Virus record (IMG/VR): IMGVR_UViG_3300048925_000129
Direction: 5' to 3' (one strand)
DNA length: 64,000 bases
Source of the DNA: a virus
Of the stretch, positions 1 through 64,000 are shown one piece after another. Numbering within the stretch: position 1 is the stretch's first letter; each line of letters begins with the position of its first letter. Position numbers and translations under genes: made by a program. Below the pieces are notes generated by a model. The model was not told the DNA's origin, made no database searches, and saw nothing but the letters and a program-made list of their open reading frames with translations.

Positions 1-289
1 TCCCTGTAGTACCTTCTGGAGATTGAAGCCATTCTTTAAATTTTGATCCATAGTAATCCCCTTGATAAAGGAAACCAAACCTCTTATATATGTCTTCAAA
101 GTCATCCTTATCTGGATGATCATACTCTATTAAAGCCTGAGCAGTAGCAAGAGTCATAATGGTATCATCAGTAAAGGTTGATCTCTCATCATGAATGTTG
201 AACTCAGAAAAATCTCCTTTGTACTTGAACTCGTAGGGCTGTCCTGCTAAATCTCCCAGGATAGCCCCATATAATTTGTTTTGATTCAT
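1..289 (-). CDS. ADP-ribosylglycohydrolase (ARH/DraG family), runs off the left edge of the window
   Basis: Not in the ORF track. Manual translation from ATG at 289 gives MNQNKLYGAILGDLAGQPYEF...FTDDTIMTLATAQAL, matching the family motifs GAxxGDxxGxPxEF and TDDT. Confidence 0.88.
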   Translation of the reverse strand, partial: MNQNKLYGAILGDLAGQPYEFKYKGDFSEFNIHDERSTFTDDTIMTLATAQALIEYDHPDKDDFEDIYKRFGFLYQGDYYGSKFKEWLQSPEGTTG

Positions 290-290
290 A

Positions 291-479
291 TTAACACCAT
301 CTAATCATTTTCTTACAGTGTGGACACATCAAATAGTAATATGTGTCTGTTCCACCTCCATAAGGTTCATTTTCTATTTTTGAGGTCACTTCATTTGGGA
401 AGTATTCAATTATTGCACCACACTCTGAATGAGTTATTCTTTTCTTTTTGGAATTATCCATTCCTACAACTTCTGCCAT
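291..479 (-). CDS. Small zinc-ribbon-like hypothetical protein
   Basis: HxxC...CPHC motif; tightly packed in operon. Confidence 0.55.
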   Translation of the reverse strand: MAEVVGMDNSKKKRITHSECGAIIEYFPNEVTSKIENEPYGGGTDTYYYLMCPHCKKMIRWC

Positions 480-483
480 AATT

Positions 484-696
484 TTAGTTTTGAGGTAAAT
501 AGATCCATCTTATCAGGGATTGTCCAGGCATCACAGCCCCAAAGTCAGCATCTCCCATATCATCCACTGGAATGTTAAAGTAAATTCTTTGAGACTTGGT
601 GTCTGCATAATATAAAGCATTCCCCTTTCTAATGTAAGAAAACCTTGCTTCTGGTTTCTCTTTAAGTAAAATCTTTTTAATTTCTGTCTCTGTCAT
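484..696 (-). CDS. Hypothetical phage protein
   Basis: 70 aa ORF in operon, A-rich start context. Confidence 0.6.
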   Translation of the reverse strand: MTETEIKKILLKEKPEARFSYIRKGNALYYADTKSQRIYFNIPVDDMGDADFGAVMPGQSLIRWIYLPQN

Positions 697-744
697 TTTA
701 TCTCTTTTTATCGTTCGACAATATAAGTAGCATAAAAGCTACAA

Positions 745-1230
745 TTAAAATCCATCCCATCCTTCAATTTCTTCTAAAGATTTAAACAATGGAATTTTGT
801 ACTTGTTACATACAATTTGAACATTTCCACTTCTCCAGAATTCATCTGGACAAACTACCATCAACTTTCCTGAATCAGCAAATAATCCTAACTCTAAAAG
901 AGAAATTGGACTTTGACTATCAGGTAAGAAATGTAATAGGATAAGATCAGCTTTCTCTAAAGCATCTAATTCCCACGTAACTTGCTGAAAGAATTGAGGA
1001 TCTTCAAAAGTTTGTTTCCAACTTGAATCCCAGTCATCTCTTCTTGGAGAGTAGATATCGACATTAAAGCCTTTCAACTCTTCAATCAACTTATTCTGCC
1101 AGTTATCACTATTTCCCATATCAATGGTTCCAGCAAGAAAAATGCTTAATCTTGTTTTGTCTGTTGTTGAGATTAACTCAGGTGCTTTAAACACCTGAGC
1201 CTCTCCTGTACTAACTAATTTCTTTTTCAT
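745..1230 (-). CDS. Nucleoside 2-deoxyribosyltransferase-like protein
   Basis: SIFLAGTIDMG..WQ, PRRDDWD, QVTWEL..LEKAD, SPISLLELGL motifs. Confidence 0.85.
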   Translation of the reverse strand: MKKKLVSTGEAQVFKAPELISTTDKTRLSIFLAGTIDMGNSDNWQNKLIEELKGFNVDIYSPRRDDWDSSWKQTFEDPQFFQQVTWELDALEKADLILLHFLPDSQSPISLLELGLFADSGKLMVVCPDEFWRSGNVQIVCNKYKIPLFKSLEEIEGWDGF

Positions 1231-2961
1231 TTATACTAATTTGTTTACTCGTTCTCTAATTTCAGTTAAACTAACCTGAGAGTGGAACTTACCTTTTGAA
1301 TACAGTACCTTCAGTTCATTATCAACTGCATCTACATCGTCCCAAGTGATTTGATCAATCAACTCTAACTGACCATCTTTGTCAACTACTTTAAGAAGAC
1401 CTTTAGCAGATTTCTTAAGTCCATCATCAGTAATTGGGTCCTTGAAGATTTCAAACCCTACAGTTGTAGGAATTCCAATTCCTCCAGGAAGAGTTTTGTA
1501 CTCAGATCTTTCCACATAAGTTGCTTTCATAGCAAACCCGAAAGTATCTCTGGTGTTGTACTGGTAAGTATAAGAACCAATACCAAATACAACGTTTGTA
1601 GAAGCAAAACCTTTAGCAGCAAGTCGAGCACAAATAGCTTCAGCTCTCTCAGTAGTGATTGAATCTCCATAAATTGCTCCGATGTGTGGATCAAGAACTT
1701 TAAACCCTTGATCATTTACAGTCCCACCAAATACATCCCAAAGTAGCTCTATTACTCCTTTATGTTGAACATGTGGGTGAGCATCAGTTTGTGTAACTCG
1801 AATAATAGATTGTGCATAACGGACATCTACAAAACCATCTTCTACAATTTCTTTTGAGTATTTTTCTCTAACAGCAGTAATAAATTCTGGACCTATTTCT
1901 TTATCAAAGTCTCTCCCACAAAGAATATCAACTGGGTCTCCAGAGTCAGGTCTAATTACTAGTTTACCATCTCTTGCAAGGATTTCCTCTTTCAATGTTG
2001 GTAAAAGGTTTGCACATACATTCCATAAATCCCAAGTATCACTCACTACTGAAAGAATGCCTGTAGGATACGTTTTCAAAAGTCTTCTAAATGTACCAAG
2101 TTCATCTTCTTTAGACCCAGCACACATTACAGAGTGTTCAGTAGCAGGTACAGAACCAGCTAATAACTCAGGCTCATTATAGAAGTGAGCAGCACCCCAC
2201 AAAGTAGGCATAGAATCGGTTCCATAGAAGGAAGTCAAGTGTCCTAGTCCTGAAGCAATTGTAGCATCAACAGAATCTAATCCTCTCATAGAGAAATCAT
2301 GTCCTTGCCAGTTAACAAATTCCATACCATTTTCTACATTGGTTTTTCTTGCCCATTTGGTAAGAATCTTTTTGTAAGCTAAAGCAATTGTAGCTGAAGT
2401 CATCGGTTTCCATAAATATTGACTTAAGATTGATTCCAGGAAGTTCGGCAGCCAGTAGAACTGTGGTAACTCAGGATCATTGTGGATGGTAAGCATTGGT
2501 ACTTTAATAGGACATAGAGTTCCTTCTGCCAGAGATCTAACTTCAATAGGAAGATATCCAGTATCCCAAAGCTCTTCGAAATGATCCATGTTATAAGGAG
2601 CTCCAAAGAATCTTGATAGTTGTTCTCTGATCGGTGCAATAGCAGATTCTTTCAATTGGTTCAATAAACCTTTGTTCATTGTATCTGCAAATCCATTTCC
2701 TGAGTCAATCACAATTTTGTTTCTCTCTTTGGTGAAGAAGAAATTCTCATCAAAATGCTCAACTAATTTCTGAATTGCCATTTGAACTCCGAACACCACA
2801 ACACCATTTAAAGCTTGAACAGCAGCAGGTGCATACTTGTTTCCTCTTGGTGTAAAATTTGAGAACACTAAAGAAGTTCCAATTGGATATTGAGAGTGGT
2901 GGCTTAACTTGTAAGCATCAGTAAGTAAGATTGAGCTAAGTGGATAAGTTTGTCTTGTCAT
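1231..2961 (-). CDS. nadV: Nicotinamide phosphoribosyltransferase family protein (NAMPT/NadV or Namat-like)
   Basis: TDAYKLSH, HDFSMRG, SVPATEHSVM, SVVSDTWD, RPDSGDP, IYGDSIT, FKDPITD, KKSAKG motifs; start moved to MTRQTYP (2961) to avoid overlap with upstream ORF. Confidence 0.93.
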   Translation of the reverse strand: MTRQTYPLSSILLTDAYKLSHHSQYPIGTSLVFSNFTPRGNKYAPAAVQALNGVVVFGVQMAIQKLVEHFDENFFFTKERNKIVIDSGNGFADTMNKGLLNQLKESAIAPIREQLSRFFGAPYNMDHFEELWDTGYLPIEVRSLAEGTLCPIKVPMLTIHNDPELPQFYWLPNFLESILSQYLWKPMTSATIALAYKKILTKWARKTNVENGMEFVNWQGHDFSMRGLDSVDATIASGLGHLTSFYGTDSMPTLWGAAHFYNEPELLAGSVPATEHSVMCAGSKEDELGTFRRLLKTYPTGILSVVSDTWDLWNVCANLLPTLKEEILARDGKLVIRPDSGDPVDILCGRDFDKEIGPEFITAVREKYSKEIVEDGFVDVRYAQSIIRVTQTDAHPHVQHKGVIELLWDVFGGTVNDQGFKVLDPHIGAIYGDSITTERAEAICARLAAKGFASTNVVFGIGSYTYQYNTRDTFGFAMKATYVERSEYKTLPGGIGIPTTVGFEIFKDPITDDGLKKSAKGLLKVVDKDGQLELIDQITWDDVDAVDNELKVLYSKGKFHSQVSLTEIRERVNKLV

Positions 2962-2965
2962 AATT

Positions 2966-3199
2966 TTATTTGTTTTTAATTGTTTGTAATAGTTCTTCAT
3001 TTGTATGATAGAATCCAACCAAAGGAGGGTTCTTTCCAAGCCAGTATTTGTTGTATTTCCAGCAGATGTATCTAATCTGTCCTGCCTCTATTTCTTTCAG
3101 TTTCATGTAGAAATTGGTTTTGGACCAGCCTGTACGTTGATGAAAGAAAGACAGTAATTCTTTGTTTACATCAGTAAACCCTATCTTTGGTATTTCCAT
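2966..3199 (-). CDS. Hypothetical protein, probably on a leaderless mRNA
   Basis: ATG (MEIPKIG) lies 5 nt after the -7 promoter element; the longer ORF-track start falls inside the promoter/terminator. Confidence 0.55.
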   Translation of the reverse strand: MEIPKIGFTDVNKELLSFFHQRTGWSKTNFYMKLKEIEAGQIRYICWKYNKYWLGKNPPLVGFYHTNEELLQTIKNK

Positions 3200-3203
3200 G
3201 ATG

Positions 3204-3260
3204 CAAATGTATGCAAAAAAAATGAGACTCACAAGAGTCTCACTGTTAAAATTTTGTTAA
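3204..3260 (-). promoter_or_regulatory. Fused terminator-promoter: TTAACA-N5-TTAACA box, hairpin with -33 TTG in its loop, U-tract spacer, -7 TACATTTG
   Basis: Minus strand TTAACAAAATTTTAACAGTGAGACTCTTGTGAGTCTCATTTTTTTTGCATACATTTG; 46 bp identical to 40287-40332. Confidence 0.85.
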
Positions 3261-3263
3261 AGT

Positions 3264-4088
3264 TTAAGAATTGAGTAGATCTTCTTTAATTTTATGGACC
3301 AAATCATAATGCATTACTGTCATTTCATTGTTCCAAGCTAAACCCATTTCCTTTAAGTCGTATTGCTTTACGATGGTTCCGTAGTTTTGTAGCTGCCCCT
3401 CAATGGTAGGATATCCTACAACATATATACTGTCAGCTAATTCTACGGCAAGTTCCAGGTCATGGGTAGAGAAGATGATTGTGTTGAATTCATTTTCACT
3501 GGCAATTCTCTTGAAAGCATGTTTAACACTCTCAATGTTACCGACATCCAGTCCACTGAAAGGCTCATCCATAATGATGAAATTCTCAGAGCTGAACATT
3601 TGTTCAAGAATGGCAACCCTTTGTCTCTGTCCTCCCGACAGTTGACTTGGGTATTTGTTCAAATGATCTAACAGTCCCCACTCAGTTACAGAGTCGTTGA
3701 TCTTTTTCAGTTTATCTTCTTTACTAAGCTCTGAATTTCTCAGGGCAAATAGTAAAGCCTCCTTTACCGTTTTGTTTCTGAAGAGTGTGTACTTTTGATT
3801 AACGAAGCCTACATCACCCTCTTCAACGATCTTAGCTTTACTAGGATCACCATGTTCTGGTATAAGGATCGTACCTGTACAAGGTTTTACCAAACCAGTC
3901 AGAACTTTAAAAAGTGTGGACTTACCTCTTCCTGACCTACCAACAATGGCAATAATTTGTCCTGTAATAGTTCCCTCCCGAACAACATCTTTCTCAATCA
4001 TGTTGATGTTCTTGATCACATCTCTTCCATCATATTGTACACTAACGTTTTCTGCATAGAGTACTGTACTTTCTAATTTATAATCCAT
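3264..4088 (-). CDS. ABC transporter ATP-binding subunit (TauB/SsuB-like)
   Basis: Walker A GRSGRGKST, signature LSGGQRQR, Walker B IIMDEPF, H-loop STHD. Confidence 0.95.
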   Translation of the reverse strand: MDYKLESTVLYAENVSVQYDGRDVIKNINMIEKDVVREGTITGQIIAIVGRSGRGKSTLFKVLTGLVKPCTGTILIPEHGDPSKAKIVEEGDVGFVNQKYTLFRNKTVKEALLFALRNSELSKEDKLKKINDSVTEWGLLDHLNKYPSQLSGGQRQRVAILEQMFSSENFIIMDEPFSGLDVGNIESVKHAFKRIASENEFNTIIFSTHDLELAVELADSIYVVGYPTIEGQLQNYGTIVKQYDLKEMGLAWNNEMTVMHYDLVHKIKEDLLNS

Positions 4089-4091
4089 AGT

Positions 4092-4232
4092 TTAATAGTT
4101 TTGAAGTTTGTCGTAAATCAATTTTATTGAATAGTCAGAAATTTGTTCTACTGTTGTCCAGGCTTCATCATAAGCTAGTTTCTTTTTTCTATGATAAGGT
4201 AGACTGTTCCACCATTTGATGTGTGCCTCCAT
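4092..4232 (-). CDS. 46-aa hypothetical protein between permease and ATPase genes
   Basis: Manual translation MEAHIKWWNSLPYHRKKKLAYDEAWTTVEQISDYSIKLIYDKLQNY; fills the intergenic gap exactly. Confidence 0.55.
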   Translation of the reverse strand: MEAHIKWWNSLPYHRKKKLAYDEAWTTVEQISDYSIKLIYDKLQNY

Positions 4233-4234
4233 AG

Positions 4235-5005
4235 TTAAAATGTTGAATAAGTGAATAAACGTTTTCTTAAGAAATTCAATCCAGCATTCAATAGAACACC
4301 TATGAACAGGATAACCAACTGAAGAGCAATGATCTTACTGTGATTCATAAACTTATCTGAGTTTTTGATAAGGAACCCAAGACCCCCAGAAGCTGCCAGG
4401 ATAGACTCAACCGTAACGATCATCATCCATACAATAGCCAAATTCTGTCTGATTACATCAAATAGGTAATCCAACCTTCCTTTAATGACAACTTCCCAAA
4501 GAACTTCCCAACGAGAGCATTTAAGGGTCCTTGCATGATCTATCTCCTCCTCTGGGATATCTTTGATCATTGCAAGTAGAGAAGTGGTTAAATAGGTACT
4601 CATAAAGATTACCAGGACCCACACTTGCATTGTTCTTGCACTCTCGATCATCATGGCTAGATAAAATGTAATTCCAGTAAGTGGTAGAAACCTAAGCTGA
4701 CTTAAAAAAGTTGAAATAGGTTTCAACAGAGGAATTGGAGATAGATAAGCTATGATTGACGAAATGACAATAGAAATAGCAATTGACGAGAAGCATAGTG
4801 ACAAGGAGCTGAATATATGTGGTACTAAACCTTGATGAAGCAGAGCTACAAAACCACTCCCTACACTAGCTATTGAAGGAAACAGGCTTGTACCAGTAGC
4901 ACTGTAAACTGTCCATGTTAGTAAAATTAATAGAAACCATCCTAAGTAGATGAAAGTTTCCTGTCGTTTCGTTGGTGTATTGAATGGTTTTAGTAGCTTT
5001 TTCAT
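4235..5005 (-). CDS. ABC transporter permease (TauC/SsuC-like)
   Basis: About 6 hydrophobic helices, EAA-loop-like EEIDHARTLKCSRWEVLWEVVI, and ESILAASGGLGFLI motif. Confidence 0.9.
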   Translation of the reverse strand: MKKLLKPFNTPTKRQETFIYLGWFLLILLTWTVYSATGTSLFPSIASVGSGFVALLHQGLVPHIFSSLSLCFSSIAISIVISSIIAYLSPIPLLKPISTFLSQLRFLPLTGITFYLAMMIESARTMQVWVLVIFMSTYLTTSLLAMIKDIPEEEIDHARTLKCSRWEVLWEVVIKGRLDYLFDVIRQNLAIVWMMIVTVESILAASGGLGFLIKNSDKFMNHSKIIALQLVILFIGVLLNAGLNFLRKRLFTYSTF

Positions 5006-5006
5006 T

Positions 5007-5435
5007 TTATTTAAAGTTGAATGTTAGACCTGCTGTGATGTAGTTTTTGGTGTTCCAGTTGCTAAATTGCAAATAAGGTGAAACTGGACCGAATGATTTT
5101 GAAACCCCGAAACCGTACTCTAAAAATAGATTGTAGTTATCGAAGTAACTTCCGACTCCTAAAAGAACATAAGGATCAACTTGGTTGAAGTTCAAGGTAT
5201 AGGCAATCTTTCCCTCATACCAGAACTTATCAAAGTTAAGATCATTTGTACCCAGTACTACCCCATAGCTGAAGTTGTTCTTTGTGTACCCTCCTTCTAC
5301 AGAGTAGAATGAAGAATTCTTGAAATCATTGGAATTTGTAACAGATAGCCCTGTTGAAGCATAGAAATTTCCTTTTTCTTGTGAGTAAAGACTCATTGAT
5401 ACCATTGCAAATGCTGCAAGTAATAGTTTTTTCAT
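5007..5435 (-). CDS. Outer-membrane beta-barrel protein (probably 8-stranded)
   Basis: Sec signal peptide, alternating aromatic/Gly strands, C-terminal beta-signal-like AGLTFNFK. Confidence 0.75.
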   Translation of the reverse strand: MKKLLLAAFAMVSMSLYSQEKGNFYASTGLSVTNSNDFKNSSFYSVEGGYTKNNFSYGVVLGTNDLNFDKFWYEGKIAYTLNFNQVDPYVLLGVGSYFDNYNLFLEYGFGVSKSFGPVSPYLQFSNWNTKNYITAGLTFNFK

Positions 5436-5448
5436 ATAATTTTAAATT

Positions 5449-5470
5449 TAAAAGGGGGAATTTCACCCCC
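5449..5470 (-). terminator. Internal intrinsic terminator/attenuator after the SBP-OmpA gene
   Basis: Minus strand GGGGG-TGAAATT-CCCCC followed by TTTT. Confidence 0.6.
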
Positions 5471-5479
5471 ATTGTTGTT

Positions 5480-7294
5480 TTATTTTAAGAAAGTGATTAC
5501 CACTCTTCTATTTTTAGCCTTACCTTCTGCTGTTGTATTGTCAGCTAAAGGCTGAGAGTCTCCTTTTCCAGAAACAGTTTGGAATCTGTTAGCAGGAATT
5601 CCTCTTCTTTGTAGTTCTGCAACTACTGCATTAGCTCTGGACTCAGATAATGACTGATTTGCAGTTGAATTACCAGTGTTATCAGTATGACCAACAACTT
5701 CTAGCTTAGAATCTTCAGCTTGAATTAACAAGTTATAGATTTTTTCAACATCTGCACTAGAACTTGATTTGATATTTGAGCTACCAGTGTCAAAATTAAT
5801 ATTCCATTCCCCAGAAGCCATTACAGTTGAAGCTGATTTTGAATAATCTGCCTTGTAAGCCTGACCACTTTCAACATCATTGATGTTTTTTAGGAAGTAT
5901 AAGTTAACGGCTTGCTCATATGGAGTCACATTTTTAACATTAGCATTGAAATCGAATGGGTTTAGAGTAGTAAGATAGTTAGATACCTGGGTATATACTG
6001 CCTTATACCTGTTTACCCCATCGGTAATACCATAGTACTGCATTGCATCTTGATAATTAAATACCCTAGTTCCACCCATGTTATAAGAGATACCACCTTT
6101 AGATCCTGTTTGACCTTTAAACATGTTATACCAGTACTCAGGAGTTTCTAAGTTGAAAGTCTTAGCTGTAGTCTCAGAAGCAAACTTTCTCCACTCATCA
6201 TACTGCTTCATTTGGTTTGTAGCTGTATACGTAGCCTTTAAAATACCAGAGATAATGTTTGGATTCTTATCAGCAAACTCTTTCACTACAATCAAGGTAG
6301 TTGGCATCTGGTTGTTGAACTCTCTTGTAGAAACGATATCAGTAAATCCTGACAACTTATCAAATACCATCTTGTCTCCAGGAGTCCAAGTAGCACATCC
6401 GTCAACTTTCTTATTGATGGTTTTACCTGTCAATTTACCATCTTTAACCTCTTTCAAAGGAACCGACCATCCAGCAGACTGAGACTTGATTAATTCTTCA
6501 GCAGATTTAGTATAGTCATCATTTTCCGAAGCAACGAAGTTCACAGCTTCAGGATCATAAGTTGTATTATCTGGGTTTACTTTAAGACCGTTAGCAAAAG
6601 CATAGTTCACAGCAATTACCCAGTCACCATCTCCAAGAACGGCAGAGATCAAAGCTCCTTTCATTGATTTTGGATCAGTCTTCCAGTTAAGTGGACCAAT
6701 CAACTTGTCCTCACCATAACTCAACCCTACAGCACCAACGACTTGTACATGATATTTATCCTTTCCGAATTTTTCATCTAAAGCCTGATTCATTGTAGAG
6801 ATGTAATATGGAGCACCATCACCCATGATAATTACACCCAGTGCTGCTTTGTCAGAAGTAGGAACGGCTTTACCACCATTCAACTCTTCTACAAATTTCA
6901 TCTGCATGTTCATAAGTTCTTTAACCCAATCTTGTCTAACTAGAGATAGATTAACGTTATTTTGCTCCATAAGTGATCCTTTTGTAGTCTCAGGACCACC
7001 ATTAGCAGCCGTTACTCCTGACCAACCATTCCAGGCATAACCTGCAATTCTAATCTTTGGTTGAGATTCAACCTTAGAAGAAAGAGAAGTAGATGGAAGA
7101 TCTAACTTTGCAGAAGTCTTCACATTGTCTACACTGTTTCCATCAATTGTAAGACCAGCACTTGTTACTGAATCTTGAACTCTTAATCCTGGAGCAAAGA
7201 AGTATACGGCTCCCAAGATCATAGCTAACCCTACAACGGCAATAAGTGCCTCCGAAAATGTTGTTAGTTTTTTTGATTTAAAAATTTTACCCAT
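5480..7294 (-). CDS. Membrane-anchored ABC substrate-binding protein (PBP2, NMT1/SsuA-like) fused to a C-terminal OmpA peptidoglycan-binding domain
   Basis: N-terminal TM helix; OmpA_C motifs INFDTGSS, GHTD, LSESRANAV, NRRV; central domain with DGCATWTP...VSTREF resembles type II periplasmic binding proteins; adjacent permease and ATPase. Confidence 0.82.
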   Translation of the reverse strand: MGKIFKSKKLTTFSEALIAVVGLAMILGAVYFFAPGLRVQDSVTSAGLTIDGNSVDNVKTSAKLDLPSTSLSSKVESQPKIRIAGYAWNGWSGVTAANGGPETTKGSLMEQNNVNLSLVRQDWVKELMNMQMKFVEELNGGKAVPTSDKAALGVIIMGDGAPYYISTMNQALDEKFGKDKYHVQVVGAVGLSYGEDKLIGPLNWKTDPKSMKGALISAVLGDGDWVIAVNYAFANGLKVNPDNTTYDPEAVNFVASENDDYTKSAEELIKSQSAGWSVPLKEVKDGKLTGKTINKKVDGCATWTPGDKMVFDKLSGFTDIVSTREFNNQMPTTLIVVKEFADKNPNIISGILKATYTATNQMKQYDEWRKFASETTAKTFNLETPEYWYNMFKGQTGSKGGISYNMGGTRVFNYQDAMQYYGITDGVNRYKAVYTQVSNYLTTLNPFDFNANVKNVTPYEQAVNLYFLKNINDVESGQAYKADYSKSASTVMASGEWNINFDTGSSNIKSSSSADVEKIYNLLIQAEDSKLEVVGHTDNTGNSTANQSLSESRANAVVAELQRRGIPANRFQTVSGKGDSQPLADNTTAEGKAKNRRVVITFLK

Positions 7295-7324
7295 TGTTTT
7301 GTAATTTTATCTTTTGTTTGTTTA

Positions 7325-8455
7325 TTAAAATAAGTTCCCGAAACCACCTGATGATTGTTTATCAGATTCGGTCAGCCTGTAATTAGGACTTGAATATTGT
7401 TTAGCTTGAGGAACAACATCTTGTCCACCAGAAATCTTGTTAGCCAAGGTATCTAGTTTGTTGAACATTTCATCATTATCCATGCTGTACTCACTTGTAA
7501 GCTTGTCAATGTCTAAAAGGTTCTCAGAAGTTCTAGCCAAGTCTAATGAAATTGTACTAGTTACAACTTCCATTGCATAATCTAACTGCCAGTCTTTAGT
7601 GAACTGCATGGCTGATTTAGCTGCATCTGTAGCATCTTTCGAGTTCTTAGCAAACTGATAATCTTTCTTCAACATGTCAATTGTTACATCGAAATCTTGG
7701 ATTTTGATATCCATAGCAGTTTCAGCCTTAGAAAGATTTCTATCTAATTTAGCCATAACGTTTGCTCTGGTTCCATATTTCTGAACGAAAGATTTACTTT
7801 GAGCTAATTGATAGTCAAGTCTCTGACCTTCAGATAGTTTCTTCATAAGCTCATTATCAATCTCAGTGATCTCATCTGAGTCTACATAACCTGCTCCATG
7901 CTGCTTAAGTAATTCGTCTCTCTTGTTTCTAAGTTTAAGGCAGTAATTCCTAATCGAGGTAATTCTATCCTGACAATCCTTACTATCTCCCTCACTCTTA
8001 TAAGCTTCACTTTGCATGGTAGTTTTAAGAGCTTTGATTTTAGCCTTAGATTCTTTGAACTTAAGTCTTTGAGCAAGCATCTTAGCTTTCTGATCTTCTA
8101 ATTCACCAAATGGGTCCTCTCTTATCAATGCTTTCTCAGAGTTTTTAGCAAACCTCTTTAATGCTTTTATGATAGTAGGAAATAAGAAGAATAGTCCAAT
8201 TGCTGCTACTCCTGTAGCTGCCAGGGCTAAGAATTGACCTAACATAATCATTACTGGGGGAAGAATATATGTCCAAACTAAATACCCTCCTCCTATGACA
8301 CCAGCCGTAGCTACTGTTCCAAATACAGCCTTACCGACTGGTTTCAACTGTCCCCCACCTTGAGGGTTCAGTACAATCTCCCCATTATCCTTATTAAAGT
8401 GTTGTAAAATAGGATAATTCAATACTTTTTCTTGTACAAAATCTTGTTGTTGCAT
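7325..8455 (-). CDS. Membrane-anchored long coiled-coil protein (PspA/TelA-like architecture)
   Basis: Two N-terminal hydrophobic helices followed by ~270 aa of heptad-rich helical sequence; family assignment is inference. Confidence 0.6.
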   Translation of the reverse strand: MQQQDFVQEKVLNYPILQHFNKDNGEIVLNPQGGGQLKPVGKAVFGTVATAGVIGGGYLVWTYILPPVMIMLGQFLALAATGVAAIGLFFLFPTIIKALKRFAKNSEKALIREDPFGELEDQKAKMLAQRLKFKESKAKIKALKTTMQSEAYKSEGDSKDCQDRITSIRNYCLKLRNKRDELLKQHGAGYVDSDEITEIDNELMKKLSEGQRLDYQLAQSKSFVQKYGTRANVMAKLDRNLSKAETAMDIKIQDFDVTIDMLKKDYQFAKNSKDATDAAKSAMQFTKDWQLDYAMEVVTSTISLDLARTSENLLDIDKLTSEYSMDNDEMFNKLDTLANKISGGQDVVPQAKQYSSPNYRLTESDKQSSGGFGNLF

Positions 8456-8456
8456 A

Positions 8457-9149
8457 TTATTTTAAGTAATTTTTAATGTTATTTGCCACTTCTTCTAATG
8501 AAGAAACTAATTCATTTCTGGCAATTTGGTTTGCTTGAAGTTTCAAATTCACTTCAGATAACATAGGATCATACTGTGAATCTATGTTGCTGAGCTGAGC
8601 TGTCTTTCTTTCTAACTCGGATTGTAACCTTGAAATCTCTGCCTGAGTAGCTTCAATCTCTCCTTTAAGACCCATTTTGCTTTGGTTTTTCTGAGCCTCT
8701 ATTTCAGAAGCCTTTGCTCGACCTGCTGTCTCAAACTGAGTGAACACTTTGTTGATTTCAGTAATGTAGAACTGAGAATCGGAGGACAGACTTTCTGGAG
8801 AAATGCTGGGATTCATTGATTTACCTAATGTGTAAGCCATCTTATATGAATCAGCATTGGTCCCGTTGATAGATTTTATAGACTGGTAATACTCGAAGAA
8901 ATCATATCCTTCTCTGTTAAGGGTGTTGAACCCATTTCTGTAAGTCTCTTGAACCGTTGCTAAGACTGTTGCTAAAGCTCCAGTATCTACCGATACAGAT
9001 GAAGTTGGCATTTCAGTTGGCATACTAGATGGGATATAAGGAGTCCCACTAGACGGCATTGAAGACGGCATTGTTTTAGGAGCTTCTTTTTTAACTTCAG
9101 GTTTTTTATCACCATCGTCTCCTGTTATAAATAAATCTTTGAATCCCAT
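8457..9149 (-). CDS. Coiled-coil protein, first gene of the ABC/OmpA operon
   Basis: GFKDLFI N-terminus, Pro/Ser linker, GYDFFEY motif, C-terminal coiled coil. Confidence 0.7.
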   Translation of the reverse strand: MGFKDLFITGDDGDKKPEVKKEAPKTMPSSMPSSGTPYIPSSMPTEMPTSSVSVDTGALATVLATVQETYRNGFNTLNREGYDFFEYYQSIKSINGTNADSYKMAYTLGKSMNPSISPESLSSDSQFYITEINKVFTQFETAGRAKASEIEAQKNQSKMGLKGEIEATQAEISRLQSELERKTAQLSNIDSQYDPMLSEVNLKLQANQIARNELVSSLEEVANNIKNYLK

Positions 9150-9170
9150 TGTTTAGTAATTTTGATAGTG

Positions 9171-9227
9171 CAAATATATGTCAAATTTTTGAATTATACA
9201 AGTCTTTGACTGTTAAAATTTTGTTAA
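9171..9227 (-). promoter_or_regulatory. Bacteroidota-type promoter with TTAACA direct-repeat box, driving the ABC/OmpA operon
   Basis: -7 TATATTTG (9171-9178), TTG 20 nt upstream, TTAACA at 9211-9216 and 9222-9227. Confidence 0.85.
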
Positions 9228-9427
9228 AGTTCGTCTTCATCATACTCATATCCATCCAAATCAAACTTAACTGAGTCAAGTTTATGATCAGCCCCAGAAA
9301 CATTTAAACGATAATAATCTTTAAGTCTTTCTATGGCTTTAGCAACTGCTTCCTCTTCTGTAACTGCTTCGATATCAAAATCCACATTAAATGATATCTT
9401 CCCCTCTATGTTAAATGTTTTTTTCAT
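9224..9427 (-). CDS. Small acidic hypothetical protein
   Basis: 67 aa, IEAxxEEEA motif common in small phage proteins. Confidence 0.6.
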   Translation of the reverse strand: MKKTFNIEGKISFNVDFDIEAVTEEEAVAKAIERLKDYYRLNVSGADHKLDSVKFDLDGYEYDEDEL

Positions 9428-9942
9428 TGTGCTATTTGTAAAAGTGATTCTATATAGTTAAACATTTCTTTGTACTTCTCATCATAAGCATAAGGCTTCA
9501 TCTTGTCATAGTATTCCATTTTATAGGCACTGAACATCCTAGAGTTGGTAAGAAGGCTGTACTTGACATTGGCTATCAGATCACATAGTTTCACAAATAA
9601 AGCCAGATCATTTTCAGCCAGTTTAATATAAAGCTCAATAGGTTTTCTCTCAGCTCTGTTTCTTCCTTTAAAATCTGTACAAAGGAATACAATTTCTGCC
9701 AGATCATTACCATGCATTTTAACAATGTCGTTATAAGAAAGTCTTCCATCTTCAATTGAATCGTGAGCATAGCAACCAATAAAAGTAATTTCTCTATCAG
9801 CTTTGTTCTTTAACAGGTGCTGAAATTTTGTATGCTGAGCTGCTACAGCATGAAGGTGAAAACTATAAGGCAGAGTATCTGCATATTTTTGGTTAACTTC
9901 TACATCATGGAGATGGATGAAATATTGGATTAAATTTGTCAT
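9424..9942 (-). CDS. HD-domain phosphohydrolase, SpoT/Mesh1-like (p)ppGpp hydrolase family
   Basis: PYSFHL, HDSIED, VKLCDLIAN motifs; start moved to MTNLIQ downstream of the promoter. Confidence 0.8.
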   Translation of the reverse strand: MTNLIQYFIHLHDVEVNQKYADTLPYSFHLHAVAAQHTKFQHLLKNKADREITFIGCYAHDSIEDGRLSYNDIVKMHGNDLAEIVFLCTDFKGRNRAERKPIELYIKLAENDLALFVKLCDLIANVKYSLLTNSRMFSAYKMEYYDKMKPYAYDEKYKEMFNYIESLLQIAQ

Positions 9943-9962
9943 AGTTTTGTATTTTAGTTCTG

Positions 9963-10025
9963 CAAATATATAAAAAATAAAAGACCTATGCAATAGCACA
10001 GGTCTAGTTTAACAAAACTTTAACG
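9963..10025 (-). promoter_or_regulatory. Fused terminator-promoter after nrdA, with the direct-repeat box inverted
   Basis: Hairpin AGACCTGTGC-TATT-GCATAGGTCT plus U-tract; -7 TATATTTG; TTG at 20 nt; TTAACA/TTAACG on the plus strand at 10009 and 10020. Confidence 0.75.
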
Positions 10026-10029
10026 TAAA

Positions 10030-11706
10030 TTAAGCATCACATGAGTCACAAGTAGGACCATATGATTCAGGTTTAGGTTGTACAATATTAGATAAGAGTT
10101 CTTTTGCAACACTCTTACTTCTTTGATAGTATAAGGTTTTAACACCCTTCTTCCAAGCATCAATATAAAGATGGTTAACATCTCTAACCTGCATCTCTGG
10201 AGGAATACTCAGATTTAAACTCTGAGTCTGATCAATAAACTGCTGTCTTAAAGCAGCCTGATCAATTAATGAAAACTGATTAATTTCTTGGAATGTTTTG
10301 AACACGTCTTTTTCATCTTCATCCAGACAATCTAGTCCTTGGACAGAACCATGAGCAAGCATGATCTTTCTCCATGTCTCTTCATTGTCTAATCCTTTTT
10401 CTTGTAGCAATTGCTGAAGGTACTTGTTCTTTCTCATAAAGTTTCCTTTAGCAAGACCTGCTTTATAGTAGTTGGATGTGAATGGCTCGATTCCTGGAGA
10501 AACCTGCCCTAAAATCGAGGAACTCGAAGTTGTTGGAGCAATAGCCATTAGAGTTGTGTTTCTTCTTCCATACCCCTTTAAAAGCTCTGGTTCACCATAT
10601 ATATCTGCAAGCTCTTTGGAAGCTTCTAACGATTCCTTCTGAAGTTGCTTAAAAATGATGGTAGTATAACTAGTTGCAGGAATTCCAGTAAATGGAAGCA
10701 TCTTGCTTTGTAAGAACGAATGCCATCCCATAACACCTAATCCTAAAGCTCTGTGTCTTTTGGCAAACGTGTGAGCTGGTTTCATAAAGGCATTATCCTT
10801 TGTTTTTTCAATGAACTCAGACATTACAGCATCTAGCATCCAGATAGCTAATTTCACAGCATTGGTATCTTTCCATTCATCATATAGTTCCAAATTCATT
10901 GAAGCTAAGCAGCAAACAAATGATTCCTCAAATGTAGATGGTAAAGCAATTTCTGAACACAGGTTAGATGAATTGATTCTTAAACCAAGGTCTTTATAAA
11001 CCTCTGGTTTATTTCTGTTAATGTTGTCAGAAAAGAAAATATAAGGTAATCCCTTTTGTTGTCTGGATTCTAACACTCTAGCCCAAATCTTTCTCTTATC
11101 CATGTCTCCTTCAATCATTTCCTGCATCCAATAATCTGGAACACAAACTCCAGTAAACAAATTCTGGATTGGACTTCCAATATCTTTGATTGCCAGGAAT
11201 TCTTCAATATCACCATGATCAATGTCAAGATAAGCAGCAAAAGCTCCTCTTCTTACTCCACCCTGAGAAACTACATCCATTGTGGTGTCAAATAGTCTCA
11301 TGAATGAAACAGGACCTGAAGACTTACCATTGTCAGTAATTGCTGTTCCTCTTTCTCTTAATTCTCCAAAGTATCCTGAAGTTCCTCCACCTTGTTTAGT
11401 TTGCATGATTACTTCACCACTCTTGGCTGTAATCCCTTCAATTGAATCAGGAACGTGTACATTGAAGCAGGAAATGGGAAGACCTCTTCTTGTTCCCATG
11501 TTAGCCCAGACTGGAGAAGAAAGAGAAACCCAACCTCTCTCAATAACTTCTTTAAACTGGTCCTTTAACTCTGGTCTATACAATTGCTTACACATTGCTG
11601 TAGTAATCCTGTCAATTGCATCATTTATTGTTTCTCCTTTCAAAAGGTAGCCCCTGTTTAGAACCTGCTCAGATTCTTCATTGAACCACCATAGTTTATC
11701 TCTCAT
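10030..11706 (-). CDS. nrdA: Ribonucleotide reductase alpha subunit (short class I, no obvious ATP cone)
   Basis: PISCF, QGGVRRG, SNLCSEI, IAPTTSSS, KTLYY, C-terminal CDSC. Confidence 0.95.
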   Translation of the reverse strand: MRDKLWWFNEESEQVLNRGYLLKGETINDAIDRITTAMCKQLYRPELKDQFKEVIERGWVSLSSPVWANMGTRRGLPISCFNVHVPDSIEGITAKSGEVIMQTKQGGGTSGYFGELRERGTAITDNGKSSGPVSFMRLFDTTMDVVSQGGVRRGAFAAYLDIDHGDIEEFLAIKDIGSPIQNLFTGVCVPDYWMQEMIEGDMDKRKIWARVLESRQQKGLPYIFFSDNINRNKPEVYKDLGLRINSSNLCSEIALPSTFEESFVCCLASMNLELYDEWKDTNAVKLAIWMLDAVMSEFIEKTKDNAFMKPAHTFAKRHRALGLGVMGWHSFLQSKMLPFTGIPATSYTTIIFKQLQKESLEASKELADIYGEPELLKGYGRRNTTLMAIAPTTSSSSILGQVSPGIEPFTSNYYKAGLAKGNFMRKNKYLQQLLQEKGLDNEETWRKIMLAHGSVQGLDCLDEDEKDVFKTFQEINQFSLIDQAALRQQFIDQTQSLNLSIPPEMQVRDVNHLYIDAWKKGVKTLYYQRSKSVAKELLSNIVQPKPESYGPTCDSCDA

Positions 11707-11723
11707 GTATTTTATTTAGTTTA

Positions 11724-12041
11724 TTAAATTAAGTTCTCAGATCTTTTGAAATTTGCCTGAGAATCAGCATCAGCTACAACCAATTGTAATCCAATTAATT
11801 TCTTAACATCCAGACTTCTTTCTACATAGCTGTTTCCTCTAAAGTCGGCTGTGACTGCATAATGTTCAATTCCTTGAAGAGTGGATACAATACAAACTTT
11901 GAACTTAAGTCTTTCTCCTTCATATTCTGTAACTAGATAATCTCCTAGTTTCAGATTTTCTACACTTCCGAAAACTATTCTTGTTCCTCCATCAGTTCTA
12001 GAGGTTGCTACTTGTGCTGCTGTGATTTTTAAATCTTCCAT
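11724..12041 (-). CDS. Hypothetical protein
   Basis: 105 aa ORF between nrdB and nrdA. Confidence 0.6.
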   Translation of the reverse strand: MEDLKITAAQVATSRTDGGTRIVFGSVENLKLGDYLVTEYEGERLKFKVCIVSTLQGIEHYAVTADFRGNSYVERSLDVKKLIGLQLVVADADSQANFKRSENLI

Positions 12042-12052
12042 ATTTTAATTTT

Positions 12053-12379
12053 TTAATGTTTACAATAGATAACTTCAGGTAAAAACCCAAAGACAAATTT
12101 GGTTACATGACATAACCAGATCTCAAAACATAAGATAGAATCGGAGATTTTATACCAACCTCCTTCAGATTCTTCTCTTAAGAATTTTAAGGTGAAAGAT
12201 GGGTCTTCAAACTCTTCTAAAGACATTTTTAGTCTTACTTCATTTTCCCCTTGAGCTAGTATATCTAAGAGAGTATCAGCTCCAGAAACCATTTCCAGTT
12301 CCCACTTTTCTCCTTCCCACTGTGGGTAATCTATGTACCATTTACTATCAGTGTCTTTATAAAATTTGAATATTTCCAT
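12053..12379 (-). CDS. DUF6717-like protein
   Basis: LEMVSGADTLLD and WLCHVTKFVFG..P motifs. Confidence 0.65.
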   Translation of the reverse strand: MEIFKFYKDTDSKWYIDYPQWEGEKWELEMVSGADTLLDILAQGENEVRLKMSLEEFEDPSFTLKFLREESEGGWYKISDSILCFEIWLCHVTKFVFGFLPEVIYCKH

Positions 12380-12510
12380 ACTTTTATTTTTTAGTTAAGC
12401 TTCTGTATCATCGAAGTCTTCATCTTCCTCAGTACAATTACAAATTTCGTACCAATCTAATTCTCTACCACAATTCCAGCAGTAGAAATGATTACCTGCA
12501 AATACTCCCA

Positions 12511-13476
12511 TTAGAATAAATCGTTTGCTGTTATACTCTTATCGTGTTTTGTGTAAGCTGTAGGTCTTTTAGCAAAGAAATCATCCAATTCATTAGCAAA
12601 AACTTCCTCATCAAACCAAGTCATAGGTTTGTATTCCTCAGAAGTTATGTTGAATACCTTTGCAAATTTCATTTGAACTAAAGCCTCATCTATTCTGTGC
12701 TTCATGAAATTAACCATGTCTTTTTTAGAGAAGAAGTCAAGCTCTCCATTTTCATAAATCCAATCTAAAAGTTTCTCCTCATATTGAATGTATTCCTTAA
12801 CAAACTCATGAGTTGACTCTTCCAATCTTTTCAGATAAAGTGGGTCTGAAGCTGATTCTTCTTTTATTTTGTTTAATATGTAGATACCTGCATTTGCATG
12901 TACTTGTTCGTCAATAGAAGTCCAGGCAATGACATTTGAAACATTTTTCATGTACCCTTTAAATTTGGTGAAAGAAAGGATGTTACCAAACTGGCTGAAC
13001 AGAGATGAGTTCTCAATAACAATTGTAAAGAATAATAATTTCTCAACAATGTCTTTGGAGCTCAGGTGTTTTTCAATAACTTCAAGTTTCTCTTGAAAAA
13101 CTGGGTTGTCTTCTACTAGAGTTTTGAACTCATCATTAAAGCCTAAAACTTCAAGTAGTCTGGCATAAGCCTCAGAGTGTCTAAACTCACATTCAGCAAA
13201 TGTACCACCAAGACCATTGAATTCTGGTTTAGGGAATAACTTGTATAAATCTCCCCAGAATGTTTTTACTCCTACCTCAACTTGAGCAATTCCTAAGAGA
13301 CTCCTCTTAACTACCTCTTGCTCCATAGGAGATAAATTTGATTTGAAATCCTGGACATCAGCAGTGAATTCAAGCTCACTGTGAACCCAGAAAGATTTGT
13401 TGATAGCCTCTATAAAGGTCATCACTTCAGGGTATTCAAACGGTTTATAATTTACCCTTTTCTTTAAAATGTTCAT
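12511..13476 (-). CDS. nrdB: Ribonucleotide reductase beta subunit, class Id (NrdBi)-like
   Basis: Ferritin-like ligands with Glu as first ligand in EVGVK, ExxH (EFRH, EQVH), Tyr in HSEAY, C-terminal DFFAKRPTAY. Confidence 0.93.
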   Translation of the reverse strand: MNILKKRVNYKPFEYPEVMTFIEAINKSFWVHSELEFTADVQDFKSNLSPMEQEVVKRSLLGIAQVEVGVKTFWGDLYKLFPKPEFNGLGGTFAECEFRHSEAYARLLEVLGFNDEFKTLVEDNPVFQEKLEVIEKHLSSKDIVEKLLFFTIVIENSSLFSQFGNILSFTKFKGYMKNVSNVIAWTSIDEQVHANAGIYILNKIKEESASDPLYLKRLEESTHEFVKEYIQYEEKLLDWIYENGELDFFSKKDMVNFMKHRIDEALVQMKFAKVFNITSEEYKPMTWFDEEVFANELDDFFAKRPTAYTKHDKSITANDLF

Positions 13477-13508
13477 AAAATTTTTTATATGTTGTTAACT
13501 TAATTAGA

Positions 13509-13546
13509 CAAAAAAGCTCCAGGAAGAGTTGAATTATCCTGAAGCC
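13509..13546 (-). terminator. Terminator-like hairpin in the nrdB leader
   Basis: Minus strand GCTTCAGGA-N-TCCTGGAGC followed by TTTTT, between promoter (13557) and nrdB start (13476). Confidence 0.55.
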
Positions 13547-13556
13547 AAATAAAATG

Positions 13557-13587
13557 CAAAGATACAAAATTTCTCTCTACCATACAA
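13557..13587 (-). promoter_or_regulatory. Bacteroidota-type promoter for nrdB (no TTAACA box)
   Basis: TTG-N20-TATCTTTG. Confidence 0.75.
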
Positions 13588-13604
13588 ATTGTTGATAGAA
13601 AATA

Positions 13605-14201
13605 TTAGTTGTCTAATTTGGAGTTATGAAGTTCTTTACCAGCCACTGAAACTGACTGAATTATAAGCTGTAACGATTTTTCAAAGAACGAATATTTTGT
13701 CTTAACATTACCTAAAATAATTTTTAAGCTTTGTAAATCCCTTCTTATCTTCATGTACCTGTCTTCAATGTTTACAACTTTTTCAGCTTGTGTGATAGAG
13801 ATTCCATCTCTGGTGGATATCTCCTTGACTAACTGTGAGAATAACTCTTTCCTGAAAACCTCATCGAGGAATTCTAATTCATAAATGAACCTATCTCTGA
13901 AGGTGGACAAATAGACCATTTCTTGAGTTATCTCTTTTTTAATCGTCTCTAATAAAGTAAGATTGGCTCCTCCAGGAGTACTGGTGTATCTTTTAATGTT
14001 AGTTTCAATGGAATTTATTAACCTTGTTACAGTTGCCATATCCTCTCTGCTGATACTGGTCGGTAACGAAACCTCGTTAACTCCCTCGATCTTATGTAGG
14101 ATGGTATCTAAAACGGCTGTCAACTCAACATTATCTTTGACTTTTTCTTTGTTGCCCTCAATGAGCATCTTAATTACTCTGTATTCTTCTGAATCGAACA
14201 T
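13605..14201 (-). CDS. Helical hypothetical protein (possibly UvsY-like)
   Basis: 198 aa, helical/coiled-coil pattern; function is a guess. Confidence 0.5.
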   Translation of the reverse strand: MFDSEEYRVIKMLIEGNKEKVKDNVELTAVLDTILHKIEGVNEVSLPTSISREDMATVTRLINSIETNIKRYTSTPGGANLTLLETIKKEITQEMVYLSTFRDRFIYELEFLDEVFRKELFSQLVKEISTRDGISITQAEKVVNIEDRYMKIRRDLQSLKIILGNVKTKYSFFEKSLQLIIQSVSVAGKELHNSKLDN

Positions 14202-14243
14202 ATTGGTTGTTTTAAATACCCCTCCTAAGAGGGGCAGGGATTA

Positions 14244-14630
14244 TTACAGTGTTAAATCTGGTGCATCAGCCTCAGCCTGTGCTTGATCTCTATGGATAGC
14301 CACTTTGCTATCAATCATAGTCATGTGGATCTCGATTGTAGCATTGAAAAGCTCTTCAGCTCTCTTACCTTTTGGAGACACATACATCATTACTTGCTCT
14401 GGCTGCATCTTAGGCATTCCGTTTTCTTCTCTCTCTGGTCCAGTTTCTAATGGAAACTGGTTCAAAAGAATAAGCTCTTTTGTTTCTTCTTGAGCAATAG
14501 CTCCAGCCAACTGCATGTAAGCCATAAATAACCCAGCAGGGATAGTAATCTGAGTGTCTGGTGCATAACCATAATCTAGAGGGTTAGTTACTACTGGTCT
14601 TTCTACTGCTACTTCTTCTTGTTTTGACAT
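14244..14630 (-). CDS. Hypothetical protein
   Basis: 128 aa ORF, followed by a hairpin at ~14219-14235. Confidence 0.6.
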   Translation of the reverse strand: MSKQEEVAVERPVVTNPLDYGYAPDTQITIPAGLFMAYMQLAGAIAQEETKELILLNQFPLETGPEREENGMPKMQPEQVMMYVSPKGKRAEELFNATIEIHMTMIDSKVAIHRDQAQAEADAPDLTL

Positions 14631-14655
14631 AAATATTGTTTTAAATGTTTTGTTA

Positions 14656-15030
14656 TTACTGAATTCCTAAGATTAATCTCCTATCAATTAGGAAAAGGTT
14701 TTTTTCTTTACTGATTACTGTCAAGGCTGCACCTTGTTTTACGTAGGCAATTGCACCTACTGGATATGGAAATGCTGATCCGTCTACCATAGTTCCCCAA
14801 CTGTGAACTTTTACTTCAACTAATTCATCTTCCTTTGTGATCCCTTCAATTCCAGAGTCGTTATCGTCTGATGGAGCTAAGGGTTCAATGATTACTCTTT
14901 CATAGAGTGATTGTGTCATCATATTTTTTTTATTTAATTTTTTAAATTCTTCTTGGGCTGCTTTCATGACTTCTGGATCTCCATGCTCCTCTAACCACTT
15001 ATCAATATAGTTTTTATGTTGATATTGCAT
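14656..15030 (-). CDS. GroES-like co-chaperonin (C-terminal ~88 aa)
   Basis: SLYERVIIEP start, mobile-loop-like SGIEG, VG..AYV, and LIDRRLILG end resemble Cpn10. Confidence 0.55.
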   Translation of the reverse strand: MQYQHKNYIDKWLEEHGDPEVMKAAQEEFKKLNKKNMMTQSLYERVIIEPLAPSDDNDSGIEGITKEDELVEVKVHSWGTMVDGSAFPYPVGAIAYVKQGAALTVISKEKNLFLIDRRLILGIQ

Positions 15031-15032
15031 AA

Positions 15033-15497
15033 TTATAAGTATAATGGTGCTTTAATTTGCTCAGGATCTATCTCCTGATAATGTGTTGGAAACGGATTCA
15101 TAGGATATCCATTCTCAAAAAATCCTCCTTCATAAGTTTTAATCCCCTGACTGATGAAATTACCATTCCAGTTTAAGAATCCTAATCTGTAAGTCTTACC
15201 ATCTTTAAAAGGATTTGTTCTTACTTCCTGACCTGCATGATACCCTGAAGATAGCCAGCCATTGTTGTTTTCAACTCCTCTTAAAGCAATTGGTCTCACA
15301 CCATATTTAGGTTTAAGATTACTTCTATCTGGAGCACTTTGTTCAAATCTCTTGTCTAATCCTGTATCAGGAGAATAAAGACATAAGACTACATCCGAAT
15401 TCACCCACCCTGACTCAGACACTTTATCTTTTACTGTATCCCAGAGTTCACCCCAGGCTTCAATGATTTTACTTTTTTTAGTCATGTTTCTTTCCAA
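15033..15497 (-). CDS. Hypothetical phage protein
   Basis: 154 aa, NNNGW and THYQEI..P motifs typical of small phage proteins. Confidence 0.6.
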   Translation of the reverse strand: MERNMTKKSKIIEAWGELWDTVKDKVSESGWVNSDVVLCLYSPDTGLDKRFEQSAPDRSNLKPKYGVRPIALRGVENNNGWLSSGYHAGQEVRTNPFKDGKTYRLGFLNWNGNFISQGIKTYEGGFFENGYPMNPFPTHYQEIDPEQIKAPLYL

Positions 15498-16443
15498 ATT
15501 TTTCGATTATTAAGTCTCCTAGGTCAGATCCTTCTGGTAAGTTTGACTTTTCAAGACTTGTATTTACTTTTATATCAAAGACCTCAGAAAATTCTGATAG
15601 TTTCTTTTTCCACTTTTCTAGAGCCTTTGGTCCTTTATCAGGATAGAATGTCATTTTGCAATGTTTAAATGGCAGCAATCTTTCTTCATTTATCATTTCA
15701 ATTCCTCCCACTGCAAGCCATGTTTTACCATCAATGATGTTACATAACAGAGCCGTTTTTTCAGATTCTACAATGTGAATCTCTGTTGTTTCTGGAGTTA
15801 CTAAATGTTCTCCAAATAAGCATTGTTTCAAGTTGTAGTCTACTAAATAACTTCTATCTAGAAGTCTTCTTTCTGGAACATGCTCCCAACTAATAAATGG
15901 TCTTGGGTTCTTTAGTCTCTTCCCTGTAGAGAGATCATATAAAATGATCTTACCAGTTCTGGCATCAAAATCTCTGTCTATTTGCCAAAATACTGTTGAT
16001 CCCTTCCACTTACTGGATTCACCTAATTTGTATCTTACTAAGGTGTCTTTTACTTTGATAGGATCAAAATTGTTAAAGAGAAATTGTGAAAGATGATCGT
16101 TGAATGTCAGGGACTCTAAGACTTTTGCAGAATCTATGAGAGAGATACCAAGATTTTCTTCTTCTTGGTACTCTTTCAATGCTTCACCTGGTTTAACCAT
16201 CATTGGTTTATCTTTCAGGTCCTTCCCTGTTGGAGGGTTAAAATAACCGCATTTTTCTACTTTATCACATCTTCCAAATTCCTCAGGCAAGTATTCTCCA
16301 GTGGTTACGTCTATAAATCTAGTATAAGAGTGTTTACCTCCACAATTCTTGCAGTAGTGTCTACTTTTTACACCATTATACTTTTCTAAAACGTATCTAT
16401 TAACTGGTTTGTTCGGTATTTTCCTCTCCTTTTGTTGTGCCAT
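15478..16443 (-). CDS. Zinc-ribbon plus Toprim primase-like protein (DUF6371-type)
   Basis: CKNCGG and RCDKVEKCGY zinc ligands, FWQID, LKQCLFGEHL, Toprim IVESEKTA...FYPD, C-terminal DLGD. Confidence 0.8.
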   Translation of the reverse strand: MAQQKERKIPNKPVNRYVLEKYNGVKSRHYCKNCGGKHSYTRFIDVTTGEYLPEEFGRCDKVEKCGYFNPPTGKDLKDKPMMVKPGEALKEYQEEENLGISLIDSAKVLESLTFNDHLSQFLFNNFDPIKVKDTLVRYKLGESSKWKGSTVFWQIDRDFDARTGKIILYDLSTGKRLKNPRPFISWEHVPERRLLDRSYLVDYNLKQCLFGEHLVTPETTEIHIVESEKTALLCNIIDGKTWLAVGGIEMINEERLLPFKHCKMTFYPDKGPKALEKWKKKLSEFSEVFDIKVNTSLEKSNLPEGSDLGDLIIEKFGKKHD

Positions 16444-17452
16444 GCTGTTCTTCTTCCTTTTTCTTGTGGACTCCCTCTAAGTAGTCTTTAAGTGTTATAA
16501 CTTCAATGAATGGTTCTGTCTGGAAAGTTCCCATAGAAATAAAATCCTTGAAAATAGTCACTGTTGGAGTCTTCCACTTATGTTTAATCCTACCTTGTTC
16601 AAAGACAGTTTCACATAATTCATTTAGTTTACCATCACTCTGCTCTTTTAGATTGTAAGTTGGAGTGTCTCCTCTCCAATCCTTTGGTGACCAGTTGTAT
16701 AACCCTTCAACTTCTAAGTCTGGATAGTTTTCTTTTACAATTCTTTTGTACAATTGAAGCTGCAAATAATGTTTGTCATAGAAACCATTTTGAGATGATT
16801 TAAAATCGACAATTGCAACAATAGTTTTCTTTCTCTTGATGACCTTTGGTTCTCCTTTATTTGGTCCTGATTTCAAAGGTTCTCCCCAAGGTCCAGATTC
16901 CTCTATTTCCATCTGACAAAGCATATCTACAGGAGAAGCTACTTTGTAGGTGTCTGATTTCATTATAAGTTCCAGAGCAAGTGGTTTCACATTGTATTCT
17001 ATTACGAACTGTGCAAAAGCTAAAACAGCCTTTCTCAACCAATCTGCATCCTTAATTAGGACCTGCAAGAAATCATGATTCATGGATTCTGGGTGATGTT
17101 TACCAAAGTGATCATAGAAATTGTTCATGTTGATCTCAATTCCTTGAATGTAATCTGCAATTAGCATGTGCATCAATGTACCTCTATCAGCCAGATATTT
17201 AAGCTCACTTTCAGGATTCTTTCCTTCAGCTTTTAGTCTGTTTCTCCAGTTTTCTAAGGCAATTGTATCTTCAGCATACCCATCTTTAATTAAAGTAGTT
17301 CCTGAGGAATAAAGTTCAACTATTCCATCTTTGTCAACAGTATAATAGAATCTGTTAAATCCTTGAGAAAATCTCCTAATGAAACTTGATGGTCTTGGAA
17401 GTGTTGGTGATAGGAACTCGAATTGTCCCTCTTCAATTAATATATCGTTCAT
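16400..17452 (-). CDS. PD-(D/E)XK exonuclease
   Basis: ADRGTLMH, VD...IVDFKS, LQLQLY motifs. Confidence 0.8.
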   Translation of the reverse strand: MNDILIEEGQFEFLSPTLPRPSSFIRRFSQGFNRFYYTVDKDGIVELYSSGTTLIKDGYAEDTIALENWRNRLKAEGKNPESELKYLADRGTLMHMLIADYIQGIEINMNNFYDHFGKHHPESMNHDFLQVLIKDADWLRKAVLAFAQFVIEYNVKPLALELIMKSDTYKVASPVDMLCQMEIEESGPWGEPLKSGPNKGEPKVIKRKKTIVAIVDFKSSQNGFYDKHYLQLQLYKRIVKENYPDLEVEGLYNWSPKDWRGDTPTYNLKEQSDGKLNELCETVFEQGRIKHKWKTPTVTIFKDFISMGTFQTEPFIEVITLKDYLEGVHKKKEEEQHGTTKGEENTEQTS

Positions 17453-17479
17453 TTAAAAAGTGTTTCATATAGTGGGTTG

Positions 17480-17535
17480 CAAAGATACAAAATCTTTTTG
17501 AACTGTGCAAATTTTAAGATGTTAATTTTTGTTAA
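17480..17535 (-). promoter_or_regulatory. Promoter with TTAACA box
   Basis: TATCTTTG (17480-17487), TTG at 20 nt, TTAACA at 17520 and 17530. Confidence 0.8.
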
Positions 17536-17699
17536 AAATGTCTCTGTATAGTTGAGAAACATTGATGTAATCTCTATCCTTAGTAAACCTGTGAAGGTTA
17601 TACCAAATCAATAAATCACCATTGGCTTTCTCTGGTCTGGGTTTGTACCTCAGTTCCAGAATAATTGCTGTTATAAGCAAAAATACTAATAATCCCATT

Positions 17700-18149
17700 T
17701 TATGTTTTTGAGTTGTGTTTTGTTAAATAAAAAATTGCTTCATTTAGTGTTTCAATGTTGTCATTGAACATGCCTAGTCCTGAGTTGCACTTTTGACATA
17801 ATAATCCTCTAACTTTTCCAGAAGTGTGACAGTGATCAATAAATAATCCCCTTTGTTTAGAAATAGACTCTATTTTATAGGGAGTGTGACAAATAGCACA
17901 TTCTCCACCCTGAAGTTTATATAATTCCAGTAATTCTTCAACTGTAGAATCTTCTCTTTTAGCCACAGGAATTAAACCCTCTCGTATTCTTTGTTTCCTG
18001 ATAGAATCAGATTCACTTTTTATACAAAATTTACAAATTGGTCCTCTTCCTTTCTCTCCATTTTTATCTGGAGGAAAAAACTTCAATCCATGAGTTTTAT
18101 TACATCTGCCACACCACTTTAAAATTGGGGGTTTAATTTTCTTTGTCAT
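17700..18149 (-). CDS. Endonuclease VII-domain protein
   Basis: QGGECAIC, IDHCH..GKVRGLLC..CN.GLG.F.DN. Confidence 0.9.
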   Translation of the reverse strand: MTKKIKPPILKWCGRCNKTHGLKFFPPDKNGEKGRGPICKFCIKSESDSIRKQRIREGLIPVAKREDSTVEELLELYKLQGGECAICHTPYKIESISKQRGLFIDHCHTSGKVRGLLCQKCNSGLGMFNDNIETLNEAIFYLTKHNSKT

Positions 18150-18634
18150 TAATCTCCTTCAATTTCAATTAGTTCTTTTGAGGAGTAAGTTCCGTTAACC
18201 TTAATAAGGGCTGCTTTGTCAATACTGTTCTCTTCCTCATCAGTCAAGTCTACTTCATATAAAATGTAGTAATCTCTTTCTGGATCATACAGTGGGAGAA
18301 ACTCTCCAGTATCGTCATTAACAACTCCTAAAATAACATCACCTACAAAATCTTTGTAGATCATTCCTTCGATAGTGTCTTCATTTAAATGCTTAAGCTT
18401 CTCAAATTCTTCTAGAGTAAGAACGATAACTGATCCTGTAGTCTGAAGACAAGTATCTTCAATATCTACAGAAGAGTAATCATCAGTAATTCCCATCTCA
18501 TGAGGTTCAACCTCATTAATTAAAGCTTCTACTTCTGACTCAATACCATTACCTAATTGATAAGTAAATCCTGTACCTAAGACAATAATGTCTGTAGGGG
18601 TTTCAATAGTTCTTAAGTGTTTATGTTTTTTCAT
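18149..18634 (-). CDS. Acidic hypothetical protein
   Basis: 161 aa, very Asp/Glu-rich. Confidence 0.6.
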   Translation of the reverse strand: MKKHKHLRTIETPTDIIVLGTGFTYQLGNGIESEVEALINEVEPHEMGITDDYSSVDIEDTCLQTTGSVIVLTLEEFEKLKHLNEDTIEGMIYKDFVGDVILGVVNDDTGEFLPLYDPERDYYILYEVDLTDEEENSIDKAALIKVNGTYSSKELIEIEGD

Positions 18635-19335
18635 AGTACAAATGTATTTCCGTGATAATGTATTCCTTTTCCAAACTCTCCATCCTTAACGGCTGCTCCG
18701 TTAGAATAGATAATTCCATTTCTTTCCTTGATTCCCGTATTGAAGCAAGTACTATTGTCATGAATGTGACCAAAACAGTGAAGTTTTAAGTGTTCCATTT
18801 TATCTATCTTCGTTCCAAGAGCTGAACATCCACAGTAGTAAAGTTCATTTCTCATAGAAGAAAGATCCAGATGACCTTTTCTTGGTCCGTGGGTGATCAA
18901 AATATGAGTATCATCAGGGATCATATCCCAATGTTTAGCCATCTTTGCTCTAGGTGCAGAGAAATACCATGTTCCAAACTCAGGAGTCATTGCATCTCCC
19001 CAGAAGTTTAAACCATATACTGAAAAAGAATCTTTGTTCAAATACTCAATTCCAGCATCCTTGCACATATCTCGAACTCTTTTGTTCTCAAAGTAACAAG
19101 TAGCATCATGATTCCCTGGAACAAAGATCTTAATAGGAATAGGAAGAGACTCATACCATTTCACAAAGGCTCCCCACTCTACTGAGTTAGATAGTCTGTC
19201 TCGACTATTTGTTGCATCCCCTGAGTGAATCAGAATATCTGTGTCTGAAGGAATGTTTAGTTTATCCCATTGTTGATTGTGAGTATCTGAGATGTGATGG
19301 ATCTTTAATCCACTGTCTGAAAGTTTATGTATCAT
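18631..19335 (-). CDS. Calcineurin-like metallophosphoesterase
   Basis: SDTH, GD, GNHD, THG, GHIH motifs. Confidence 0.92.
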   Translation of the reverse strand: MIHKLSDSGLKIHHISDTHNQQWDKLNIPSDTDILIHSGDATNSRDRLSNSVEWGAFVKWYESLPIPIKIFVPGNHDATCYFENKRVRDMCKDAGIEYLNKDSFSVYGLNFWGDAMTPEFGTWYFSAPRAKMAKHWDMIPDDTHILITHGPRKGHLDLSSMRNELYYCGCSALGTKIDKMEHLKLHCFGHIHDNSTCFNTGIKERNGIIYSNGAAVKDGEFGKGIHYHGNTFVL

Positions 19336-19739
19336 TTAATTCTGTCTTTTACAATTCGTATTAATGCTTTTAAAGCTACTGGTCTTACTTTATGTATATC
19401 ATAAGTTGCCAGTCCCATATCTACAGGTTCCAAAGAATACACCTCTAGGAATTCCCCTTGTTTTATCTCCTTTATGAGACAGATATAGCCAATACCATCA
19501 CCCCAAAGTGTAAATTCGGGGAAGAGGTTATAAGTTTCAATGAACCAATCAAATGTTTGTTGCCAGGTTGGGGCTGATATATTGTTTGTTCTTTCTAATT
19601 CAGAATTTTTTAAAGTCACAAAACCTACTTTAAAACTCATTTCTTTAGTACTAACAAACCACACATTTAAACATCTTTCATTAAACCCTAGTTCTTTTAG
19701 TTCTAAGGCTAATTCATAAGGTATAAATTGTTCTTCCAT
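19332..19739 (-). CDS. Hypothetical protein, paralog family EQFxxxE..LKELGF
   Basis: Shares N-terminus and APxWQQxFDxF with 27060-27497 and 27925-28362. Confidence 0.7.
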   Translation of the reverse strand: MEEQFIPYELALELKELGFNERCLNVWFVSTKEMSFKVGFVTLKNSELERTNNISAPTWQQTFDWFIETYNLFPEFTLWGDGIGYICLIKEIKQGEFLEVYSLEPVDMGLATYDIHKVRPVALKALIRIVKDRIK

Positions 19740-20467
19740 TATTTTCCATTTTTTATAATATCAAAGTATCTTTCTTTTAACATTCTGACATACAAGTCAT
19801 TATTAACTCCGTAGTTTCCAATAGACCACATATCATTGAACTCAATGCAGGTCTTTTGTCTAAACTTACTGAATTTTCTATAAACAGCCATATCTACTGT
19901 GAAAGTAGAGGGAAATCCTGGCAGCTTCTCATCTTTTTCTTGAAGTAATTTCCAAACGTAATTGTACATTCCTTCCAAGTCGGTAACCAGTTCACCACTG
20001 TAGTTTTTAATATCTACAATCTTATCTCTGAAGACATACACTCTCCATTCTGATACTATATCAGGAATAACCTCTTGTACAATGATTTCAGCATCTGGGT
20101 AGTGGTGTTGGTACTGTTGGTAGTTCATTTCATCTATTACAGTTCCAGTAAAGAGTTTGATCTGGGTCGGCTTTATAAACACGGGCTTCTCATATTGAAA
20201 CTCACTCATAAGCATTCTCTTTTCTTCTCTCAGATTATTCAAAGGGAGTCTAGGCTGCTCAATACCAACTCTCTTAAACACTTCGGTCATGAATTCTACT
20301 GAACCAACAAAGAGCCTTTGTCTGATCAAGTTATCCCATTTACCTTCCTGAACCTCCTCCATTGTGACTAACTTGTAATCAAGAGCCAAATCCTGGGCTC
20401 CGTATAATGCACAAGCACAATCAAAGTGATGGGGCATCCCGTCTTTATTCTTTTGTATGTAAACCAT
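19739..20467 (-). CDS. ATP-grasp domain protein (R2K/DUF4343-like)
   Basis: FIKP...KLFTG, SEWRVYV, TVD, IEFND motifs. Confidence 0.75.
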   Translation of the reverse strand: MVYIQKNKDGMPHHFDCACALYGAQDLALDYKLVTMEEVQEGKWDNLIRQRLFVGSVEFMTEVFKRVGIEQPRLPLNNLREEKRMLMSEFQYEKPVFIKPTQIKLFTGTVIDEMNYQQYQHHYPDAEIIVQEVIPDIVSEWRVYVFRDKIVDIKNYSGELVTDLEGMYNYVWKLLQEKDEKLPGFPSTFTVDMAVYRKFSKFRQKTCIEFNDMWSIGNYGVNNDLYVRMLKERYFDIIKNGK

Positions 20468-20468
20468 A

Positions 20469-20771
20469 TTATTTGTCTTTTATTACAACCATTACTTTAC
20501 CATAAACCTGTTTTGTCCACCCATTGATGCTGCCTTTATTACTACCAATCAGGAGACCCCTTTCTGGATTGACAGCTTTGACTAAGTGAGTGTAAAATCT
20601 CCCCTTCACTTTACAGTAGACAATATCATCCACCTGACATTCTTCCCAAGTAATGGGAGAAATTACATGATCCTGACCTGACTTGATCAATGGTATCATT
20701 GAGTTTCCCTTCTCACTGGTAACAAAAGTTTCCCCAGCCTGAAGACGTTCTAGTTTATAGTTTCGTTTCAT
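20469..20771 (-). CDS. S24/S26 peptidase-fold protein
   Basis: GNSMIPLIKSG, DIVYC, THLVK; start MKRNYKL. Confidence 0.7.
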   Translation of the reverse strand: MKRNYKLERLQAGETFVTSEKGNSMIPLIKSGQDHVISPITWEECQVDDIVYCKVKGRFYTHLVKAVNPERGLLIGSNKGSINGWTKQVYGKVMVVIKDK

Positions 20772-21028
20772 GACTATTTTTCTTTTAACATCCACATGAA
20801 AGCTACAAAGCATACAGCTCCACAGATCATGCCTACAATTGTTGTTAGTGTTTCGTTATCCATAGTTTATTTATACAAAATTAATACAGAATATTTACTA
20901 TCATTAGTGCTATAGGACATAGAAATAATAGTTTTGTTTTCTTTAAGAAAATCATTTACTTTTGCTTGAAAGACGGACTGCCACCCGTCACTTATTACTA
21001 TTGCTTTCATCTGTTTGATTTAATAATG

Positions 21029-21086
21029 CAAATATATGTAAAAAAAATGAGACCTGCAATAGGTCTCACTGTTAAAATAATGTTAA
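21029..21086 (-). promoter_or_regulatory. Fused terminator-promoter with TTAACA box
   Basis: Hairpin TGAGACC-TATTGCA-GGTCTCA plus U-tract; -7 TATATTTG; TTAACA at 21070 and 21081. Confidence 0.82.
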
Positions 21087-21088
21087 AA

Positions 21089-21937
21089 TTAATTAAGAAT
21101 TGTGTTTCTTATCTCAGGAATGTGGGCTTCCTCATCCCAAGCATGAAGAACAATATAGCCTTCTTCAACCTCCAGACAAAGAATTGGGTCTAATACCTCA
21201 GTATTTTTCTTCACCAGTTCAGCCATTTTTGCCATGTTGATCTCATACTCTCTAGTCTTCTCATTCACAATGAAAGTAGGAATTTTCTCTCCATTGGACT
21301 CAATGATCCAGTTCGTGAAGTGAGATTCAGGAGCAATGATCTTTAAGTTACTTTTAATGTAGTTAGACTTCTTTTCAACTCCTAGAACACTCTCAGAAGG
21401 TCTAAGTGAGAAGTATGTGAGATTACCTGCCACACTTCTAGCATCAATAAAGAATTTCTCTTGTTTTATTTTACTGTTGAAACCATTTAAGATATCAAGA
21501 GCAATTGTAGGAATTTCTTTAGAATACATACAAGTCTCTCCTAAGACAAGATCATACTTTTTCATGATCTTAATCATTGTGTCAGTAGGAATAAATTTAA
21601 ATGTTGGGTACTCCAGAGAATACTTGGCTACAGTTTGTTCCAGGGATTTCTTTTCTCTAATCTCAGCTTTTAAATCATCAATCATTTTAGTGTATTCACC
21701 AATTTGTGCATCAATGATCTCCTTGTTCTTCGGTGTTGGTGTATTAACAAAGCCAAACCTGTTCAGGTCATTAGCCTTTTTAATCAACCTTTCATTCTCT
21801 GCTTTATAAGCAGCAATCTTGTCTTGATAATCCTTAATCTTTGTTTCAGAGTTGTGGATGATCCCTACTTCGTTAAGAAGCTTTTCTAATGAACTATTCA
21901 TGTCCATCTTGATTGTGTGTGATGTTATTACTTCCAT
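21089..21937 (-). CDS. Hypothetical protein, distant relative of 36435-37217
   Basis: Shared IAP..xF and DPIL...W motifs. Confidence 0.6.
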   Translation of the reverse strand: MEVITSHTIKMDMNSSLEKLLNEVGIIHNSETKIKDYQDKIAAYKAENERLIKKANDLNRFGFVNTPTPKNKEIIDAQIGEYTKMIDDLKAEIREKKSLEQTVAKYSLEYPTFKFIPTDTMIKIMKKYDLVLGETCMYSKEIPTIALDILNGFNSKIKQEKFFIDARSVAGNLTYFSLRPSESVLGVEKKSNYIKSNLKIIAPESHFTNWIIESNGEKIPTFIVNEKTREYEINMAKMAELVKKNTEVLDPILCLEVEEGYIVLHAWDEEAHIPEIRNTILN

Positions 21938-21938
21938 T

Positions 21939-22715
21939 CTATTTTAAATGTACTTTCGTTTTAAGTAGCTCCTTTAAATCAGGAGTGATGTTTTTGGTTT
22001 GGATAGTTTTGTATAGTTTTTTAACTCTTTTGTCCTCATTTAACCAGACAAGAACTCTACCTCCAACTTCAAAACCTGCTTCCTCCAGCAGTATCTGATA
22101 GAATGAAAATTGAGCTGAATATTTTCCCATGTTATCCTGAATTAACCCGTAATCTGGATTGACATGAAATAAAGGATCTTTTTTATAGACATCGGTTAAA
22201 GCCTTATTGGTCTTATAGTCATAGATGATGTACTTACCTGTTTTGGTGTTATACAAAATACCATCACATGTTCCTGTGTACCAGTGGGTTGGAGAGTACA
22301 TTTGTAACTCTGTAGCTACTGGAACCAGATAATCTGGTAAATCATTTATGAACTGAATAGCTCCAAGACTCTGTTTATCAATTGGAACTGGTCTTTCACA
22401 CTCCTGAAGGAACTTCCACCTAACATAGTCCTCTCCTATTAAGTGAACCTTACTTCCATGAGAGGTGGCTATGTCTCCCTCTCCTAGCCAGGATAGTTTA
22501 ACATCTTCTACTTCTAAACCTCTTTCAGCAGCCCATTTAGGAGCTATATTATCTGTATCGAATTCTTCATAGAGATGTTTCAGTAATGATGATACTGATT
22601 TAATGGGAGTAGGGTCACCCGTAATCCAGTACCTGTGACCCTCTTCAGAAAAGTTTACTTTTTCAAAAGGTTCTTTTAATTTTTTATTGTGTTGTTTTAT
22701 TTCTTCTATTTTCAT
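21939..22715 (-). CDS. PD-(D/E)XK exonuclease
   Basis: F.EEGHRY, HGSKVH, GTCD, IYDYKTN, QFSFY. Confidence 0.82.
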   Translation of the reverse strand: MKIEEIKQHNKKLKEPFEKVNFSEEGHRYWITGDPTPIKSVSSLLKHLYEEFDTDNIAPKWAAERGLEVEDVKLSWLGEGDIATSHGSKVHLIGEDYVRWKFLQECERPVPIDKQSLGAIQFINDLPDYLVPVATELQMYSPTHWYTGTCDGILYNTKTGKYIIYDYKTNKALTDVYKKDPLFHVNPDYGLIQDNMGKYSAQFSFYQILLEEAGFEVGGRVLVWLNEDKRVKKLYKTIQTKNITPDLKELLKTKVHLK

Positions 22716-23050
22716 TCATAAGATCTTTCATGCTTTTTATTATTATCAAATATTGAAAAATATTTCATTCCATCAGTATGAGTATCTAAAAATACGAGTG
22801 TATAATCTTTACCTTCATAAACGTGTTTTTCATAAAAACGTTGACAATGTATGCTACCTGAATAATAATTACCTTCCTCATTCTCCAATTCATTAATACT
22901 ATCAGCATACCCTACTTCACCTCCATCTATAAACCAAAAGTATTTTGAGTTATCTAATATAGGGTAAACTACCCAATCTTCAGTAAATCCTACATGATTA
23001 TATATAGATTGTAAAGCATTATTATAATTTTCTAATAGTTTTATACTCAT
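22712..23050 (-). CDS. Hypothetical protein
   Basis: 112 aa ORF. Confidence 0.6.
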   Translation of the reverse strand: MSIKLLENYNNALQSIYNHVGFTEDWVVYPILDNSKYFWFIDGGEVGYADSINELENEEGNYYSGSIHCQRFYEKHVYEGKDYTLVFLDTHTDGMKYFSIFDNNKKHERSYE

Positions 23051-23078
23051 AATTTATTTCTTTATAAGTTTTATTAAT

Positions 23079-23324
23079 TTATTTCAAGCTATCCATAATC
23101 TCTTTTACTTTTTCAGGTGCAACAAGTCCCGTTTCTCTGTGTAATTCATCACCATTTTCGTTGACAAATACAAGAGTAGGAACTTTCCTGATATTATACT
23201 TAAGTGTTTGTTCTGGTTCTAGTTGAATGTTAATTGATTTGATTGGGAAGTTTGCTCCATCGAGCATTGTAGTTAGTGTTCTACAAGGAGAACAATAGTC
23301 TCCATAAAATTTTAAAATAGTCAT
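23079..23324 (-). CDS. Thioredoxin-like protein
   Basis: FYGDYCSPC and cis-Pro motif VPTLVF. Confidence 0.88.
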   Translation of the reverse strand: MTILKFYGDYCSPCRTLTTMLDGANFPIKSINIQLEPEQTLKYNIRKVPTLVFVNENGDELHRETGLVAPEKVKEIMDSLK

Positions 23325-23574
23325 TTTTTTATTTTTATTACAGTTGCAGAAATTAATTTATTAGTTTCTCTATCAATATAAGCAAAATGAGTCCAACTTT
23401 TTTTAGAATAGATTTCTTTAAAGTCTGAACTTGTATTACTTAAAAAAGATTCTTCTTTAACTTCAGACTTGTCCACCCATCCAATGTACTTTAAGTCTTC
23501 TTTACTAAGAATCATTAATATACAGTGGTCAAATATATGAGCATTTTTTGCATCTTTTATAAGGGTTGCTTCCA

Positions 23575-23967
23575 TCAGAATAATTGGTTTAGATTGACTG
23601 GTTTGTAATTTGCTGGTTTGATGACTTTACCATTCTCGTTTTTATGAACCTTTCCGTTCTCATCGAGTTTAGTCATGTTGTTAGAGTGTACCAAATCCCA
23701 GGCTTGTGAAAACTTGTCTAATACTCCTGCTTCATGCATTGTTCCCAGAACAATATAAAGGATATCTACTCCAGCATCCAGAATTTCTACTGAATCTCCC
23801 AAATCCATAGCTTCATTTAGTTCTTTTACTTCTTCCATAAGTAACTCTCTTCTAAGTCTAACTGCTTCCTCAAATGCTTCTATAGTCTTTTCTTCTAATA
23901 GGTGTCCTTCAGTTACTTCAACTAGTTTTGTTTGAAATTCTCTAATGTCTCTAATCTGTTTTTCCAT
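23575..23967 (-). CDS. MazG/PRA-PH-like nucleoside triphosphate pyrophosphohydrolase
   Basis: EEVKEL, DAGVDILY, VHSNNMTK, GKVIKP. Confidence 0.88.
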   Translation of the reverse strand: MEKQIRDIREFQTKLVEVTEGHLLEEKTIEAFEEAVRLRRELLMEEVKELNEAMDLGDSVEILDAGVDILYIVLGTMHEAGVLDKFSQAWDLVHSNNMTKLDENGKVHKNENGKVIKPANYKPVNLNQLF

Positions 23968-24277
23968 TCGTTTCTTCGTTTAAAAAGGGTTTATTGTTGC
24001 CAGGTGGACAACATTCATTCATTTCATTTAAGATCCTACATTGCATTTCCTCATACGTCTCATCTGGTACTTCATCTGGGAACGGCATCTCGGTGCTGTA
24101 GAAAATTAAGCCATAACCAAATACTGAAAAATCAGTAGATAGTTCTTTAACGTCAAGTTTAGACCTTTCAGCAGGGGTCAGATATCTAAGAAGATATTCC
24201 TGAACATTCTGACCTCCATACATTGGTCCGAGTATTGGGCTTACAAAATACTCTCTTACGGTATATAATTTTTTCAT
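23951..24277 (-). CDS. Hypothetical protein
   Basis: 108 aa ORF with translational coupling. Confidence 0.5.
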   Translation of the reverse strand: MKKLYTVREYFVSPILGPMYGGQNVQEYLLRYLTPAERSKLDVKELSTDFSVFGYGLIFYSTEMPFPDEVPDETYEEMQCRILNEMNECCPPGNNKPFLNEETNGKTD

Positions 24278-24765
24278 GTTTTTCTACCTTTACCATACTT
24301 CTCTTTATAAACACTATTTTTAGATACTCCTGTTTTGTCAGAAATCTCTGCTATAGTGAAAGTAGAAGTAGATAATAAATTTCTAACTTCTTCAATTTGT
24401 TTATTAGTCCACTTCGAGTAAGGATGCTTTTCACCCATAGGTTTTAAATTAGATTCAATACTATGTTTGATATTATATAACCTAGTACACCATTCTAAAT
24501 TATCTTTATGATTATTTTGTCTATCTCCATCTTTATGATTAACCTCTGGTAAGTTATCAGGATTTGGGTGAAAAGCCATAGCAACTAATCTGTGAACAAA
24601 TTGTTTTTTCTTCCCATCAGGAGTAGTTACTGTTAACTGAAGATACCCTTTGCTATTACTATGAGATAAAACTTCATTATCAGGAGTTCTGGTTCTTGTA
24701 TTCTTTTTTAAAGAATAAATTTTCCCCTCTTCAGTTATTAAATAGTCATATAATTGTTTTGTCAT
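24274..24765 (-). CDS. Free-standing HNH homing endonuclease
   Basis: VHRLVAMAF.PNP.NLPEVNHKDG...NN...NLEWC. Confidence 0.92.
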   Translation of the reverse strand: MTKQLYDYLITEEGKIYSLKKNTRTRTPDNEVLSHSNSKGYLQLTVTTPDGKKKQFVHRLVAMAFHPNPDNLPEVNHKDGDRQNNHKDNLEWCTRLYNIKHSIESNLKPMGEKHPYSKWTNKQIEEVRNLLSTSTFTIAEISDKTGVSKNSVYKEKYGKGRKT

Positions 24766-24766
24766 A

Positions 24767-27070
24767 TTAATGTATCCAATGGTTTCCGACTTCAGCAGTT
24801 GCAGTCATAATTTTAGGATTTAGAAAAACATTTGCTCCCTCCATCATATTTCTCTCAATAAATTCCTTGGCATATTCATTTCTTTCTTTGTTTAATGTTT
24901 CTAATCCTATTTCGTCATGTACAGCTACAATTATTAAAATATCATCAATTTCTTTCTCAATAAGTTCATTCCTCATTAAGATCAAGGCTGTTTTTGTTTC
25001 AGAACTACTTGTTCCTTGGATTCTGTAGTTGGTAGACTTTCTTTGAAGTGAGCCCTTGATTCCAAAGAACTTTCTCCAGAGTTGTTTGATCTCAGGATAC
25101 TGCTCATTAAGTTCTTCTTTTAAAGCTGCTTTCTCTTCTTTGCTCATTTCTCCTCTCTTGAAATATTCCTCTGGATAATATTCTCTGACTTCATCATTAG
25201 CTTGCTGCATCTCTTCAAAATCCGTACTAAACCATCTTCTATCTACAACTTGATCAATCTGAATATAGTTGTGTTTAAAGGTATGAGCTGCCCAGTTATC
25301 CATTGCTTCCTTTAATTTAGGATAAGCCCCAAAGTAATTATCAATAAAAACCTGTGCTTCATCAGGAGTAAGACCAAAATCTTCAGCAAAACCTTTAGCC
25401 TCTTTTCCATACAAAAGACCAAAAGAAATAATTTTAGCTTCACCCCTTTTCTTATTATGGAATTTGGTGAATCCCTCTTGACCTTTAGCTGGAAAATCTT
25501 CAGCACTAGGATCATGAGCTTTATTCATTTGATTACTTGTGTACATGTGCATATCATCTCCATATATCGGGTGACCGTTAATGAAGAAATCAATCATCAC
25601 ATCCTCTTCAGCCAGACATGCCACAGTTCTAACTTCCTGATTACTAAAGTCGGCAAAGATCATAGTTTTAAAATCTTCTATTACTTTAAAAGCATCTCTA
25701 TAGATACCTCCAGGAATCTGTTGAACGTTTGGAGAGGAACTTGCCATTCTACCAGAATTCAGGATCTGTCTGAAGTTGGTATGAACTCTTCCAGTAATTG
25801 GGTGAACATACTTAAGCCATTTTCTACCAAAGGTAGTTGTGTTCTGCTCTGATCTCTTAAATAAGAGATAGGCTAGAATCAACCTTTGGTGATCTTCAAC
25901 ATAAGTTCCATCTTCGTTGGTTTCAAACCCTAGCCAGTTCTGTTCCAGATAAGCTGTTTTAAGGTCGTTTCCTAGGGTTTTAAGTAGTGCTGTGGCTCCT
26001 ACTGTCCAATCCATCTTTTTAGTCTGTTTACTGAACTCTTTAGGGCATATTTCAAGGTATCTGAAGAATTCTACAACCTGAGTCGAAGAAGTCCATTCAA
26101 TTTTACACCTTTGATGGAAATCGAATAAATTTGGTGGTTCAACAAACTTTGGATAGAACTGCTCTACATATTTGTTAATAATTTCAAACCTTTCTTCATA
26201 GATCTTTTCCTGATCAGATGCAATATTTAGCCAAACTTCTTCACTGAACGGCATTCCGTTAAGTTCCATGTCAGCTATACACTGAGTAAAGGCATTTTCC
26301 ATTCTGAAAAGTTTATGAGGTAAATACACCTCACCGTTGGGAAGTTTTCTTCCCAGTAATTGCCTCTCCATAATTAAGATAGGATAAAGAATATCATCCG
26401 ATCCATAGAGGATTTGTTTTGCCGTGAAATTTCTGATTCCAATTGTCACGAACTCCATCCTTGTAGATTTGTCAATCTGTTCTGTGTTGGCAATCTCAAA
26501 AGGAGTCAGTAAGTATTCATTCTCAGCAATGAATTCATCATTAAGGGTTGCTTCTTTCTCTGACTCGAATAAGTTGATATCTTCAACCTTTTTAACCCCA
26601 AGGTATTCAGCAGCCATACCAGCTAAAGAGAAACCTCTTTGAAGTCCATTGTACAGACACATCTCAGCTATCATACAGTCCCAGACTTTCTTTAGTCTGA
26701 TCCCATAATTGTGTCTTAGATGTTTTCCCTCAAATTTAAGGTTAACTCCAATGAAGGTACATTGTTTATTCCAATGAAGGAATTTGATAATTGGTTTAAG
26801 TTCCTTATTACTGAAGTCTCTCACATCAATAACAAAGATCTTTTCCAGGTTTCCAATCTGTAACATGACTACATTGGAAAGATAAGGATCTAAACCTCCT
26901 CGATAAACCTCTCCTTTGGCTTCCTTCCTATCCTGGAACTTTCTTGTGGTCTCTATATCGAGTCCAAGTAACTTTTTATTCTTAATGAACTCCAGACAAT
27001 CCTGAATGGTGGCATAATTCTCAACTCCCTCTACTTTATACTTGGCAACGAAGTAAGTTTTAGTCTCCAT
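24767..27070 (-). CDS. polA: Family A DNA polymerase with 3'-5' exonuclease
   Basis: Exo DIET; SGRMASSSPNVQQIP; motif A DFSNQEVR; motif B RGEAKIISFGLLYG; motif C VHDEI. Confidence 0.95.
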   Translation of the reverse strand: METKTYFVAKYKVEGVENYATIQDCLEFIKNKKLLGLDIETTRKFQDRKEAKGEVYRGGLDPYLSNVVMLQIGNLEKIFVIDVRDFSNKELKPIIKFLHWNKQCTFIGVNLKFEGKHLRHNYGIRLKKVWDCMIAEMCLYNGLQRGFSLAGMAAEYLGVKKVEDINLFESEKEATLNDEFIAENEYLLTPFEIANTEQIDKSTRMEFVTIGIRNFTAKQILYGSDDILYPILIMERQLLGRKLPNGEVYLPHKLFRMENAFTQCIADMELNGMPFSEEVWLNIASDQEKIYEERFEIINKYVEQFYPKFVEPPNLFDFHQRCKIEWTSSTQVVEFFRYLEICPKEFSKQTKKMDWTVGATALLKTLGNDLKTAYLEQNWLGFETNEDGTYVEDHQRLILAYLLFKRSEQNTTTFGRKWLKYVHPITGRVHTNFRQILNSGRMASSSPNVQQIPGGIYRDAFKVIEDFKTMIFADFSNQEVRTVACLAEEDVMIDFFINGHPIYGDDMHMYTSNQMNKAHDPSAEDFPAKGQEGFTKFHNKKRGEAKIISFGLLYGKEAKGFAEDFGLTPDEAQVFIDNYFGAYPKLKEAMDNWAAHTFKHNYIQIDQVVDRRWFSTDFEEMQQANDEVREYYPEEYFKRGEMSKEEKAALKEELNEQYPEIKQLWRKFFGIKGSLQRKSTNYRIQGTSSSETKTALILMRNELIEKEIDDILIIVAVHDEIGLETLNKERNEYAKEFIERNMMEGANVFLNPKIMTATAEVGNHWIH

Positions 27071-27497
27071 CTTCTTTTATCAATTCAATTATCTTTTTTA
27101 AACATTCTAGCCTTGCTTCTTGGTATGAAGTAAAATCTTTATGTTGGAATCCCTTTAAGTCGTAATCATAATTTTCATCCTCATATTCATCATATTTCAT
27201 AATGTCTGTTATGTTAAAACAATTAAATGAAGGTTTAATTACTGCATTAATTCCAAATTTTGTTCTAAAGAAATCAAAAGCTTGTTGCCATACAGGAGCT
27301 AAGCATCTTCCATCCATATAAATTACATAGTCTTGCTCCCTATAGTAACCCATTGAAGGAATTTCTTTGTTATCAAAAAATGCCCCCATACATTCTTCAT
27401 TGAAGCCTAATTCAAACAACTGTTGAGCTTCATTAAAAGGTACAAATTGTTCTTTTAATTTACTTTGTGGTTCCTCTATTGCATGTTTTACTGTCAT
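27060..27497 (-). CDS. Hypothetical protein, paralog family EQFxxxE..ELGF
   Basis: EQFVPFNEAQQLFELGFNEEC, APVWQQAFDFF, SYQEA. Confidence 0.7.
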   Translation of the reverse strand: MTVKHAIEEPQSKLKEQFVPFNEAQQLFELGFNEECMGAFFDNKEIPSMGYYREQDYVIYMDGRCLAPVWQQAFDFFRTKFGINAVIKPSFNCFNITDIMKYDEYEDENYDYDLKGFQHKDFTSYQEARLECLKKIIELIKEDGD

Positions 27498-27928
27498 TTT
27501 ACTAATTCTGGGTTTTGATAAATATTTCCAATCACTTCAAATAATTCATAATCAGAAACTTCTTTATAATTTTTTACAATAGGAAAAGTTACCCATTCAA
27601 CTTTACTATTTAATTCTAATAGTCTAAAATTAAATCCTTGGATTTCACATTCATTTACATAACTATCATACCCAACTAGCATTCTATTGGCTGAGCTAAA
27701 TTCACATACAGCTCTCATTGTAATTCCTTTTGCATTCACAAATTCTACAATATCTCCCTGAAATATTTCAGTACCATTTTTATCTACTCTTTCAGTAGAC
27801 ATCATCACTTTTAATAAAGGGTCTTCTCCTGACAAAACTTCTGAAGGTAGTACACTTGGATTTTTGAATAATTTATTCATATTATACTCCATGTCTCCAC
27901 CTGCTAAATCAAATACTCTTAATTTCAT
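27494..27928 (-). CDS. YopX family protein
   Basis: KLRVFD, DKNGTEIFQGDIV, EVIGNIYQNPEL. Confidence 0.88.
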   Translation of the reverse strand: MKLRVFDLAGGDMEYNMNKLFKNPSVLPSEVLSGEDPLLKVMMSTERVDKNGTEIFQGDIVEFVNAKGITMRAVCEFSSANRMLVGYDSYVNECEIQGFNFRLLELNSKVEWVTFPIVKNYKEVSDYELFEVIGNIYQNPELVK

Positions 27929-28362
27929 TCGATTAATTTTAAAGATTCTAATAAACCTGTTTCTAATGCTTCCTCATAGGTTCTATAAGAAGTGTAATTA
28001 TACTTTCTCTCCCAAGGTTTACCTATTCTGTCTTCCTGCACAGGGTTTACAATGTTTATTTCATATTTGAACTCTCCTGCTGCTGAATTACTCACATATA
28101 CACGAAGTTTTTTTACTTCTCTTAACCATTTTTGCAAGAAAGCTTGAGTTGGTTGAGTACATTCAATGTCTGGATTTTGAAATTCTTCAGTATCTGTATC
28201 ATACATATGAACCTTATCATTTATATTCCACCTTTTCATTGCCATGTACCCTGATAAATTAGCAGAGTTTCCTTCCGTATCAAATGTTTTTCTACAGAAT
28301 TCGTTAAATCCTTTTTCTTTGGCTAATTTAGCTGTTTCGAATGTTACAAATTGTTCTTCCAT
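27925..28362 (-). CDS. Hypothetical protein, paralog family EQFxxxE..EKGF
   Basis: MEEQFVTFETAKLAKEKGF, PTQAFLQKWLRE, TYEEALE.GL. Confidence 0.7.
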   Translation of the reverse strand: MEEQFVTFETAKLAKEKGFNEFCRKTFDTEGNSANLSGYMAMKRWNINDKVHMYDTDTEEFQNPDIECTQPTQAFLQKWLREVKKLRVYVSNSAAGEFKYEINIVNPVQEDRIGKPWERKYNYTSYRTYEEALETGLLESLKLIE

Positions 28363-28808
28363 TACTCGTAATTTCTGGTTAAACTGTCACAATATTCATT
28401 CCACTTGTTACCATCATGACCTCTCACCCATTCAACTTTGATATAAGGGTGTCTTAATCCATGAATTTCTTTCCACAGTGCCAGATTTTCAACTGTTTTC
28501 TTCTGTGAATTTTTCCAGTTCTTTTTCTCCCAACCTTTACACCACTCATTGTATCCTTTTGAACAGTATTGAGAATCAGTAAAGATTGTTATTTCTGTGA
28601 ACCGTTCCTTTGTCGTGGACTCCTCAGAAAGAGTATTTAAAGCCCAGCACAAACCTTCCTTTAAAGCTGTTAACTCCATTATATTGTTGGTAGTCAGCTT
28701 ATCCGATCCCCATTTTTCATATTGGTTCTCGTCTTCCTTAACTACAACAAAAGCCCACCCTCCATTTCGGGTGGACATTTGACAAGCTCCATCTGTGTAG
28801 ATTTCCAA
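28362..28808 (-). CDS. rnhA: Ribonuclease HI
   Basis: IYTDGAC, TTNNIMEL, TDSQY, WVRGH.G..NE..D. Confidence 0.95.
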   Translation of the reverse strand: MEIYTDGACQMSTRNGGWAFVVVKEDENQYEKWGSDKLTTNNIMELTALKEGLCWALNTLSEESTTKERFTEITIFTDSQYCSKGYNEWCKGWEKKNWKNSQKKTVENLALWKEIHGLRHPYIKVEWVRGHDGNKWNEYCDSLTRNYE

Positions 28809-28809
28809 A

Positions 28810-29400
28810 TTAGTCCTCTCTAGATGTTATTTCTTGTAATAGTTCGTCTAATCCCTCGGCTATGTTTGAGAAGATAACCACACTAGCTCTTTCTAATGGA
28901 TTCGTAGCTTCAGTCATTCCTGAATCCCCTTCCATATCTGCTGTTCCCGTACCATTAAATCCAATGTTTATTCTGGATTTCTGTTTGTTTCCTGTTTCAG
29001 TATCTGTTACTGAGATTTTTATAGAGACTTTTTTATTCTTGTAATCATCTTTTAAGAAAGGAATTTCTCCCTGAACTCTAGTTCCTGTTGGCTGGTTTTG
29101 TTGGTTGACTAACTCCATCAAGTGCTGAAGTATGAAGTCTGATTTACCATGTGATGGTGCAGCCTGAGCCCAATCTCCTACAGAGCTTCTTAAGTCTTGC
29201 TGTTTTGATTGGTCTTCAGCAGAAGTTTGATCTTCTACATTTGTTACTCCACTCTCTCCAGCTAAGGCTGCCTGTTTTCTAGCCTCGGCAGATCTTGCTG
29301 CTGCTTGCATGAATGCTAAAACTGCACTTGAATTTACCTTTTCACTACCTGCTCCCATAAATAGTGGGTTTACTTCTTGATTTTGATCTTGTGTGCTCAT
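28810..29400 (-). CDS. Hypothetical protein
   Basis: 196 aa, low-complexity N-terminus, own promoter. Confidence 0.6.
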   Translation of the reverse strand: MSTQDQNQEVNPLFMGAGSEKVNSSAVLAFMQAAARSAEARKQAALAGESGVTNVEDQTSAEDQSKQQDLRSSVGDWAQAAPSHGKSDFILQHLMELVNQQNQPTGTRVQGEIPFLKDDYKNKKVSIKISVTDTETGNKQKSRINIGFNGTGTADMEGDSGMTEATNPLERASVVIFSNIAEGLDELLQEITSRED

Positions 29401-29447
29401 AATTTTGTTGTTTTAATTTTTATTGTTTCTCTGAAAACTTAACTCTG

Positions 29448-29533
29448 CAAAGATATATCAAATTTTTGAATCTTGCAACTTTTCCTATGTTAAAATTTTG
29501 TTAAAGTATTTAATAATACTTTACTAAGGATTT
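29448..29533 (-). promoter_or_regulatory. Promoter with TTAACA box and an upstream palindrome
   Basis: TATCTTTG, TTG at 20 nt, TTAACA at 29488 and 29499, inverted repeat TAAAGTATT-N4-AATACTTTA at 29502-29523. Confidence 0.8.
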
Positions 29534-29552
29534 ATATTTCATATAAATTTCC

Positions 29553-30098
29553 TTAAAAGTCTAATGTTTCATTAAACTTATCAAAAGAATCTACGAAATT
29601 GGTTTTTTCTGTTACCCCTAATCTAACTATTCTCATTCTTCTAATGATTAACTTCCAGGAGTTTGGGAATCCCTTCTCTAGTCCAGCAAAGTCGTGTTTG
29701 TCAAGATAGGTTGAGTCCAGTTTCGTATGTTCATCCCAAGTTAGATAAATACAGTTTTGATCATGTGATTCGACTGACTTATGATTCCTCTTTGGGAAAA
29801 GGTGACAGATATTTACTTTTGTTGGGTAAGGAATTCTCTGTCCTGATTCCTCACTAACTTTGAATTTATATAACTCCTCAATGTGCTTCTCAAAATACGT
29901 CTCCAATTGTTTATTTTTAGGTTTGGGTTTCTTTTTAATAGGTGTGGTAGCTTTGGCAGTAATAGCTGTTCTTTGAAGTGGTTTAGCATCCTGCTTCATA
30001 GCACAGGCTCTACATCTATGTTTACTGAATATGTAAGTTTCTTCTCCACAAATTACACACTGTCTCTTTTTAGTTTTGATTGGCAACTTTCTTATCAT
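29553..30098 (-). CDS. NinG/HNH-like nuclease with N-terminal zinc finger
   Basis: CVIC...CRAC; CHLFPKR...N..YL...H. Confidence 0.6.
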   Translation of the reverse strand: MIRKLPIKTKKRQCVICGEETYIFSKHRCRACAMKQDAKPLQRTAITAKATTPIKKKPKPKNKQLETYFEKHIEELYKFKVSEESGQRIPYPTKVNICHLFPKRNHKSVESHDQNCIYLTWDEHTKLDSTYLDKHDFAGLEKGFPNSWKLIIRRMRIVRLGVTEKTNFVDSFDKFNETLDF

Positions 30099-30348
30099 AA
30101 TTAGTCTCCAAATATAATGGCTGCATTTGTTTCAAAATCAACATTGTCTGTATCATACAGAACTGCTAATAAACTGGCTAATGCTGTAGGGAAGTTAGTT
30201 CCATGAAAAGATATAGGCTCTATTTCACCATCTGGATGTATTCTATGTGCATCACCAGAATATGAAACCCCATCTCCTCTTTCCATCTCTATCTTAATGT
30301 TACTGAATCCTGCCAGTTTTAATACTGTTGCTAAAATCTCTGTTTTAC

Positions 30349-31317
30349 TCATGATAATTGAAATTTAAATGGTTTGTGTGGTTTAAATACTATTTTATTT
30401 ACTTCATTTTCAAAGATGAATGAACCCCTGTCAGTGTACATCTCATAGTTGGTTACAGCATCATTAAAATATCCCCAGGCTTCCCAACCTTCTTTTCCTG
30501 GCTTCTTATAGTCGATATCAAATCTTTGAACTGTAAGAGGGTTGTATTCAATTTTTGAAGTGTATCTTTTCCCATTTAAGAACATAGTAACATCAAAGTT
30601 TGTCTGCTCGACTTGGATATTCAAATCCTGAATCAATTTTTTAGGAGATTCTTTGTACCTGTTTATCTCATCAATTAAATTCAGAAGAACATCAAATGAT
30701 ACAGTTCCTAAGATAATCAAAATCTCTCTTAACTCTGATTCAAACTGTTTCTCTTTAAGTTCTTTCTCAATTATGTCATCAACCGTAGTCTCTGCCAAGT
30801 TCTCATACTCTAAATGATAGAAAATTCTGTTTGGTCTGTTTTTTAAGTATTGACTGATCTTTCCACTATTGGAAGTAAACAAGAATAGTTTCTTTCCTCC
30901 AGAGGCTCCATCTAGGATTGTTAAGAACTCATCTTGCAGCTCTTGAGTATTGTATATCTTTTCAAACTCATCAATGAAGAAAAGGGTGTTTTCTGAAGTA
31001 TTAACAAAATTCTTAAACCTGTCACCTGTGAAGGCTTCTGTGATCATAACAATCTTGGTTCCCTGCTCCATTGCCATTCTACAAGTCATAAGACAGACTA
31101 GAGTTTTACCGTTACCTTTGAGTCCTGAACAAAGTACACCTAGATTGGTAGGTCTATCTTTGAAAGTTGTCAGTATTTTGGTGGCCTTTTTATCTAACTC
31201 TCCATAAATTTTGGAAGGCAACTCTTTTAGAGGTTCCTCTACCAGAACGAAATCGGATTTCTCATCTTTTTGAGTTAATACAAAACTATTAATCTTGCTC
31301 TTTGTCTTTGTCTCCAT
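30349..31317 (-). CDS. AAA+ ATPase
   Basis: Walker A GLKGNGKT, Walker B FFIDEFEK, sensor TSN, arginine finger NRPNR. Confidence 0.9.
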   Translation of the reverse strand: METKTKSKINSFVLTQKDEKSDFVLVEEPLKELPSKIYGELDKKATKILTTFKDRPTNLGVLCSGLKGNGKTLVCLMTCRMAMEQGTKIVMITEAFTGDRFKNFVNTSENTLFFIDEFEKIYNTQELQDEFLTILDGASGGKKLFLFTSNSGKISQYLKNRPNRIFYHLEYENLAETTVDDIIEKELKEKQFESELREILIILGTVSFDVLLNLIDEINRYKESPKKLIQDLNIQVEQTNFDVTMFLNGKRYTSKIEYNPLTVQRFDIDYKKPGKEGWEAWGYFNDAVTNYEMYTDRGSFIFENEVNKIVFKPHKPFKFQLS

Positions 31318-31924
31318 TAAAATCTAAATATTTGTGGTATGTTGTAAAATAACAGCCTTCTGAGGTAATGATTACGTTTCCGTAGTCTTCCCAGATATCA
31401 ACTGTTGGATTTTTTGATAGTACGTTCTTTTTGTACTCTTGCATGGTGTTAATCAATTTCTGATCTTTGGATTTCATCAAGTCTAATTTATCCTTGTAAT
31501 TTTGAAGTTCAGCTCTTACAACTCTAACTCTGTTTAACATTTCGAGATTACTGTTGTCTACAGGAGGTTCTGGCTCTTTCTTGATATCCACTTCATATGA
31601 TTCTTCTATCAGTTTATCTAAACTGGCTTTTTGAATGAAGTAATCCTGGCTGTTGTTCCAAAACTTGTTTTTACTTGTTGTAGGCTTCATGTTGATGAAA
31701 TTCAGTATTGATCTAAGCTCTTTATGTAGCTCGTTTTTATAAGGTCTAAATCCTCCAACGGTCATGTCATAATGATCTTTCTTTTCGTTGTAGAATATGT
31801 AGTAGGTTGAATAGTCCACGTCACTGATAGCTTCTCCACTCAGATTATATTGTAGAATTTCCCATTCAGCATTCACTTCATCAATCTGAACGTAACCCTG
31901 AAGCTTTAATAATAATTTTCTCAT
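31289..31924 (-). CDS. Hypothetical protein
   Basis: ORF downstream of promoter at 31943-31973. Confidence 0.55.
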   Translation of the reverse strand: MRKLLLKLQGYVQIDEVNAEWEILQYNLSGEAISDVDYSTYYIFYNEKKDHYDMTVGGFRPYKNELHKELRSILNFINMKPTTSKNKFWNNSQDYFIQKASLDKLIEESYEVDIKKEPEPPVDNSNLEMLNRVRVVRAELQNYKDKLDLMKSKDQKLINTMQEYKKNVLSKNPTVDIWEDYGNVIITSEGCYFTTYHKYLDFNGDKDKEQD

Positions 31925-31942
31925 GTCGTTACTGTTAAAGTA

Positions 31943-31973
31943 CAAAGATAATAAAAAATATTGAGATAACCAA
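31943..31973 (-). promoter_or_regulatory. Bacteroidota-type promoter
   Basis: TTG-N20-TATCTTTG. Confidence 0.7.
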
Positions 31974-32004
31974 ATTTATTTGATTAAATTTTACCTTTAA
32001 AAAC

Positions 32005-32031
32005 AAAAAATCCCTCACCGAAGCAAGGGAT
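32005..32031 (-). terminator. Intrinsic terminator
   Basis: Minus strand ATCCCTTGC-TTCG-GTGAGGGAT followed by TTTTT (UUCG loop). Confidence 0.85.
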
Positions 32032-32051
32032 AATTTTTAAATCAGAAACGA

Positions 32052-32684
32052 TTACTTTGCAGCACCATTAACACTGATAGTACCGATAGCACCAGCTTTT
32101 GCTCTTTCGATAGAAGCCTGTCTTTCAGCATTCAACTGTTCAATTAACTGATTGTTTTGTTTCTCTAGGAACTCATTCTTCTCAGTTAGAGAAGCAATTT
32201 GAGATTTGCTCTCGATTGTATCAGTCTTGTGATTGGCTTCAGCTAGTTTAGCTGCTGCTTCATACTGAGACTTCAACGTGTTTCCTACGATAGCCGTAGC
32301 AGCATCTACCTCTTTCTTAGTGTTTGCTCTAGCAGTCTCTAAGTCACTTTGAAGAGTTTGGAACTCTGCCTTAGAGATAGCTATTTTACCACTTGTAGCC
32401 AAGTGATCACTTACCACCTTTTCTGAGTTTTCCTTGAATTGCAATCCAAATTCAACCTCTTTTTGTCTTAACTTTTCAGCATAAATAGTATTTAAATCTT
32501 CTATCTCAGAAGTTTTGTTAGCTACTTGAAGAGAAAGCTCTGCTGCTCTGTCTTCTAACCCATCTACATGAGCTATTGCTGCTTTGAACTCGGCTGTTGC
32601 TTTTGCTAGTGCATTAGCTGAAGCCCCAATTACTGTTTCTGTTGCTACGTTTGTTTTTCTTGTTGTTGCTTTAGGATTTGCCAT
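32052..32684 (-). CDS. Alanine-rich coiled-coil protein
   Basis: 210 aa heptad pattern. Confidence 0.65.
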   Translation of the reverse strand: MANPKATTRKTNVATETVIGASANALAKATAEFKAAIAHVDGLEDRAAELSLQVANKTSEIEDLNTIYAEKLRQKEVEFGLQFKENSEKVVSDHLATSGKIAISKAEFQTLQSDLETARANTKKEVDAATAIVGNTLKSQYEAAAKLAEANHKTDTIESKSQIASLTEKNEFLEKQNNQLIEQLNAERQASIERAKAGAIGTISVNGAAK

Positions 32685-32985
32685 AATGTAAATTTAAATT
32701 TAAGATGTTTTTGTTATTATATATGCTGTGTTTTCTGTTGTTATAACCATGCTTCCCTCTTTTATTAATGGATGGTCAAGCTTAATTGCCCCTTTATAAG
32801 ATATACCACGTGGGATGGATTTAACTGATTGTACTTTTGTAGGAATGCCTGTTTCTTTGATTAAGAAGTGAGTACCTTGGGGGAAAGTAACAGTATTTAT
32901 TACTTCCCACCCATTTGATAAATACTCATTTAAATCATCAGTTGCACTAGAATCATGGTTATAAACTGTGATTAATTTCTGCATC

Positions 32986-33570
32986 TTACTTCTTTTTTAA
33001 GTTGTACTTCACGTTGTCTACAATTAGATATTGAATCGTTCTTGTATCAACTTGTCTCAGTCTACTATCATAAGCTCCTGGAGCTGGAAGAGGTTTCTCC
33101 ATATCAACAAAGTTTACTCTACCAAAGTTATCCTGAGCACCATGCCATCTTCCTCTCATCACTCTAGGATCTGTCTTTTCTTTTGTGTCAACTGGTTTTG
33201 AAGCATATTCTTCAATTGCACTTGCACCCTTTGCCATGAAAGCTCTTCCTACTTCTTCAGCCCATGCTGCTCTTTCTGCTTTCAATTGTCTTACACCTTT
33301 GTCTTTTCCTTGTGGGATGAAACACACTGTCAGAACTCTGTAAGGATTAGCTAAGAAAATTTCAGCCAACTCTGTAGCTGTTTTGTCCTCCTCAGATGAA
33401 AAATAATCTCCTGAAACCAAGATATCACTATCAACATAATCTTTACTAAGGGTAATTTCGTTACCCATATCATCATTAACGATGATTCCTCCTTTACCAT
33501 CAGACTTTTCTACTACGTAGTAAGCTGTTTCTGATAAAATGTCTCCTTTTTTAAATGTTTGTTTACTCAT
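32986..33570 (-). CDS. Hypothetical phage protein
   Basis: 194 aa, C-terminal RQVDTRTIQYLIVDNVKY. Confidence 0.65.
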   Translation of the reverse strand: MSKQTFKKGDILSETAYYVVEKSDGKGGIIVNDDMGNEITLSKDYVDSDILVSGDYFSSEEDKTATELAEIFLANPYRVLTVCFIPQGKDKGVRQLKAERAAWAEEVGRAFMAKGASAIEEYASKPVDTKEKTDPRVMRGRWHGAQDNFGRVNFVDMEKPLPAPGAYDSRLRQVDTRTIQYLIVDNVKYNLKKK

Positions 33571-33580
33571 TGCTGTAATA

Positions 33581-34438
33581 TTACTTTTTGTTAACTGTTT
33601 TGTAGAATCCTCTTGTCACCTCTTTACCTTGAACTACGTTTGAAACGTATGCAAATTTAGAGCCTAGTGTTAATGACATTGCTGTCTCTAAACCTTTTGC
33701 TGTACCATCATACCCCAATGTGTTTGAAGCATGAATGTTAATGTCTTTCTGGATTTCTTTTACATCTTCATGAGTTCCTACAAAAGTGATAGTAAATCCA
33801 TTTTCCTCTAACTCAGAAATCATTTTCTTAATTTTTTCACTCGTGAACACTCTAGAAGAATTTTCTTCTCCGTCTGTGTAGATATTCACTAATACTTTAG
33901 CATCTTTAAAATCAGATGAATTTTTCAAATCAGATAGCATGTTAAGAGTTTTTCCAATAGCATCATAAAGAGCTGTTGCACTCCCCATCTGGAACTGTGG
34001 TATTGATGTTTTTAATGTAAGTTTTTTAACCTTAGCTATATAAATACTTTGAGCATAACTAAAGGTGGTAATTCCATAGAAATAATCCACTGGCTCCTTG
34101 CTTACTTTTAGAGCTTCTAATGATTCTCTAATTCCTGACACAGCTTTACCAATTTTGTCACCAGATCTCATAGATGTACTAACATCTAAAACGTCAACCA
34201 TCACAATCTTTGGCTTCTCCTGTTTTACAACTTTTGTTTTCTTAACTTTGCTAGGTTTCAGTGCCACATCTGTTTTAGCATCAGAAATGGTTTGTGACGG
34301 AGATCCGATCATGCCTTCTAAGAAAGCTTTGTAAAGGTCAGCCGTTGTATACCCAGCTTCCTTAGCTAGTTTTTCTCTTCTTAATAAATTAGCTTTCTTA
34401 AATGAAGCTAATGCTTTTTCAAAAAATTGAATACTCAT
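33581..34438 (-). CDS. von Willebrand factor A (vWA) domain protein
   Basis: MIDAS DVSTSM, TALYDAIG, TDGEEN. Confidence 0.88.
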   Translation of the reverse strand: MSIQFFEKALASFKKANLLRREKLAKEAGYTTADLYKAFLEGMIGSPSQTISDAKTDVALKPSKVKKTKVVKQEKPKIVMVDVLDVSTSMRSGDKIGKAVSGIRESLEALKVSKEPVDYFYGITTFSYAQSIYIAKVKKLTLKTSIPQFQMGSATALYDAIGKTLNMLSDLKNSSDFKDAKVLVNIYTDGEENSSRVFTSEKIKKMISELEENGFTITFVGTHEDVKEIQKDINIHASNTLGYDGTAKGLETAMSLTLGSKFAYVSNVVQGKEVTRGFYKTVNKK

Positions 34439-34454
34439 TATAAATTGTTACTTT

Positions 34455-35381
34455 TTAAAATTTAATAAAACCTTGGTTTACATTTAGGACGAACATTCCC
34501 AGCTTATGGAAATTTCTTGTCACCCCTATTCTGTCATCCAAAACTCCAACAACGTTGAATCTTGGTAGCAAGTCTCTTAATACTATTTCTTCTTTGACAA
34601 TACTGTCATTTCTTTGGTCTTTGGCTTTTCTCATGTAGATTTCAGAGTCTGTCATCCACAGGTTTTTATCTTTCAACCACTGAGTTGTTGTGTCCTTACA
34701 TGAATCCTGCCTACCTGATACAAACACTATCTTGAAACCATCTTTATGAAGAGCTCTGATAATATGTCCTACCTCTTTGATCTCAGTATCCAAGTGGAGT
34801 TTTGAGTCGTCAAAAATGTCTCTATCTCCTTTCAAAGCAACTGTTCCATCAATGTCTACAATGTAGGTATCTGGAAGAGAAGTATTGAATTTTACTTGTG
34901 GAGCTGTTTGAGGATAGTAAAGCTGCTGTCCATGCATTGATTTCTTAAGCTTCAGATACTCGTTATAGTGCTTCTCAATATAGGTAGGAACTGTAGCCAG
35001 ATTGTTTCTTTTTACAACTCTTTCCTGAGCCTCTTTCAAAGTAACATCACAGAATACTAATTCAATGTCAGCCAAATGGTTGTACTTAAACAAAATCTCA
35101 TCAATGTATTTCTTTTGAAGATGGGTGTTGTCAATTACAATGTTCTTTCCTTTATGTAAAGCATTGTAGATAGTATCTTCAATAGTTTCAGAAACTAAAT
35201 CCTCACATGCTCTGATGTCTTTTCTGTTGTAATAAGTTTGATCTGATTGACTAACTCCAAACAACATTGTTCTGGCATCATCTCTGTTAACTCTGATTGT
35301 ATTTTTGTCTTTTAGTAATGGAGCTGAGAATGTTGTTTTTCCTGCTCCAGATATACCGATTAAAACGGTGATTATACTCAT
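34455..35381 (-). CDS. pseT: Polynucleotide 5'-kinase/3'-phosphatase (T4 PseT-like)
   Basis: GISGAGKTT, NRDDAR, HAD motif DIDGT, SGR, DDR. Confidence 0.93.
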   Translation of the reverse strand: MSIITVLIGISGAGKTTFSAPLLKDKNTIRVNRDDARTMLFGVSQSDQTYYNRKDIRACEDLVSETIEDTIYNALHKGKNIVIDNTHLQKKYIDEILFKYNHLADIELVFCDVTLKEAQERVVKRNNLATVPTYIEKHYNEYLKLKKSMHGQQLYYPQTAPQVKFNTSLPDTYIVDIDGTVALKGDRDIFDDSKLHLDTEIKEVGHIIRALHKDGFKIVFVSGRQDSCKDTTTQWLKDKNLWMTDSEIYMRKAKDQRNDSIVKEEIVLRDLLPRFNVVGVLDDRIGVTRNFHKLGMFVLNVNQGFIKF

Positions 35382-35417
35382 AGGCTTGGTTGTTTTAGTT
35401 GATTAATTATTAGATTG

Positions 35418-35473
35418 CAAAGGTAAGAAAAAGAAATGACATATGCAAATTTAAAATGTTAAAACTTTGTTAA
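35418..35473 (-). promoter_or_regulatory. Promoter with TTAACA box
   Basis: TACCTTTG, TTG at 20 nt, TTAACA at 35457 and 35468. Confidence 0.8.
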
Positions 35474-35478
35474 AGTTA

Positions 35479-35976
35479 TTAGGCTAATCTTAATTTACTA
35501 AGAAAATCTCTTAGGAAAACATTCTTTTTACCTCCTAATCTTTCAATATAGTGCTCTTCAGTCTCAGGAGTACGATAAACTGTTAAAACCATATCTCCGT
35601 TTACAAGGGGACCCCCAAAATCTCGGTCAGGGTACTTTTCTTTATCCCAAACTCTCTCATCTACTAGGAAGTTTACTGAGGTAAGTTGATCTCCTAAATC
35701 TGGTTCGTGAAACTTAGCATAGTCAATATTATTTACAATAAGCTCGTCCAGATACTGATTTAAGGTTCCCTTACTGTCTCCTTGATACCCCATGTTTGTT
35801 GTGCCACCATTTAAAATAATGAAAGTTTTATCATTATTAGCCCAGTATTGAGTCTCAGGTTTGTTCATGTGCTTCATCATGTACTCAACTACTCCATGAC
35901 CATGTTGAATTCCTTTCTGGATATCTGAAATGTTATACGGAACTAAACCGTACATTCTGTATCGTAATCTATTCAT
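35479..35976 (-). CDS. Peptidyl-tRNA hydrolase 2 (Pth2)-like protein
   Basis: Q.GH, W...KTFIIL, FHEPDLG..LTS motifs of phage Pth2-like proteins. Confidence 0.72.
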   Translation of the reverse strand: MNRLRYRMYGLVPYNISDIQKGIQHGHGVVEYMMKHMNKPETQYWANNDKTFIILNGGTTNMGYQGDSKGTLNQYLDELIVNNIDYAKFHEPDLGDQLTSVNFLVDERVWDKEKYPDRDFGGPLVNGDMVLTVYRTPETEEHYIERLGGKKNVFLRDFLSKLRLA

Positions 35977-36434
35977 TATCTAAATGTTTTCTTTGAATTA
36001 TTCCTCTTTGTCCTGTTTGAGGATTATAGTAAGCTCCTATACTGTCCCCATCACCTTTTGCTGGATCATATCCAATGATGTATTTGCTTTCAGTTTTGAA
36101 CTTTAATCTGTGCTGATGAAAGAGTGGAAATCCTAGGACATCCACTCCTATACAAAATGTGATTATCTTTATCATTCTCTCGGTCTACTCCAACCTTTTT
36201 TACCTGTTGTTTGAATTGTATCTGTAGTTTTCACATAGAAAGGAATCCAAGTTCTTTCCTTTTTGACCAACATCTGCTCCTCAGTGTAATACTCTTTGTT
36301 GATGTCAATGTCTTTATTGTTTCGGATTAGCTTTTCCTGAGGAACAACCTCTCTGACAATCTCCATTGTTTCATAACTTGAAGGAGTTAATCTAAACCAG
36401 ATCAAAATTGGTATTAAAATTAAAGCAGATAGGA

Positions 36435-37217
36435 TTATTTTGAGGAGTATATTACGTCTGTATTCCACGGCTCGTCATTTTTTAGGTTAGAAATATTGGT
36501 GAATGAAAATAGTGTAATTGCTACTAATAAAATAAAGGTAGTTATTCCTATAAAAGGACCAATTCCAGTAATCAGTGCTACTAAAAATAAAAGTGTTGCA
36601 GCAAGGAATATAACAGATCTAGCTCTGTTGGATGCAAAATCCCTGTTATGTCTATCTCCTAAGAACCATAGTTTTCTAGTTTCTTGGAAATCATTACCCC
36701 AGTTGTGAACTTGAGAGAAAACATCTTCTAATTGAGCTTTATTTTCATAACTATTTCTCTTATCTGTTCTATAGAATAAGATAGGATCTCTATCCAGATA
36801 AAACTGTTTAGTTTCAAACATTTCAACTGGAGCCAAGATGAACATCTCTCTATCAGAGATGGGCAGCTTATTTTTATCACAAAAATCTTTGATGTAATCA
36901 GCCGTATCAGCAGGAACTGTTCCTTTGTAATAGGAAGTCGGCAGCATTCTCAGATTATACATATTACAAAGTTCTTTAATTTGAGCTCCTGTATAAGAAT
37001 CTACTTTGTACCTCTCTTCCACAGCTTTAGTTCTTTTGTAGTCCTCTGTAAGTCTAGGCTCAATAGGATTACTGGAAAGACCAGCCTGTTTCAGGATTTT
37101 CTCTGACTCATTATCATACCCGATAAGTAAAGTCTTCACCTGATCTACAACACTCTCAATAGGAGCATTCTCTCTTTGTTTTACTTTTTGTAGTTCTGAT
37201 TTTAATTTTGCACTCAT
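36435..37217 (-). CDS. Hypothetical membrane-anchored protein
   Basis: Two C-terminal TM helices; soluble part resembles 21089-21937. Confidence 0.6.
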   Translation of the reverse strand: MSAKLKSELQKVKQRENAPIESVVDQVKTLLIGYDNESEKILKQAGLSSNPIEPRLTEDYKRTKAVEERYKVDSYTGAQIKELCNMYNLRMLPTSYYKGTVPADTADYIKDFCDKNKLPISDREMFILAPVEMFETKQFYLDRDPILFYRTDKRNSYENKAQLEDVFSQVHNWGNDFQETRKLWFLGDRHNRDFASNRARSVIFLAATLLFLVALITGIGPFIGITTFILLVAITLFSFTNISNLKNDEPWNTDVIYSSK

Positions 37218-37495
37218 TGCACTAAATTTTACCGTTTTTAAGGATTAAAATGTTTCCGTCTCGAACCCATTTGAGTTCATATTTACCTGTGACTATAACA
37301 TAATCATTTGTTGTCCAGTCTCCTTCTCCATGACCACCTCTGGAAGTATGACTTCCTGCTGCTCTGAATATTCCTGTAACATCCTGACTTTTGTTATAAA
37401 CCAGTTTACCTTCCAAATCTTTTGGGGAGTAGTCTGTTCTACCGTTTGTTTGTCTCACGGTAGGAATTAGTTTGTCTCCCCAAGTTGTTTCAATT

Positions 37496-38638
37496 TTAAA
37501 ACTTTGTTCCTGCATGTACTGTGTCTAATCTAAATTGTAATAAAAGATCTTTCATTCTGTCTATACTAACTTCCTCTGGAAGATCTACTGTAATGTAGTT
37601 TCCTTTGATAATATGAAACCTGTGTTCTGCTTGTTTCATCAAATCATCATAGTTGTACTCTCCTGCTCTAATAGCTCGAAGAAACTCTACGTTATCTGAT
37701 TTCACTTTAAGACCTTTTCCTGTGGAAATGTTGTCAGCCATATCTAAAAGTCTGAAGAGGTGAGACATGTTTTTCAGATCGACACCCTGTCCTGCCTTTT
37801 GATTAGCATTAAATCTCTCCTCATTTCTCTCAGCTTCCCACTCCCAATACTCCTTGTGATCCTTACAATGAACTTGGAAACCATCTAAGTTGTAATACAT
37901 AGTGATTGCCTCGAAATTTGCTGCCAATTCTTTTGGAATAGAAGATAATCTCAGATTGACTGAATTCTCATCTTTAATCAATCCTCTGAACTGGTACTTG
38001 TTTTCGTTGTCAACATATAGACCATGAAGCCCTTTACCTACTGGAAGATCAACCAATCCACATGTATCCAAATTGATGTTCAACTGGTTTGCCCATGTTT
38101 TAAGTGGAATTGAATTATGACCTGAAATAATGTAACAGAAGTCTAAGATTGACTTTCTCTCCTTTGGTTGAGGATTATTCATTTTCTTGTTTAATCCTGT
38201 GGCTTTCTTGATCTGAGAGTCTGCATAACCTAAGATGGTTTTTTCAGTAAGTGTTGTGATCCAAGGTTTTGGGTCATCAAACACATGCATAGAAGGATCT
38301 TTATAGATGATACAGTTTTCTGGAATATCCAAAGCCTCAATCATGTTAGGATTATTCTTTGCCAGGAGTTCCATGAAATTCTGGATCTCAAACCCAACTA
38401 CATCATCTCCACCAATCTTCATATCCTTCTTGTAGTTATTCTTTAAGATCTCGTTAACTGGCTGCTTGTACACAAAGGTGATATCCACATCTGATTGTGG
38501 AGTGTTTGTTCCGTACATATGGCTACCTCTTACGAATGCCAATAGAATTTTAATGTTTCTGGACTTCTCAATCTGAGGAATAAGCTCTCTGAAGTTTTCT
38601 TTCTCTGTTTCAAAATCCTGTGCTTTTAAGTGTGCCAT
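37496..38638 (-). CDS. Pol-beta superfamily nucleotidyltransferase (YcgL/RlaP-like)
   Basis: GSHMYG..TPQSDVD, NPNMIE, K...HLFRLL, LRAIRAG. Confidence 0.88.
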   Translation of the reverse strand: MAHLKAQDFETEKENFRELIPQIEKSRNIKILLAFVRGSHMYGTNTPQSDVDITFVYKQPVNEILKNNYKKDMKIGGDDVVGFEIQNFMELLAKNNPNMIEALDIPENCIIYKDPSMHVFDDPKPWITTLTEKTILGYADSQIKKATGLNKKMNNPQPKERKSILDFCYIISGHNSIPLKTWANQLNINLDTCGLVDLPVGKGLHGLYVDNENKYQFRGLIKDENSVNLRLSSIPKELAANFEAITMYYNLDGFQVHCKDHKEYWEWEAERNEERFNANQKAGQGVDLKNMSHLFRLLDMADNISTGKGLKVKSDNVEFLRAIRAGEYNYDDLMKQAEHRFHIIKGNYITVDLPEEVSIDRMKDLLLQFRLDTVHAGTKF

Positions 38639-39147
38639 GTTTGTATAAATTCTTTTTTGTTATATTCTGTAATACTATTTAATCCTACATTATAGCATCG
38701 GACTAACCTTTTGTAGTTGTAGCTCTTTAAGTCGTAGAAGAAACCTTTAAGAGCCTCAGTAAACCATCGGTTAGACTCTTCAATGTCTCCATCATCATGT
38801 TCTACGTCTAGGAAGTGAGCCTCCTCCCATTCTGAAATAAACATTCCAGTTGAAAATGGGGTTTTGAGATCATACTTCTCAACGAATTCTGAAGCATAGC
38901 ACCAAATACAAATACAGATCTTCTTTCTCAACTCATCAACAAATGAAGCATCTACTACATGTCTACCGAAACCGTATAATCCTTTTGCATCTCCGTGACC
39001 CATCATTATAATGACATCATGTTGCCTAATTAAACTTTTTAACAAGGAATCTCCAATTTCAGTTCTAATTACTGTGAAGTCCTTTGTGTAAGTAGGACAT
39101 AAGAAATCTGTTGTGCTATCCTGTGGATGAATTACTAGTACTTTCAT
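38626..39147 (-). CDS. Hypothetical protein, caspase/CHAT-like His-Cys pattern
   Basis: MMGHG and IWCYA motifs; fold assignment is tentative. Confidence 0.45.
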   Translation of the reverse strand: MKVLVIHPQDSTTDFLCPTYTKDFTVIRTEIGDSLLKSLIRQHDVIIMMGHGDAKGLYGFGRHVVDASFVDELRKKICICIWCYASEFVEKYDLKTPFSTGMFISEWEEAHFLDVEHDDGDIEESNRWFTEALKGFFYDLKSYNYKRLVRCYNVGLNSITEYNKKEFIQTWHT

Positions 39148-40254
39148 TTTGTTTAGTTAATGTTTTTGATTTTATAGGGGTCTTCTTTGCTATAGTTTGC
39201 TCACACTGAATAATAGCCCATTCATACTTACTCTCCTCCATGTTGTCAACAACTGTATTGATATCTAACTCTAAGTTTTTGTGAGAATACATTCTCTTAA
39301 ATATCATTTGTTCTGCTTCTGTACACTGAGCTAAAAGCTCTTTTAACATATCAGTGTATGCCTGTTTAATTTTTGGATTCATGTATAGTATTTTTACATT
39401 CCACTACTTTAGCCTTATCTACAACACACAAATCATAAGTAATATCTTGCACAGTTTTAGTTGCTTGATACCTGATCTCTAAATCTGTTTGAATGGCAGC
39501 TTTTGCTTTATCATAGCTATGATATATTGAATAAGGGTTATCATCATATTGAACCCATATAGGGATCAACCATAGGAATTTAATAAGTTTTTCTGCATAG
39601 AAAACTGAATGTGTATATTCCCCACTCTTATTAAAATGCTGCTCTTCTCTAATTCTTATCTTTCTCATGTGTTCAACTCTATTCTTATTAAAGACCCAGG
39701 ATGAGTAGATCCTTTAGGGGATTCATATTGATATGTCGGATACCCTGATATTGACTCATCTGTGATAAGAAGAATGTTTCCTCTATCTAAAGCATTTCTC
39801 CAATTTGTAGCAACTCCCATGAAGTTATTGTCTAACTGAGGAAATTCTGCCAGTAAGAGTTCTAGGTCTTGCTCATTCTCTACCACGTATCTTTCAGTGA
39901 TGAAAGTTTGGGCTGGGTTGGTAAACTGTGCTATTTTTAAATTTGATCTTTCCATTCTATTTCTTTTTGATTGTTAAAATAAGCTTCATTGACATCCTCT
40001 ATGTTTCTTTTTAGCTGTTCCCACATAACCTCCTTTGCTTTCTCATAATCTACTTCCCAGTGTCCATGTAGGTTTACATCTGAGCCTAAATAAAACCCAA
40101 TAGAAGTTGTGTAATTATTTCTATCAATTAAATAGAAATAAGTTTCTGGATGCTTGGTAGAAAAACTTAATGTTTCATACGATTCAATTCTACCTCTTCT
40201 GATTCTGTACACATTTGTTCCTAAAGGAAGTTGTGATATTTCGTGTAAAGTCAT
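39116..40254 (-). CDS. Run of four small hypothetical genes (39116-39382, 39366-39668, 39665-39955, 39937-40254)
   Basis: Overlapping, translationally coupled ORFs downstream of the 40276 promoter. Confidence 0.55.
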
Positions 40255-40275
40255 AGTTTCATGTTTTTGATGTTG

Positions 40276-40332
40276 CAAATATAAATAAAAAAAATGAGAC
40301 TCACAAGAGTCTCACTGTTAAAATTTTGTTAA
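40276..40332 (-). promoter_or_regulatory. Fused terminator-promoter with TTAACA box (copy of 3204-3260)
   Basis: 46-bp perfect repeat of 3215-3260; -7 TATATTTG; stop codon of the upstream gene lies within the box. Confidence 0.85.
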
Positions 40333-40536
40333 TGTTTATCATTGTACGTCCTAAATATTCCATACAAAGCTTTCACAACTAAAATAATAGGGGCTAGTAT
40401 CATATAAAATAGAAACTTTCCTATTTCATTGGTATCACCATCAGAGCCTCTCCATTCTTCCTTATCTTGAACCATAGAAAATGCTCCATATACAACCCAT
40501 AAGGCTGCAATTAAAATGTAAATCATAATGTTTAGT

Positions 40537-41199
40537 TTAAAAATTATCTTCCCAATACCCTAAGGTACAAGTGAATTTATCTACAGAGTGATAACTGGAA
40601 CCTCCTGGGTGTCCTACTCTCTCAGAACTTAAGAAAGGACATTCTTTACAAGTATCTTCATCTCCGTCTTCTTCAGGACAGTAGTCTGGTCTTTCATCAA
40701 CTTTTCTCCTTTTGGTTACATCCTTTCTTAAACTGGGTAACTCTTTTAGTTTAATCCAACCGTAGCTCAAAAGTGTTGGAACATCCAGACCCATCCAACT
40801 TACTGCAAAACCATAATATCTTAACCAGTCTATATACTCATAAGAAGTCCTCTCTGCATCAATAGTTACTGAACTGTAAGAAAACCCTTCGTCATCTTCA
40901 GGAGTCTCGTTGTCTGGATATCTAAACTCAATAATGAAGCATTTTTCAGGAACTACAATTATGTTAATGACTTCACTTTTTGAATTGAAGCTAAAGAAAG
41001 TCTCCAAAAATTTCTGACCCTCTTTTAAAGTCATTTGATTTATTGGTCTAACTAAAATAGAACAAGTATGTAATAAGGGATTTTCAGAATCAAATAAATG
41101 ATCATGAATAAGACCACTTGGATTTCCATTACATAGATAAATATCTTGTCCATAATATTGAGCAAAGAATTTAGTCTTATTTTCTATAGTGTTTTCCAT
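40537..41199 (-). CDS. Hypothetical protein, related to 55214-55699
   Basis: KFFAQYYGQ versus KIFAEYLGQ; Cys-rich C-terminus. Confidence 0.6.
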   Translation of the reverse strand: MENTIENKTKFFAQYYGQDIYLCNGNPSGLIHDHLFDSENPLLHTCSILVRPINQMTLKEGQKFLETFFSFNSKSEVINIIVVPEKCFIIEFRYPDNETPEDDEGFSYSSVTIDAERTSYEYIDWLRYYGFAVSWMGLDVPTLLSYGWIKLKELPSLRKDVTKRRKVDERPDYCPEEDGDEDTCKECPFLSSERVGHPGGSSYHSVDKFTCTLGYWEDNF

Positions 41200-41900
41200 T
41201 ATTTTGCTATTAAAACTCCTCCTATAATCCCCAAAGCTAAAGCTACTGCCACAGGCATCACCCAAGTGTATTTTTTATTCTGGATGGTTACCTGATAAGT
41301 TTTAAGCTCAGGGGTGGTAGAGTACGGGTTTTTATTATTTACTAAACTAAATGGTGTACCTTTACCTAGTCCTAAGAATCCTGTGTTTTCAAATCCTACT
41401 ACTACAGTGTACTCATCTTTAGTGTGTATATTGATGGTAGTAGAGTCAGGGGTAGCTACTGTATTACCAAATACCCATCCTTCTTTGTTAAACTCACTCC
41501 TATAGATTAACTTTTTAGCCTGTTCTACAGTATAAACTGTATCAACTTTGGTTGGAACAGTAGTAGATACTTTAGTTTCACTTGTAAAGTTGGTAACGTT
41601 ACCTCCTTTTTTGAGTTGTTTTTCGTATTTTTTTACTTCAGCTTGGAGTTTTTGGATAGTCTCATCCTGATTTTTCAGTTTGATGAAATCTTTTGGGTCT
41701 TGAGTAGTAACTACTGATGTTTTAGTATTACTTAATCCCTGCTTATCCTTCCAAATTTTCACTGTATCATTCAAACTATTGATAAGTCCTGACTGTTCAG
41801 CAACTTTATCAGACTCTCTACATGTTCTCAAGGTAAGAAGAGCACTACAAAGTAGCAGTGCTCCAATCACAATTAAGAAAATTCTTGTTTTCTTATCCAT
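41199..41900 (-). CDS. Membrane protein with N- and C-terminal TM helices and a coiled coil (spanin-like)
   Basis: Topology only; spanin function is inference. Confidence 0.45.
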   Translation of the reverse strand: MDKKTRIFLIVIGALLLCSALLTLRTCRESDKVAEQSGLINSLNDTVKIWKDKQGLSNTKTSVVTTQDPKDFIKLKNQDETIQKLQAEVKKYEKQLKKGGNVTNFTSETKVSTTVPTKVDTVYTVEQAKKLIYRSEFNKEGWVFGNTVATPDSTTINIHTKDEYTVVVGFENTGFLGLGKGTPFSLVNNKNPYSTTPELKTYQVTIQNKKYTWVMPVAVALALGIIGGVLIAK

Positions 41901-42121
41901 TAGCTAGAAGATTTAGTTGAGCTGGAGCTGCTTTTAAACAGAATTCCACTCAAGAAGTTAATCCCGACTGCTTGCCAGAATGTGATTTTGGTTAATCCGA
42001 AGATTACTGGCATCAACCAATTCCATAACAGCATGGTTGGGAATGCTAATAGTAAAGCAAAGAATGCTACAATAACTAGTACTAATAAACCTAGTACAAT
42101 GGTTTCAAAAATTTTGTCCAT
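41900..42121 (-). CDS. Small membrane protein
   Basis: MLLWNWLMP.IFGL.KITFWQA motif common in phage membrane proteins. Confidence 0.7.
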   Translation of the reverse strand: MDKIFETIVLGLLVLVIVAFFALLLAFPTMLLWNWLMPVIFGLTKITFWQAVGINFLSGILFKSSSSSTKSSS

Positions 42122-42865
42122 TTATTTTCTTTTTTTAGTTGTCGGTTCTAACCACATGTTCTCACCGAATATGTATTTTAATACAGAGATATTTGTCAAT
42201 TTCTCTAGATCACTTAGTAATCTAAGTGTCTTTATAGTGTCATGTTTAAACATCTTATAAACCTCTTCTCTGATTCTTTCTTCAGAAACTACATTTATAA
42301 ACTTCACCCACATCTCTTGATCTTTAAGAATCACTCGTTCAATAGAAGCATCCATTGTGAAATTCTTTGTGATAGAAAATCTAAGAGCTCTTAACATCCT
42401 TAAAGGATCATCGTTGAAAGAGGTTTGAGCCGAGATGGGACATCTTAAAATGCCCTTCCTTAAATCTGCCTGACCTCCAAATGGGTCAATCAATAGTCCA
42501 TCTTCATCCTCAGCAATGGCATTACAGGTGAAATCTCTTCTGAGCTGGTCTGCATATAAATCTCCCATCTCCACTATAGGAATTCTACTTTCTGGGTTAG
42601 GGTAACTTTCTTTCCTTGCCATTACATAATCAACATCTTCATCATTAAACTTACCTCTGATAGTAAAACAATCAGGTTTTGTTATATGTATTTTAACCCC
42701 CATTTCTAACAAGCATTTTTCCATCCTTAAAAAGTAATTTTCAGGAGTGACATTTTTATCAATTTCTTGAAATACAAATACATAATCTATGTCTTTAGAT
42801 TTAACTCCCATTAACTTATCTCTAACACACCCACCAATCTTGTATAATTTAAATTTGTCTTTCAT
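42122..42865 (-). CDS. cca: CCA-adding tRNA nucleotidyltransferase (class II)
   Basis: GGCVRD.L.G..SKDID, RRDFTCNA, DPFGG, DDPLRMLRALRF, ERIREE. Confidence 0.92.
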   Translation of the reverse strand: MKDKFKLYKIGGCVRDKLMGVKSKDIDYVFVFQEIDKNVTPENYFLRMEKCLLEMGVKIHITKPDCFTIRGKFNDEDVDYVMARKESYPNPESRIPIVEMGDLYADQLRRDFTCNAIAEDEDGLLIDPFGGQADLRKGILRCPISAQTSFNDDPLRMLRALRFSITKNFTMDASIERVILKDQEMWVKFINVVSEERIREEVYKMFKHDTIKTLRLLSDLEKLTNISVLKYIFGENMWLEPTTKKRK

Positions 42866-43671
42866 ATTTCTTTGTTTTTTCTTAATCTTTGAATAATTGT
42901 TCTAACACTACTATAAGGTAGTCCTAATAATTCGTGAATTTCTTTTTGGGTTTTTTCTTCTTTAAATAGATTCTTTATTTTTATAATTACCTCATCTGAA
43001 ACGTTTCTTCTAGTAAGGGTTTGAAGATATTCTTTAAACTCTAAAAATTTACTTTTTTTTCTATTAAGGGAAAAATCATACTCATTATTAAACAACAAAG
43101 AAATTAGTTTCTCTATCTGTTTATTTCCTCTTATTTCTAGCATAGCAGAATTTATAGAGTCTTGATTCCTCAACCTAATTTTAGAAGATTTTATTTTTAG
43201 ACTTAATAAGTATTGTTTTATTAATTCCAATATTGAAATATTTGAAGAAAAACAAATTGTGTAACCTTTATTTGAATCTCCATATATAGAACCATCTCCA
43301 TCAAAAAACCCTCTTAGCATATCGTTAAAATACTCTTGTGGAATATCAGGTAGATTTGTAGATAAGTAAGTTTTATTTTGAACTACTCCCAATTCTATTA
43401 TCTTATTGATAAGTCTTTTTGATGTAATACTTAATAAAGAATAAGACATATTGTTTATTACTTTAGTACTAATTACTCCAGAATAATTTACTTCTTGTTT
43501 TATAAATTCTAGTACTTCAATATCTTTTTTACTTAAACATATTGTTAAATTTCCTTTTGCTTTATTTATAGAACCATCAGCATAAATAAAACCTAAAATG
43601 TAAGCTTTATTAACTGAGTCAATAATATCAAAATAATTTTCATTCAATGTGTATTTTCTTGGTCTTGCCAT
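42862..43671 (-). CDS. Free-standing double-motif LAGLIDADG homing endonuclease with C-terminal HTH
   Basis: YILGFIYADG and MLRGFFDGDG; markedly more AT-rich than its neighbours; own promoter at 43688-43718. Confidence 0.9.
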   Translation of the reverse strand: MARPRKYTLNENYFDIIDSVNKAYILGFIYADGSINKAKGNLTICLSKKDIEVLEFIKQEVNYSGVISTKVINNMSYSLLSITSKRLINKIIELGVVQNKTYLSTNLPDIPQEYFNDMLRGFFDGDGSIYGDSNKGYTICFSSNISILELIKQYLLSLKIKSSKIRLRNQDSINSAMLEIRGNKQIEKLISLLFNNEYDFSLNRKKSKFLEFKEYLQTLTRRNVSDEVIIKIKNLFKEEKTQKEIHELLGLPYSSVRTIIQRLRKNKEI

Positions 43672-43941
43672 AATATTTTATTTATAGCAAATATACTACT
43701 CTTTAAATCAATATACAAATATATAAAATTAATTATTAATTTGACCTACAACCACATCTATAATACCAAACTCTTTATAAATTGCTATGACTTGATAACC
43801 TTTACCTGTATCCATTCCAACATAAGGAATACTATCTCTATGAACAACACTTAAATAATTTCCTTTAAGTCTATTAGCTTCACCCATGTATATAAATAAT
43901 TCATACATATCCTCCTACTTTATATAACTTGTAATCTTTCA

Positions 43942-44708
43942 TTAGTATAAATATATTAATAAATAAGTGTAATAGATTAATGCCACAATAGCATGTCCTC
44001 TGTATATCCAAGGTTTAACGTTCCTGTTGTCTTTAAATTTTTTATTTAATGCCCCTATCAAAATCCATTGGAATCCTAGAAATATGACAAATAAAATATT
44101 ATGAACAATAAACATACCCATAACTCCCCAAACAATAAAAATTACAACAGATAATAACAAGATGGATAACTTTTTTGTATTTTCCTCATCTAGCATCCCT
44201 GATTTGAATTGTTCAAAAAATTTCATATTCTCATCATAGGCTTTCTTGGCTCTAAGGAGAACATTAATTTCATAGTAAATAAGATATATTGTAAGTATAA
44301 AAAATAGTATCATGGGTTGTAATGTTTAGTTATTTCATAGATGATAAACCCAATCACAAAGAGTGAATTTATCACATTATAGACGATTCTGAACGGTTTC
44401 CCGTGCATGGCACTAGAGACCTTAGGATAGACCAAAAGAGTCATGACGAAGAAGAATATGAAATCCAGATAATACTTCGTAAATAAGCCTAAAATAGCCC
44501 ACAGTAAGAATGTCCAAGTGAATACCGTTCTTGACTGGATGAAATCTATGTAGAACTTAGGTTTGTTTTCATAATCTACATCAGGATTATCCATATCCCA
44601 TTTTTCCAATTCCTCCGTCTTCTTGACTACTGCTTTGACGTTGAAAAGATCACTGAGTTCCATGATAATTAAGAACCCTCCTATAAGGTAAAAAATGTGT
44701 GTTAACAT
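43942..44708 (-). CDS. Two small multi-pass membrane proteins (43942-44313, 44310-44708)
   Basis: 3-4 hydrophobic helices each, similar layout. Confidence 0.65.
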
Positions 44709-44728
44709 AGTTTTAATTTTGATTTTGA

Positions 44729-45094
44729 TTAATATAAATCCCAGGCATTACCAATAGTCAGAAGGAAGTTAGCACAATCTGCTAGATATTCCTTAACTCT
44801 TTCAGGTTTCTGGGCTTTAAGTGCAAAGTACAACTTTGACTTGTGATACTCAAGCTCTAATAAAGCCTGATCTACGTTGGTGAATGTTAAAATATCTCCC
44901 TTCTCAGCATTGTCTTTGTTTTCTTTTATCATCTGCTGCTTAAAGGCTTCTGCAACTTCTTCAAAGGTTTTTACTTTATTTACCTCAACATTTTCTACAG
45001 GTCGTGGCATTTGGCATTGACACCACTCTCCTCTGAGAGATTCTGCACATGGTGCAAAGCATTTTCTAACTTCTGGATTGAAAATTAAGCTCAT
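44729..45094 (-). CDS. Hypothetical protein, possible MazG-like helical domain
   Basis: EYLADCANFL resembles the ExaDvaNf motif of small phage MazG-like proteins. Confidence 0.45.
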   Translation of the reverse strand: MSLIFNPEVRKCFAPCAESLRGEWCQCQMPRPVENVEVNKVKTFEEVAEAFKQQMIKENKDNAEKGDILTFTNVDQALLELEYHKSKLYFALKAQKPERVKEYLADCANFLLTIGNAWDLY

Positions 45095-45100
45095 ATAATT

Positions 45101-45499
45101 TTATAATTTATCAAAGTAAACAATTGATGAACCATTCCCAGATCTCTGCATCTTTGTCGGGCTGATCTTTGTGAAGATATAAGTCCCATATGATATTCCT
45201 GCTGTCATTGAGAATGTGTAGTTTGTCTCACTTATTTGTTCATCCACTTTGGCTGTCTGTCCTGTAGCTGCTGCTTTTTGCATCACTTCAGTATAGCTAG
45301 TATAGGGTGATATCAGTATGAAGTCATCCGATGTGAATTTGAAATACTGAGTGTTAGTTCCAGAAATAACCCAAGTACCTTGAATCCAAGAAGGAGGGTG
45401 AAAATACTGATCATTAGTTTGAACTAATGGTTCATCATTTGATGTTGAACATCCTATAAAAGATAATGTCATCATCAGTATTAAAAGTAATTTTTTCAT
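45101..45499 (-). CDS. Lipoprotein (lipocalin-like)
   Basis: Lipobox-type signal MKKLLLILMMTLSFIGC; GxW motif in WIQGTW. Confidence 0.75.
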   Translation of the reverse strand: MKKLLLILMMTLSFIGCSTSNDEPLVQTNDQYFHPPSWIQGTWVISGTNTQYFKFTSDDFILISPYTSYTEVMQKAAATGQTAKVDEQISETNYTFSMTAGISYGTYIFTKISPTKMQRSGNGSSIVYFDKL

Positions 45500-45697
45500 A
45501 ATTTTAAATTTTATCGTTATCGTTATCGTCTTTTCCTAGTTGGCTGATAAAAGGAGAGCATACAAATCCTGCAATACCTAATATTACCAGTATAACCCCT
45601 AAACCAACAGTTTTAGCTGTCATTAAGGCTCCTCCAACCATCATCATTACAACTGTGACAATTAATGTCACCCTAAATAGTGTTAATTTTGTCATTT

Positions 45698-46357
45698 TTA
45701 TAAATTTTCTTTAATAAATGATGTAAATCCTAATTCTTCTAAAGGTTCTAATGTTTTTCTTGTAGCTTGTTGCCAACAATTTTTAAGTAGTACTAGAACC
45801 TCTTCTCTGCTATAAGTATCCTTTACTTTTTTAATAGTAATAGTATTGTCTGAGTCTACTTTTAATCTTTCTTTAAATTTACCATAAATGGCAGGAGAAT
45901 TTGGTTTAGTATTATAAAACTCATATTCAACCAACACATCTTCAATTACATTACCTTTGTTATACTCTTCAATAAACTTTTTGATAAATGATTGAGAAAC
46001 ATTAGGATGTGGTTTTAATTCTAGCCACTGGTCTGTTGTAGCTATTATTTTTTTACAACTACCATAATTATAGTTTTCAATACATCTTTCTAAATCTTCT
46101 TTAGTAACTTTTATTAACTCTGTGGGAGCCAGTGGTGATAATCCTTCTAAACACCAATCACCTTCTTTAATCTCTTCGTCACTCAATATATAAAGATGTT
46201 GAGATATCAATTCATCTAAAGAAGATTCAGGCTTATTATATAACCCTGTTTTATTTTCTTCTAGATCTAAATATATTGTACTTTTATTTTCAGTAGCCAA
46301 CATAACTACTTTACATTGTTGGTAATATTTACCATTTTGTTCTTTTAAACTTGACAT
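45698..46357 (-). CDS. Hypothetical phage protein
   Basis: QHLYILSDEEIKEGDW and KKIIATTD motifs; start MSSLKEQ (the longer start runs through the tRNA-like element). Confidence 0.7.
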   Translation of the reverse strand: MSSLKEQNGKYYQQCKVVMLATENKSTIYLDLEENKTGLYNKPESSLDELISQHLYILSDEEIKEGDWCLEGLSPLAPTELIKVTKEDLERCIENYNYGSCKKIIATTDQWLELKPHPNVSQSFIKKFIEEYNKGNVIEDVLVEYEFYNTKPNSPAIYGKFKERLKVDSDNTITIKKVKDTYSREEVLVLLKNCWQQATRKTLEPLEELGFTSFIKENL

Positions 46358-46384
46358 ATGTTCTTTGTTTTTAAGATTAATTTG

Positions 46385-46468
46385 TAGTGTAAGGGGGAAT
46401 CGAACCCCCTGACCTTGCTCCAGTATTAATACTATCATCACAATGCTCTACCACTGAGCTATACACTT
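46385..46468 (-). ncRNA. tRNA-like RNA with canonical D- and T-arms but no canonical anticodon arm
   Basis: AGTGTA-TA-GCTC-AGTGGTA-GAGC-A-[29 nt]-GGTC-AGGGGG-TTCGATT-CCCCCT-TACACT-A. Confidence 0.75.
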
Positions 46469-46491
46469 GGGTTACCCTCCACACTTTATTT

Positions 46492-47241
46492 TTATCTTCT
46501 TGAAGAAGAGCTTGGAGATGAGCTCCTATATGAGCTACTACTTGAAGAATAAGATGATGAACTTCTGTATGATGAAGTACTGGGTGAAGAACTCCTATAC
46601 GAAGATGATGAAGATGGTGAACTGCTTCGGTAGCTGCTTGAACTTGGGGAGCTACTTCTATATGAAGACGTACTCTTATAACTGGAACTTGGTGAAGAAG
46701 TTCTGTATGAAGAGGTTGATGTTGACGGACTACTTGGTTTATAACTTGATGTAGTAGTCGGAGATGATGGTCTATAAGTAGTCTGTTTTGTAGTTATTGG
46801 ACTACTTGGTCTGTAAGTTACTGTGGATGGTTTGGTATCAGTATAGGTTATATTCGATGTCTTAGGTGAAGACTGTCTGTAAGCTGGTTTCTGAGCAGGA
46901 GCAGTGTTTACAACATTTTGATCTTGATATGTCTGTCTTGGGTTTGAATCATACTGATAGGCTCTGTCATAGTTTACATAACTTCTATCAAAGGCAGGTC
47001 TGTTATCATAGTAATAGTGATTAACTGATCTGTATCCACCGTTGTTATACAGTTGGTTGAACATTGCATAAGCAATGTAGTACTCGATCAAGTTACCATT
47101 TTGGTCATAGTCTTGTACTTTAACCATTTGCTCTCCCTGAGCATTGTAAACAACCTCATGATATGGTTGTCTGTTTTGTCTACAAGATACTGTGCTAACT
47201 ATTAAAGTTAGTGCTAAAACTAATTTGAATATATTTTTCAT
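46492..47241 (-). CDS. Lipoprotein with a long Ser-rich repeat tail
   Basis: Lipobox STVSC; about 10 Y(R/K)xSSP-type repeats in the C-terminal half. Confidence 0.8.
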   Translation of the reverse strand: MKNIFKLVLALTLIVSTVSCRQNRQPYHEVVYNAQGEQMVKVQDYDQNGNLIEYYIAYAMFNQLYNNGGYRSVNHYYYDNRPAFDRSYVNYDRAYQYDSNPRQTYQDQNVVNTAPAQKPAYRQSSPKTSNITYTDTKPSTVTYRPSSPITTKQTTYRPSSPTTTSSYKPSSPSTSTSSYRTSSPSSSYKSTSSYRSSSPSSSSYRSSSPSSSSSYRSSSPSTSSYRSSSSYSSSSSSYRSSSPSSSSRR

Positions 47242-47507
47242 AAATAATTGATGCTTTTTATTGAATGATTACGATTTGTTTTTTTAAAGTAGCTAGGAAA
47301 TTTCCTACCATATTTTTGAACTCATGCAGATCTCCCTCTTCTGTATTCAGAATTTCTCTTGATGGCTCACCATTTGGTTGCATATCATTAAGATCTTTTG
47401 CTACTGATTCTAACCAGTTGATCCATTTTTCTGTGTCTTCTGGTGTTTCGATTGGATTGTAAATTGCCATTGTTTTTTATTTATTTATTTATTTATTTTT
47501 AATGATG

Positions 47508-47593
47508 CAAATATATGTAAAAGTCCTCACATATGCAAGGACTTTTATGTTAAAATCATGTTAAAGTCTTTTATAAAACTTTAGTAAGGATTT
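47508..47593 (-). promoter_or_regulatory. Fused hairpin-promoter with TTAACA box and upstream palindrome
   Basis: AAAAGTCCTTGC-ATAT-GTGAGGACTTTT; TATATTTG; TTAACA at 47548 and 47559; TAAAGT-N10-ACTTTA at 47562-47583. Confidence 0.8.
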
Positions 47594-47617
47594 GAATTTA
47601 TTCAGAATCCCGTTAAA

Positions 47618-48922
47618 TTATTCTCCATCAGAAACTCCTTGTTCAAGTTCTTTGGATTCCCCCTCAATAAACTTAGGAGATTTTAGTTTGAAGATCTCAT
47701 CTGTTTCAACTAATCTGATACAGATTCCCTCATCTACTTTACAGTCATCGTAGGACTTGTCTAAATATTTCTGTTTTAGGTAATCTAATAAATGGTCAGG
47801 GCTCGTTGATCCTAGGTCTTCAATGAATGGAGGTACTATCTCTCTGACCTTACCATTAAAGTACTCATCAACATATTTGATTCCATACTTATCACAGTAT
47901 CTCTTAACTGCCTCCCATGAGAACTCATAAACTACACCATCTGGATTGGTATAGGTAATCCTATACACAAAGATTTCGTAGTCAAATCCATAAGTAAAAT
48001 TATCTCCCTGAACACCTTTTCCTACAATCTCACCATAAATAGTGATCCCTTTTTCAAGATTTTGCCTGTGCATTTCCATTGCTCTCTTCCAAATGTTGTC
48101 AGAATAGAAACTTGGAGTGTGAGATTGCCAACCTATTTTCTCAGCTTCAACTCCTTTAGGGAGTCTTGATTTTGGTTTACCAGATGAGTGTATGTATCCC
48201 CATTGAGTTTTAGGTAGTGGAGTGATGTATTTGTCAATCAGTTTCTCAAACCAATTTAGCTCTTTTTTCACCAATACATGGCTCAGGATTAGTGAAGATC
48301 CATGATATTTTCTAGTAACAACAAATCTTGTATCACGGTCTTCAAACTTGTCTAGGTTTCTGGCAAAGTGTGCAGTATCAGAATGGAATCTGAATTGATT
48401 ATCCAGTAACAGGTCTTTCAATCTGTTTTCTTTAGGCTGCTTCTCACCTTTTGGTAATCCTGATTGCTTAACTGGTGGAACATACTTCTGACAAATTAAA
48501 AAGTCATCAAAGTGAGTAAAGACATCCCCTGTCTTTAAGAATCCAGCAGGATAAAGTCCTTCTTCATTTAGATAGTTTAAGGCAGTAAGTGGGAGTAGCA
48601 TACCATCAGAGATAGTATCTCTCAATTTAATAGCCTTAACCAACCTTCTTTTAGCAGAAATATAACCTCTTTGATCTGAATCTTTGTTAAGTTGACTCTC
48701 ATCATATAGGCTGTTATGATAGCAAAGTTCTTCTGCCAGTTGTGTACCTGCTACAAAGTAAAGCATTACATCTCCCTCTTTAACGTCTTTGGAGACAATG
48801 ACATTATTCCCAAATAACACTACTCTTTTGATGTTATCGGCATTTTTTATATCAAAAACTTGTCCAATTGTTACAACTGAACAAGGATAATTAAGTGAAT
48901 CTTCACTAACACTAAGTCTCAT
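47618..48922 (-). CDS. ATP-dependent RNA ligase (Rnl2/DRB0094-like, N-terminal OB fold)
   Basis: IKNADNI and IKLR...SDG OB motifs; motif I TRKYHGSS, YGEIVG, EGICIR, FKLKS. Confidence 0.88.
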   Translation of the reverse strand: MRLSVSEDSLNYPCSVVTIGQVFDIKNADNIKRVVLFGNNVIVSKDVKEGDVMLYFVAGTQLAEELCYHNSLYDESQLNKDSDQRGYISAKRRLVKAIKLRDTISDGMLLPLTALNYLNEEGLYPAGFLKTGDVFTHFDDFLICQKYVPPVKQSGLPKGEKQPKENRLKDLLLDNQFRFHSDTAHFARNLDKFEDRDTRFVVTRKYHGSSLILSHVLVKKELNWFEKLIDKYITPLPKTQWGYIHSSGKPKSRLPKGVEAEKIGWQSHTPSFYSDNIWKRAMEMHRQNLEKGITIYGEIVGKGVQGDNFTYGFDYEIFVYRITYTNPDGVVYEFSWEAVKRYCDKYGIKYVDEYFNGKVREIVPPFIEDLGSTSPDHLLDYLKQKYLDKSYDDCKVDEGICIRLVETDEIFKLKSPKFIEGESKELEQGVSDGE

Positions 48923-49481
48923 TAATATAGTTTTTATAAATTAATTTGATTAAATTTTTAAATTCATCTAAAGTCAAATCACTTTTAGCTCTGTTACAAT
49001 ACTTACAACATGGAGCAAGATTTCCTTTAGTGTAACCTTTTGATGGAACAATTCTATCTATACCATTCAAAAGTAAGCAGTCATTATCTACAATAGAGTC
49101 AGGTCTTTGATATCTACACCTTAATTCATATGGTTCTCTCTTACAGTATGTACAAGGTTGTACAGTAATTTCTTTGACATCTTCCAATGTTATATTAAAT
49201 GGAAGATTTCTTTTCTTACAATCACTCCTGATGTTTCTTAGAAGGATTCCAAAAACAGCATTCCCACTTCTTTTAGTAAACAGTACTTCATTCTTTAAAC
49301 ATCCACAAGACCTTGTCCCCTTTTCTTTTCTCAGATTAATTCCTGCTACTATGGATTCATTTCCACAGTCACATTTACACACCCACTTTCCAAATCCATT
49401 TTTGTCATTGTCAGCTCTTGATAGTACTGTTAGTTTACCATAAACCTTTCCAGTCTCATTTATTAGTTTTCTCTGCTTCAT
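48912..49481 (-). CDS. HNH homing endonuclease-like protein
   Basis: GKVYGKLTV, WVCKCDCGN, SCGC, CTYC, GIDRI...GY..GN..PCC..CN. Confidence 0.85.
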   Translation of the reverse strand: MKQRKLINETGKVYGKLTVLSRADNDKNGFGKWVCKCDCGNESIVAGINLRKEKGTRSCGCLKNEVLFTKRSGNAVFGILLRNIRSDCKKRNLPFNITLEDVKEITVQPCTYCKREPYELRCRYQRPDSIVDNDCLLLNGIDRIVPSKGYTKGNLAPCCKYCNRAKSDLTLDEFKNLIKLIYKNYINET

Positions 49482-49667
49482 CTTTTATTTTTTGAAGTAA
49501 AATCATTCTGATAAATGCACTAGTGGTTAACCCCAACTGTTTTGCCATAATTTGGAGAGTCTCCTTTGTTTCAATGGAAACCCTCACTTGTAAAAGTTCA
49601 TCTTTCATTATAAGTAATTTGTAATACAAAAATACTACATTTTACTTACAAATCCAAATAGATAAAA

Positions 49668-50111
49668 TTATTTCTTAACTAATAAATTGACAAAAGTTGT
49701 CAACTGCTCATCAGTTTGAATGTTGTTGAAAAAAATCATTCTTCCCTCTTCCTCAGTATCTGTGTTAAATATAAACAGTGATACAAGCTCTAGTTCCAAA
49801 TCTACTTCTAACATAGATTTCTCAGTTGTTAGTCCATTTTCTACATCAGATTGTTTTAAATCTAATCCAAAAACTGTGTCATCATCCTCTCTAGCATCAA
49901 ATCCTAATGCTAATAAATTTTCTTTTGTAATAGTCATAACTTTGTTTGGTTTAATTAAAAATTCTTTGAACTTTTTTATCTCATGCTGAGTAGCTATATT
50001 AGCTTCAATTTTAGAGAAAAACTCTTTTAGTTCTTTTCCTGTAGGGCTAGTAGTATCATCATATACAGTAGTCCCTATCCCTTTTGTGTAATCAAATGGT
50101 AAATCTGTCAC
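49668..50111 (-). CDS. Hypothetical protein
   Basis: 147 aa; possible internal start MTITKENLLALGF. Confidence 0.5.
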   Translation of the reverse strand: MTDLPFDYTKGIGTTVYDDTTSPTGKELKEFFSKIEANIATQHEIKKFKEFLIKPNKVMTITKENLLALGFDAREDDDTVFGLDLKQSDVENGLTTEKSMLEVDLELELVSLFIFNTDTEEEGRMIFFNNIQTDEQLTTFVNLLVKK

Positions 50112-50112
50112 T

Positions 50113-50622
50113 TTAATCTATGTCTAAACTGTAATACGGGTTGTTTGTTTCTGTTACTTTGATACCATTTCCTTTTCGGTAATCAATCTCTTTTTCTAAG
50201 TAAGCAGGGAAGTTTTCTTCTCCTAGTTCCTGTTTAAGTAGAAATAAATCTCTGTCTGAGATGCTTTTCAAAGGAATACCTCTTTCTTTAAGGTCTCCAT
50301 CTTTCTTGTTCCAGATTGTGGTAAGCCTTTCATCAGCAATACCATACTGTTTCATGAATTTCTCATCTTCGGTGTTAAACCACGAGCCAGAGAAATTAGG
50401 TAGAACCTTGGCAGCTATCAACACCTGACTCATTCTATAGTCTGGATTCTCCACCCATGCTTTTTCAACCTCTCCCTGGGACTCCTTTAGGTTCCATTTG
50501 GCTAGGAACTTGTTTACATCAGCTTTGGAAGCTATACCTACAACGTTTTTAAGATATGATTCTTTAACGGTGTCTCTTTGATAGATGTCAAGGAGTATTG
50601 GAATTCTGTTTGGATTTCTCAT
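50113..50622 (-). CDS. Hypothetical phage protein (MRxPxRI...W..NPDxR family)
   Basis: MRNPNRIP and WVENPDYRMSQVL motifs. Confidence 0.6.
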   Translation of the reverse strand: MRNPNRIPILLDIYQRDTVKESYLKNVVGIASKADVNKFLAKWNLKESQGEVEKAWVENPDYRMSQVLIAAKVLPNFSGSWFNTEDEKFMKQYGIADERLTTIWNKKDGDLKERGIPLKSISDRDLFLLKQELGEENFPAYLEKEIDYRKGNGIKVTETNNPYYSLDID

Positions 50623-50727
50623 TGTTTTTATTATGATTTTTAAATTCTTTCTTTTTGTATTCTACCTGATTTCCTATTGCAAGAGGAAGTATAACGAAGA
50701 CAAGGATAATTAAAAATAGTATCTTCA

Positions 50728-51527
50728 TTAATCTGTTATTTCTACATCGTCTGGGTTAATAATTTCTTCGTCTGAATCCTGAATTACTGGCATCTTTGAG
50801 AAGGTAGTATTAATTCTATCTACTCTGATACCTTGCTCATCATACACATCTAAGGTGATGGTGTTGGTACTGACTACAGCCTCCACTTCTAATCCATCGT
50901 TGATGAATGCTTTGGCTTTCTTTAAGACATCAGTTTGAATGTCTGTTGGTACTGATTGCTGCTGCACAATTGTGCTTATGTCTTTGTAGTTCATTAATCT
51001 CTTAATTTTAATGTTAAAGACTGAATTACTTGTTCATCCCAGTCAGTATCTTCCTGACCCCAACCTGTGTTGACATGATTTTCCTCAAATTCTAAAGCCC
51101 ACTTCCTAACAACTTCAAGCATGTAAATAGATCCTTGATTTGAAGCCCATCTGTCATACTCAGAAGAAGATGTTAGTTCTCTCATCATAATCCCATAAGT
51201 TTCCATATAAGATATGATACCATTTGGATAAGAAACTCCAAAGTAATCCTCTTTTGAGCCTCTATCTTCAATGACATTATAATCCTCACGACCCTCTAAC
51301 AATACAGCAGCATCTCCTTTTTGAAAGTAGTCCTCTACTGAGTTATCCTTTACTATTGAAAATTGAGGTCTAACTTCACTGAAATCGAATCGGGTGATAT
51401 AATTTCCTTGTTTGGTTCTTATTAAACCTGATTCTACTTTCTCTCCTTTAAGTTCTATAGTAAAAACTTCTCCTACTATATCTACTTTTAGAGTTTTGTT
51501 TACGTTATCTAAATATGCTTTTTTCAT
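50728..51527 (-). CDS. Two hypothetical genes (50728-50994, 50994-51527)
   Basis: Coupled ORFs. Confidence 0.55.
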
Positions 51528-52075
51528 TACAAGTCTGATTTTACTTTATCTTTGATGATTTTGATAGCTTTGTTCAGTGTTCGGGTATCATCCATAACCC
51601 CAAGAAAGTTGTCTTTAATGTACTTAGTCTTTACCAAGATAAAAGAGTTGGTTAAGAATCCTTCATCCAGAAACCTAGAGTTGTGAGGCATCAGAGTGTA
51701 TTCATCTTCTGTAGTGGTAAGACAAATACAATAGGCTAGATCTTTCACAATCTTAGCTACAACAATTGGTCTGGCTTTACCATTAACAGAGTATCCCATG
51801 AAAAGATCCCCTTTCTTTATTGTGCTAGGTTTGCACTTTCTGAACTTTGGAACATAAGCCTGAGGCTCATCAGGCTCCACTTTAACCTCAGCCTCAATTA
51901 TTACAGGTTTAGCCACTGGATTAACAGCTCCTATGCTATCAATTCCATATCCAGCCCTACGAAATAGTTGTTCTACATGGCTGGCTACCTCTTTTACCAC
52001 TTTTAATGAGTAAGCTGGTTTATCTCCCTCTCCGATCTTTTTCAGTATATTTTCTACGTTTACGTCTACTTTCAT
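51527..52075 (-). CDS. Protein with a C-terminal PemK/MazF-like domain
   Basis: KKGDLF......KARPIVV.......CICLTT matches the GD..K.RP.vv...p.T pattern of PemK/MazF. Confidence 0.55.
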   Translation of the reverse strand: MKVDVNVENILKKIGEGDKPAYSLKVVKEVASHVEQLFRRAGYGIDSIGAVNPVAKPVIIEAEVKVEPDEPQAYVPKFRKCKPSTIKKGDLFMGYSVNGKARPIVVAKIVKDLAYCICLTTTEDEYTLMPHNSRFLDEGFLTNSFILVKTKYIKDNFLGVMDDTRTLNKAIKIIKDKVKSDL

Positions 52076-52083
52076 TTCTTTTG

Positions 52084-52140
52084 CAAATATTGTAAAAATA
52101 ATTGAATTACACAACTATTTCTTTGTTAAACTTTTGTTAA
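52084..52140 (-). promoter_or_regulatory. Promoter with TTAACA box (degenerate -7, AATATTTG)
   Basis: TTG at 20 nt, TTAACA at 52124 and 52135. Confidence 0.7.
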
Positions 52141-52292
52141 TTATCTATTGAAGATATATTTTCCTATTTTGTGTCCTCCAAACATACACATGACAACTCC
52201 ACACCAATAAGATACTTCAAGCATGGTATCAGCTACCCAATAGCAGAAAAATAATCCTAATGATACACAAATTACTCCAAATATTAAATTAA

Positions 52293-52679
52293 TCATACTT
52301 TTGATTTTAAAATTTTATTAACTTCTTTAACTGCTTTATTCATTACTTTGTATCTAGCCTTTTTTCTTGCTTCAAGGCTCCTGAAAGAGGTAATGTAATC
52401 AATGTCTTTGTCAGTAAACTCTGGAAAGGCAAGAACTGTATCTGAATAACTCCAATATCTGTTACTTTCAGGAATATTGTCCAGATAACTATCTAAATTC
52501 CATAGTAAACATGGTAATAACATACAGACACCAAGCTCATCAACAATTTTATCTTTGTTATCATTGAATCTGCTACTTGGTTCTGCTTTTAAGTATTTCT
52601 TAGCCTCCTGATAAACTTTTAATCTTTCTTTTGGAGGCACAACTATGTTTAAACTTGGATGAATATATTTCTTAGCCAT
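52293..52679 (-). CDS. Hypothetical protein
   Basis: 128 aa, GxC and FPEF motifs. Confidence 0.6.
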   Translation of the reverse strand: MAKKYIHPSLNIVVPPKERLKVYQEAKKYLKAEPSSRFNDNKDKIVDELGVCMLLPCLLWNLDSYLDNIPESNRYWSYSDTVLAFPEFTDKDIDYITSFRSLEARKKARYKVMNKAVKEVNKILKSKV

Positions 52680-52995
52680 GGTTAATCATTTGAAATGTTA
52701 CTGTACTTTGTTGATGAAGGTAATTGCTTTGCTCCCATTTCATTGAATGGTAATTTCTCCCCTACTGTCTTACTTACTCCCTGAGGAATTAAGTCATTTG
52801 TAGTGTCCTGAACCTTTGCAGGTCTCTTTTTTATTTTAAGTAATCTGAATTTCATTTTGTTTTCTTTAAGCTACACATGAAAATACTACACACAATGAGA
52901 GAAGTGAGATCACCATGAGAAATACATGGTGAATCTCAAACTCTACGTCCTGTTCAAACTCATCAAACTTTTGTTTAATGGTTTGTTTTTTCTTT

Positions 52996-53322
52996 CTATT
53001 CAGCACCATGATTTTCAAAGGTTTTAATTTCTTCGACTGGCTGTCCTGAATTAGACATCATTTTGTCTGTCCATTTATGAATCCCTTCAATAAAAGGAAT
53101 TCCACCTGCTCCGTGAATCAAATATCCAATTAAATCGAATACTTGACCTCCGAAGTGTACTACCTCAGCTAGGTGAGCTACATTAACCCCTACTACCATT
53201 ACTCCTACCCCAACTACACACTTATAACCCGTTGAATGATTATTCCCGAATAATCCTTCTGATATAAAAGCCACTGGCTTTACAATCCCAACGATATAAA
53301 CTTTTTTGATTGAAATTTTCAT
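52996..53322 (-). CDS. Small Gly/His-rich membrane protein
   Basis: Hydrophobic VGVGVMVVGV and DLIGYLIHGAG segments. Confidence 0.6.
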   Translation of the reverse strand: MKISIKKVYIVGIVKPVAFISEGLFGNNHSTGYKCVVGVGVMVVGVNVAHLAEVVHFGGQVFDLIGYLIHGAGGIPFIEGIHKWTDKMMSNSGQPVEEIKTFENHGAE

Positions 53323-53354
53323 AATAGAAAAAATGTATTTAGTTTTTTGAATTA

Positions 53355-53747
53355 TTATTTGTTTTGATTATTGAACCATTTTACATACTCTGTAACTACA
53401 AAGAAGGTAGCTGATAATTTATCAGGAAAAAGAAGTTCTCTGTTGTCTCCTTTCATTATTTCTCCTATAAATACCGTACATCTAAAATGCCCTATTGAAC
53501 AGTAAATCCAATCAGAGTGTATTTTGATGTTGTCTCTAATGGTATTTTTATAAGACTCTTCAATCTTATCAACTACTTTCATTAAAGAGTCCCACGATTT
53601 ATCATAGTTAGGCTGTACCCACTCCTCAGCATAAACTGTGCCATCTTTATCCACAGTTGCATTAATTCCATAAGTTTTACCATAATCAAAAGGATTAGGT
53701 GTAAGACCCATGTATTCTGCTAGAATTTGGTTATCCGTTTTTTTCAT
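53355..53747 (-). CDS. Paralog family NxLIAxFMG...SWDWLM, copy 1
   Basis: NQILAEYMG...YDKSWDSLMKVVDKIE...VKWFN. Confidence 0.75.
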   Translation of the reverse strand: MKKTDNQILAEYMGLTPNPFDYGKTYGINATVDKDGTVYAEEWVQPNYDKSWDSLMKVVDKIEESYKNTIRDNIKIHSDWIYCSIGHFRCTVFIGEIMKGDNRELLFPDKLSATFFVVTEYVKWFNNQNK

Positions 53748-54057
53748 TGTACCACTTAATAAATTCTATAGTTGCATCTTGCACAGCAGTCATCTTATCA
53801 GCATCACTGAATGAGAAAATAACCTCAGCATCATCTGTTATTTTACAGAAGTGGGTCTTCTCAACTCTGGAATAAGTAATGTCTATATCATATCCCAGAT
53901 CTTCAATCTTAGAAACTACAGCCATAACCCAATCCCAAGATTCAGTATAAAAATCAGTAAGTGGACTACCTTCTACAGTAAAAAGTAAACCACAACCACA
54001 AGGGCATTCTTCAAATCCAAAGAAGTCCTGAATTAATTTCTCATTTTCTTTAATCAT
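53731..54057 (-). CDS. Paralog family NxLIAxFMG...SWDWLM, copy 2
   Basis: NEKLIQDFFG...SWDWVMAVVSKIE...FIKWYN; start MIKENEK. Confidence 0.75.
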   Translation of the reverse strand: MIKENEKLIQDFFGFEECPCGCGLLFTVEGSPLTDFYTESWDWVMAVVSKIEDLGYDIDITYSRVEKTHFCKITDDAEVIFSFSDADKMTAVQDATIEFIKWYNEKNG

Positions 54058-54067
54058 AATATGTTGT

Positions 54068-54487
54068 TTAATATAACCCTGTTTCCTGTTCAAATATACA
54101 CTCAGCAAGTATCCACTCCCATGAGTCTCCACACTGCTCTTTAAGGTCATTTAAGCTGCCATAGTATCCCTCAGCTACCTTTTCCCTTTCAGCCTCCGAA
54201 TAATCGTTTAAATCAACGTTATATTCAGTCCAATCGAATTCTCTGGTTAATGCTTCATCTAAAGTCATACCCTCAGTTATCATTCCTGAGAACTCTTTAA
54301 ATTCATATAACTTGTCTCCAATTTGTCTACCCAGTTGAAAGTTATCAGGATCAGTGAGTACCCATGCAATTCTTTCAGCATTAAGTTCTGAGGATGGTTC
54401 TAATGTGGTACTACCACACACTGTGCAAACTTCTTTGGAAGAGTGCCAAAAGGTTTTACAGTTGGCACATATTACTACTTTACTCAT
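54068..54487 (-). CDS. Acidic protein with N-terminal zinc ribbon
   Basis: CANC...CTVCGS; C-terminal ILAECIFE. Confidence 0.65.
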   Translation of the reverse strand: MSKVVICANCKTFWHSSKEVCTVCGSTTLEPSSELNAERIAWVLTDPDNFQLGRQIGDKLYEFKEFSGMITEGMTLDEALTREFDWTEYNVDLNDYSEAEREKVAEGYYGSLNDLKEQCGDSWEWILAECIFEQETGLY

Positions 54488-54831
54488 GACTCTATACCGT
54501 TGTTATATTTGTTATACCATGTTAAAAACTCTATCACTCTATTATATAGAGAGTCAATGTCTCCCCTCATAATATCACTGAATACATAGTCAGTGTCAAA
54601 AAATTCTTCAAATTTCTGACATTCGTGACTCTCAAAATCAAACCCACCTACCACAGTATTGATTTGATTTAATACAGGAATAAGAAGATCCCATGATTTA
54701 TGATAAGATAAATCTTTCTCATAGATACTCTTACCATTAATAGGATACCAAATGGGTTTCTGCATTCCAGAAATATCTGTTTTCTTAGCTCCCATAAATT
54801 GAGCTATTAAAGTATTATTAGTGTTGCTCAT
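54484..54831 (-). CDS. Paralog family NxLIAxFMG...SWDWLM, copy 3
   Basis: NTLIAQFMG...YHKSWDLLIPV...FLTWYN. Confidence 0.75.
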   Translation of the reverse strand: MSNTNNTLIAQFMGAKKTDISGMQKPIWYPINGKSIYEKDLSYHKSWDLLIPVLNQINTVVGGFDFESHECQKFEEFFDTDYVFSDIMRGDIDSLYNRVIEFLTWYNKYNNGIES

Positions 54832-55213
54832 AACCTCTGTTTTTGTGTTTAGGTTTTCTGTTGTATTGCTTTTTTGACTTTTGAACTCTAGGCATTGTGT
54901 GTTGCCAAATTTCCTGCATGGTGAATGTCACCTCTCTTAACTTATCTTTGTTTGTTTTTGACATAACCTTAGTATTTTACCATTACTACTACACAGTATG
55001 AACTACTCCCATTTGAAACGTTAGCCTGTACTTGATAGCCCTGATTAGCATACTTAATGATAGAATCTCCTATCTCTGTAGACATACCTCTAACAACTAC
55101 AGTGCTAACTGGTTTAGCTGGCTTTGTAGTCATGATTCCTGATTCTGTAAAGCTGAATGCAAATATTAAAATTGCAATTATTCCTAAGATTGATAATAAA
55201 TTCTTCATTTTAT

Positions 55214-55699
55214 TTAATTTGATTTAATTATTGCTAACCCAATTTCTTCTAAGCTCTTTCTATCTTTGAATTTACCATTCATTGTGTAAGCCCAGCAACT
55301 ACCAACATCATATCCCTTTGCTGATAATTCTTTATACCCATATGAACCAATTAGTCTGAACCAATTCCCTTTTAATCCGTCATTAGTATCAGCAACATAA
55401 GAAATCATGGCAGTTCCAAGATTAGCTTTATTTCTGGACTCACTACTCATTCTAAAATGTTTCATAGAAAAGTCTCTAAATAACTCTTGAAGAGCTTTAT
55501 TATACCTCATTTCTTCGGCTACTTCAAACATTTCCTCCTCACTCAGATCATAAACTGATTTAAGGCTTAATTTGTACCCATCATCTACAAGTCTTTCAAT
55601 ATTATCTATTGTCAGAGTTTCAATTCTGTTTTCACTTTCCTTAATACACTCTTGCCCTAAGTATTCGGCAAAGATCTTTATTTTGGTGTTTTTATCCAT
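55214..55699 (-). CDS. Hypothetical protein, related to 40537-41199
   Basis: KIFAEYLGQ, L.LK....LSEEE, GYD motifs. Confidence 0.65.
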   Translation of the reverse strand: MDKNTKIKIFAEYLGQECIKESENRIETLTIDNIERLVDDGYKLSLKSVYDLSEEEMFEVAEEMRYNKALQELFRDFSMKHFRMSSESRNKANLGTAMISYVADTNDGLKGNWFRLIGSYGYKELSAKGYDVGSCWAYTMNGKFKDRKSLEEIGLAIIKSN

Positions 55700-55713
55700 G
55701 TTAAATTATTTTT

Positions 55714-55779
55714 GCACCACTAGGGGGAAGTCGAACCCCCGTTCCTATTATTTCAGAACCCCAAACCTGAGAAGTGATG
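55714..55779 (-). ncRNA. Minimal tRNA-like element
   Basis: Acceptor-like stem CATCACT/AGTGGTG, T-arm GGGGG-TTCGACTT-CCCCC, two small internal hairpins. Confidence 0.6.
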
Positions 55780-55788
55780 TGTGAGGGG

Positions 55789-56247
55789 TTAATGCCCCTC
55801 TTCATTTGTTATAAATCGTGCTGTAATGTATCTAACCTCACCATGAGCTGAGTCAGATAATCCTTTCTCATCCCAGTTATAGGGTAAATCATGTAGTTGC
55901 TGTAATCTGTAAAAGAAATCAACATGTGTCTTAAAGAATTCAGGTATTCTTTTTTCTTTATCATCCCCTATAATCCCAGGAAGTGAACCACTTTCAAAGT
56001 TATCCAATTCTTTAGCCGAATCAGGTTCAAACAATCTTCCAATAGCACAGCCCTCAGTCTGTTCCATTGTTTTACCTACTGTTAAAGGAGAATAAACACA
56101 CTCTGATTTATCATCAGGTCTGGTACACCGATTATTACTATTGTAATGATTAATCATATCATTCAGAAAGAATGTCAGCTTTTCTTTGTCGGTTAGTGCT
56201 GGGTTATCAATAACTTCTGCAAACTGTGGTTTTAATTTTAGTTCCAT
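55789..56247 (-). CDS. Hypothetical phage protein (C.Y...CAIG...LQ.LHD family)
   Basis: Conserved-looking Cys/His motifs CVY, GCAIGRL, LQQLHD. Confidence 0.65.
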   Translation of the reverse strand: MELKLKPQFAEVIDNPALTDKEKLTFFLNDMINHYNSNNRCTRPDDKSECVYSPLTVGKTMEQTEGCAIGRLFEPDSAKELDNFESGSLPGIIGDDKEKRIPEFFKTHVDFFYRLQQLHDLPYNWDEKGLSDSAHGEVRYITARFITNEEGH

Positions 56248-56248
56248 G

Positions 56249-56992
56249 TTAAATGACGTTTAAGTTAATCTCTTTAGTCTCTCCCTTCAAATATTGAATA
56301 ATCTCTTTATGTGTTTCACTATTAACCATGAAAAGGTACTTTTCTAATGCAGTGAATTCTTTGCCCTTTTTAAAATCCTGCTGCTCAAATTTGTATCCTG
56401 AATGATCTCCAAAACCGTCAATTTCTTTAAAAGTTTTCTTCTTAATCTCTGTAGCTCTTACAGAGTCACAATCCCCAGTCATTTGACCGTAAATACAAGC
56501 TACCTGAGAGTCATATCTAAAACTATTAAAGTCTAGTTTATCTATCTCCTCTTTTGTTGCTCTCTTTTTAATCTTATCAAGTTCCTTTTGAACTTTTTTA
56601 ATGAATGTTTCTTTTTTCATGATGGTTTAATTTAGTGTTAATGTTTCTACATCACCTTTTATATAATCTAAGATGTGTAGTCTCTCTTCCTGAGTAATGA
56701 TGTACAGGTACTTTTCTAAAGCTGTGAACCAGCCTCCATGCTGAAAATCTAAGTCTTCAAAATCAGCATCAAACATTTTACCCTGTCGTGTGATATTCTC
56801 AAACGTTTTTGGAGTTAACTCTTTAGCTCTTCCAGAGAATGAGAACCCAGTAAGCTGACCATAAAGACACCCACCTCCTGAATAATGTATAAAAGTTTCT
56901 CTGTTTAACTTTTCTTTCTCTTCTGCTGTTGCATTAAGCTTAACATTTTCCACTTCTGCAACTACTAATTCAACAAATTCTGATCTGTTCAT
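56249..56992 (-). CDS. Tandem paralog pair (56249-56620, 56627-56992)
   Basis: Both contain AT.EE..KL, C(I/L)YGQ(M/L)TG, RA.E, FTALEKYL, Y(L/I)KG. Confidence 0.8.
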
Positions 56993-57015
56993 TTTGTTTA
57001 GTTTTAAAGTGAGGG

Positions 57016-57909
57016 CTAAAGAGCCCCCACCATTTGATTAATAGAATTAAAAACTTTTGTATCCAGTGCTTTCTGATCTACAAAATTCTTCTGCAATTTC
57101 CCATGAATTAATTCATTGAAGGCAGAGTAAACAAGCCATGCATTAGGCTCTGTTCCTGTGGCAATAGCATCACGGATCACAATGTCATGCACAAGCTGTG
57201 AATTAAGGGACGGAGAGTCATTCTTATCTGACTTATCAAACCTGAAAACTTTGTCCTGCTCATTCAGATCCTTTATCCAGTCAAAGATCTGGCTTTCATC
57301 AATGAAACATACTTTCATCTTATCAATCTTATCTTTGATAGAGTACATTTCATTATCTAGAAAACGTTTCACAATTTCGTCAATCTTTGGGACAAATGTC
57401 TCCATGTTTCCCTTAGTTGCTTTGATGGAAAACTCAATCTGTGTGTGAGTCATATGCATACCATTGTTACAAACCTTTCTGAAAAATCCCAGATACCCAG
57501 CTTTCTTCAATGTACCGTCATAAGAGTTTGTTAATCTTATCATTGGTACAATGGTATCATCTACACCTGCCTGAGTGTTGCCATTGATGGTGATGATCTT
57601 ACTTTCATCATCCAGAATGTAGTCTACATAGAAACGGCTTTCCTCAAGGTTAAAAGAACGTTGTTTGTAGTTTATATTCTGCTCAATGAGTTCGTGTTCC
57701 ATTCTGCCGAAAAAGTCCTTATTTGGTAGCAATCCGTAGGTCGGTGAGCCTGTGTGTACCACTGTACCATTCGAGATAATTGTTTGTGACATTTTCTTTG
57801 CCACTGGCATACCTCCAAAATAATCAGAGGTTGGCACTGCAATAACGTCTCCATAGACATTATCATTCTGGAATTCTTTGTTTAAAAAAACTGTTTCTCT
57901 TGGTTTCAT
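57016..57909 (-). CDS. DUF932 family protein
   Basis: NSYDG......GFFRKVCNNG and AWLVYSAFNE motifs. Confidence 0.8.
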   Translation of the reverse strand: MKPRETVFLNKEFQNDNVYGDVIAVPTSDYFGGMPVAKKMSQTIISNGTVVHTGSPTYGLLPNKDFFGRMEHELIEQNINYKQRSFNLEESRFYVDYILDDESKIITINGNTQAGVDDTIVPMIRLTNSYDGTLKKAGYLGFFRKVCNNGMHMTHTQIEFSIKATKGNMETFVPKIDEIVKRFLDNEMYSIKDKIDKMKVCFIDESQIFDWIKDLNEQDKVFRFDKSDKNDSPSLNSQLVHDIVIRDAIATGTEPNAWLVYSAFNELIHGKLQKNFVDQKALDTKVFNSINQMVGAL

Positions 57910-57923
57910 AATGATGTAATTTA

Positions 57924-58691
57924 TTAGTGTTGTAACATTCTACAAAATTCTGTAAAAGTAGGAAAGGTTAATGAAGGTCTTCTACCTGTTGTGAATAATG
58001 GTGAAGATTTAAGATCAATTAATCTGAAAGTTGTACTTTCAAGTTCAGGCTCTGGAATGGGATCTTTCTTAGGAATCTCCTTTTTAAAATTAAAGGTAAC
58101 AGTTTTTCTTTTACTGTATCTATAATTACCCTTACCTTTCAGGGCAGAGAATCCGAAGTCAAAGATCTTTATTTTACCATCAATGTAGGCAAGATTACGT
58201 GGTGGATTATCCCAACACTTCATACCCCATCTTTTGTAAAGCTTCAATATTCTGTCCATCTCATTATAAAGATGTTCTACTAATGGAGTTCTATTAAGAA
58301 ACAAAGGAAAATTTAATTCCTCCTGCTCACCACTCAAAATATCTCTAGTATCATTCTCACTGCAAAGTTCCTCCCAGATCCTTTTAGCTGTTCTGTCAGG
58401 TGATTTGTCAAGTGGTGTAACATGTTCGGAGACAATTAGATACAGTTCCTGAGTTCTGTTATTTTCCAGTACGTTGAATATTCTAGTCTTATATACTTTG
58501 ACAAAACAGTCAAACCTTTTGCCCTCCTTAACTAGCTTGGTAGCCATTAAGTAGTCATCCAAATCACGGGTGATTTTATAAACCCTGTTCTTATATAAGA
58601 AGGCTTCTGCAAAGTTGCCACTGCCTAAATACTCAATAAGATCACTATTTACTTTTAAGTACTGTGCTAATATTTCTTTTCTATTTGCCAT
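57924..58691 (-). CDS. Protein kinase-like enzyme (phage Ser/Thr kinase)
   Basis: Gly-loop LGSGNFAEAF, VYK, catalytic loop DNPPRN, IFDFG. Confidence 0.82.
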   Translation of the reverse strand: MANRKEILAQYLKVNSDLIEYLGSGNFAEAFLYKNRVYKITRDLDDYLMATKLVKEGKRFDCFVKVYKTRIFNVLENNRTQELYLIVSEHVTPLDKSPDRTAKRIWEELCSENDTRDILSGEQEELNFPLFLNRTPLVEHLYNEMDRILKLYKRWGMKCWDNPPRNLAYIDGKIKIFDFGFSALKGKGNYRYSKRKTVTFNFKKEIPKKDPIPEPELESTTFRLIDLKSSPLFTTGRRPSLTFPTFTEFCRMLQH

Positions 58692-58926
58692 AATACTATG
58701 TTTTTTGATGTTTACAGGCTGGAATACAGAGGGGAAAATTTATCCCCTCCTTTTACCAGTCAAAATGATTTTGGTTAAAAAATTATTGCTTCCCTTTCGT
58801 CTTCTACAGGCTCAGGATATTCTTTTTCAATTTCACTCAATGCAATTTCACCTGCAATGATAAACTCTTCTCTTTCTATTTCTAATGATTCTAGTGACAT
58901 GATATTTAATTTTTAGATTATACAAT

Positions 58927-59751
58927 TTAATAAGCACTGTGAGGCAATGTTTGAACCTCTTCAAACTCTGTGCCGTCTTCTCTTAATTGGTGATAATATT
59001 CAGCTAATTGTGAGGCTACCTGATTTAATTCAGGAATAGTTTTCCAGTCTTTTATGGTGCAATCATTCTTAATGCTACCCAACATACCACCACCCAAATA
59101 ATGTTGGTGTGCTGTCATACGACCTGCAAAACCGAAGTCTTTTAAGTCAATCTCTATTCCACCCCCACGGCTCTCAATTTTAAGCCTTAAAGTGTTTTCT
59201 TTGAACTGCTCAGGAGTTATATTTTCTGCCATGATTTTAATCGTTATATGTTACAGTGTACCCGAATTTCTTTGCACGGGCTTCTATTGCCTTTTTAGAT
59301 GAGTTCTTTATGTTTAACCATTCAGCCGTTTCTTTCTGGTTAATAAAATGTCTACGTTGTGAGATTGAAGTCTCAATAGTTACTTTATAATTTGTCATAA
59401 CTCTATGATTTTAACAATTTCGTATTCTAAGTTAATGCCTCTGTACTCTTCTGTAAAAGGCTCAATTTCTGTTTCAGTGAAAAGTGCTGCCTTTCTACTT
59501 GTATACTCAGGAGTAACACAATGATACATGACTGCAAATTTATGCTTTGCTGTCTTATCATTACGAAGATCCCAAAGATAGTCATTATAAGGAAATAACC
59601 AACGTTTGAAGGCAGAAGGTTTTGCATGTCTGTAATACTGTTTACCACTCTCAAAAACCATTCCATTATCATACGTTTCAGCCTTGCCAGCCCAGCCACC
59701 AAAGCCCCATGCATTACAAGTGTTGACCTTCTCTGTTTTAATTAGTTTCAT
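58927..59751 (-). CDS. Two early hypothetical genes (58927-59232, 59395-59751)
   Basis: ORFs with A-rich start contexts. Confidence 0.55.
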
Positions 59752-60094
59752 GACCTTTTATGTTTGAGTTATACCAATTAATAAAATCTATTACTGTATT
59801 ATATATTATACCAATTTCAATTGTAGAAAGTGCATAATAAATATTAGATACCCACTCATCTAGGTCATTCTCTGAGATTATAACATCACATTTTTTAGCT
59901 ACTGGCATAAGCCAGTCCCATGATTTATGATACTCTAATGTTTTGCCCCTGCCCAGATCAATAGTGTTGTGATAACATACACCATGAAGAGGCAACCAAA
60001 TTTCATTCTTATTTAAATTCAGTCTACCTTCTCCATTCAATAAACCACCCATAAAATGGGCAATTAACAAGTTATTTTCAATGATATTATCCAT
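59738..60094 (-). CDS. Paralog family NxLIAxFMG...SWDWLM, copy 4
   Basis: NNLLIAHFMG...YHKSWDWLMPV...FINWYN. Confidence 0.75.
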   Translation of the reverse strand: MDNIIENNLLIAHFMGGLLNGEGRLNLNKNEIWLPLHGVCYHNTIDLGRGKTLEYHKSWDWLMPVAKKCDVIISENDLDEWVSNIYYALSTIEIGIIYNTVIDFINWYNSNIKGHETN

Positions 60095-60276
60095 TATTAA
60101 AGGTATTTACATCTGTTTAACATATCTTTGTGCTCTTCATAGGTTCCAATAAAGTAATATTGACCCCTAGAAGTGTGCAATTTAGTCACCCCTTTTGCAG
60201 ATAGACCAAACACAGGCAATAAGTAATTATACTGCTTTTCTGTGATCTTATATGAGTTATCCCGTGCCATGATATT

Positions 60277-60903
60277 CTATTTAAAATCGGTTTTATTATT
60301 TCTGAAATAAACCCATGTAGCAGACTGTACAATTAAAGGGCTTACATTTAGTTTTTCACCTGCCTTTTGATAAGCAGATACAAAGAACTCGTATTGAATT
60401 TTAGTCATACCCTGATAAAAATCATCTGTACATACTACACCCGTGGCAATACTCAATGCATGTCTATCAATGGTGATATTATCTCCATTGTTTGGGTGTA
60501 GAATATTCTTACAAAAGGCTGTTATTTTTCTACCATTAAGGATTTTATATGTTTGCTCTTCACTTTGTGCAAAATCCATAATTAATTGAGCCTTTTCACA
60601 AAATTGTCTCATGTGAGAACGTTGTTTGCCTCCTGATTTAATAAACAATTCTGCAATCCTTTTATTATCGTCCCATCTTTTAACAGGTGATAAGGCAGCA
60701 ATTACACCACATGCAACAAACAACTGTACATTATATGTTTTACTCAAATAGATGGCAAAATTGTGTGCCTCCTGATACCAGTCATATTTATCTGATTCAC
60801 TGCATAACATAAAAACAGACATGATATTTTTAGTTACTTTGTTAAGAGTGTATGACTTATGTTTGTATGTAATTTTTGGCATGGTTTTAAAATTTGCATT
60901 CAT
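60277..60903 (-). CDS. HhH-GPD/glycosylase-like phage protein (DUF7178-like)
   Basis: WY..A, GVIAALSP...W..N, G.KITAF..NI, TIDRH, QSATW. Confidence 0.7.
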   Translation of the reverse strand: MNANFKTMPKITYKHKSYTLNKVTKNIMSVFMLCSESDKYDWYQEAHNFAIYLSKTYNVQLFVACGVIAALSPVKRWDDNKRIAELFIKSGGKQRSHMRQFCEKAQLIMDFAQSEEQTYKILNGRKITAFCKNILHPNNGDNITIDRHALSIATGVVCTDDFYQGMTKIQYEFFVSAYQKAGEKLNVSPLIVQSATWVYFRNNKTDFK

Positions 60904-60919
60904 AATATTATCTTTTATT

Positions 60920-61614
60920 GTGGGTGTGAGCCGACCGAACGGCTCTATCCTGTATCATTACTTTAATCTGTTCTTCGTTGGGTAAGACCTTCAATCCTAG
61001 AAGGCACTTCACATTAATTTCATGTGTGAGAATTATCCCCTATGGGAACACCCGTTGCATATTTGCTTTAAACACGTTATGTCCGTGCTGATAAAATCAG
61101 ATTTTCTTAATAGTCCTGTGCCTCTTACTGCCATTTACTAGAGCTACACTTTTCAGCCGACAAAAATCTACGTATTACACCCCCTCAGAATTTGCCATAA
61201 TTCTTACCTCATGTAATATGTCAGCCTATTACTAAAAACCTGTGCAATCCCGTTGCACTCCTATTTATCCCGTTGAATTCAAAGACCCCGACCTTTACAG
61301 GTGGGAAAACCTTTACTCTTTAGTTTGTTACATTCTGTACTCTGGTAGGTATCCATTCTCTTTAACATTGTCATGCATTAGATTTTCTAATGTATTTCAT
61401 TCACCTACAATTTCAAACAGTAACGACTTTATTAATCCCAATACTCAAACATTAAACCCGTGAGGGCTGATGAGTTAATCTATTTTATAAAGTCCTAAAT
61501 TTCAAAGAATTCTGCTCTCGGTTTTATCCTACGTTTCAGAGTTTTTATAAGTCTTATAACTATTATATAGTAGCCTGACTGCCAGTGACTTATTTATTGT
61601 CTCTCTGTGTTTCT
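60920..61614 (-). ncRNA. Candidate large structured ncRNA or early leader RNA with boxA-like element and 3' tRNA-like domain
   Basis: No minus-strand ORF in the ORF track over ~700 nt after the promoter at 61619; many nested inverted repeats; TTCTTTGAAA at 61500-61509; GGGTGT/ACACCC stem plus GAGCCG-TTCGGT-CGGCTC arm at the 3' end. Confidence 0.65.
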
Positions 61615-61618
61615 ATTG

Positions 61619-61680
61619 CAAAGTTACAATTAAATTTTAAACCACCAAATAAAATGTAAAAAATTTTTTATTTATTTTTT
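61619..61680 (-). promoter_or_regulatory. Strong early promoter with AT-rich UP-like tract (second candidate promoter at 61752-61782)
   Basis: TTG-N19-TAACTTTG preceded by A/T tracts; no TTAACA box. Confidence 0.75.
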
Positions 61681-62140
61681 AAAACCCTGTGTTTATCAGT
61701 GTTCCCGTGGTTTTGATGTTTAAAAACTATTGCTCTGTCGTTTTGACATTGCAAAGATGTGAAATTAAGTAATACCAAACAAATCCCCTGTTTATAGGCA
61801 TTACAGAAGAAAAACCTCTGGAAAAGCCCATGAATAGGGCTATCAATTTTTGAAAAAAGATTTTAAAAAATTTTATCTTTTTTATGTAAGTGACTGAAAA
61901 TCAGTGAGAAAAATTTCATTTATTTTTTTGGTCTTGTGTGTTGTGAGTGTTGAATGTGATTAAAACCCTCAAAAATCGGTAAACTCTTACTGAAATAAAC
62001 AGGCTTATATAATACTATACAATAGAACAAACAAAGAACACACAGAAACAGCCCTAAAATCGTTTATCTTTTTAAAGTAATATAAATACCTTACTAAATA
62101 GATTGAAGGCTTAAAAGAGCTTATTTGATACCTTAAAGCA

Positions 62141-62172
62141 CAAAAAAAGGCTCACATGTTAATGCAAGCCTT
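62141..62172 (-). terminator. Intrinsic terminator
   Basis: Minus strand AAGGCTTGCAT-TAAC-ATGTGAGCCTT followed by TTTTT. Confidence 0.8.
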
Positions 62173-62194
62173 AAAGATTTGTTTCAGATAGTGT

Positions 62195-62535
62195 TTAGCA
62201 GAGATTATATATAGTAAGACTAATAACAGTTAACACAATAAAAGCAAGCCCCAATAAAACTAACTCTGTTTTAGATTCCTGTTTATTATAGACCCATAAG
62301 CCCGTTAATTGATTAAATTCAATGTCACAATATTGTGCATGTGGGAAAACCTCTAATAGTTCGGAATAGCTTTTAAATGATGTCATAATATTTAATTTAA
62401 GATTAATAAACCCTTTTTAGTTAGTACGTATTGGCTGTAGGTTATTTTAGTTATTAAACCCATCTTTGTTAATGTGTATATTTCTGAGCTGTTTAAGTAT
62501 TCATTGTTAACCAGCTTTGTTAATGATGCCTTCAT
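62195..62535 (-). CDS. Two-gene mini-operon of small proteins (62392-62535; 62195-62386 with C-terminal TM helix)
   Basis: Flanked by -7 element TATCTTTG (62573-62580) and terminator (62141-62172). Confidence 0.55.
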
Positions 62536-63674
62536 AAGGTGTAGTAGTTTGTTTAGTTGTTTCTTAATGGTGCAAAGATAAGGCATTTAGAATGTAAACC
62601 AGCATAAACCAGTATATTTTTTTATCAATCTGCCATTTGTAATTGATAAGTTATTGATTATCAGTGAGTTAATATATAAAATATTAGATGTGTGGCTTTA
62701 CAAGGGCAAATTATGAAACTTTCAGTAATTATTGAAAGTTCAATAAGTTTTAGAACTCCAACCCCCTTACAAAGGACACACCCCACTTTTCACCACCATT
62801 TAACCCAATTAAAAATAATAATTACATTATTCGTAACGAAAGTGAATAAAAACCTGTAGACTAAAGATAAAACCCCGTGAAAAAGTTAGCCTCAACAATT
62901 TATTTTGCAATAAAATAATAGTTTTGTTGTGAATAATGCAATGAATTAAATGAATTAAACAGGCTTTAAACCCTGTAAAACAGGGGTCAAGCCGAGCCCG
63001 ACCCGTGCCCGTGATGTGGTTTGATGTGTTGGTGTGTTTGTATGCCTTTGGTTTTTGGTCAGTATGATTGAACCGATTTTCTTATGTGTGAAGCTTATAA
63101 GCATTTAGAATGACATGACCAAACTATTTAACCATAAATTTAAAACTTTAACACTGTTCTATTTAGTTTCAGAGAGATAAGCCCCCGATTTAAACACATA
63201 CTGACAAATTAAAGTGTTAAAAACATATCTCACAGGCTCAAATAAAGCCTCAATTATTTATTATGTATTATGTATCCACCCAATAAGAGTTAAGCAATTT
63301 AAAGGCAATTTGGAATACACAATAGCAATTTAGTTAAAATTTGTTAAAATCAATTTGCAATTAAAATTATTATTCAGACTAAATATAAATAAGTCATCAC
63401 ATTTGTTTTTGTCAGAATGTCGAAATGGACTTTTCAGAATATCACATTGTCACCTCTCACGGCTGCCCCTGAGAAGAGATAAAACCAGAAAACCAGAAAA
63501 ATAAAAACTCAGAAAATTAACTTTATTTAGACTGGATAAAAATCCCTGACAAAAGGTCAGTTCCTTTCATGGGGGTGTGCCAAAAAGTCTCGATTGGGTG
63601 GGGGTATGTTTTCTATATGGGTAACCGATCTACACATATAATGGAGTTTTACCAATTACTACTGAGGTATCACC

Positions 63675-63705
63675 AAAAAAGAAACCCCTTTGATGGGAGG
63701 GGTAT
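63675..63705 (-). terminator. Intrinsic terminator
   Basis: Minus strand ACCCCT-CCCATCAA-AGGGGT followed by TTCTTTTTT. Confidence 0.75.
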
Positions 63706-63709
63706 GTTA

Positions 63710-63955
63710 TTATTCGAATAACCAGTCTGGCAGGATCACTCCTCCCTGCTGGTAGTTTTTCTTCAGTACAATGTTTGGAAAGTTGGCTCTTTTTCTGATA
63801 CTCTTAAACTTGTCACTCTCCTCCTGCATTAGCTTAGGTCTGTCAAATCCTAACTCATCTAGCTGAGGATATAGCTCTCCTAACATTTCATCCATCTTCT
63901 CCTGGCTACCAAAGAAAGGGTACTGCTTTGCTTCATTTGTGCTCATTCCATTCAT
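63710..63955 (-). CDS. Hypothetical protein (may begin upstream, beyond the window edge)
   Basis: ORF ends just before a terminator. Confidence 0.5.
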   Translation of the reverse strand: MNGMSTNEAKQYPFFGSQEKMDEMLGELYPQLDELGFDRPKLMQEESDKFKSIRKRANFPNIVLKKNYQQGGVILPDWLFE

Positions 63956-64000
63956 AGGGATAAACCCGTCTTGATAGGCTTCAAATTTTTTACCTTCCTG

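Follow-up and report, generated by a model that had tools for sequence, protein, structure and literature searches.

Operons that combine membrane-remodelling proteins with solute transporters have been predicted in bacteria by comparative genomics (Ravi, Anantharaman, Aravind, Gennaro et al. 2024, mSystems 9:e00847-23, PMC11237479). The gene set of this class (PspA, TM-Snf7, AAA+, ABC ATPase, permease and PBPB+OmpA) was interpreted as coupling the remodelling of membranes to the transport of solutes, in an account that covers bacterial operons only and contains no experiment. In parallel, a recent preprint (Yuan & Chen, Oct 2026, bioRxiv 10.64898/2026.10.24.761521) describes complete ABC systems beside 15 PspA genes in huge phages, which also encode many β-barrel outer-membrane proteins, read as mitigation of membrane stress; eight-stranded barrels are reported there to adjoin transport genes only rarely. 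Modules of this type have already been noted in bacteria and huge phages, from comparative genomics rather than experiment. A preliminary description of the DNA analysed here knew of no characterised function for its genes: this holds for experimental function, but the gene set itself had been described in both sources.

The locus is an apparently functional six-gene envelope module of a Bacteroidota phage with a 159-kb genome (virus record rated 100% complete by CheckV), and was studied in a 64,000-nt stretch of DNA, here called the window. Like the bacterial class (PMC11237479), it unites a soluble and a membrane-anchored coiled coil, a binding protein–OmpA fusion, a permease and an ABC ATPase in one unit, and its bacterial relatives adjoin an AAA+ ATPase of 489–501 aa. 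It differs in gene order, in coiled coils that match neither PspA_IM30 nor Snf7, and in a phage copy that lacks the AAA+ ATPase and gains an outer-membrane barrel. With the huge-phage neighbourhoods (10.64898/2026.10.24.761521), where PspA-like proteins adjoin a binding protein, permease and ATPase, it shares the complete ABC system in a large phage. Here, however, 23 of 79 viral loci have the small barrel within the ABC cassette, the genome is below that preprint’s 200-kb threshold, and the OmpA tether, the AAA+-less state and the bacterial counterpart go unmentioned in the preprint’s accessible portion. The six-ORF anatomy first proposed for 3264–9227 was recovered, with all ORFs on the minus strand within 3264–9149, as follows:

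9171–9229, minus strand: phage intergenic box and Bacteroidota-type promoter-like site (sequence reading, box count)
8457–9149, minus strand: 230-aa coiled-coil protein (ORF translation, alignment, predicted structure with pLDDT 73)
7325–8455, minus strand: 376-aa membrane-anchored coiled-coil protein (topology, predicted structure, alignment)
5480–7294, minus strand: 604-aa binding protein (TM prediction, Pfam, profile searches)
5454–5470, minus strand: GC-rich hairpin, GGGGG-7 nt-CCCCC, followed by a T-rich stretch (hairpin search)
5007–5435, minus strand: 142-aa outer-membrane β-barrel candidate (sequence reading)
4235–5005, minus strand: 256-aa type-I ABC importer permease, BPD_transp_1 (Pfam, TM prediction)
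4092–4232, minus strand: 46-aa ORF inside a 146-nt insertion (4089–4234)
3264–4088, minus strand: 274-aa ABC ATPase (Pfam ABC_tran, 94 bits)
3213–3262, minus strand: second perfect phage box (3262–3243) and terminator hairpin (3244–3221) (hairpin and box searches)

Upstream of the first gene, a box at 9229–9210 is followed by TTG (9201–9199), a 20-nt spacer and TATATTTG (9178–9171), as read from the sequence, and the start codon lies 21 nt downstream; the Bacteroidetes promoter consensus is -33 TTG / -7 TAnnTTTG. The window contains seven copies of the 20-nt box, CTTTAACAAAATTTTAACAG, where 0.06 would be expected; all are on the minus strand, and perfect copies at 9210–9229 and 3243–3262 bracket the cassette exactly. 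The unit ends in a hairpin with a 10-bp stem and a T-run (3244–3221), with which the next promoter-like site, TACATTTG, overlaps; terminator-like sites number 11, against 3.4 expected. Through the boxes on either side the cassette is wired into phage regulation, as had been claimed.

The flanks also bear on whether the region is an assembly chimera, or host DNA misjoined into the phage contig, a concern raised by a binding protein 70% identical to bacterial chromosomal proteins. The phage-wide box stands in perfect copies on both sides, GC content is even across the region, an independent 160,268-bp IMG/VR contig (the sibling phage) has an identical layout at 86–97% amino-acid identity, the nearest bacterial copy is no closer than about 71%, and 79 other viral contigs carry the cassette. 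The chimera, which the preliminary description had named as a possible refutation, is refuted by the boxes, GC content, sibling contig and 79 viral contigs, and may be regarded as virtually excluded.

The first two genes encode coiled-coil proteins. The 230-aa protein is soluble, with neither TM segment nor signal peptide, and is built from an N-terminal MGFKDLFI, a disordered Pro/Ser-rich linker (~10–55), a small helical bundle (56–112) and a long helix (118–229). It is the first core gene in 22 aligned loci and was detected by HMM in 60/79 viral loci; a Pfam search gave no family and fold comparison no informative match. The 376-aa gene starts 1 nt from the stop codon of this upstream gene. 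Its product contains a two-helix hydrophobic hairpin (residues about 44–98; by a second delimitation, 59–100), then a basic segment, the conserved motif DPFGEL, a hairpin of long antiparallel helices (112–284) and a conserved C-terminal SGGFGxxF; no Pfam family was found in 23 members or among the 120 database relatives listed. Both its termini are predicted to be cytoplasmic. Since a strongly basic segment follows the hydrophobic hairpin, and the 230-aa protein lacks a signal peptide, both coiled coils are probably cytoplasmic. Even the most divergent viral clade has equivalents of the two genes, of 364 aa and 242 aa, 5′ of the binding-protein gene.

The membrane-anchored protein had been called PspA/TelA-like. 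No member matched PspA_IM30 or Snf7 in Pfam, even at E up to 5. By hhalign, its residues 95–176, starting directly after the TM hairpin, align with PspA 3–86 (P = 0.001), placing its DPF on the EDP motif of PspA; the two coiled-coil families score 0.002 against each other, so the PspA value of 0.001 is barely better. Vipp1/PspA are among its top fold matches, but the fold matches are helical hairpins of a generic kind (SMC arms, YscO, PI3K iSH2) and score Z about 10, inside the noise range stated for helical models. The folds are non-specific, the proposed likeness to PspA, TelA or ESCRT-III is not established, and PspA/ESCRT-III homology of the coiled coils is unproven. Maribacter and Fulvivirga genomes with the operon hold canonical PspA genes elsewhere.

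The importer genes are easier to assign. The 604-aa binding protein has one N-terminal TM segment (residues 9–39), a divergent NMT1/TauA-like periplasmic solute-binding domain (about 75–480) and a C-terminal OmpA-type peptidoglycan-binding domain (PF00691, 501–596, E 5e-21; 75 bits, cut-off 27.2), which bears out the unusual double tether first described. PF13379 matches residues 294–369 at E 0.021 and the LR756501 homologue at E 7e-10; this homologue is also matched colinearly (E 1e-7) by an SBP-only profile, for which THI5/THI13 are the sole PDB matches. Among the invariant or near-invariant residues of the binding domain are seven Asp/Glu and two Trp, while Lys, Arg and His are missing from this set; with acidic and no basic pocket residues, the solute transported or sensed in the periplasm is probably cationic, to judge from residue composition. 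The permease (BPD_transp_1, 40.4 bits against 26.4) has about six hydrophobic segments and is closest to TauC, NtrB and SsuC. In the ATPase, which lacks a regulatory C-terminal domain, the catalytic motifs are intact as first reported: Walker A GRSGRGKST, Q-loop, signature LSGGQRQR, Walker B IIMDEP and H-loop STHD.

These features, from the nearest permeases and the NMT1/THI5-related domain to the complete catalytic motifs, would also suit nutrient acquisition, with the importer supplying a solute needed by the phage and the coiled coils merely regulating or localising it. Candidate solutes would include a pyrimidine/HMP-like or NAD precursor, sulfonate, nitrate, polyamine or quaternary amine. 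The surroundings are in keeping, with genes of nucleotide/NAD metabolism (RNR, HD hydrolase, NAMPT), and in phage-like contig L064 NAMPT lies about 6.6 kb downstream and PRPP synthetase about 7 kb away. The functional link to the adjacent NAMPT operon once suggested does not survive comparison, however: the sibling phage is the only one of the 79 IMG/VR loci with NAMPT within 9 kb, leaving 78 without, and L064 is the one further case. Coiled-coil genes, superfluous for a plain importer, are present in essentially every copy, and the acidic invariant residues would disfavour the anionic substrates of TauA, SsuA and NrtA. A match to a characterised nutrient importer had been named as a possible refutation; no curated equivalog cut-off was reached for any substrate class. 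We know of no nutrient importer that pins its binding protein to peptidoglycan. Nutrient acquisition is therefore considered unlikely, if a serious contender.

The barrel candidate has a signal-peptide-like N-terminus, eight alternating amphipathic stretches and the end ...LTFNFK; a Pfam search found no match, and its Atlas feature neighbours are OM β-barrel clusters (0.95; a lead only). Homologues occur in 23/79 viral loci, mostly in the identical slot, and in 0/23 bacterial loci: the small barrel is a phage-specific addition. Barrels of eight strands do not normally form solute channels, a point counted against the reading preferred below. The hairpin at 5454–5470 sits in the variable slot between the binding-protein and barrel genes and may be an attenuator or RNA-stability element. 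The insertion at 4089–4234, single-copy in the phage genome, separates permease and ATPase genes that abut in the sibling phage, which lacks it.

Complete ABC importers had been thought rare in phages, yet relatives of the cassette were found in at least 79 viral contigs of IMG/VR, of up to 501 kb, and in LR756500/LR756501 and five further phage-like contigs; the 462-kb and 735-kb huge phages are among the carriers. The suggested gene-neighbourhood search across Bacteroidota and phages showed the core in conserved synteny in 23 bacterial, 11 phage and 79 IMG/VR loci, with both coiled-coil genes as conserved neighbours in essentially every copy. Comparison with the sibling phage shows strong purifying selection on each of the six genes (dN/dS 0.02–0.07, dS 0.56–1.1), with dN/dS of 0.068 for the 230-aa protein, 0.030 for the 376-aa protein, 0.037 for the binding protein, 0.019 for the barrel candidate, 0.034 for the permease and 0.023 for the ATPase.

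The bacterial counterpart is the same five-gene core in the chromosomes of a few Flavobacteriaceae and Cytophagales, with binding proteins ~70% identical to the phage one. The chromosomal operon adds the AAA+ ATPase, whose N-terminal half has no assignment, and a 166-aa protein; 22/23 bacterial loci have this pair, against 0/79 viral ones, and the complete phage genome lacks it as well. Cytophagales copies nest inside a shallow Flavobacteriaceae clade, which indicates clear horizontal transfer. This mobility, and a very patchy spread (3/400 further Bacteroidota species sampled), would fit a superinfection-exclusion, defence or anti-defence module whose barrel and wall-tethered protein alter the envelope and block competing phages; in bacteria the cassette would then be an accessory defence island. 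Phage-encoded outer-membrane proteins are classic exclusion factors, and the TM anchor with OmpA-like domain recalls ZorB. Against this, PADLOC matches are at domain level only, with none for the system-specific proteins, the cassette holds no nuclease or other effector, and the barrel is missing from 56/79 phage copies and all bacterial copies, which makes such a role quite improbable.

An AmiA-like (PF07313) gene lies 3′ of the ATPase in several Flavobacteriaceae loci. Together with the binding protein’s peptidoglycan contact and the coiled-coil hairpins of PcsB and RipA among fold neighbours, it evokes an FtsEX-PcsB/EnvC-type controller, in which the ABC ATPase would drive a coiled-coil hairpin that switches a peptidoglycan amidase and could time lysis. 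Against this stand a permease of the BPD_transp_1 rather than the FtsX type, the predicted cytoplasmic location of the coiled coil, and the lack of an amidase neighbour in phage copies and Cytophagales; this explanation is very improbable.

The reading we prefer, tentatively, takes the region as the phage-carried form of a mobile two-part envelope module that would stabilise the envelope, coupled to transport. It draws on core synteny, selection, topology, flotillin/Band_7 genes adjoining the cassette in L063 and L064, and the AAA+ contrast, and also on the putative distant PspA likeness of the 376-aa protein (P = 0.001), the ligand hint and the literature gene set. One part would be a scaffold on the cytoplasmic face, formed by the hairpin-anchored 376-aa coiled coil and its soluble 230-aa partner; the other, a type-I ABC importer with a binding protein anchored both in the inner membrane (TM) and on peptidoglycan (OmpA_C). 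During infection, the phage promoter would drive transcription, the coiled coils might form PspA/ESCRT-III-like assemblies on the cytoplasmic side of the host's inner membrane, though with no recycling ATPase, and the wall-pinned importer would move or sense a periplasmic, probably cationic, solute. Together, module and barrel may maintain an energised inner membrane and coherent envelope layers up to the point of lysis. Of the roles considered, stabilising the inner membrane and envelope while infection proceeds, coupled to transport, is the likeliest. Of the two options first offered, envelope stress and membrane integrity is the better reading; the link of uptake to NAMPT is not conserved.

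Three known systems place the module. With PspA/Vipp1 (IM30, ESCRT-III superfamily), the 376-aa protein shares a long antiparallel helical hairpin, N-terminal membrane association and a DP motif opening the first long helix, in register with PspA 3–86, and PspA has an AAA+ ATPase partner in some bacteria; the cassette protein, however, has a TM hairpin in place of amphipathic helix α-0 and no significant sequence or fold match. The NitT/TauT importers (TauABC, SsuABC, NrtABCD, ThiXYZ) are related through the permease, distantly through the NMT1/THI5-like binding domain, and through an ATPase of the same broad class, but cassette scores fall far under equivalog cut-offs (TauC 58.7 versus 342 bits), and the binding protein exceeds theirs by about 150 residues, has insertions specific to its family, is TM-anchored and OmpA_C-fused, and has acidic conserved residues unsuited to anions. 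MotB/PomB, TolR-Pal, TssL and ZorB likewise fix an inner-membrane machine to the wall through an N-terminal TM and a C-terminal OmpA-like domain; where they have a short linker or plug and ion-channel partners, the cassette has a 400-residue solute-binding domain and an ABC transporter.

The virus record that holds the window is 159,132 bp long and complete according to CheckV. The preliminary description had proposed a six-gene unit bounded by a phage promoter and a terminator, and both parts of this proposal hold: six ORFs fill window 3264-9149 on the minus strand (the cassette), with a hairpin terminator at one end, a promoter-like site at the other and perfect copies of a 20-nt box at each end.

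Features of the cassette and its boundaries (window coordinates)
8457-9149, minus strand: 230-aa coiled-coil protein
7325-8455, minus strand: 376-aa coiled-coil protein
5480-7294, minus strand: 604-aa binding protein
5007-5435, minus strand: 142-aa candidate barrel
4235-5005, minus strand: 256-aa permease
3264-4088, minus strand: 274-aa ABC ATPase
3244-3221: strong hairpin terminator at the cassette end
Preceding the cassette start: promoter-like site TTG-N20-TATATTTG
3243-3262, 9210-9229, 21069-21088, 29487-29506, 35456-35475, 40315-40334 and 47547-47566, all minus strand: 20-nt box CTTTAACAAAATTTTAACAG

The box occurs seven times in the window at up to three mismatches, against 0.06 copies expected. 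With its copies at gene ends, upstream of hairpins and of promoter-like TAnnTTTG motifs, the box has the look of a signal that marks transcription-unit boundaries throughout the phage. An assembly chimera was considered and rejected, as the GC content is uniform, the box flanks the cassette, and a sibling phage (an independent IMG/VR contig of 160,268 bp) has the same layout. Between the two phages, all six genes, including the barrel, display dS values of 0.56-1.10 and dN/dS values of 0.019-0.068. This is strong purifying selection, and it keeps the genes in the phage lineage. A nucleotide search of the phage collection returned zero matches.

Two local features were observed in passing. The permease and ATPase genes are set apart by a 146-nt insertion (window 4089-4234), which occurs once in the genome, is flanked by a short ACTATGGA-like repeat and contains a 46-aa ORF (4092-4232, minus strand); the sibling phage lacks the insertion, and its permease and ATPase genes adjoin directly. 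Two genes upstream of the cassette, a 191-aa gene (9424-9999, minus strand) matches the metal-dependent phosphohydrolase family phrog_990 (E 1e-21) and, weakly, a RelA/SpoT hydrolase region (E 0.003); its product may hydrolyse (p)ppGpp or nucleotides.

The cassette is not confined to these two phages. A profile scan of IMG/VR, using a 13-row alignment as the query, identified at least 79 distinct viral loci on contigs of up to 501 kb, in which the permease, the ATPase and both coiled-coil genes recur.

Cassette genes and bacterial partner genes among the 79 IMG/VR loci listed
Permease: 74/79
ATPase: 72/79
230-aa protein, by HMM: 60/79
376-aa protein, by HMM: 59/79
Divergent 364-aa equivalent, immediately 5' of the binding-protein gene: 17 more
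Divergent 242-aa equivalent, immediately 5' of the binding-protein gene: 8 more
Barrel homologue: 23/79
AAA+ ATPase or 166-aa gene within 9 kb: 0/79

Phage LR756500 (462 kb) encodes the same five genes, that is, the cassette without the barrel, at 34-62% identity, and in LR756501 (735 kb) the set is divergent, its binding protein matching both NMT1_2 (E 7e-10) and OmpA. Among 1.84 billion representatives, the binding domain forms 374 clusters, nearly all of about 600 aa. Seven divergent clusters were looked up; one contig was too short, and five of the six others are on phage-like contigs, a label given to Logan and JGI contigs by gene content alone: many small ORFs together with RNase H, RNA ligase, HNH, Thg1, PNKP, LAGLIDADG, IF3 or NAMPT genes. 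The sixth (locus L063) is on a 1.07-Mb contig labelled Patescibacteria; upstream of its divergent cassette (2759-14501) lies a 535-aa Band_7/flotillin gene, and downstream of it the gene for a 598-aa AAA+ ATPase. Since this lineage is usually thought to lack an outer membrane, an OmpA-type wall anchor would not be expected there.

Other genes accompany the viral copies. In 33 of the 79 viral loci listed (e.g., L096:13147-13950), the ABC ATPase gene has, just downstream of it, a gene for a small UvrB/UvrC (UVR)-motif protein; the analysed phage lacks this protein, which may be another cassette accessory. GIY-YIG/NUMOD homing-endonuclease genes are found near the cassette in 28 of the viral loci listed (e.g., L105:16869-17636) and may help to move it between genomes.

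Relatives of the 604-aa protein, themselves 604 aa long and approximately 70% identical, are encoded on bacterial chromosomes, among them those of Aquimarina, Maribacter, Cellulophaga, Lacinutrix, Fulvivirga and Marivirga. The Maribacter and Fulvivirga genes run AAA+ ATPase, 166 aa, 228-230 aa, 373 aa, 604 aa, permease, ATPase, the bacterial AAA+ ATPase being a protein of 489-501 aa with PF00004 and AAA_lid_6. Across 23 bacterial loci analysed by tblastn, the five-gene core is present wherever the locus is long enough (two are short contigs ending inside the core), and an AAA+ gene lies nearby in 22. The coiled-coil genes are conserved neighbours in Bacteroidota as in phages. The bacterial operon is rare: among 400 sampled Bacteroidota species, a 376-aa homologue was found in just three further genomes. 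In the binding-protein tree, the bacterial copies form a single very shallow clade, with the exception of Leadbetterella (L025), and Cytophagales are nested among Flavobacteriaceae, a topology that fits horizontal spread rather than vertical descent. The cassette is common in large phages, and far more diverse there than in bacteria. The viral copies differ from the bacterial ones in their partners, and neither an AAA+ nor a 166-aa homologue was detected in the window or the complete genome of the analysed phage. An AmiA-like gene (PF07313) was seen directly 3' of the ABC ATPase, at about 13530-14620, in six Flavobacteriaceae loci (L003, L009, L012, L022, L023 and L027); it is missing in Cytophagales and phages.

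The 256-aa protein, with about six hydrophobic segments, matches BPD_transp_1 (PF00528) above the gathering cut-off, and the ATPase, which has no TM segment, matches ABC_tran (PF00005) at 94.2 bits. The catalytic motifs of the ATPase had been described as intact, and Walker A, Q-loop, signature, Walker B and H-loop are all legible in its translation. Against NCBIfam, the nearest families to the permease are TauC, NtrB and SsuC (TauC, 58.7 bits against a cut-off of 342) and the ATPase falls among many importer ATPases; neither protein approaches the cut-off of any equivalog. Judged by these profiles, the importer is a distant relative of NitT/TauT-type systems, not an equivalog.

The 604-aa binding protein has a single N-terminal TM segment (residues 9-39, by hydropathy) and, at residues 501-596, an OmpA domain (PF00691, 75.3 bits against a gathering cut-off of 27.2), whose profile matched OmpA-like domains in the PDB with E down to 1e-26. 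The intervening binding domain is more divergent. Compared directly with Pfam, it reached NMT1_2 (PF13379) at E 0.021, under the cut-off; a 49-row profile matched only THI5/THI13 in the PDB (E 0.2-1.3) and aligned colinearly (pairwise E 1e-7) with the part of the LR756501 protein that matches NMT1_2. Because of this colinear alignment, the THI5/THI13 matches and the weak NMT1_2 signal, we accept that the domain is probably a class-II binding domain of the NMT1/TauA type, divergent and with large insertions. Among its invariant and near-invariant residues are seven acidic residues and two tryptophans but no basic residue, from which we infer that the ligand may be cationic, not anionic.

The two coiled-coil proteins, together with the 142-aa protein, have no match in Pfam. 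By hydropathy, the 376-aa protein has a hydrophobic stretch at residues 59-100 and the 230-aa protein has no TM segment. An AlphaFold model of the 376-aa protein (pLDDT 61) consists of a TM hairpin followed by a long antiparallel hairpin (112-284). Foldseek, VIA-align and Atlas matched it, at similar scores, to unrelated hairpins that include SMC arms, YscO, PI3K iSH2, PcsB/RipA and Vipp1/PspA, and the Vipp1 match (Z 10.2) is equalled by many of these. In the 230-aa model (pLDDT 73), the N-terminal third is disordered and a single long helix is present; the same three fold searches returned generic helical hairpins or single helices, none informative.

The earlier suggestion of a likeness to PspA, ESCRT-III or TelA remains tentative: PspA and Vipp1 are among the fold matches, but are indistinguishable from generic hairpins, and Pfam gives no match. 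PspA_IM30 (PF04012), Snf7 and TelA were absent from the Pfam results of the 23 and 22 alignment members at E up to 5, and a six-frame search of the whole phage genome for PF04012 at E up to 1 had no match. When the PDB was searched with both families, by single sequence and by profile, only chance coiled-coil matches came up, and an Atlas feature search with the 376-aa protein gave only unnamed Bacteroidota clusters. In hhalign, a 71-row alignment placed residues 95-176 of the 376-aa protein on PspA 3-86 (P = 0.001, probability 21%), which is not significant, the controls giving 0.002 (the 230-aa family), 0.47 and 0.27. The register itself is suggestive, because the PspA N-terminus starts directly after the TM hairpin and a DPF sequence aligns with the PspA EDP motif. 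The 230-aa protein compared with PspA gave P = 0.087-0.2. Canonical PspA genes are located elsewhere in the operon-carrying bacterial genomes. Two short motifs were seen to be conserved from bacteria to divergent phages (alignments A1 and A2): a C-terminal SGGFGxxF in the 376-aa protein and an N-terminal (M)GF/NWKxLF in the 230-aa protein. The latter resembles the MG(I/L)F motif at the N-terminus of PspA/Vipp1, and is taken as a lead only.

The 142-aa sequence begins like a signal peptide, has eight amphipathic strands and ends in ...FNFK; it is a candidate small outer-membrane beta-barrel. In Atlas, its feature neighbours are clusters of outer-membrane barrels (0.94-0.96), again only a lead. 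The viral homologues lie mostly between the binding-protein and permease genes, a hotspot in which other phages carry other small ORFs or MgtC. No barrel homologue was found in the 23 bacterial loci, nor by tblastn in the phage collection. A GGGGG-N7-CCCCC hairpin with a T-rich tail (window 5454-5470) was noted between the binding-protein and barrel genes; it scores as terminator-like on both strands and may be an internal attenuator.

The best functional reading of the cassette is a predicted role in membrane and envelope stabilisation coupled to transport. It is suggested by the retention of two cytoplasmic coiled-coil proteins in essentially every copy, the wall-tethered binding protein, the SPFH/flotillin genes adjoining the cassette in two loci, and the bacterial AAA+ partner, as in PspA or ESCRT-III systems. 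The main rival is a plain nutrient importer. The more specific idea that the cassette feeds an adjacent NAMPT operon was not borne out, since NAMPT adjacency occurs only in the sibling phage among the 79 IMG/VR loci listed. The consistent lack of the AAA+ gene in phage copies would fit one-way assembly in a cell destined for lysis. A defence-system search with PADLOC gave domain-level AAA, ABC and MotB matches only.

A bolder proposal, which we consider unlikely, is a phage-installed envelope-spanning device that stabilises the host envelope or imports a cationic solute, with the bacterial clade as its domesticated descendant. Such a device would combine an outer-membrane barrel, a peptidoglycan-pinned binding protein and an inner-membrane ABC motor with a cytoplasmic ESCRT-III-like scaffold working without a recycling ATPase. 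It would provide mechanical and energetic stabilisation of the envelope, or cationic-solute import, through a long infection; its carriers would be large phages of Bacteroidota and other diderms, and the shallow bacterial clade would have descended from a much more diverse phage radiation. 

Found on at least 79 viral contigs, the cassette ranks with the more widespread envelope cassettes of several genes that large phages carry. The contrast between bacterial copies, which have the AAA+ gene, and phage copies, which never have it and often have the barrel, provides a clean experimental handle; with it, one can study in what way a wall-tethered ABC importer works together with a PspA/ESCRT-III-like scaffold, and how large phages act on the host envelope ahead of lysis. 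Should the bacterial copies be phage-derived, they would exemplify a phage-evolved envelope machine that became domesticated.

Three comparisons place the cassette among known systems. An FtsEX-like hydrolase control was rejected: FtsEX-PcsB/EnvC has an FtsX-type permease and an extracytoplasmic coiled coil, whereas the cassette permease is BPD_transp_1 and the positive-inside rule predicts a cytoplasmic location for the cassette's coiled coil. In huge phages, a recent preprint counts 189 PspA genes, with complete ABC systems adjoining 15, and 1,603 outer-membrane proteins of the beta-barrel type, and describes transport genes as rarely adjacent to 8-stranded barrels (Yuan & Chen, bioRxiv 10.64898/2026.10.24.761521, Oct 2026). 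The closest counterpart is a class of operons with PspA, a membrane-anchored divergent Snf7, a two-domain AAA+, an ABC ATPase, a permease and a PBPB+OmpA protein, for which membrane remodelling linked to solute transport was proposed (Ravi et al. 2024, PMC11237479). Membership of the cassette in this class is secure, except for the PspA/Snf7 homology. The permease and ATPase adjoin, with PF00528 and PF00005 above their cut-offs, and the 604-aa protein has the layout of the class (N-terminal signal/TM, periplasmic binding domain, C-terminal OmpA), its binding domain being assigned through the NMT1_2 link of the LR756501 homologue. In architecture, the 376-aa protein, a TM hairpin followed by a helical hairpin, would fit the role of the membrane-anchored Snf7, and the 230-aa soluble coiled coil would occupy the PspA slot. 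Lacking the two-domain AAA+ that the operons of this class include, the phage copy is a reduced variant; because a barrel has been added, it is an augmented one as well.

What the first reader, a model, noticed from the sequence alone, without database searches (positions are those of the whole stretch)
60920..61614. Candidate novel ~700-nt structured RNA at the head of the early transcript, ending in a tRNA-like domain
Seen: in an otherwise wall-to-wall coding genome, ~700 nt after the promoter at 61619 has no sense ORF but is packed with nested pairings: 61425-61432/61487-61494; 61327-61331/61420-61424 enclosing 61345-61350/61403-61408 and 61376-61382/61386-61392; ACCT-GTAA-AGGT GNRA hairpin at 61291-61302; 61242-61247/61253-61258; 61187-61192/61199-61204; 61099-61105/61163-61169. 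CAACGGG occurs three times (61051, 61249, 61269). The last ~130 nt close as GGGTGT/ACACCC with a TTCG-loop arm, like the tRNA-like domain of tmRNA. Established: large phage ncRNAs (GOLLD, ROOL) and cis-acting antiterminator RNAs (HK022 put) exist; I do not recognise this sequence as any of them. Inference: a new large ncRNA class acting as antiterminator, protein sponge or scaffold, matured through its tRNA-like end.
Basis: partly seen in the sequence, partly recalled or inferred. Interest (0 to 1): 0.85.

Follow-up and report, generated by a model that had tools for sequence, protein, structure and literature searches.

The report
New large structured phage RNA
A roughly 690-nucleotide non-coding RNA at the head of an early operon in a 159-kb phage folds into about 25 helices that are conserved in seven related phages. 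It matches no known RNA family, so it looks like a new class of large "ornate" phage RNA, and its function is still unknown.

Summary
Window 60918-61605 (minus strand) is ORF-free, lies behind a Bacteroidota-type promoter and is a genuinely structured RNA.

- **Homologues:** I found six in related ~157-160-kb phages from metagenomes.
- **Structure:** On a 7-sequence alignment of the ~610-nt core, the consensus has 142 pairs in 25 helices. 95% of cells are paired, and 62 pairs change on both sides. No shuffle (0 of 500) or slid control comes near these values.
- **Strand:** G-U pairs outnumber A-C mismatches 106 to 9 on the gene strand, so the RNA is read from that strand.
- **Selection:** The RNA is more conserved (64-90% nt) than the neighbouring gene (52-84% nt; third codon positions 38-67%).
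- **Downstream gene:** It differs from phage to phage.
- **Known families:** No Rfam family matches, even at E<=10. ARAGORN finds nothing.
- **tRNA-like end:** Partly supported. An invariant 6-bp helix abuts a 6-bp UUCG-loop hairpin, followed by the A-CAA trailer typical of this phage's 23 tRNA genes. There is no cloverleaf.
- **Against:** Single-sequence MFE is no better than shuffles. There is no expression data. Only seven sequences from one clade are known.

Best reading: a new large phage ncRNA, co-transcribed with early genes and probably released by tRNA-type processing. It resembles GOLLD and ROOL in setting, not in sequence. The scan's first readers noted the same class on two other genomes (e1-3424862, e1-5678044).

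The parts
62147..62172 (-). Intrinsic terminator (11-bp hairpin plus T7) that ends the upstream operon and marks the start of the conserved 1.3-kb block
   Evidence: Terminator scan. The hairpin is kept by compensatory changes in all 7 phages (alignment A3 columns 44-75).
61825..61841 (-). Small hairpin with an invariant 7-nt loop followed by a U-run. It lies promoter-proximal and may be a weak terminator or attenuator.
   Evidence: The stem and loop are invariant in 6 of 7 phages, so covariation cannot be tested.
61752..61785 (-). Promoter P1. The -7 box at 61752-61759 is invariant in all 7 phages. It departs from TAnnTTTG at its first base only. A TTTG lies about 20 nt upstream.
   Evidence: P1-like modules also stand at the upstream ends of other ORF-free gaps of the genome.
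61680..61700 (-). Second small hairpin (7-nt loop, 3-5-bp stem) plus a U-run, between P1 and P2
   Evidence: The stem changes on both sides between lineages while the loop stays the same (A3 columns about 541-560).
61619..61649 (-). Promoter P2, an exact match to the Bacteroidota-type consensus TTTG-N19-TAnnTTTG. The inferred transcription start is near 61605.
   Evidence: 12 matches in the window against 3.45 expected. The -33 and -7 boxes are conserved in all 7 phages.
61512..61605 (-). Variable 5' leader. It is poorly conserved and largely deleted in L023, with one small hairpin present in 5 of 7 phages.
   Evidence: A3 columns 663-800.
61306..61511 (-). Domain 1: a multi-branched fold (helices 1-11).
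   Evidence: 28 of the 60 pairs in helices 1-11 change on both sides. Helices 7 and 9 are 100% paired.
61288..61305 (-). Hairpin H12. The stem is conserved by covariation. The loop varies between phages (GUAA, UUCG and others).
   Evidence: helix 12: 3 covarying pairs, 97.8% paired.
61264..61287 (-). Nearly invariant unpaired segment that holds a 10-nt self-complementary stretch. Its last 6 nt (61264-61269) are the 5' strand of a long-range helix.
   Evidence: (helix 13).
61242..61258 (-). It is replaced by other sequence in L019, L022 and L027.
61108..61237 (-). Domain 2: a long arm (helices 14-17, with an invariant loop and flanks around 61187-61204) plus hairpin H18, which has a large conserved loop
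   Evidence: Helices 15 and 16 have 12 of 14 pairs changed on both sides. Model R2 finds a single copy in the window and the two flanking stretches searched.
61071..61095 (-). The 3' strand of the long-range helix (61090-61095) followed by hairpin H19 (61071-61089)
   Evidence: The pairing 61264-61269/61090-61095 is 100% paired, with 2 covarying pairs.
60922..61053 (-). 3' domain and most conserved part (69-95% nt identity between phages). It has an invariant 6-bp closing helix (61048-53/60922-27), three inner hairpins, a 36-nt conserved unpaired stretch and a UUCG-loop hairpin (60928-60945) that abuts the closing helix.
   Evidence: Model R1 finds one copy per genome in three complete phage records.
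60918..60921 (-). Invariant ACAA trailer directly after the closing helix. It has the same form as the discriminator-plus-CAA trailer of this phage's tRNA genes.
60277..60903 (-). First downstream gene (208 aa, DUF7178), whose start codon lies 14 nt after the trailer. In the other phages a different gene follows the RNA.

Best explanation
Window 60918-61605 (minus strand) encodes a new family of large, multi-domain ("ornate") phage RNA: a conserved core of about 610 nt behind a variable 5' leader.

**Shown**
- It is non-coding and under stronger purifying selection than its neighbours.
- It folds into about 25 helices supported by covariation.
- It is read from the gene strand and is present once per genome in a small clade of ~157-160-kb phages that use Bacteroidota-type promoters.
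- It always ends 11-31 nt before the first start codon of a variable block of small early genes.

**Inferred**
- It is transcribed by host RNA polymerase from the tandem promoters P1 and P2, as the 5' part of the early polycistronic transcript.
- Its 3' domain ends in a 12-bp stack of closing helix plus UUCG-loop hairpin, followed by A-CAA. This imitates the acceptor/T-arm minihelix and trailer of the phage's own tRNA genes.
- The host's tRNA-processing enzymes (RNase Z-type 3' cleavage, possibly RNase P at 61053/61054) therefore cut the RNA away from the mRNA.
- This would leave a stable, abundant RNA that acts in trans as a scaffold or decoy, and a downstream mRNA with a short leader.

The molecular target is unknown.

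**Confidence.** The figure of 0.5 is for this whole composite reading. That the region is a genuine, conserved, structured RNA of a new family I put above 0.9.
For: **Homologues.** Six were found through the flanking genes. The block is ORF-free in all of them.

**Structure.** RNAalifold gives 143 pairs at -99.4 kcal/mol, with a covariation term of -18.1. With one added long-range helix the structure has 142 pairs and is 95.3% paired, against 83.3% in shuffles. 62 pairs change on both sides, against 34 in shuffles (0 of 500 reach 62). Slid controls give 36-47% paired and 6-16 covarying pairs.

**Strand.** G-U 106 against A-C 9 on the minus strand. The antisense alignment folds to only -73 kcal/mol.

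**Negative control.** The next conserved ORF-free block (62600-63680), in the same phages plus L024 and by the same method, gives only 36 pairs at -12 kcal/mol with a covariation term of +1.3.

**Selection.** RNA core 64-90% nt identity. The adjacent 639-aa gene shows 52-84% nt, 38-67% at third codon positions and 40-86% aa.

**Downstream gene.** It differs in win, L003/L021, L019, L022, L023 and L027. No terminator lies between the RNA and the start codon.

**tRNA-type end.** The closing helix and ACAA are invariant in 7 of 7. All 23 tRNA genes of this genome encode C74, and 15 have CAA after the discriminator. A genuine tRNA (46384-46467) and a tRNA-like element (55714-55779) also sit just before start codons. 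A 22-tRNA island lies 5-17 kb upstream in the direction of transcription.

**No known family.**
Against: - There is no transcript evidence.
- Sense-strand MFE z-scores are not significant: -0.85, and -0.9, +0.8, -0.7 and -1.5.
- Only 7 sequences from one clade are known, so many covarying cells are inherited rather than independent events.
- The closing helix is invariant, so covariation cannot test it.
- The hairpin loop has 6 nt and no A58, so it is not a canonical T-loop. Processing by RNase P or RNase Z is pure inference.
- The RNA has no terminator of its own, so a purely cis-acting role cannot be excluded.
- Helix 1 is weak (78.6% paired).
Confidence: 0.5

Rival explanations
1. The RNA is a cis-acting leader of the early operon. 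It stays attached to the mRNA and works on its own transcript. It might make RNA polymerase resistant to termination (an rrn-type boxA complex or a put-like RNA), keep Rho off a long untranslated stretch, or protect the mRNA 5' end from decay.
For: - The RNA has no terminator of its own and ends 11-31 nt before a start codon in all 7 phages.
- It sits behind tandem promoters about 140 nt apart, as rrn P1 and P2 are. That comparison rests on my own knowledge.
- A boxA-like U-rich stretch lies at 61500-61540 (scan note e1-5700565). A similar stretch follows P1.
- Two hairpin/U-run modules lie upstream and could be targets of antitermination.
Against: - Known cis antiterminator RNAs have about 70-130 nt (my knowledge), not 610 nt with 25 helices and many invariant unpaired bases.
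- Only two weak terminator-like sites lie on the gene strand in the 8 kb downstream of the RNA.
- The boxA-like stretch forms the 5' strands of helices 1 and 2 in the consensus structure.
- The RNA has more G than C (C 14.8%), so it is a poor Rho loading site anyway.
- The tRNA-type trailer fits cleavage better than retention.
Confidence: 0.28
2. The RNA is a catalytic or self-processing RNA (a new ribozyme class). Its fold would serve cleavage, ligation or another reaction, for instance on tRNAs or on its own transcript.
For: - Its size, its multi-domain fold and its many invariant unpaired nucleotides are features that large ribozymes share.
- The phage also carries RNA-repair genes (an RNA ligase and an RlaP-type nucleotidyltransferase) and 23 tRNAs.
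Against: - It matches no ribozyme family in Rfam: group I and II introns, RNase P and the small self-cleavers.
- No exon-like flanks or repeats were seen.
- Nothing in the sequence points to a specific reaction.
Confidence: 0.07
3. The block acts at the DNA level (replication origin, packaging site or recombination anchor), and the hairpins are DNA structures or chance.
For: - The block lies in a 2.8-kb ORF-poor region with AT-rich repeats.
- A 1.2-kb insertion in L003 begins exactly at its 3' edge.
- The 3' domain shows mosaic ancestry: L003 against L019 is 95% identical, L003 against the window 84%.
Against: - G-U pairs outnumber A-C 106 to 9 on one strand. Such asymmetry fits pairing within the gene-strand transcript; on the complementary strand the same sites would be A-C mismatches.
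- 62 pairs are compensated, against 6-16 in slid controls.
- The neighbouring conserved block shows no such signal.
Confidence: 0.03

Closest known systems
GOLLD RNA (Rfam RF01998)
   Same: - It is a very large, multi-domain structured RNA of unknown function, encoded by phages and prophages, often next to tRNA islands or joined to a tRNA.
- Its 3' part is universally conserved and its 5' part less so (PMC12286853).
- Here too the 3' domain is the most conserved part and the 5' leader varies. A 22-tRNA island lies just upstream, and the RNA ends in a tRNA-like minihelix.
   Different: - There is no sequence or structure match to the GOLLD model, even at E<=10 on a 626-nt query.
- This RNA is shorter: a core of about 610 nt against more than 800 nt.
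- It is found only in phages with Bacteroidota-type promoters.
- It forms the head of an early mRNA instead of standing alone.
- Oligomerisation is untested.
ROOL RNA (Rfam RF03087)
   Same: It has a similar size (about 580-660 nt), is encoded by phages and prophages often near tRNA islands, has an ornate fold with long-range pairings, and has no known protein partner or function (PMC12286853).
   Different: There is no match to the ROOL model. The helices and conserved motifs are different. The hosts differ: ROOL occurs mostly in Bacillota and rumen samples (my knowledge), whereas this RNA occurs in phages with Bacteroidota-type promoters.
tmRNA tRNA-like domain, and tRNA-like 3' ends used for processing (MALAT1 mascRNA; plant-virus TLS)
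   Same: A terminal helix stacked on a hairpin with a UUCG-type loop closes a much larger RNA, and the sequence after the helix looks like a tRNA trailer. In MALAT1 such a module is cut by RNase P and RNase Z to make the 3' end of a long ncRNA (my knowledge).
   Different: - The helix has 6 bp, not 7, and the hairpin loop has 6 nt without A58.
- No CCA is encoded and there is no D-arm analogue.
- No tag reading frame exists: a 1-nt indel between homologues falls in the candidate frame.
- The 5' strand of the helix is internal, not at the 5' end of the RNA.
- ARAGORN and the Rfam tRNA, tmRNA and mascRNA models do not detect it.
Processive antitermination leaders (HK022 put RNA; rrn boxB-boxA-boxC leaders)
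   Same: It is promoter-proximal, untranslated and co-transcribed with the genes it precedes. It has a U-rich boxA-like stretch and small hairpins just after the promoters (notes e1-5700565, e1-5678044).
   Different: It is five to ten times larger and far more complex than these leaders. The boxA-like stretch is base-paired in the consensus fold. Few terminators lie downstream. Binding of Nus factors is untested.

Membership tests
GOLLD (RF01998) | Match to the family covariance model (sequence plus structure) | tested here: not met
   cmscan found no hit at the gathering score on the window, at E<=10 on 3.3 kb or at E<=10 on 626 nt.
ROOL (RF03087) | Match to the family covariance model | tested here: not met
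   No hit.
OLE, HEARO, raiA and other large bacterial ncRNAs in Rfam | Match to any of the 4227 Rfam 15 models | tested here: not met
   The only hit on the region is SNORA47 on the opposite strand, at 16 bits and E=0.62, which is chance.
tmRNA | Detection by ARAGORN or by the Rfam tmRNA models (standard and permuted) | tested here: not met
   ARAGORN finds only tRNA-Ile in the window. No tmRNA hit at E<=10.
tmRNA | A tag reading frame ending in stop codons, conserved among homologues | tested here: not met
   The only short frame with a double stop, in the 36-nt unpaired stretch 60946-60981, is shifted by a 1-nt indel in 4 of 7 homologues.
tRNA or tRNA-like structure | Cloverleaf with D, anticodon and T arms; a 7-nt T-loop with the U54-A58 pair | tested here: not met
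   No ARAGORN or RF00005 hit. The loop has 6 nt with G at the fifth position in 6 of 7 phages, and 7 nt with C there in L027.
tRNA or tRNA-like structure | Acceptor-like helix stacked directly on a T-arm-like hairpin (about 12 bp), followed by a tRNA-type trailer | tested here: met
   6 bp plus 6 bp with no spacer in 6 of 7 phages, and 6 plus 5 in L027. ACAA is invariant. 15 of this phage's 23 tRNA genes have the discriminator followed by CAA.
RNase P RNA | Match to the bacterial type A or B models (P4 pseudoknot, conserved regions CR-I to CR-V) | tested here: not met
   No hit at E<=10. The resemblance I recalled between 61118-61152 and CR-II/CR-III remains a recollection only.
Group I or group II intron | Match to the intron models; flanking exons of a split gene | tested here: not met
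   No Rfam hit. The flanks are a promoter and an unrelated, variable gene.
rrn-type or lambda-type antitermination leader | A boxA that binds NusB/NusE, single-stranded, with an adjacent boxB hairpin | not testable with these tools
   There is only a loose sequence resemblance at 61500-61540 (note e1-5700565). That stretch forms the 5' strands of helices 1 and 2.
   with the negative control.
   Sense-strand z-scores are -0.85 and -0.9, +0.8, -0.7 and -1.5.

The most novel reading that the evidence does not exclude
This is a third, independent class of phage "ornate" RNA that, like GOLLD and ROOL, builds an RNA-only homo-oligomeric particle or otherwise works without protein. One candidate contact is the conserved unpaired self-complementary 10-mer at about 61270-61280, which is kept as a shorter palindrome in L021. 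Its covalently attached tRNA-like module would engage the host tRNA machinery (RNase P, RNase Z, the CCA-adding enzyme or anticodon nucleases) as a decoy or a delivery handle. If so, phages of unrelated bacterial phyla would have converged on large RNA machines placed beside tRNA islands.
Probability: 0.15. Interest if true: 0.92.

Novelty: categorically new. Interest (0 to 1): 0.82.

Why it matters
Few classes of structured bacterial or phage RNA longer than 500 nt are known: rRNAs, group II introns, OLE, GOLLD, ROOL and HEARO. Each has turned out to be either catalytic or architecturally surprising.

This RNA is a further class with very clean covariation from only seven sequences. It comes from a phage clade with no cultured relative, whose promoter type suggests a different host phylum from ROOL's. 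It is physically joined to a tRNA-like processing module and lies next to a tRNA island.

That combination makes a long-standing question testable: what do phages gain from large RNAs placed beside their tRNA genes? The system has defined promoters, defined ends and a defined structure model. It also supplies a natural case for studying whether bacteria and phages use tRNA-type "punctuation" to cut a non-coding RNA from an mRNA.

Caveat: an unnamed fragment of this RNA could already sit among the roughly 10,000 candidate structured RNAs predicted from IMG/VR (PMC10690425). I could not check that by sequence.

Tried and rejected
- **Stop-codon recoding to open an ORF:** rejected. TAA is abundant in all frames.
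- **Close or distant DNA relatives among 50,697 deposited phage genomes:** none. The nearest DNA polymerase is 24% identical to that of crAss-like phages.
- **CAACGGG-pair pattern:** hits in IMG/VR other than the known relative were chance. One was a collagen-like coding repeat.
- **Two invariant-motif patterns** scanned over viral, metagenome and genome collections: only the two known IMG/VR relatives came back.
- **Distant relatives of the flanking 639-aa protein:** a profile search found 352 proteins, but the two next-best sit on contigs too short to show the downstream region. The ESM Atlas gave nothing for this protein.
- **tmRNA idea:** I recalled a likeness between 61261-61283 and the tmRNA 5' end. 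Rejected because no model hit exists, the termini do not pair, and there is no conserved tag frame.
- **RNase P idea:** I recalled a likeness to CR-II/CR-III. No model hit, so it remains an untested recollection.
- **Paralogues in the same genome:** none. Models R1 and R2 found nothing further in the window or two flanking stretches, and R1 found one copy in each of three complete records.
- **Second large RNA in 62600-63680:** the block is conserved but shows no consensus structure.
- **Search for further pseudoknots by covariation:** only one extra helix was found.
- **Palindromic stretches as oligomerisation sites:** a 10-nt palindrome is expected about once by chance in 600 AU-rich nt (my estimate), so it is only a lead.

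Full report
**Setting**

The window is bases 80770-144769 of a complete 159,132-bp IMG/VR virus record with about 34% G+C. All genes in the window lie on the minus strand. The record's ends repeat 126 bp, which fits a circular or terminally redundant genome.

The phage encodes a family A DNA polymerase, ribonucleotide reductase, NAMPT, an RNA ligase and an RlaP-type nucleotidyltransferase. It has no DNA relative among deposited phages. Its polymerase is only 24% identical to those of crAss-like phages.

The Bacteroidota-type promoter consensus TTTG-N17-21-TAnnTTTG occurs 12 times in the window, against 3.45 expected (0 of 100 shuffles reach 12). Seven of these are on the gene strand, and all seven fall between the listed ORFs.

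**The observation**

Region 60904-63710 has no ORF longer than 64 aa. Every frame is rich in TAA, so no recoding opens a gene. Neither Rfam at gathering score nor Rfam at E<=10 on 3.3 kb or 626 nt finds any family there, and ARAGORN finds nothing.

Single-sequence folding is unimpressive on the sense strand. The z-score is -0.85 for 717 nt, and -0.9, +0.8, -0.7 and -1.5 for the core in four phages. Oddly, the antisense strand of the window scores about -3.

**Homologues**

The flanking genes led to six related phages:
- L003 (IMG/VR, 160 kb)
- L019 (IMG/VR, 157 kb)
- L021, L022, L023 and L027 (ENA and Logan contigs)

An eighth lineage (L024) breaks off at the start of the block.

All seven full loci hold an ORF-free block of about 1.3 kb that aligns with window 62187-60900. 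Pattern scans of the viral, metagenome and genome collections with invariant motifs found no further members. Each of three complete genomes holds exactly one copy.

**Structure**

On the 7-sequence core alignment A4 (window 61525-60912), RNAalifold predicts 143 pairs in 24 helices at -99.4 kcal/mol, with a covariation term of -18.1.

A covariation scan added one long-range helix, 61264-61269 with 61090-61095. It is 100% paired and has two covarying pairs. It replaces the weakly supported outer part of one hairpin at no energy cost.

The revised model has these properties:

| Measure | Model | Shuffles (500) | Slid controls |
|---|---|---|---|
| Pairs / helices | 142 / 25 | | |
| Cells paired | 95.3% | 83.3% | 36-47% |
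| Pairs changed on both sides | 62 | 34 (0 of 500 reach 62) | 6-16 |

On the minus strand the paired cells contain 106 G-U and 9 A-C. The antisense alignment folds to only -73 kcal/mol. The RNA is therefore read from the gene strand.

As a control, I treated the next conserved ORF-free block (62600-63680; 69-80% identical in most of the relatives, in shorter stretches in three) in the same way. It gives only 36 pairs, -12 kcal/mol and a positive covariation term.

Two more are the same elements with shifted coordinates, one is lineage-specific and one is unsupported.

**Selection and context**

| Comparison (pairwise) | Identity |
|---|---|
| RNA core, nt | 64-90% |
| RNA 3' domain, nt | 69-95% |
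| Adjacent 639-aa gene, nt | 52-84% |
| Adjacent gene, third codon positions | 38-67% |
| Adjacent gene, aa | 40-86% |

Indels are mostly 1-2 nt, and no stop-free frame is shared among homologues.

The gene that follows the RNA differs between phages:
- a DUF7178 protein in the window
- a 144-aa protein in L003 and L021
- unrelated 64-108-aa ORFs in L019, L022, L023 and L027

In every case the RNA ends 11-31 nt before the start codon, with no terminator between. A gene-specific riboswitch-like role is therefore unlikely.

**The upstream 570 nt of the block**

This part holds the following elements:
- an intrinsic terminator (62147-62172), kept by compensatory changes
- two small hairpins with conserved 7-nt loops followed by U-runs (61825-61841 and about 61680-61700; the second has a covarying stem)
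- an invariant promoter P1, with its -7 box at 61752-61759
- promoter P2

P1-like modules also head the genome's other ORF-free gaps.

**The 3' domain (61053-60922)**

This is the best-conserved part of the RNA. An invariant 6-bp helix closes a junction that carries three hairpins, a 36-nt conserved unpaired stretch and a hairpin whose loop begins UUCG. The 3' strand of that hairpin runs straight into the closing helix, giving a 12-bp stack as in a tRNA's acceptor stem plus T arm.

Directly after the helix, all seven phages have ACAA. All 23 tRNA genes of this genome encode C74, and 15 have CAA after the discriminator. A true tRNA-Ile and a small tRNA-like element also sit just before start codons.

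This supports a tRNA-type processing signal. The domain still fails every membership test for tRNA or tmRNA:
- no cloverleaf
- a 6-nt loop without A58
- no conserved tag frame
- no model hit

**Interpretation**

It is established that this is a new, conserved, structured RNA family. I put that at above 0.9.

The mechanism is inferred: co-transcription with early genes from host-type promoters, release by tRNA-processing enzymes, then action in trans. I give this composite reading about 0.5.

The main rival is a purely cis-acting leader (antitermination, protection from Rho, or mRNA stability), at about 0.28. A ribozyme and a DNA-level element are minor rivals.

By setting, the closest analogues are GOLLD and ROOL. 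These are large phage-borne RNAs near tRNA islands with unknown function, and they form RNA-only cages (PMC12286853). There is no homology to them.

**Limits**

- Only seven sequences from one clade are available.
- There are no expression data.
- The closing helix is invariant and so cannot be tested by covariation.
- The catalogue of IMG/VR candidate RNAs (PMC10690425) could not be searched by sequence.

First readers of this scan noted what appears to be the same class on two other genomes (e1-3424862, e1-5678044).

Noticed in passing
window 62600-63680 (minus strand): A second ORF-free block of about 1 kb, directly after the 639-aa gene, is conserved in the relatives (69-80% identity; near full length in L003 and L024, in shorter stretches in the others). 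It shows no consensus RNA structure: 36 pairs, -12 kcal/mol, covariation term +1.3. It has C-runs, G-runs and repeated AT-rich motifs, so it may be a regulatory or DNA-level element.
   Followed up: partly
L030:2000-2997 (Logan SRR20950854 contig, 7.6 kb): A more distant phage has the same P1-type promoter and start of transcript. This is followed by a different ORF-free leader of about 970 nt, placed before a homologue of the 144-aa gene. Only a weak hit of the 3'-domain model falls at its very end (E=0.088). It contains a 24-nt direct repeat about 480 nt apart. It may be a diverged member or a different large RNA in the same slot.
   Followed up: partly
genome G000:C1:147126-158992 (beyond the window's end; held as L016): An island of 22 tRNA genes on the gene strand lies 5-17 kb upstream of the RNA in the direction of transcription. 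It includes a CUA-anticodon (amber suppressor-type) tRNA. All 23 tRNA genes of the genome encode C74 but only one encodes CCA, and 15 have CAA after the discriminator.
   Followed up: partly
window 55714-55779 (minus strand): A small tRNA-like element with a 7-bp acceptor-like stem and a canonical-looking T arm (UUCGACU loop), followed by G-CAA. It ends 14 nt before the ATG at 55699. ARAGORN does not call it.
   Followed up: partly
window 46384-46467 (minus strand): The tRNA-Ile(GAU) is 84 nt long, with extra sequence in the anticodon region. It ends 27 nt before an ATG. The listed GTG-start ORF 45698-46441 overlaps it and probably starts later.
   Followed up: no
L003:3783-4998 compared with window 60916: Homology between the window and L003 breaks exactly at the 3' edge of the RNA. 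There L003 carries 1.2 kb of extra small genes. The 3' domain of L003 is closer to L019 (95%) than to the window (84%), although L003 is the window's closest relative overall. This suggests recombination inside or at the edge of the RNA gene.
   Followed up: partly
window 60904-61620, plus strand: The antisense strand of the window's copy folds better than its shuffles (z about -3.0 to -3.5), while the sense strand does not. In three other phages the antisense z is only -0.9 to -1.9. This is unexplained and may be an effect of base composition.
   Followed up: partly
genome G000:C1:1-126 and 158984-159109: The record's two ends share an identical 126-bp direct repeat, although IMG/VR classes the record as linear. 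This could be an assembly overlap of a circular map or a terminal redundancy.
   Followed up: no
window 63710-64000 and L016:180-2099 (639-aa protein): The full-length conserved upstream neighbour has no Pfam domain and is found in only eight lineages. Parts of it have 352 distant relatives, some longer than 2,000 aa. Its function is unknown, and its close full-length relatives occur in the same phages as the RNA.
   Followed up: partly
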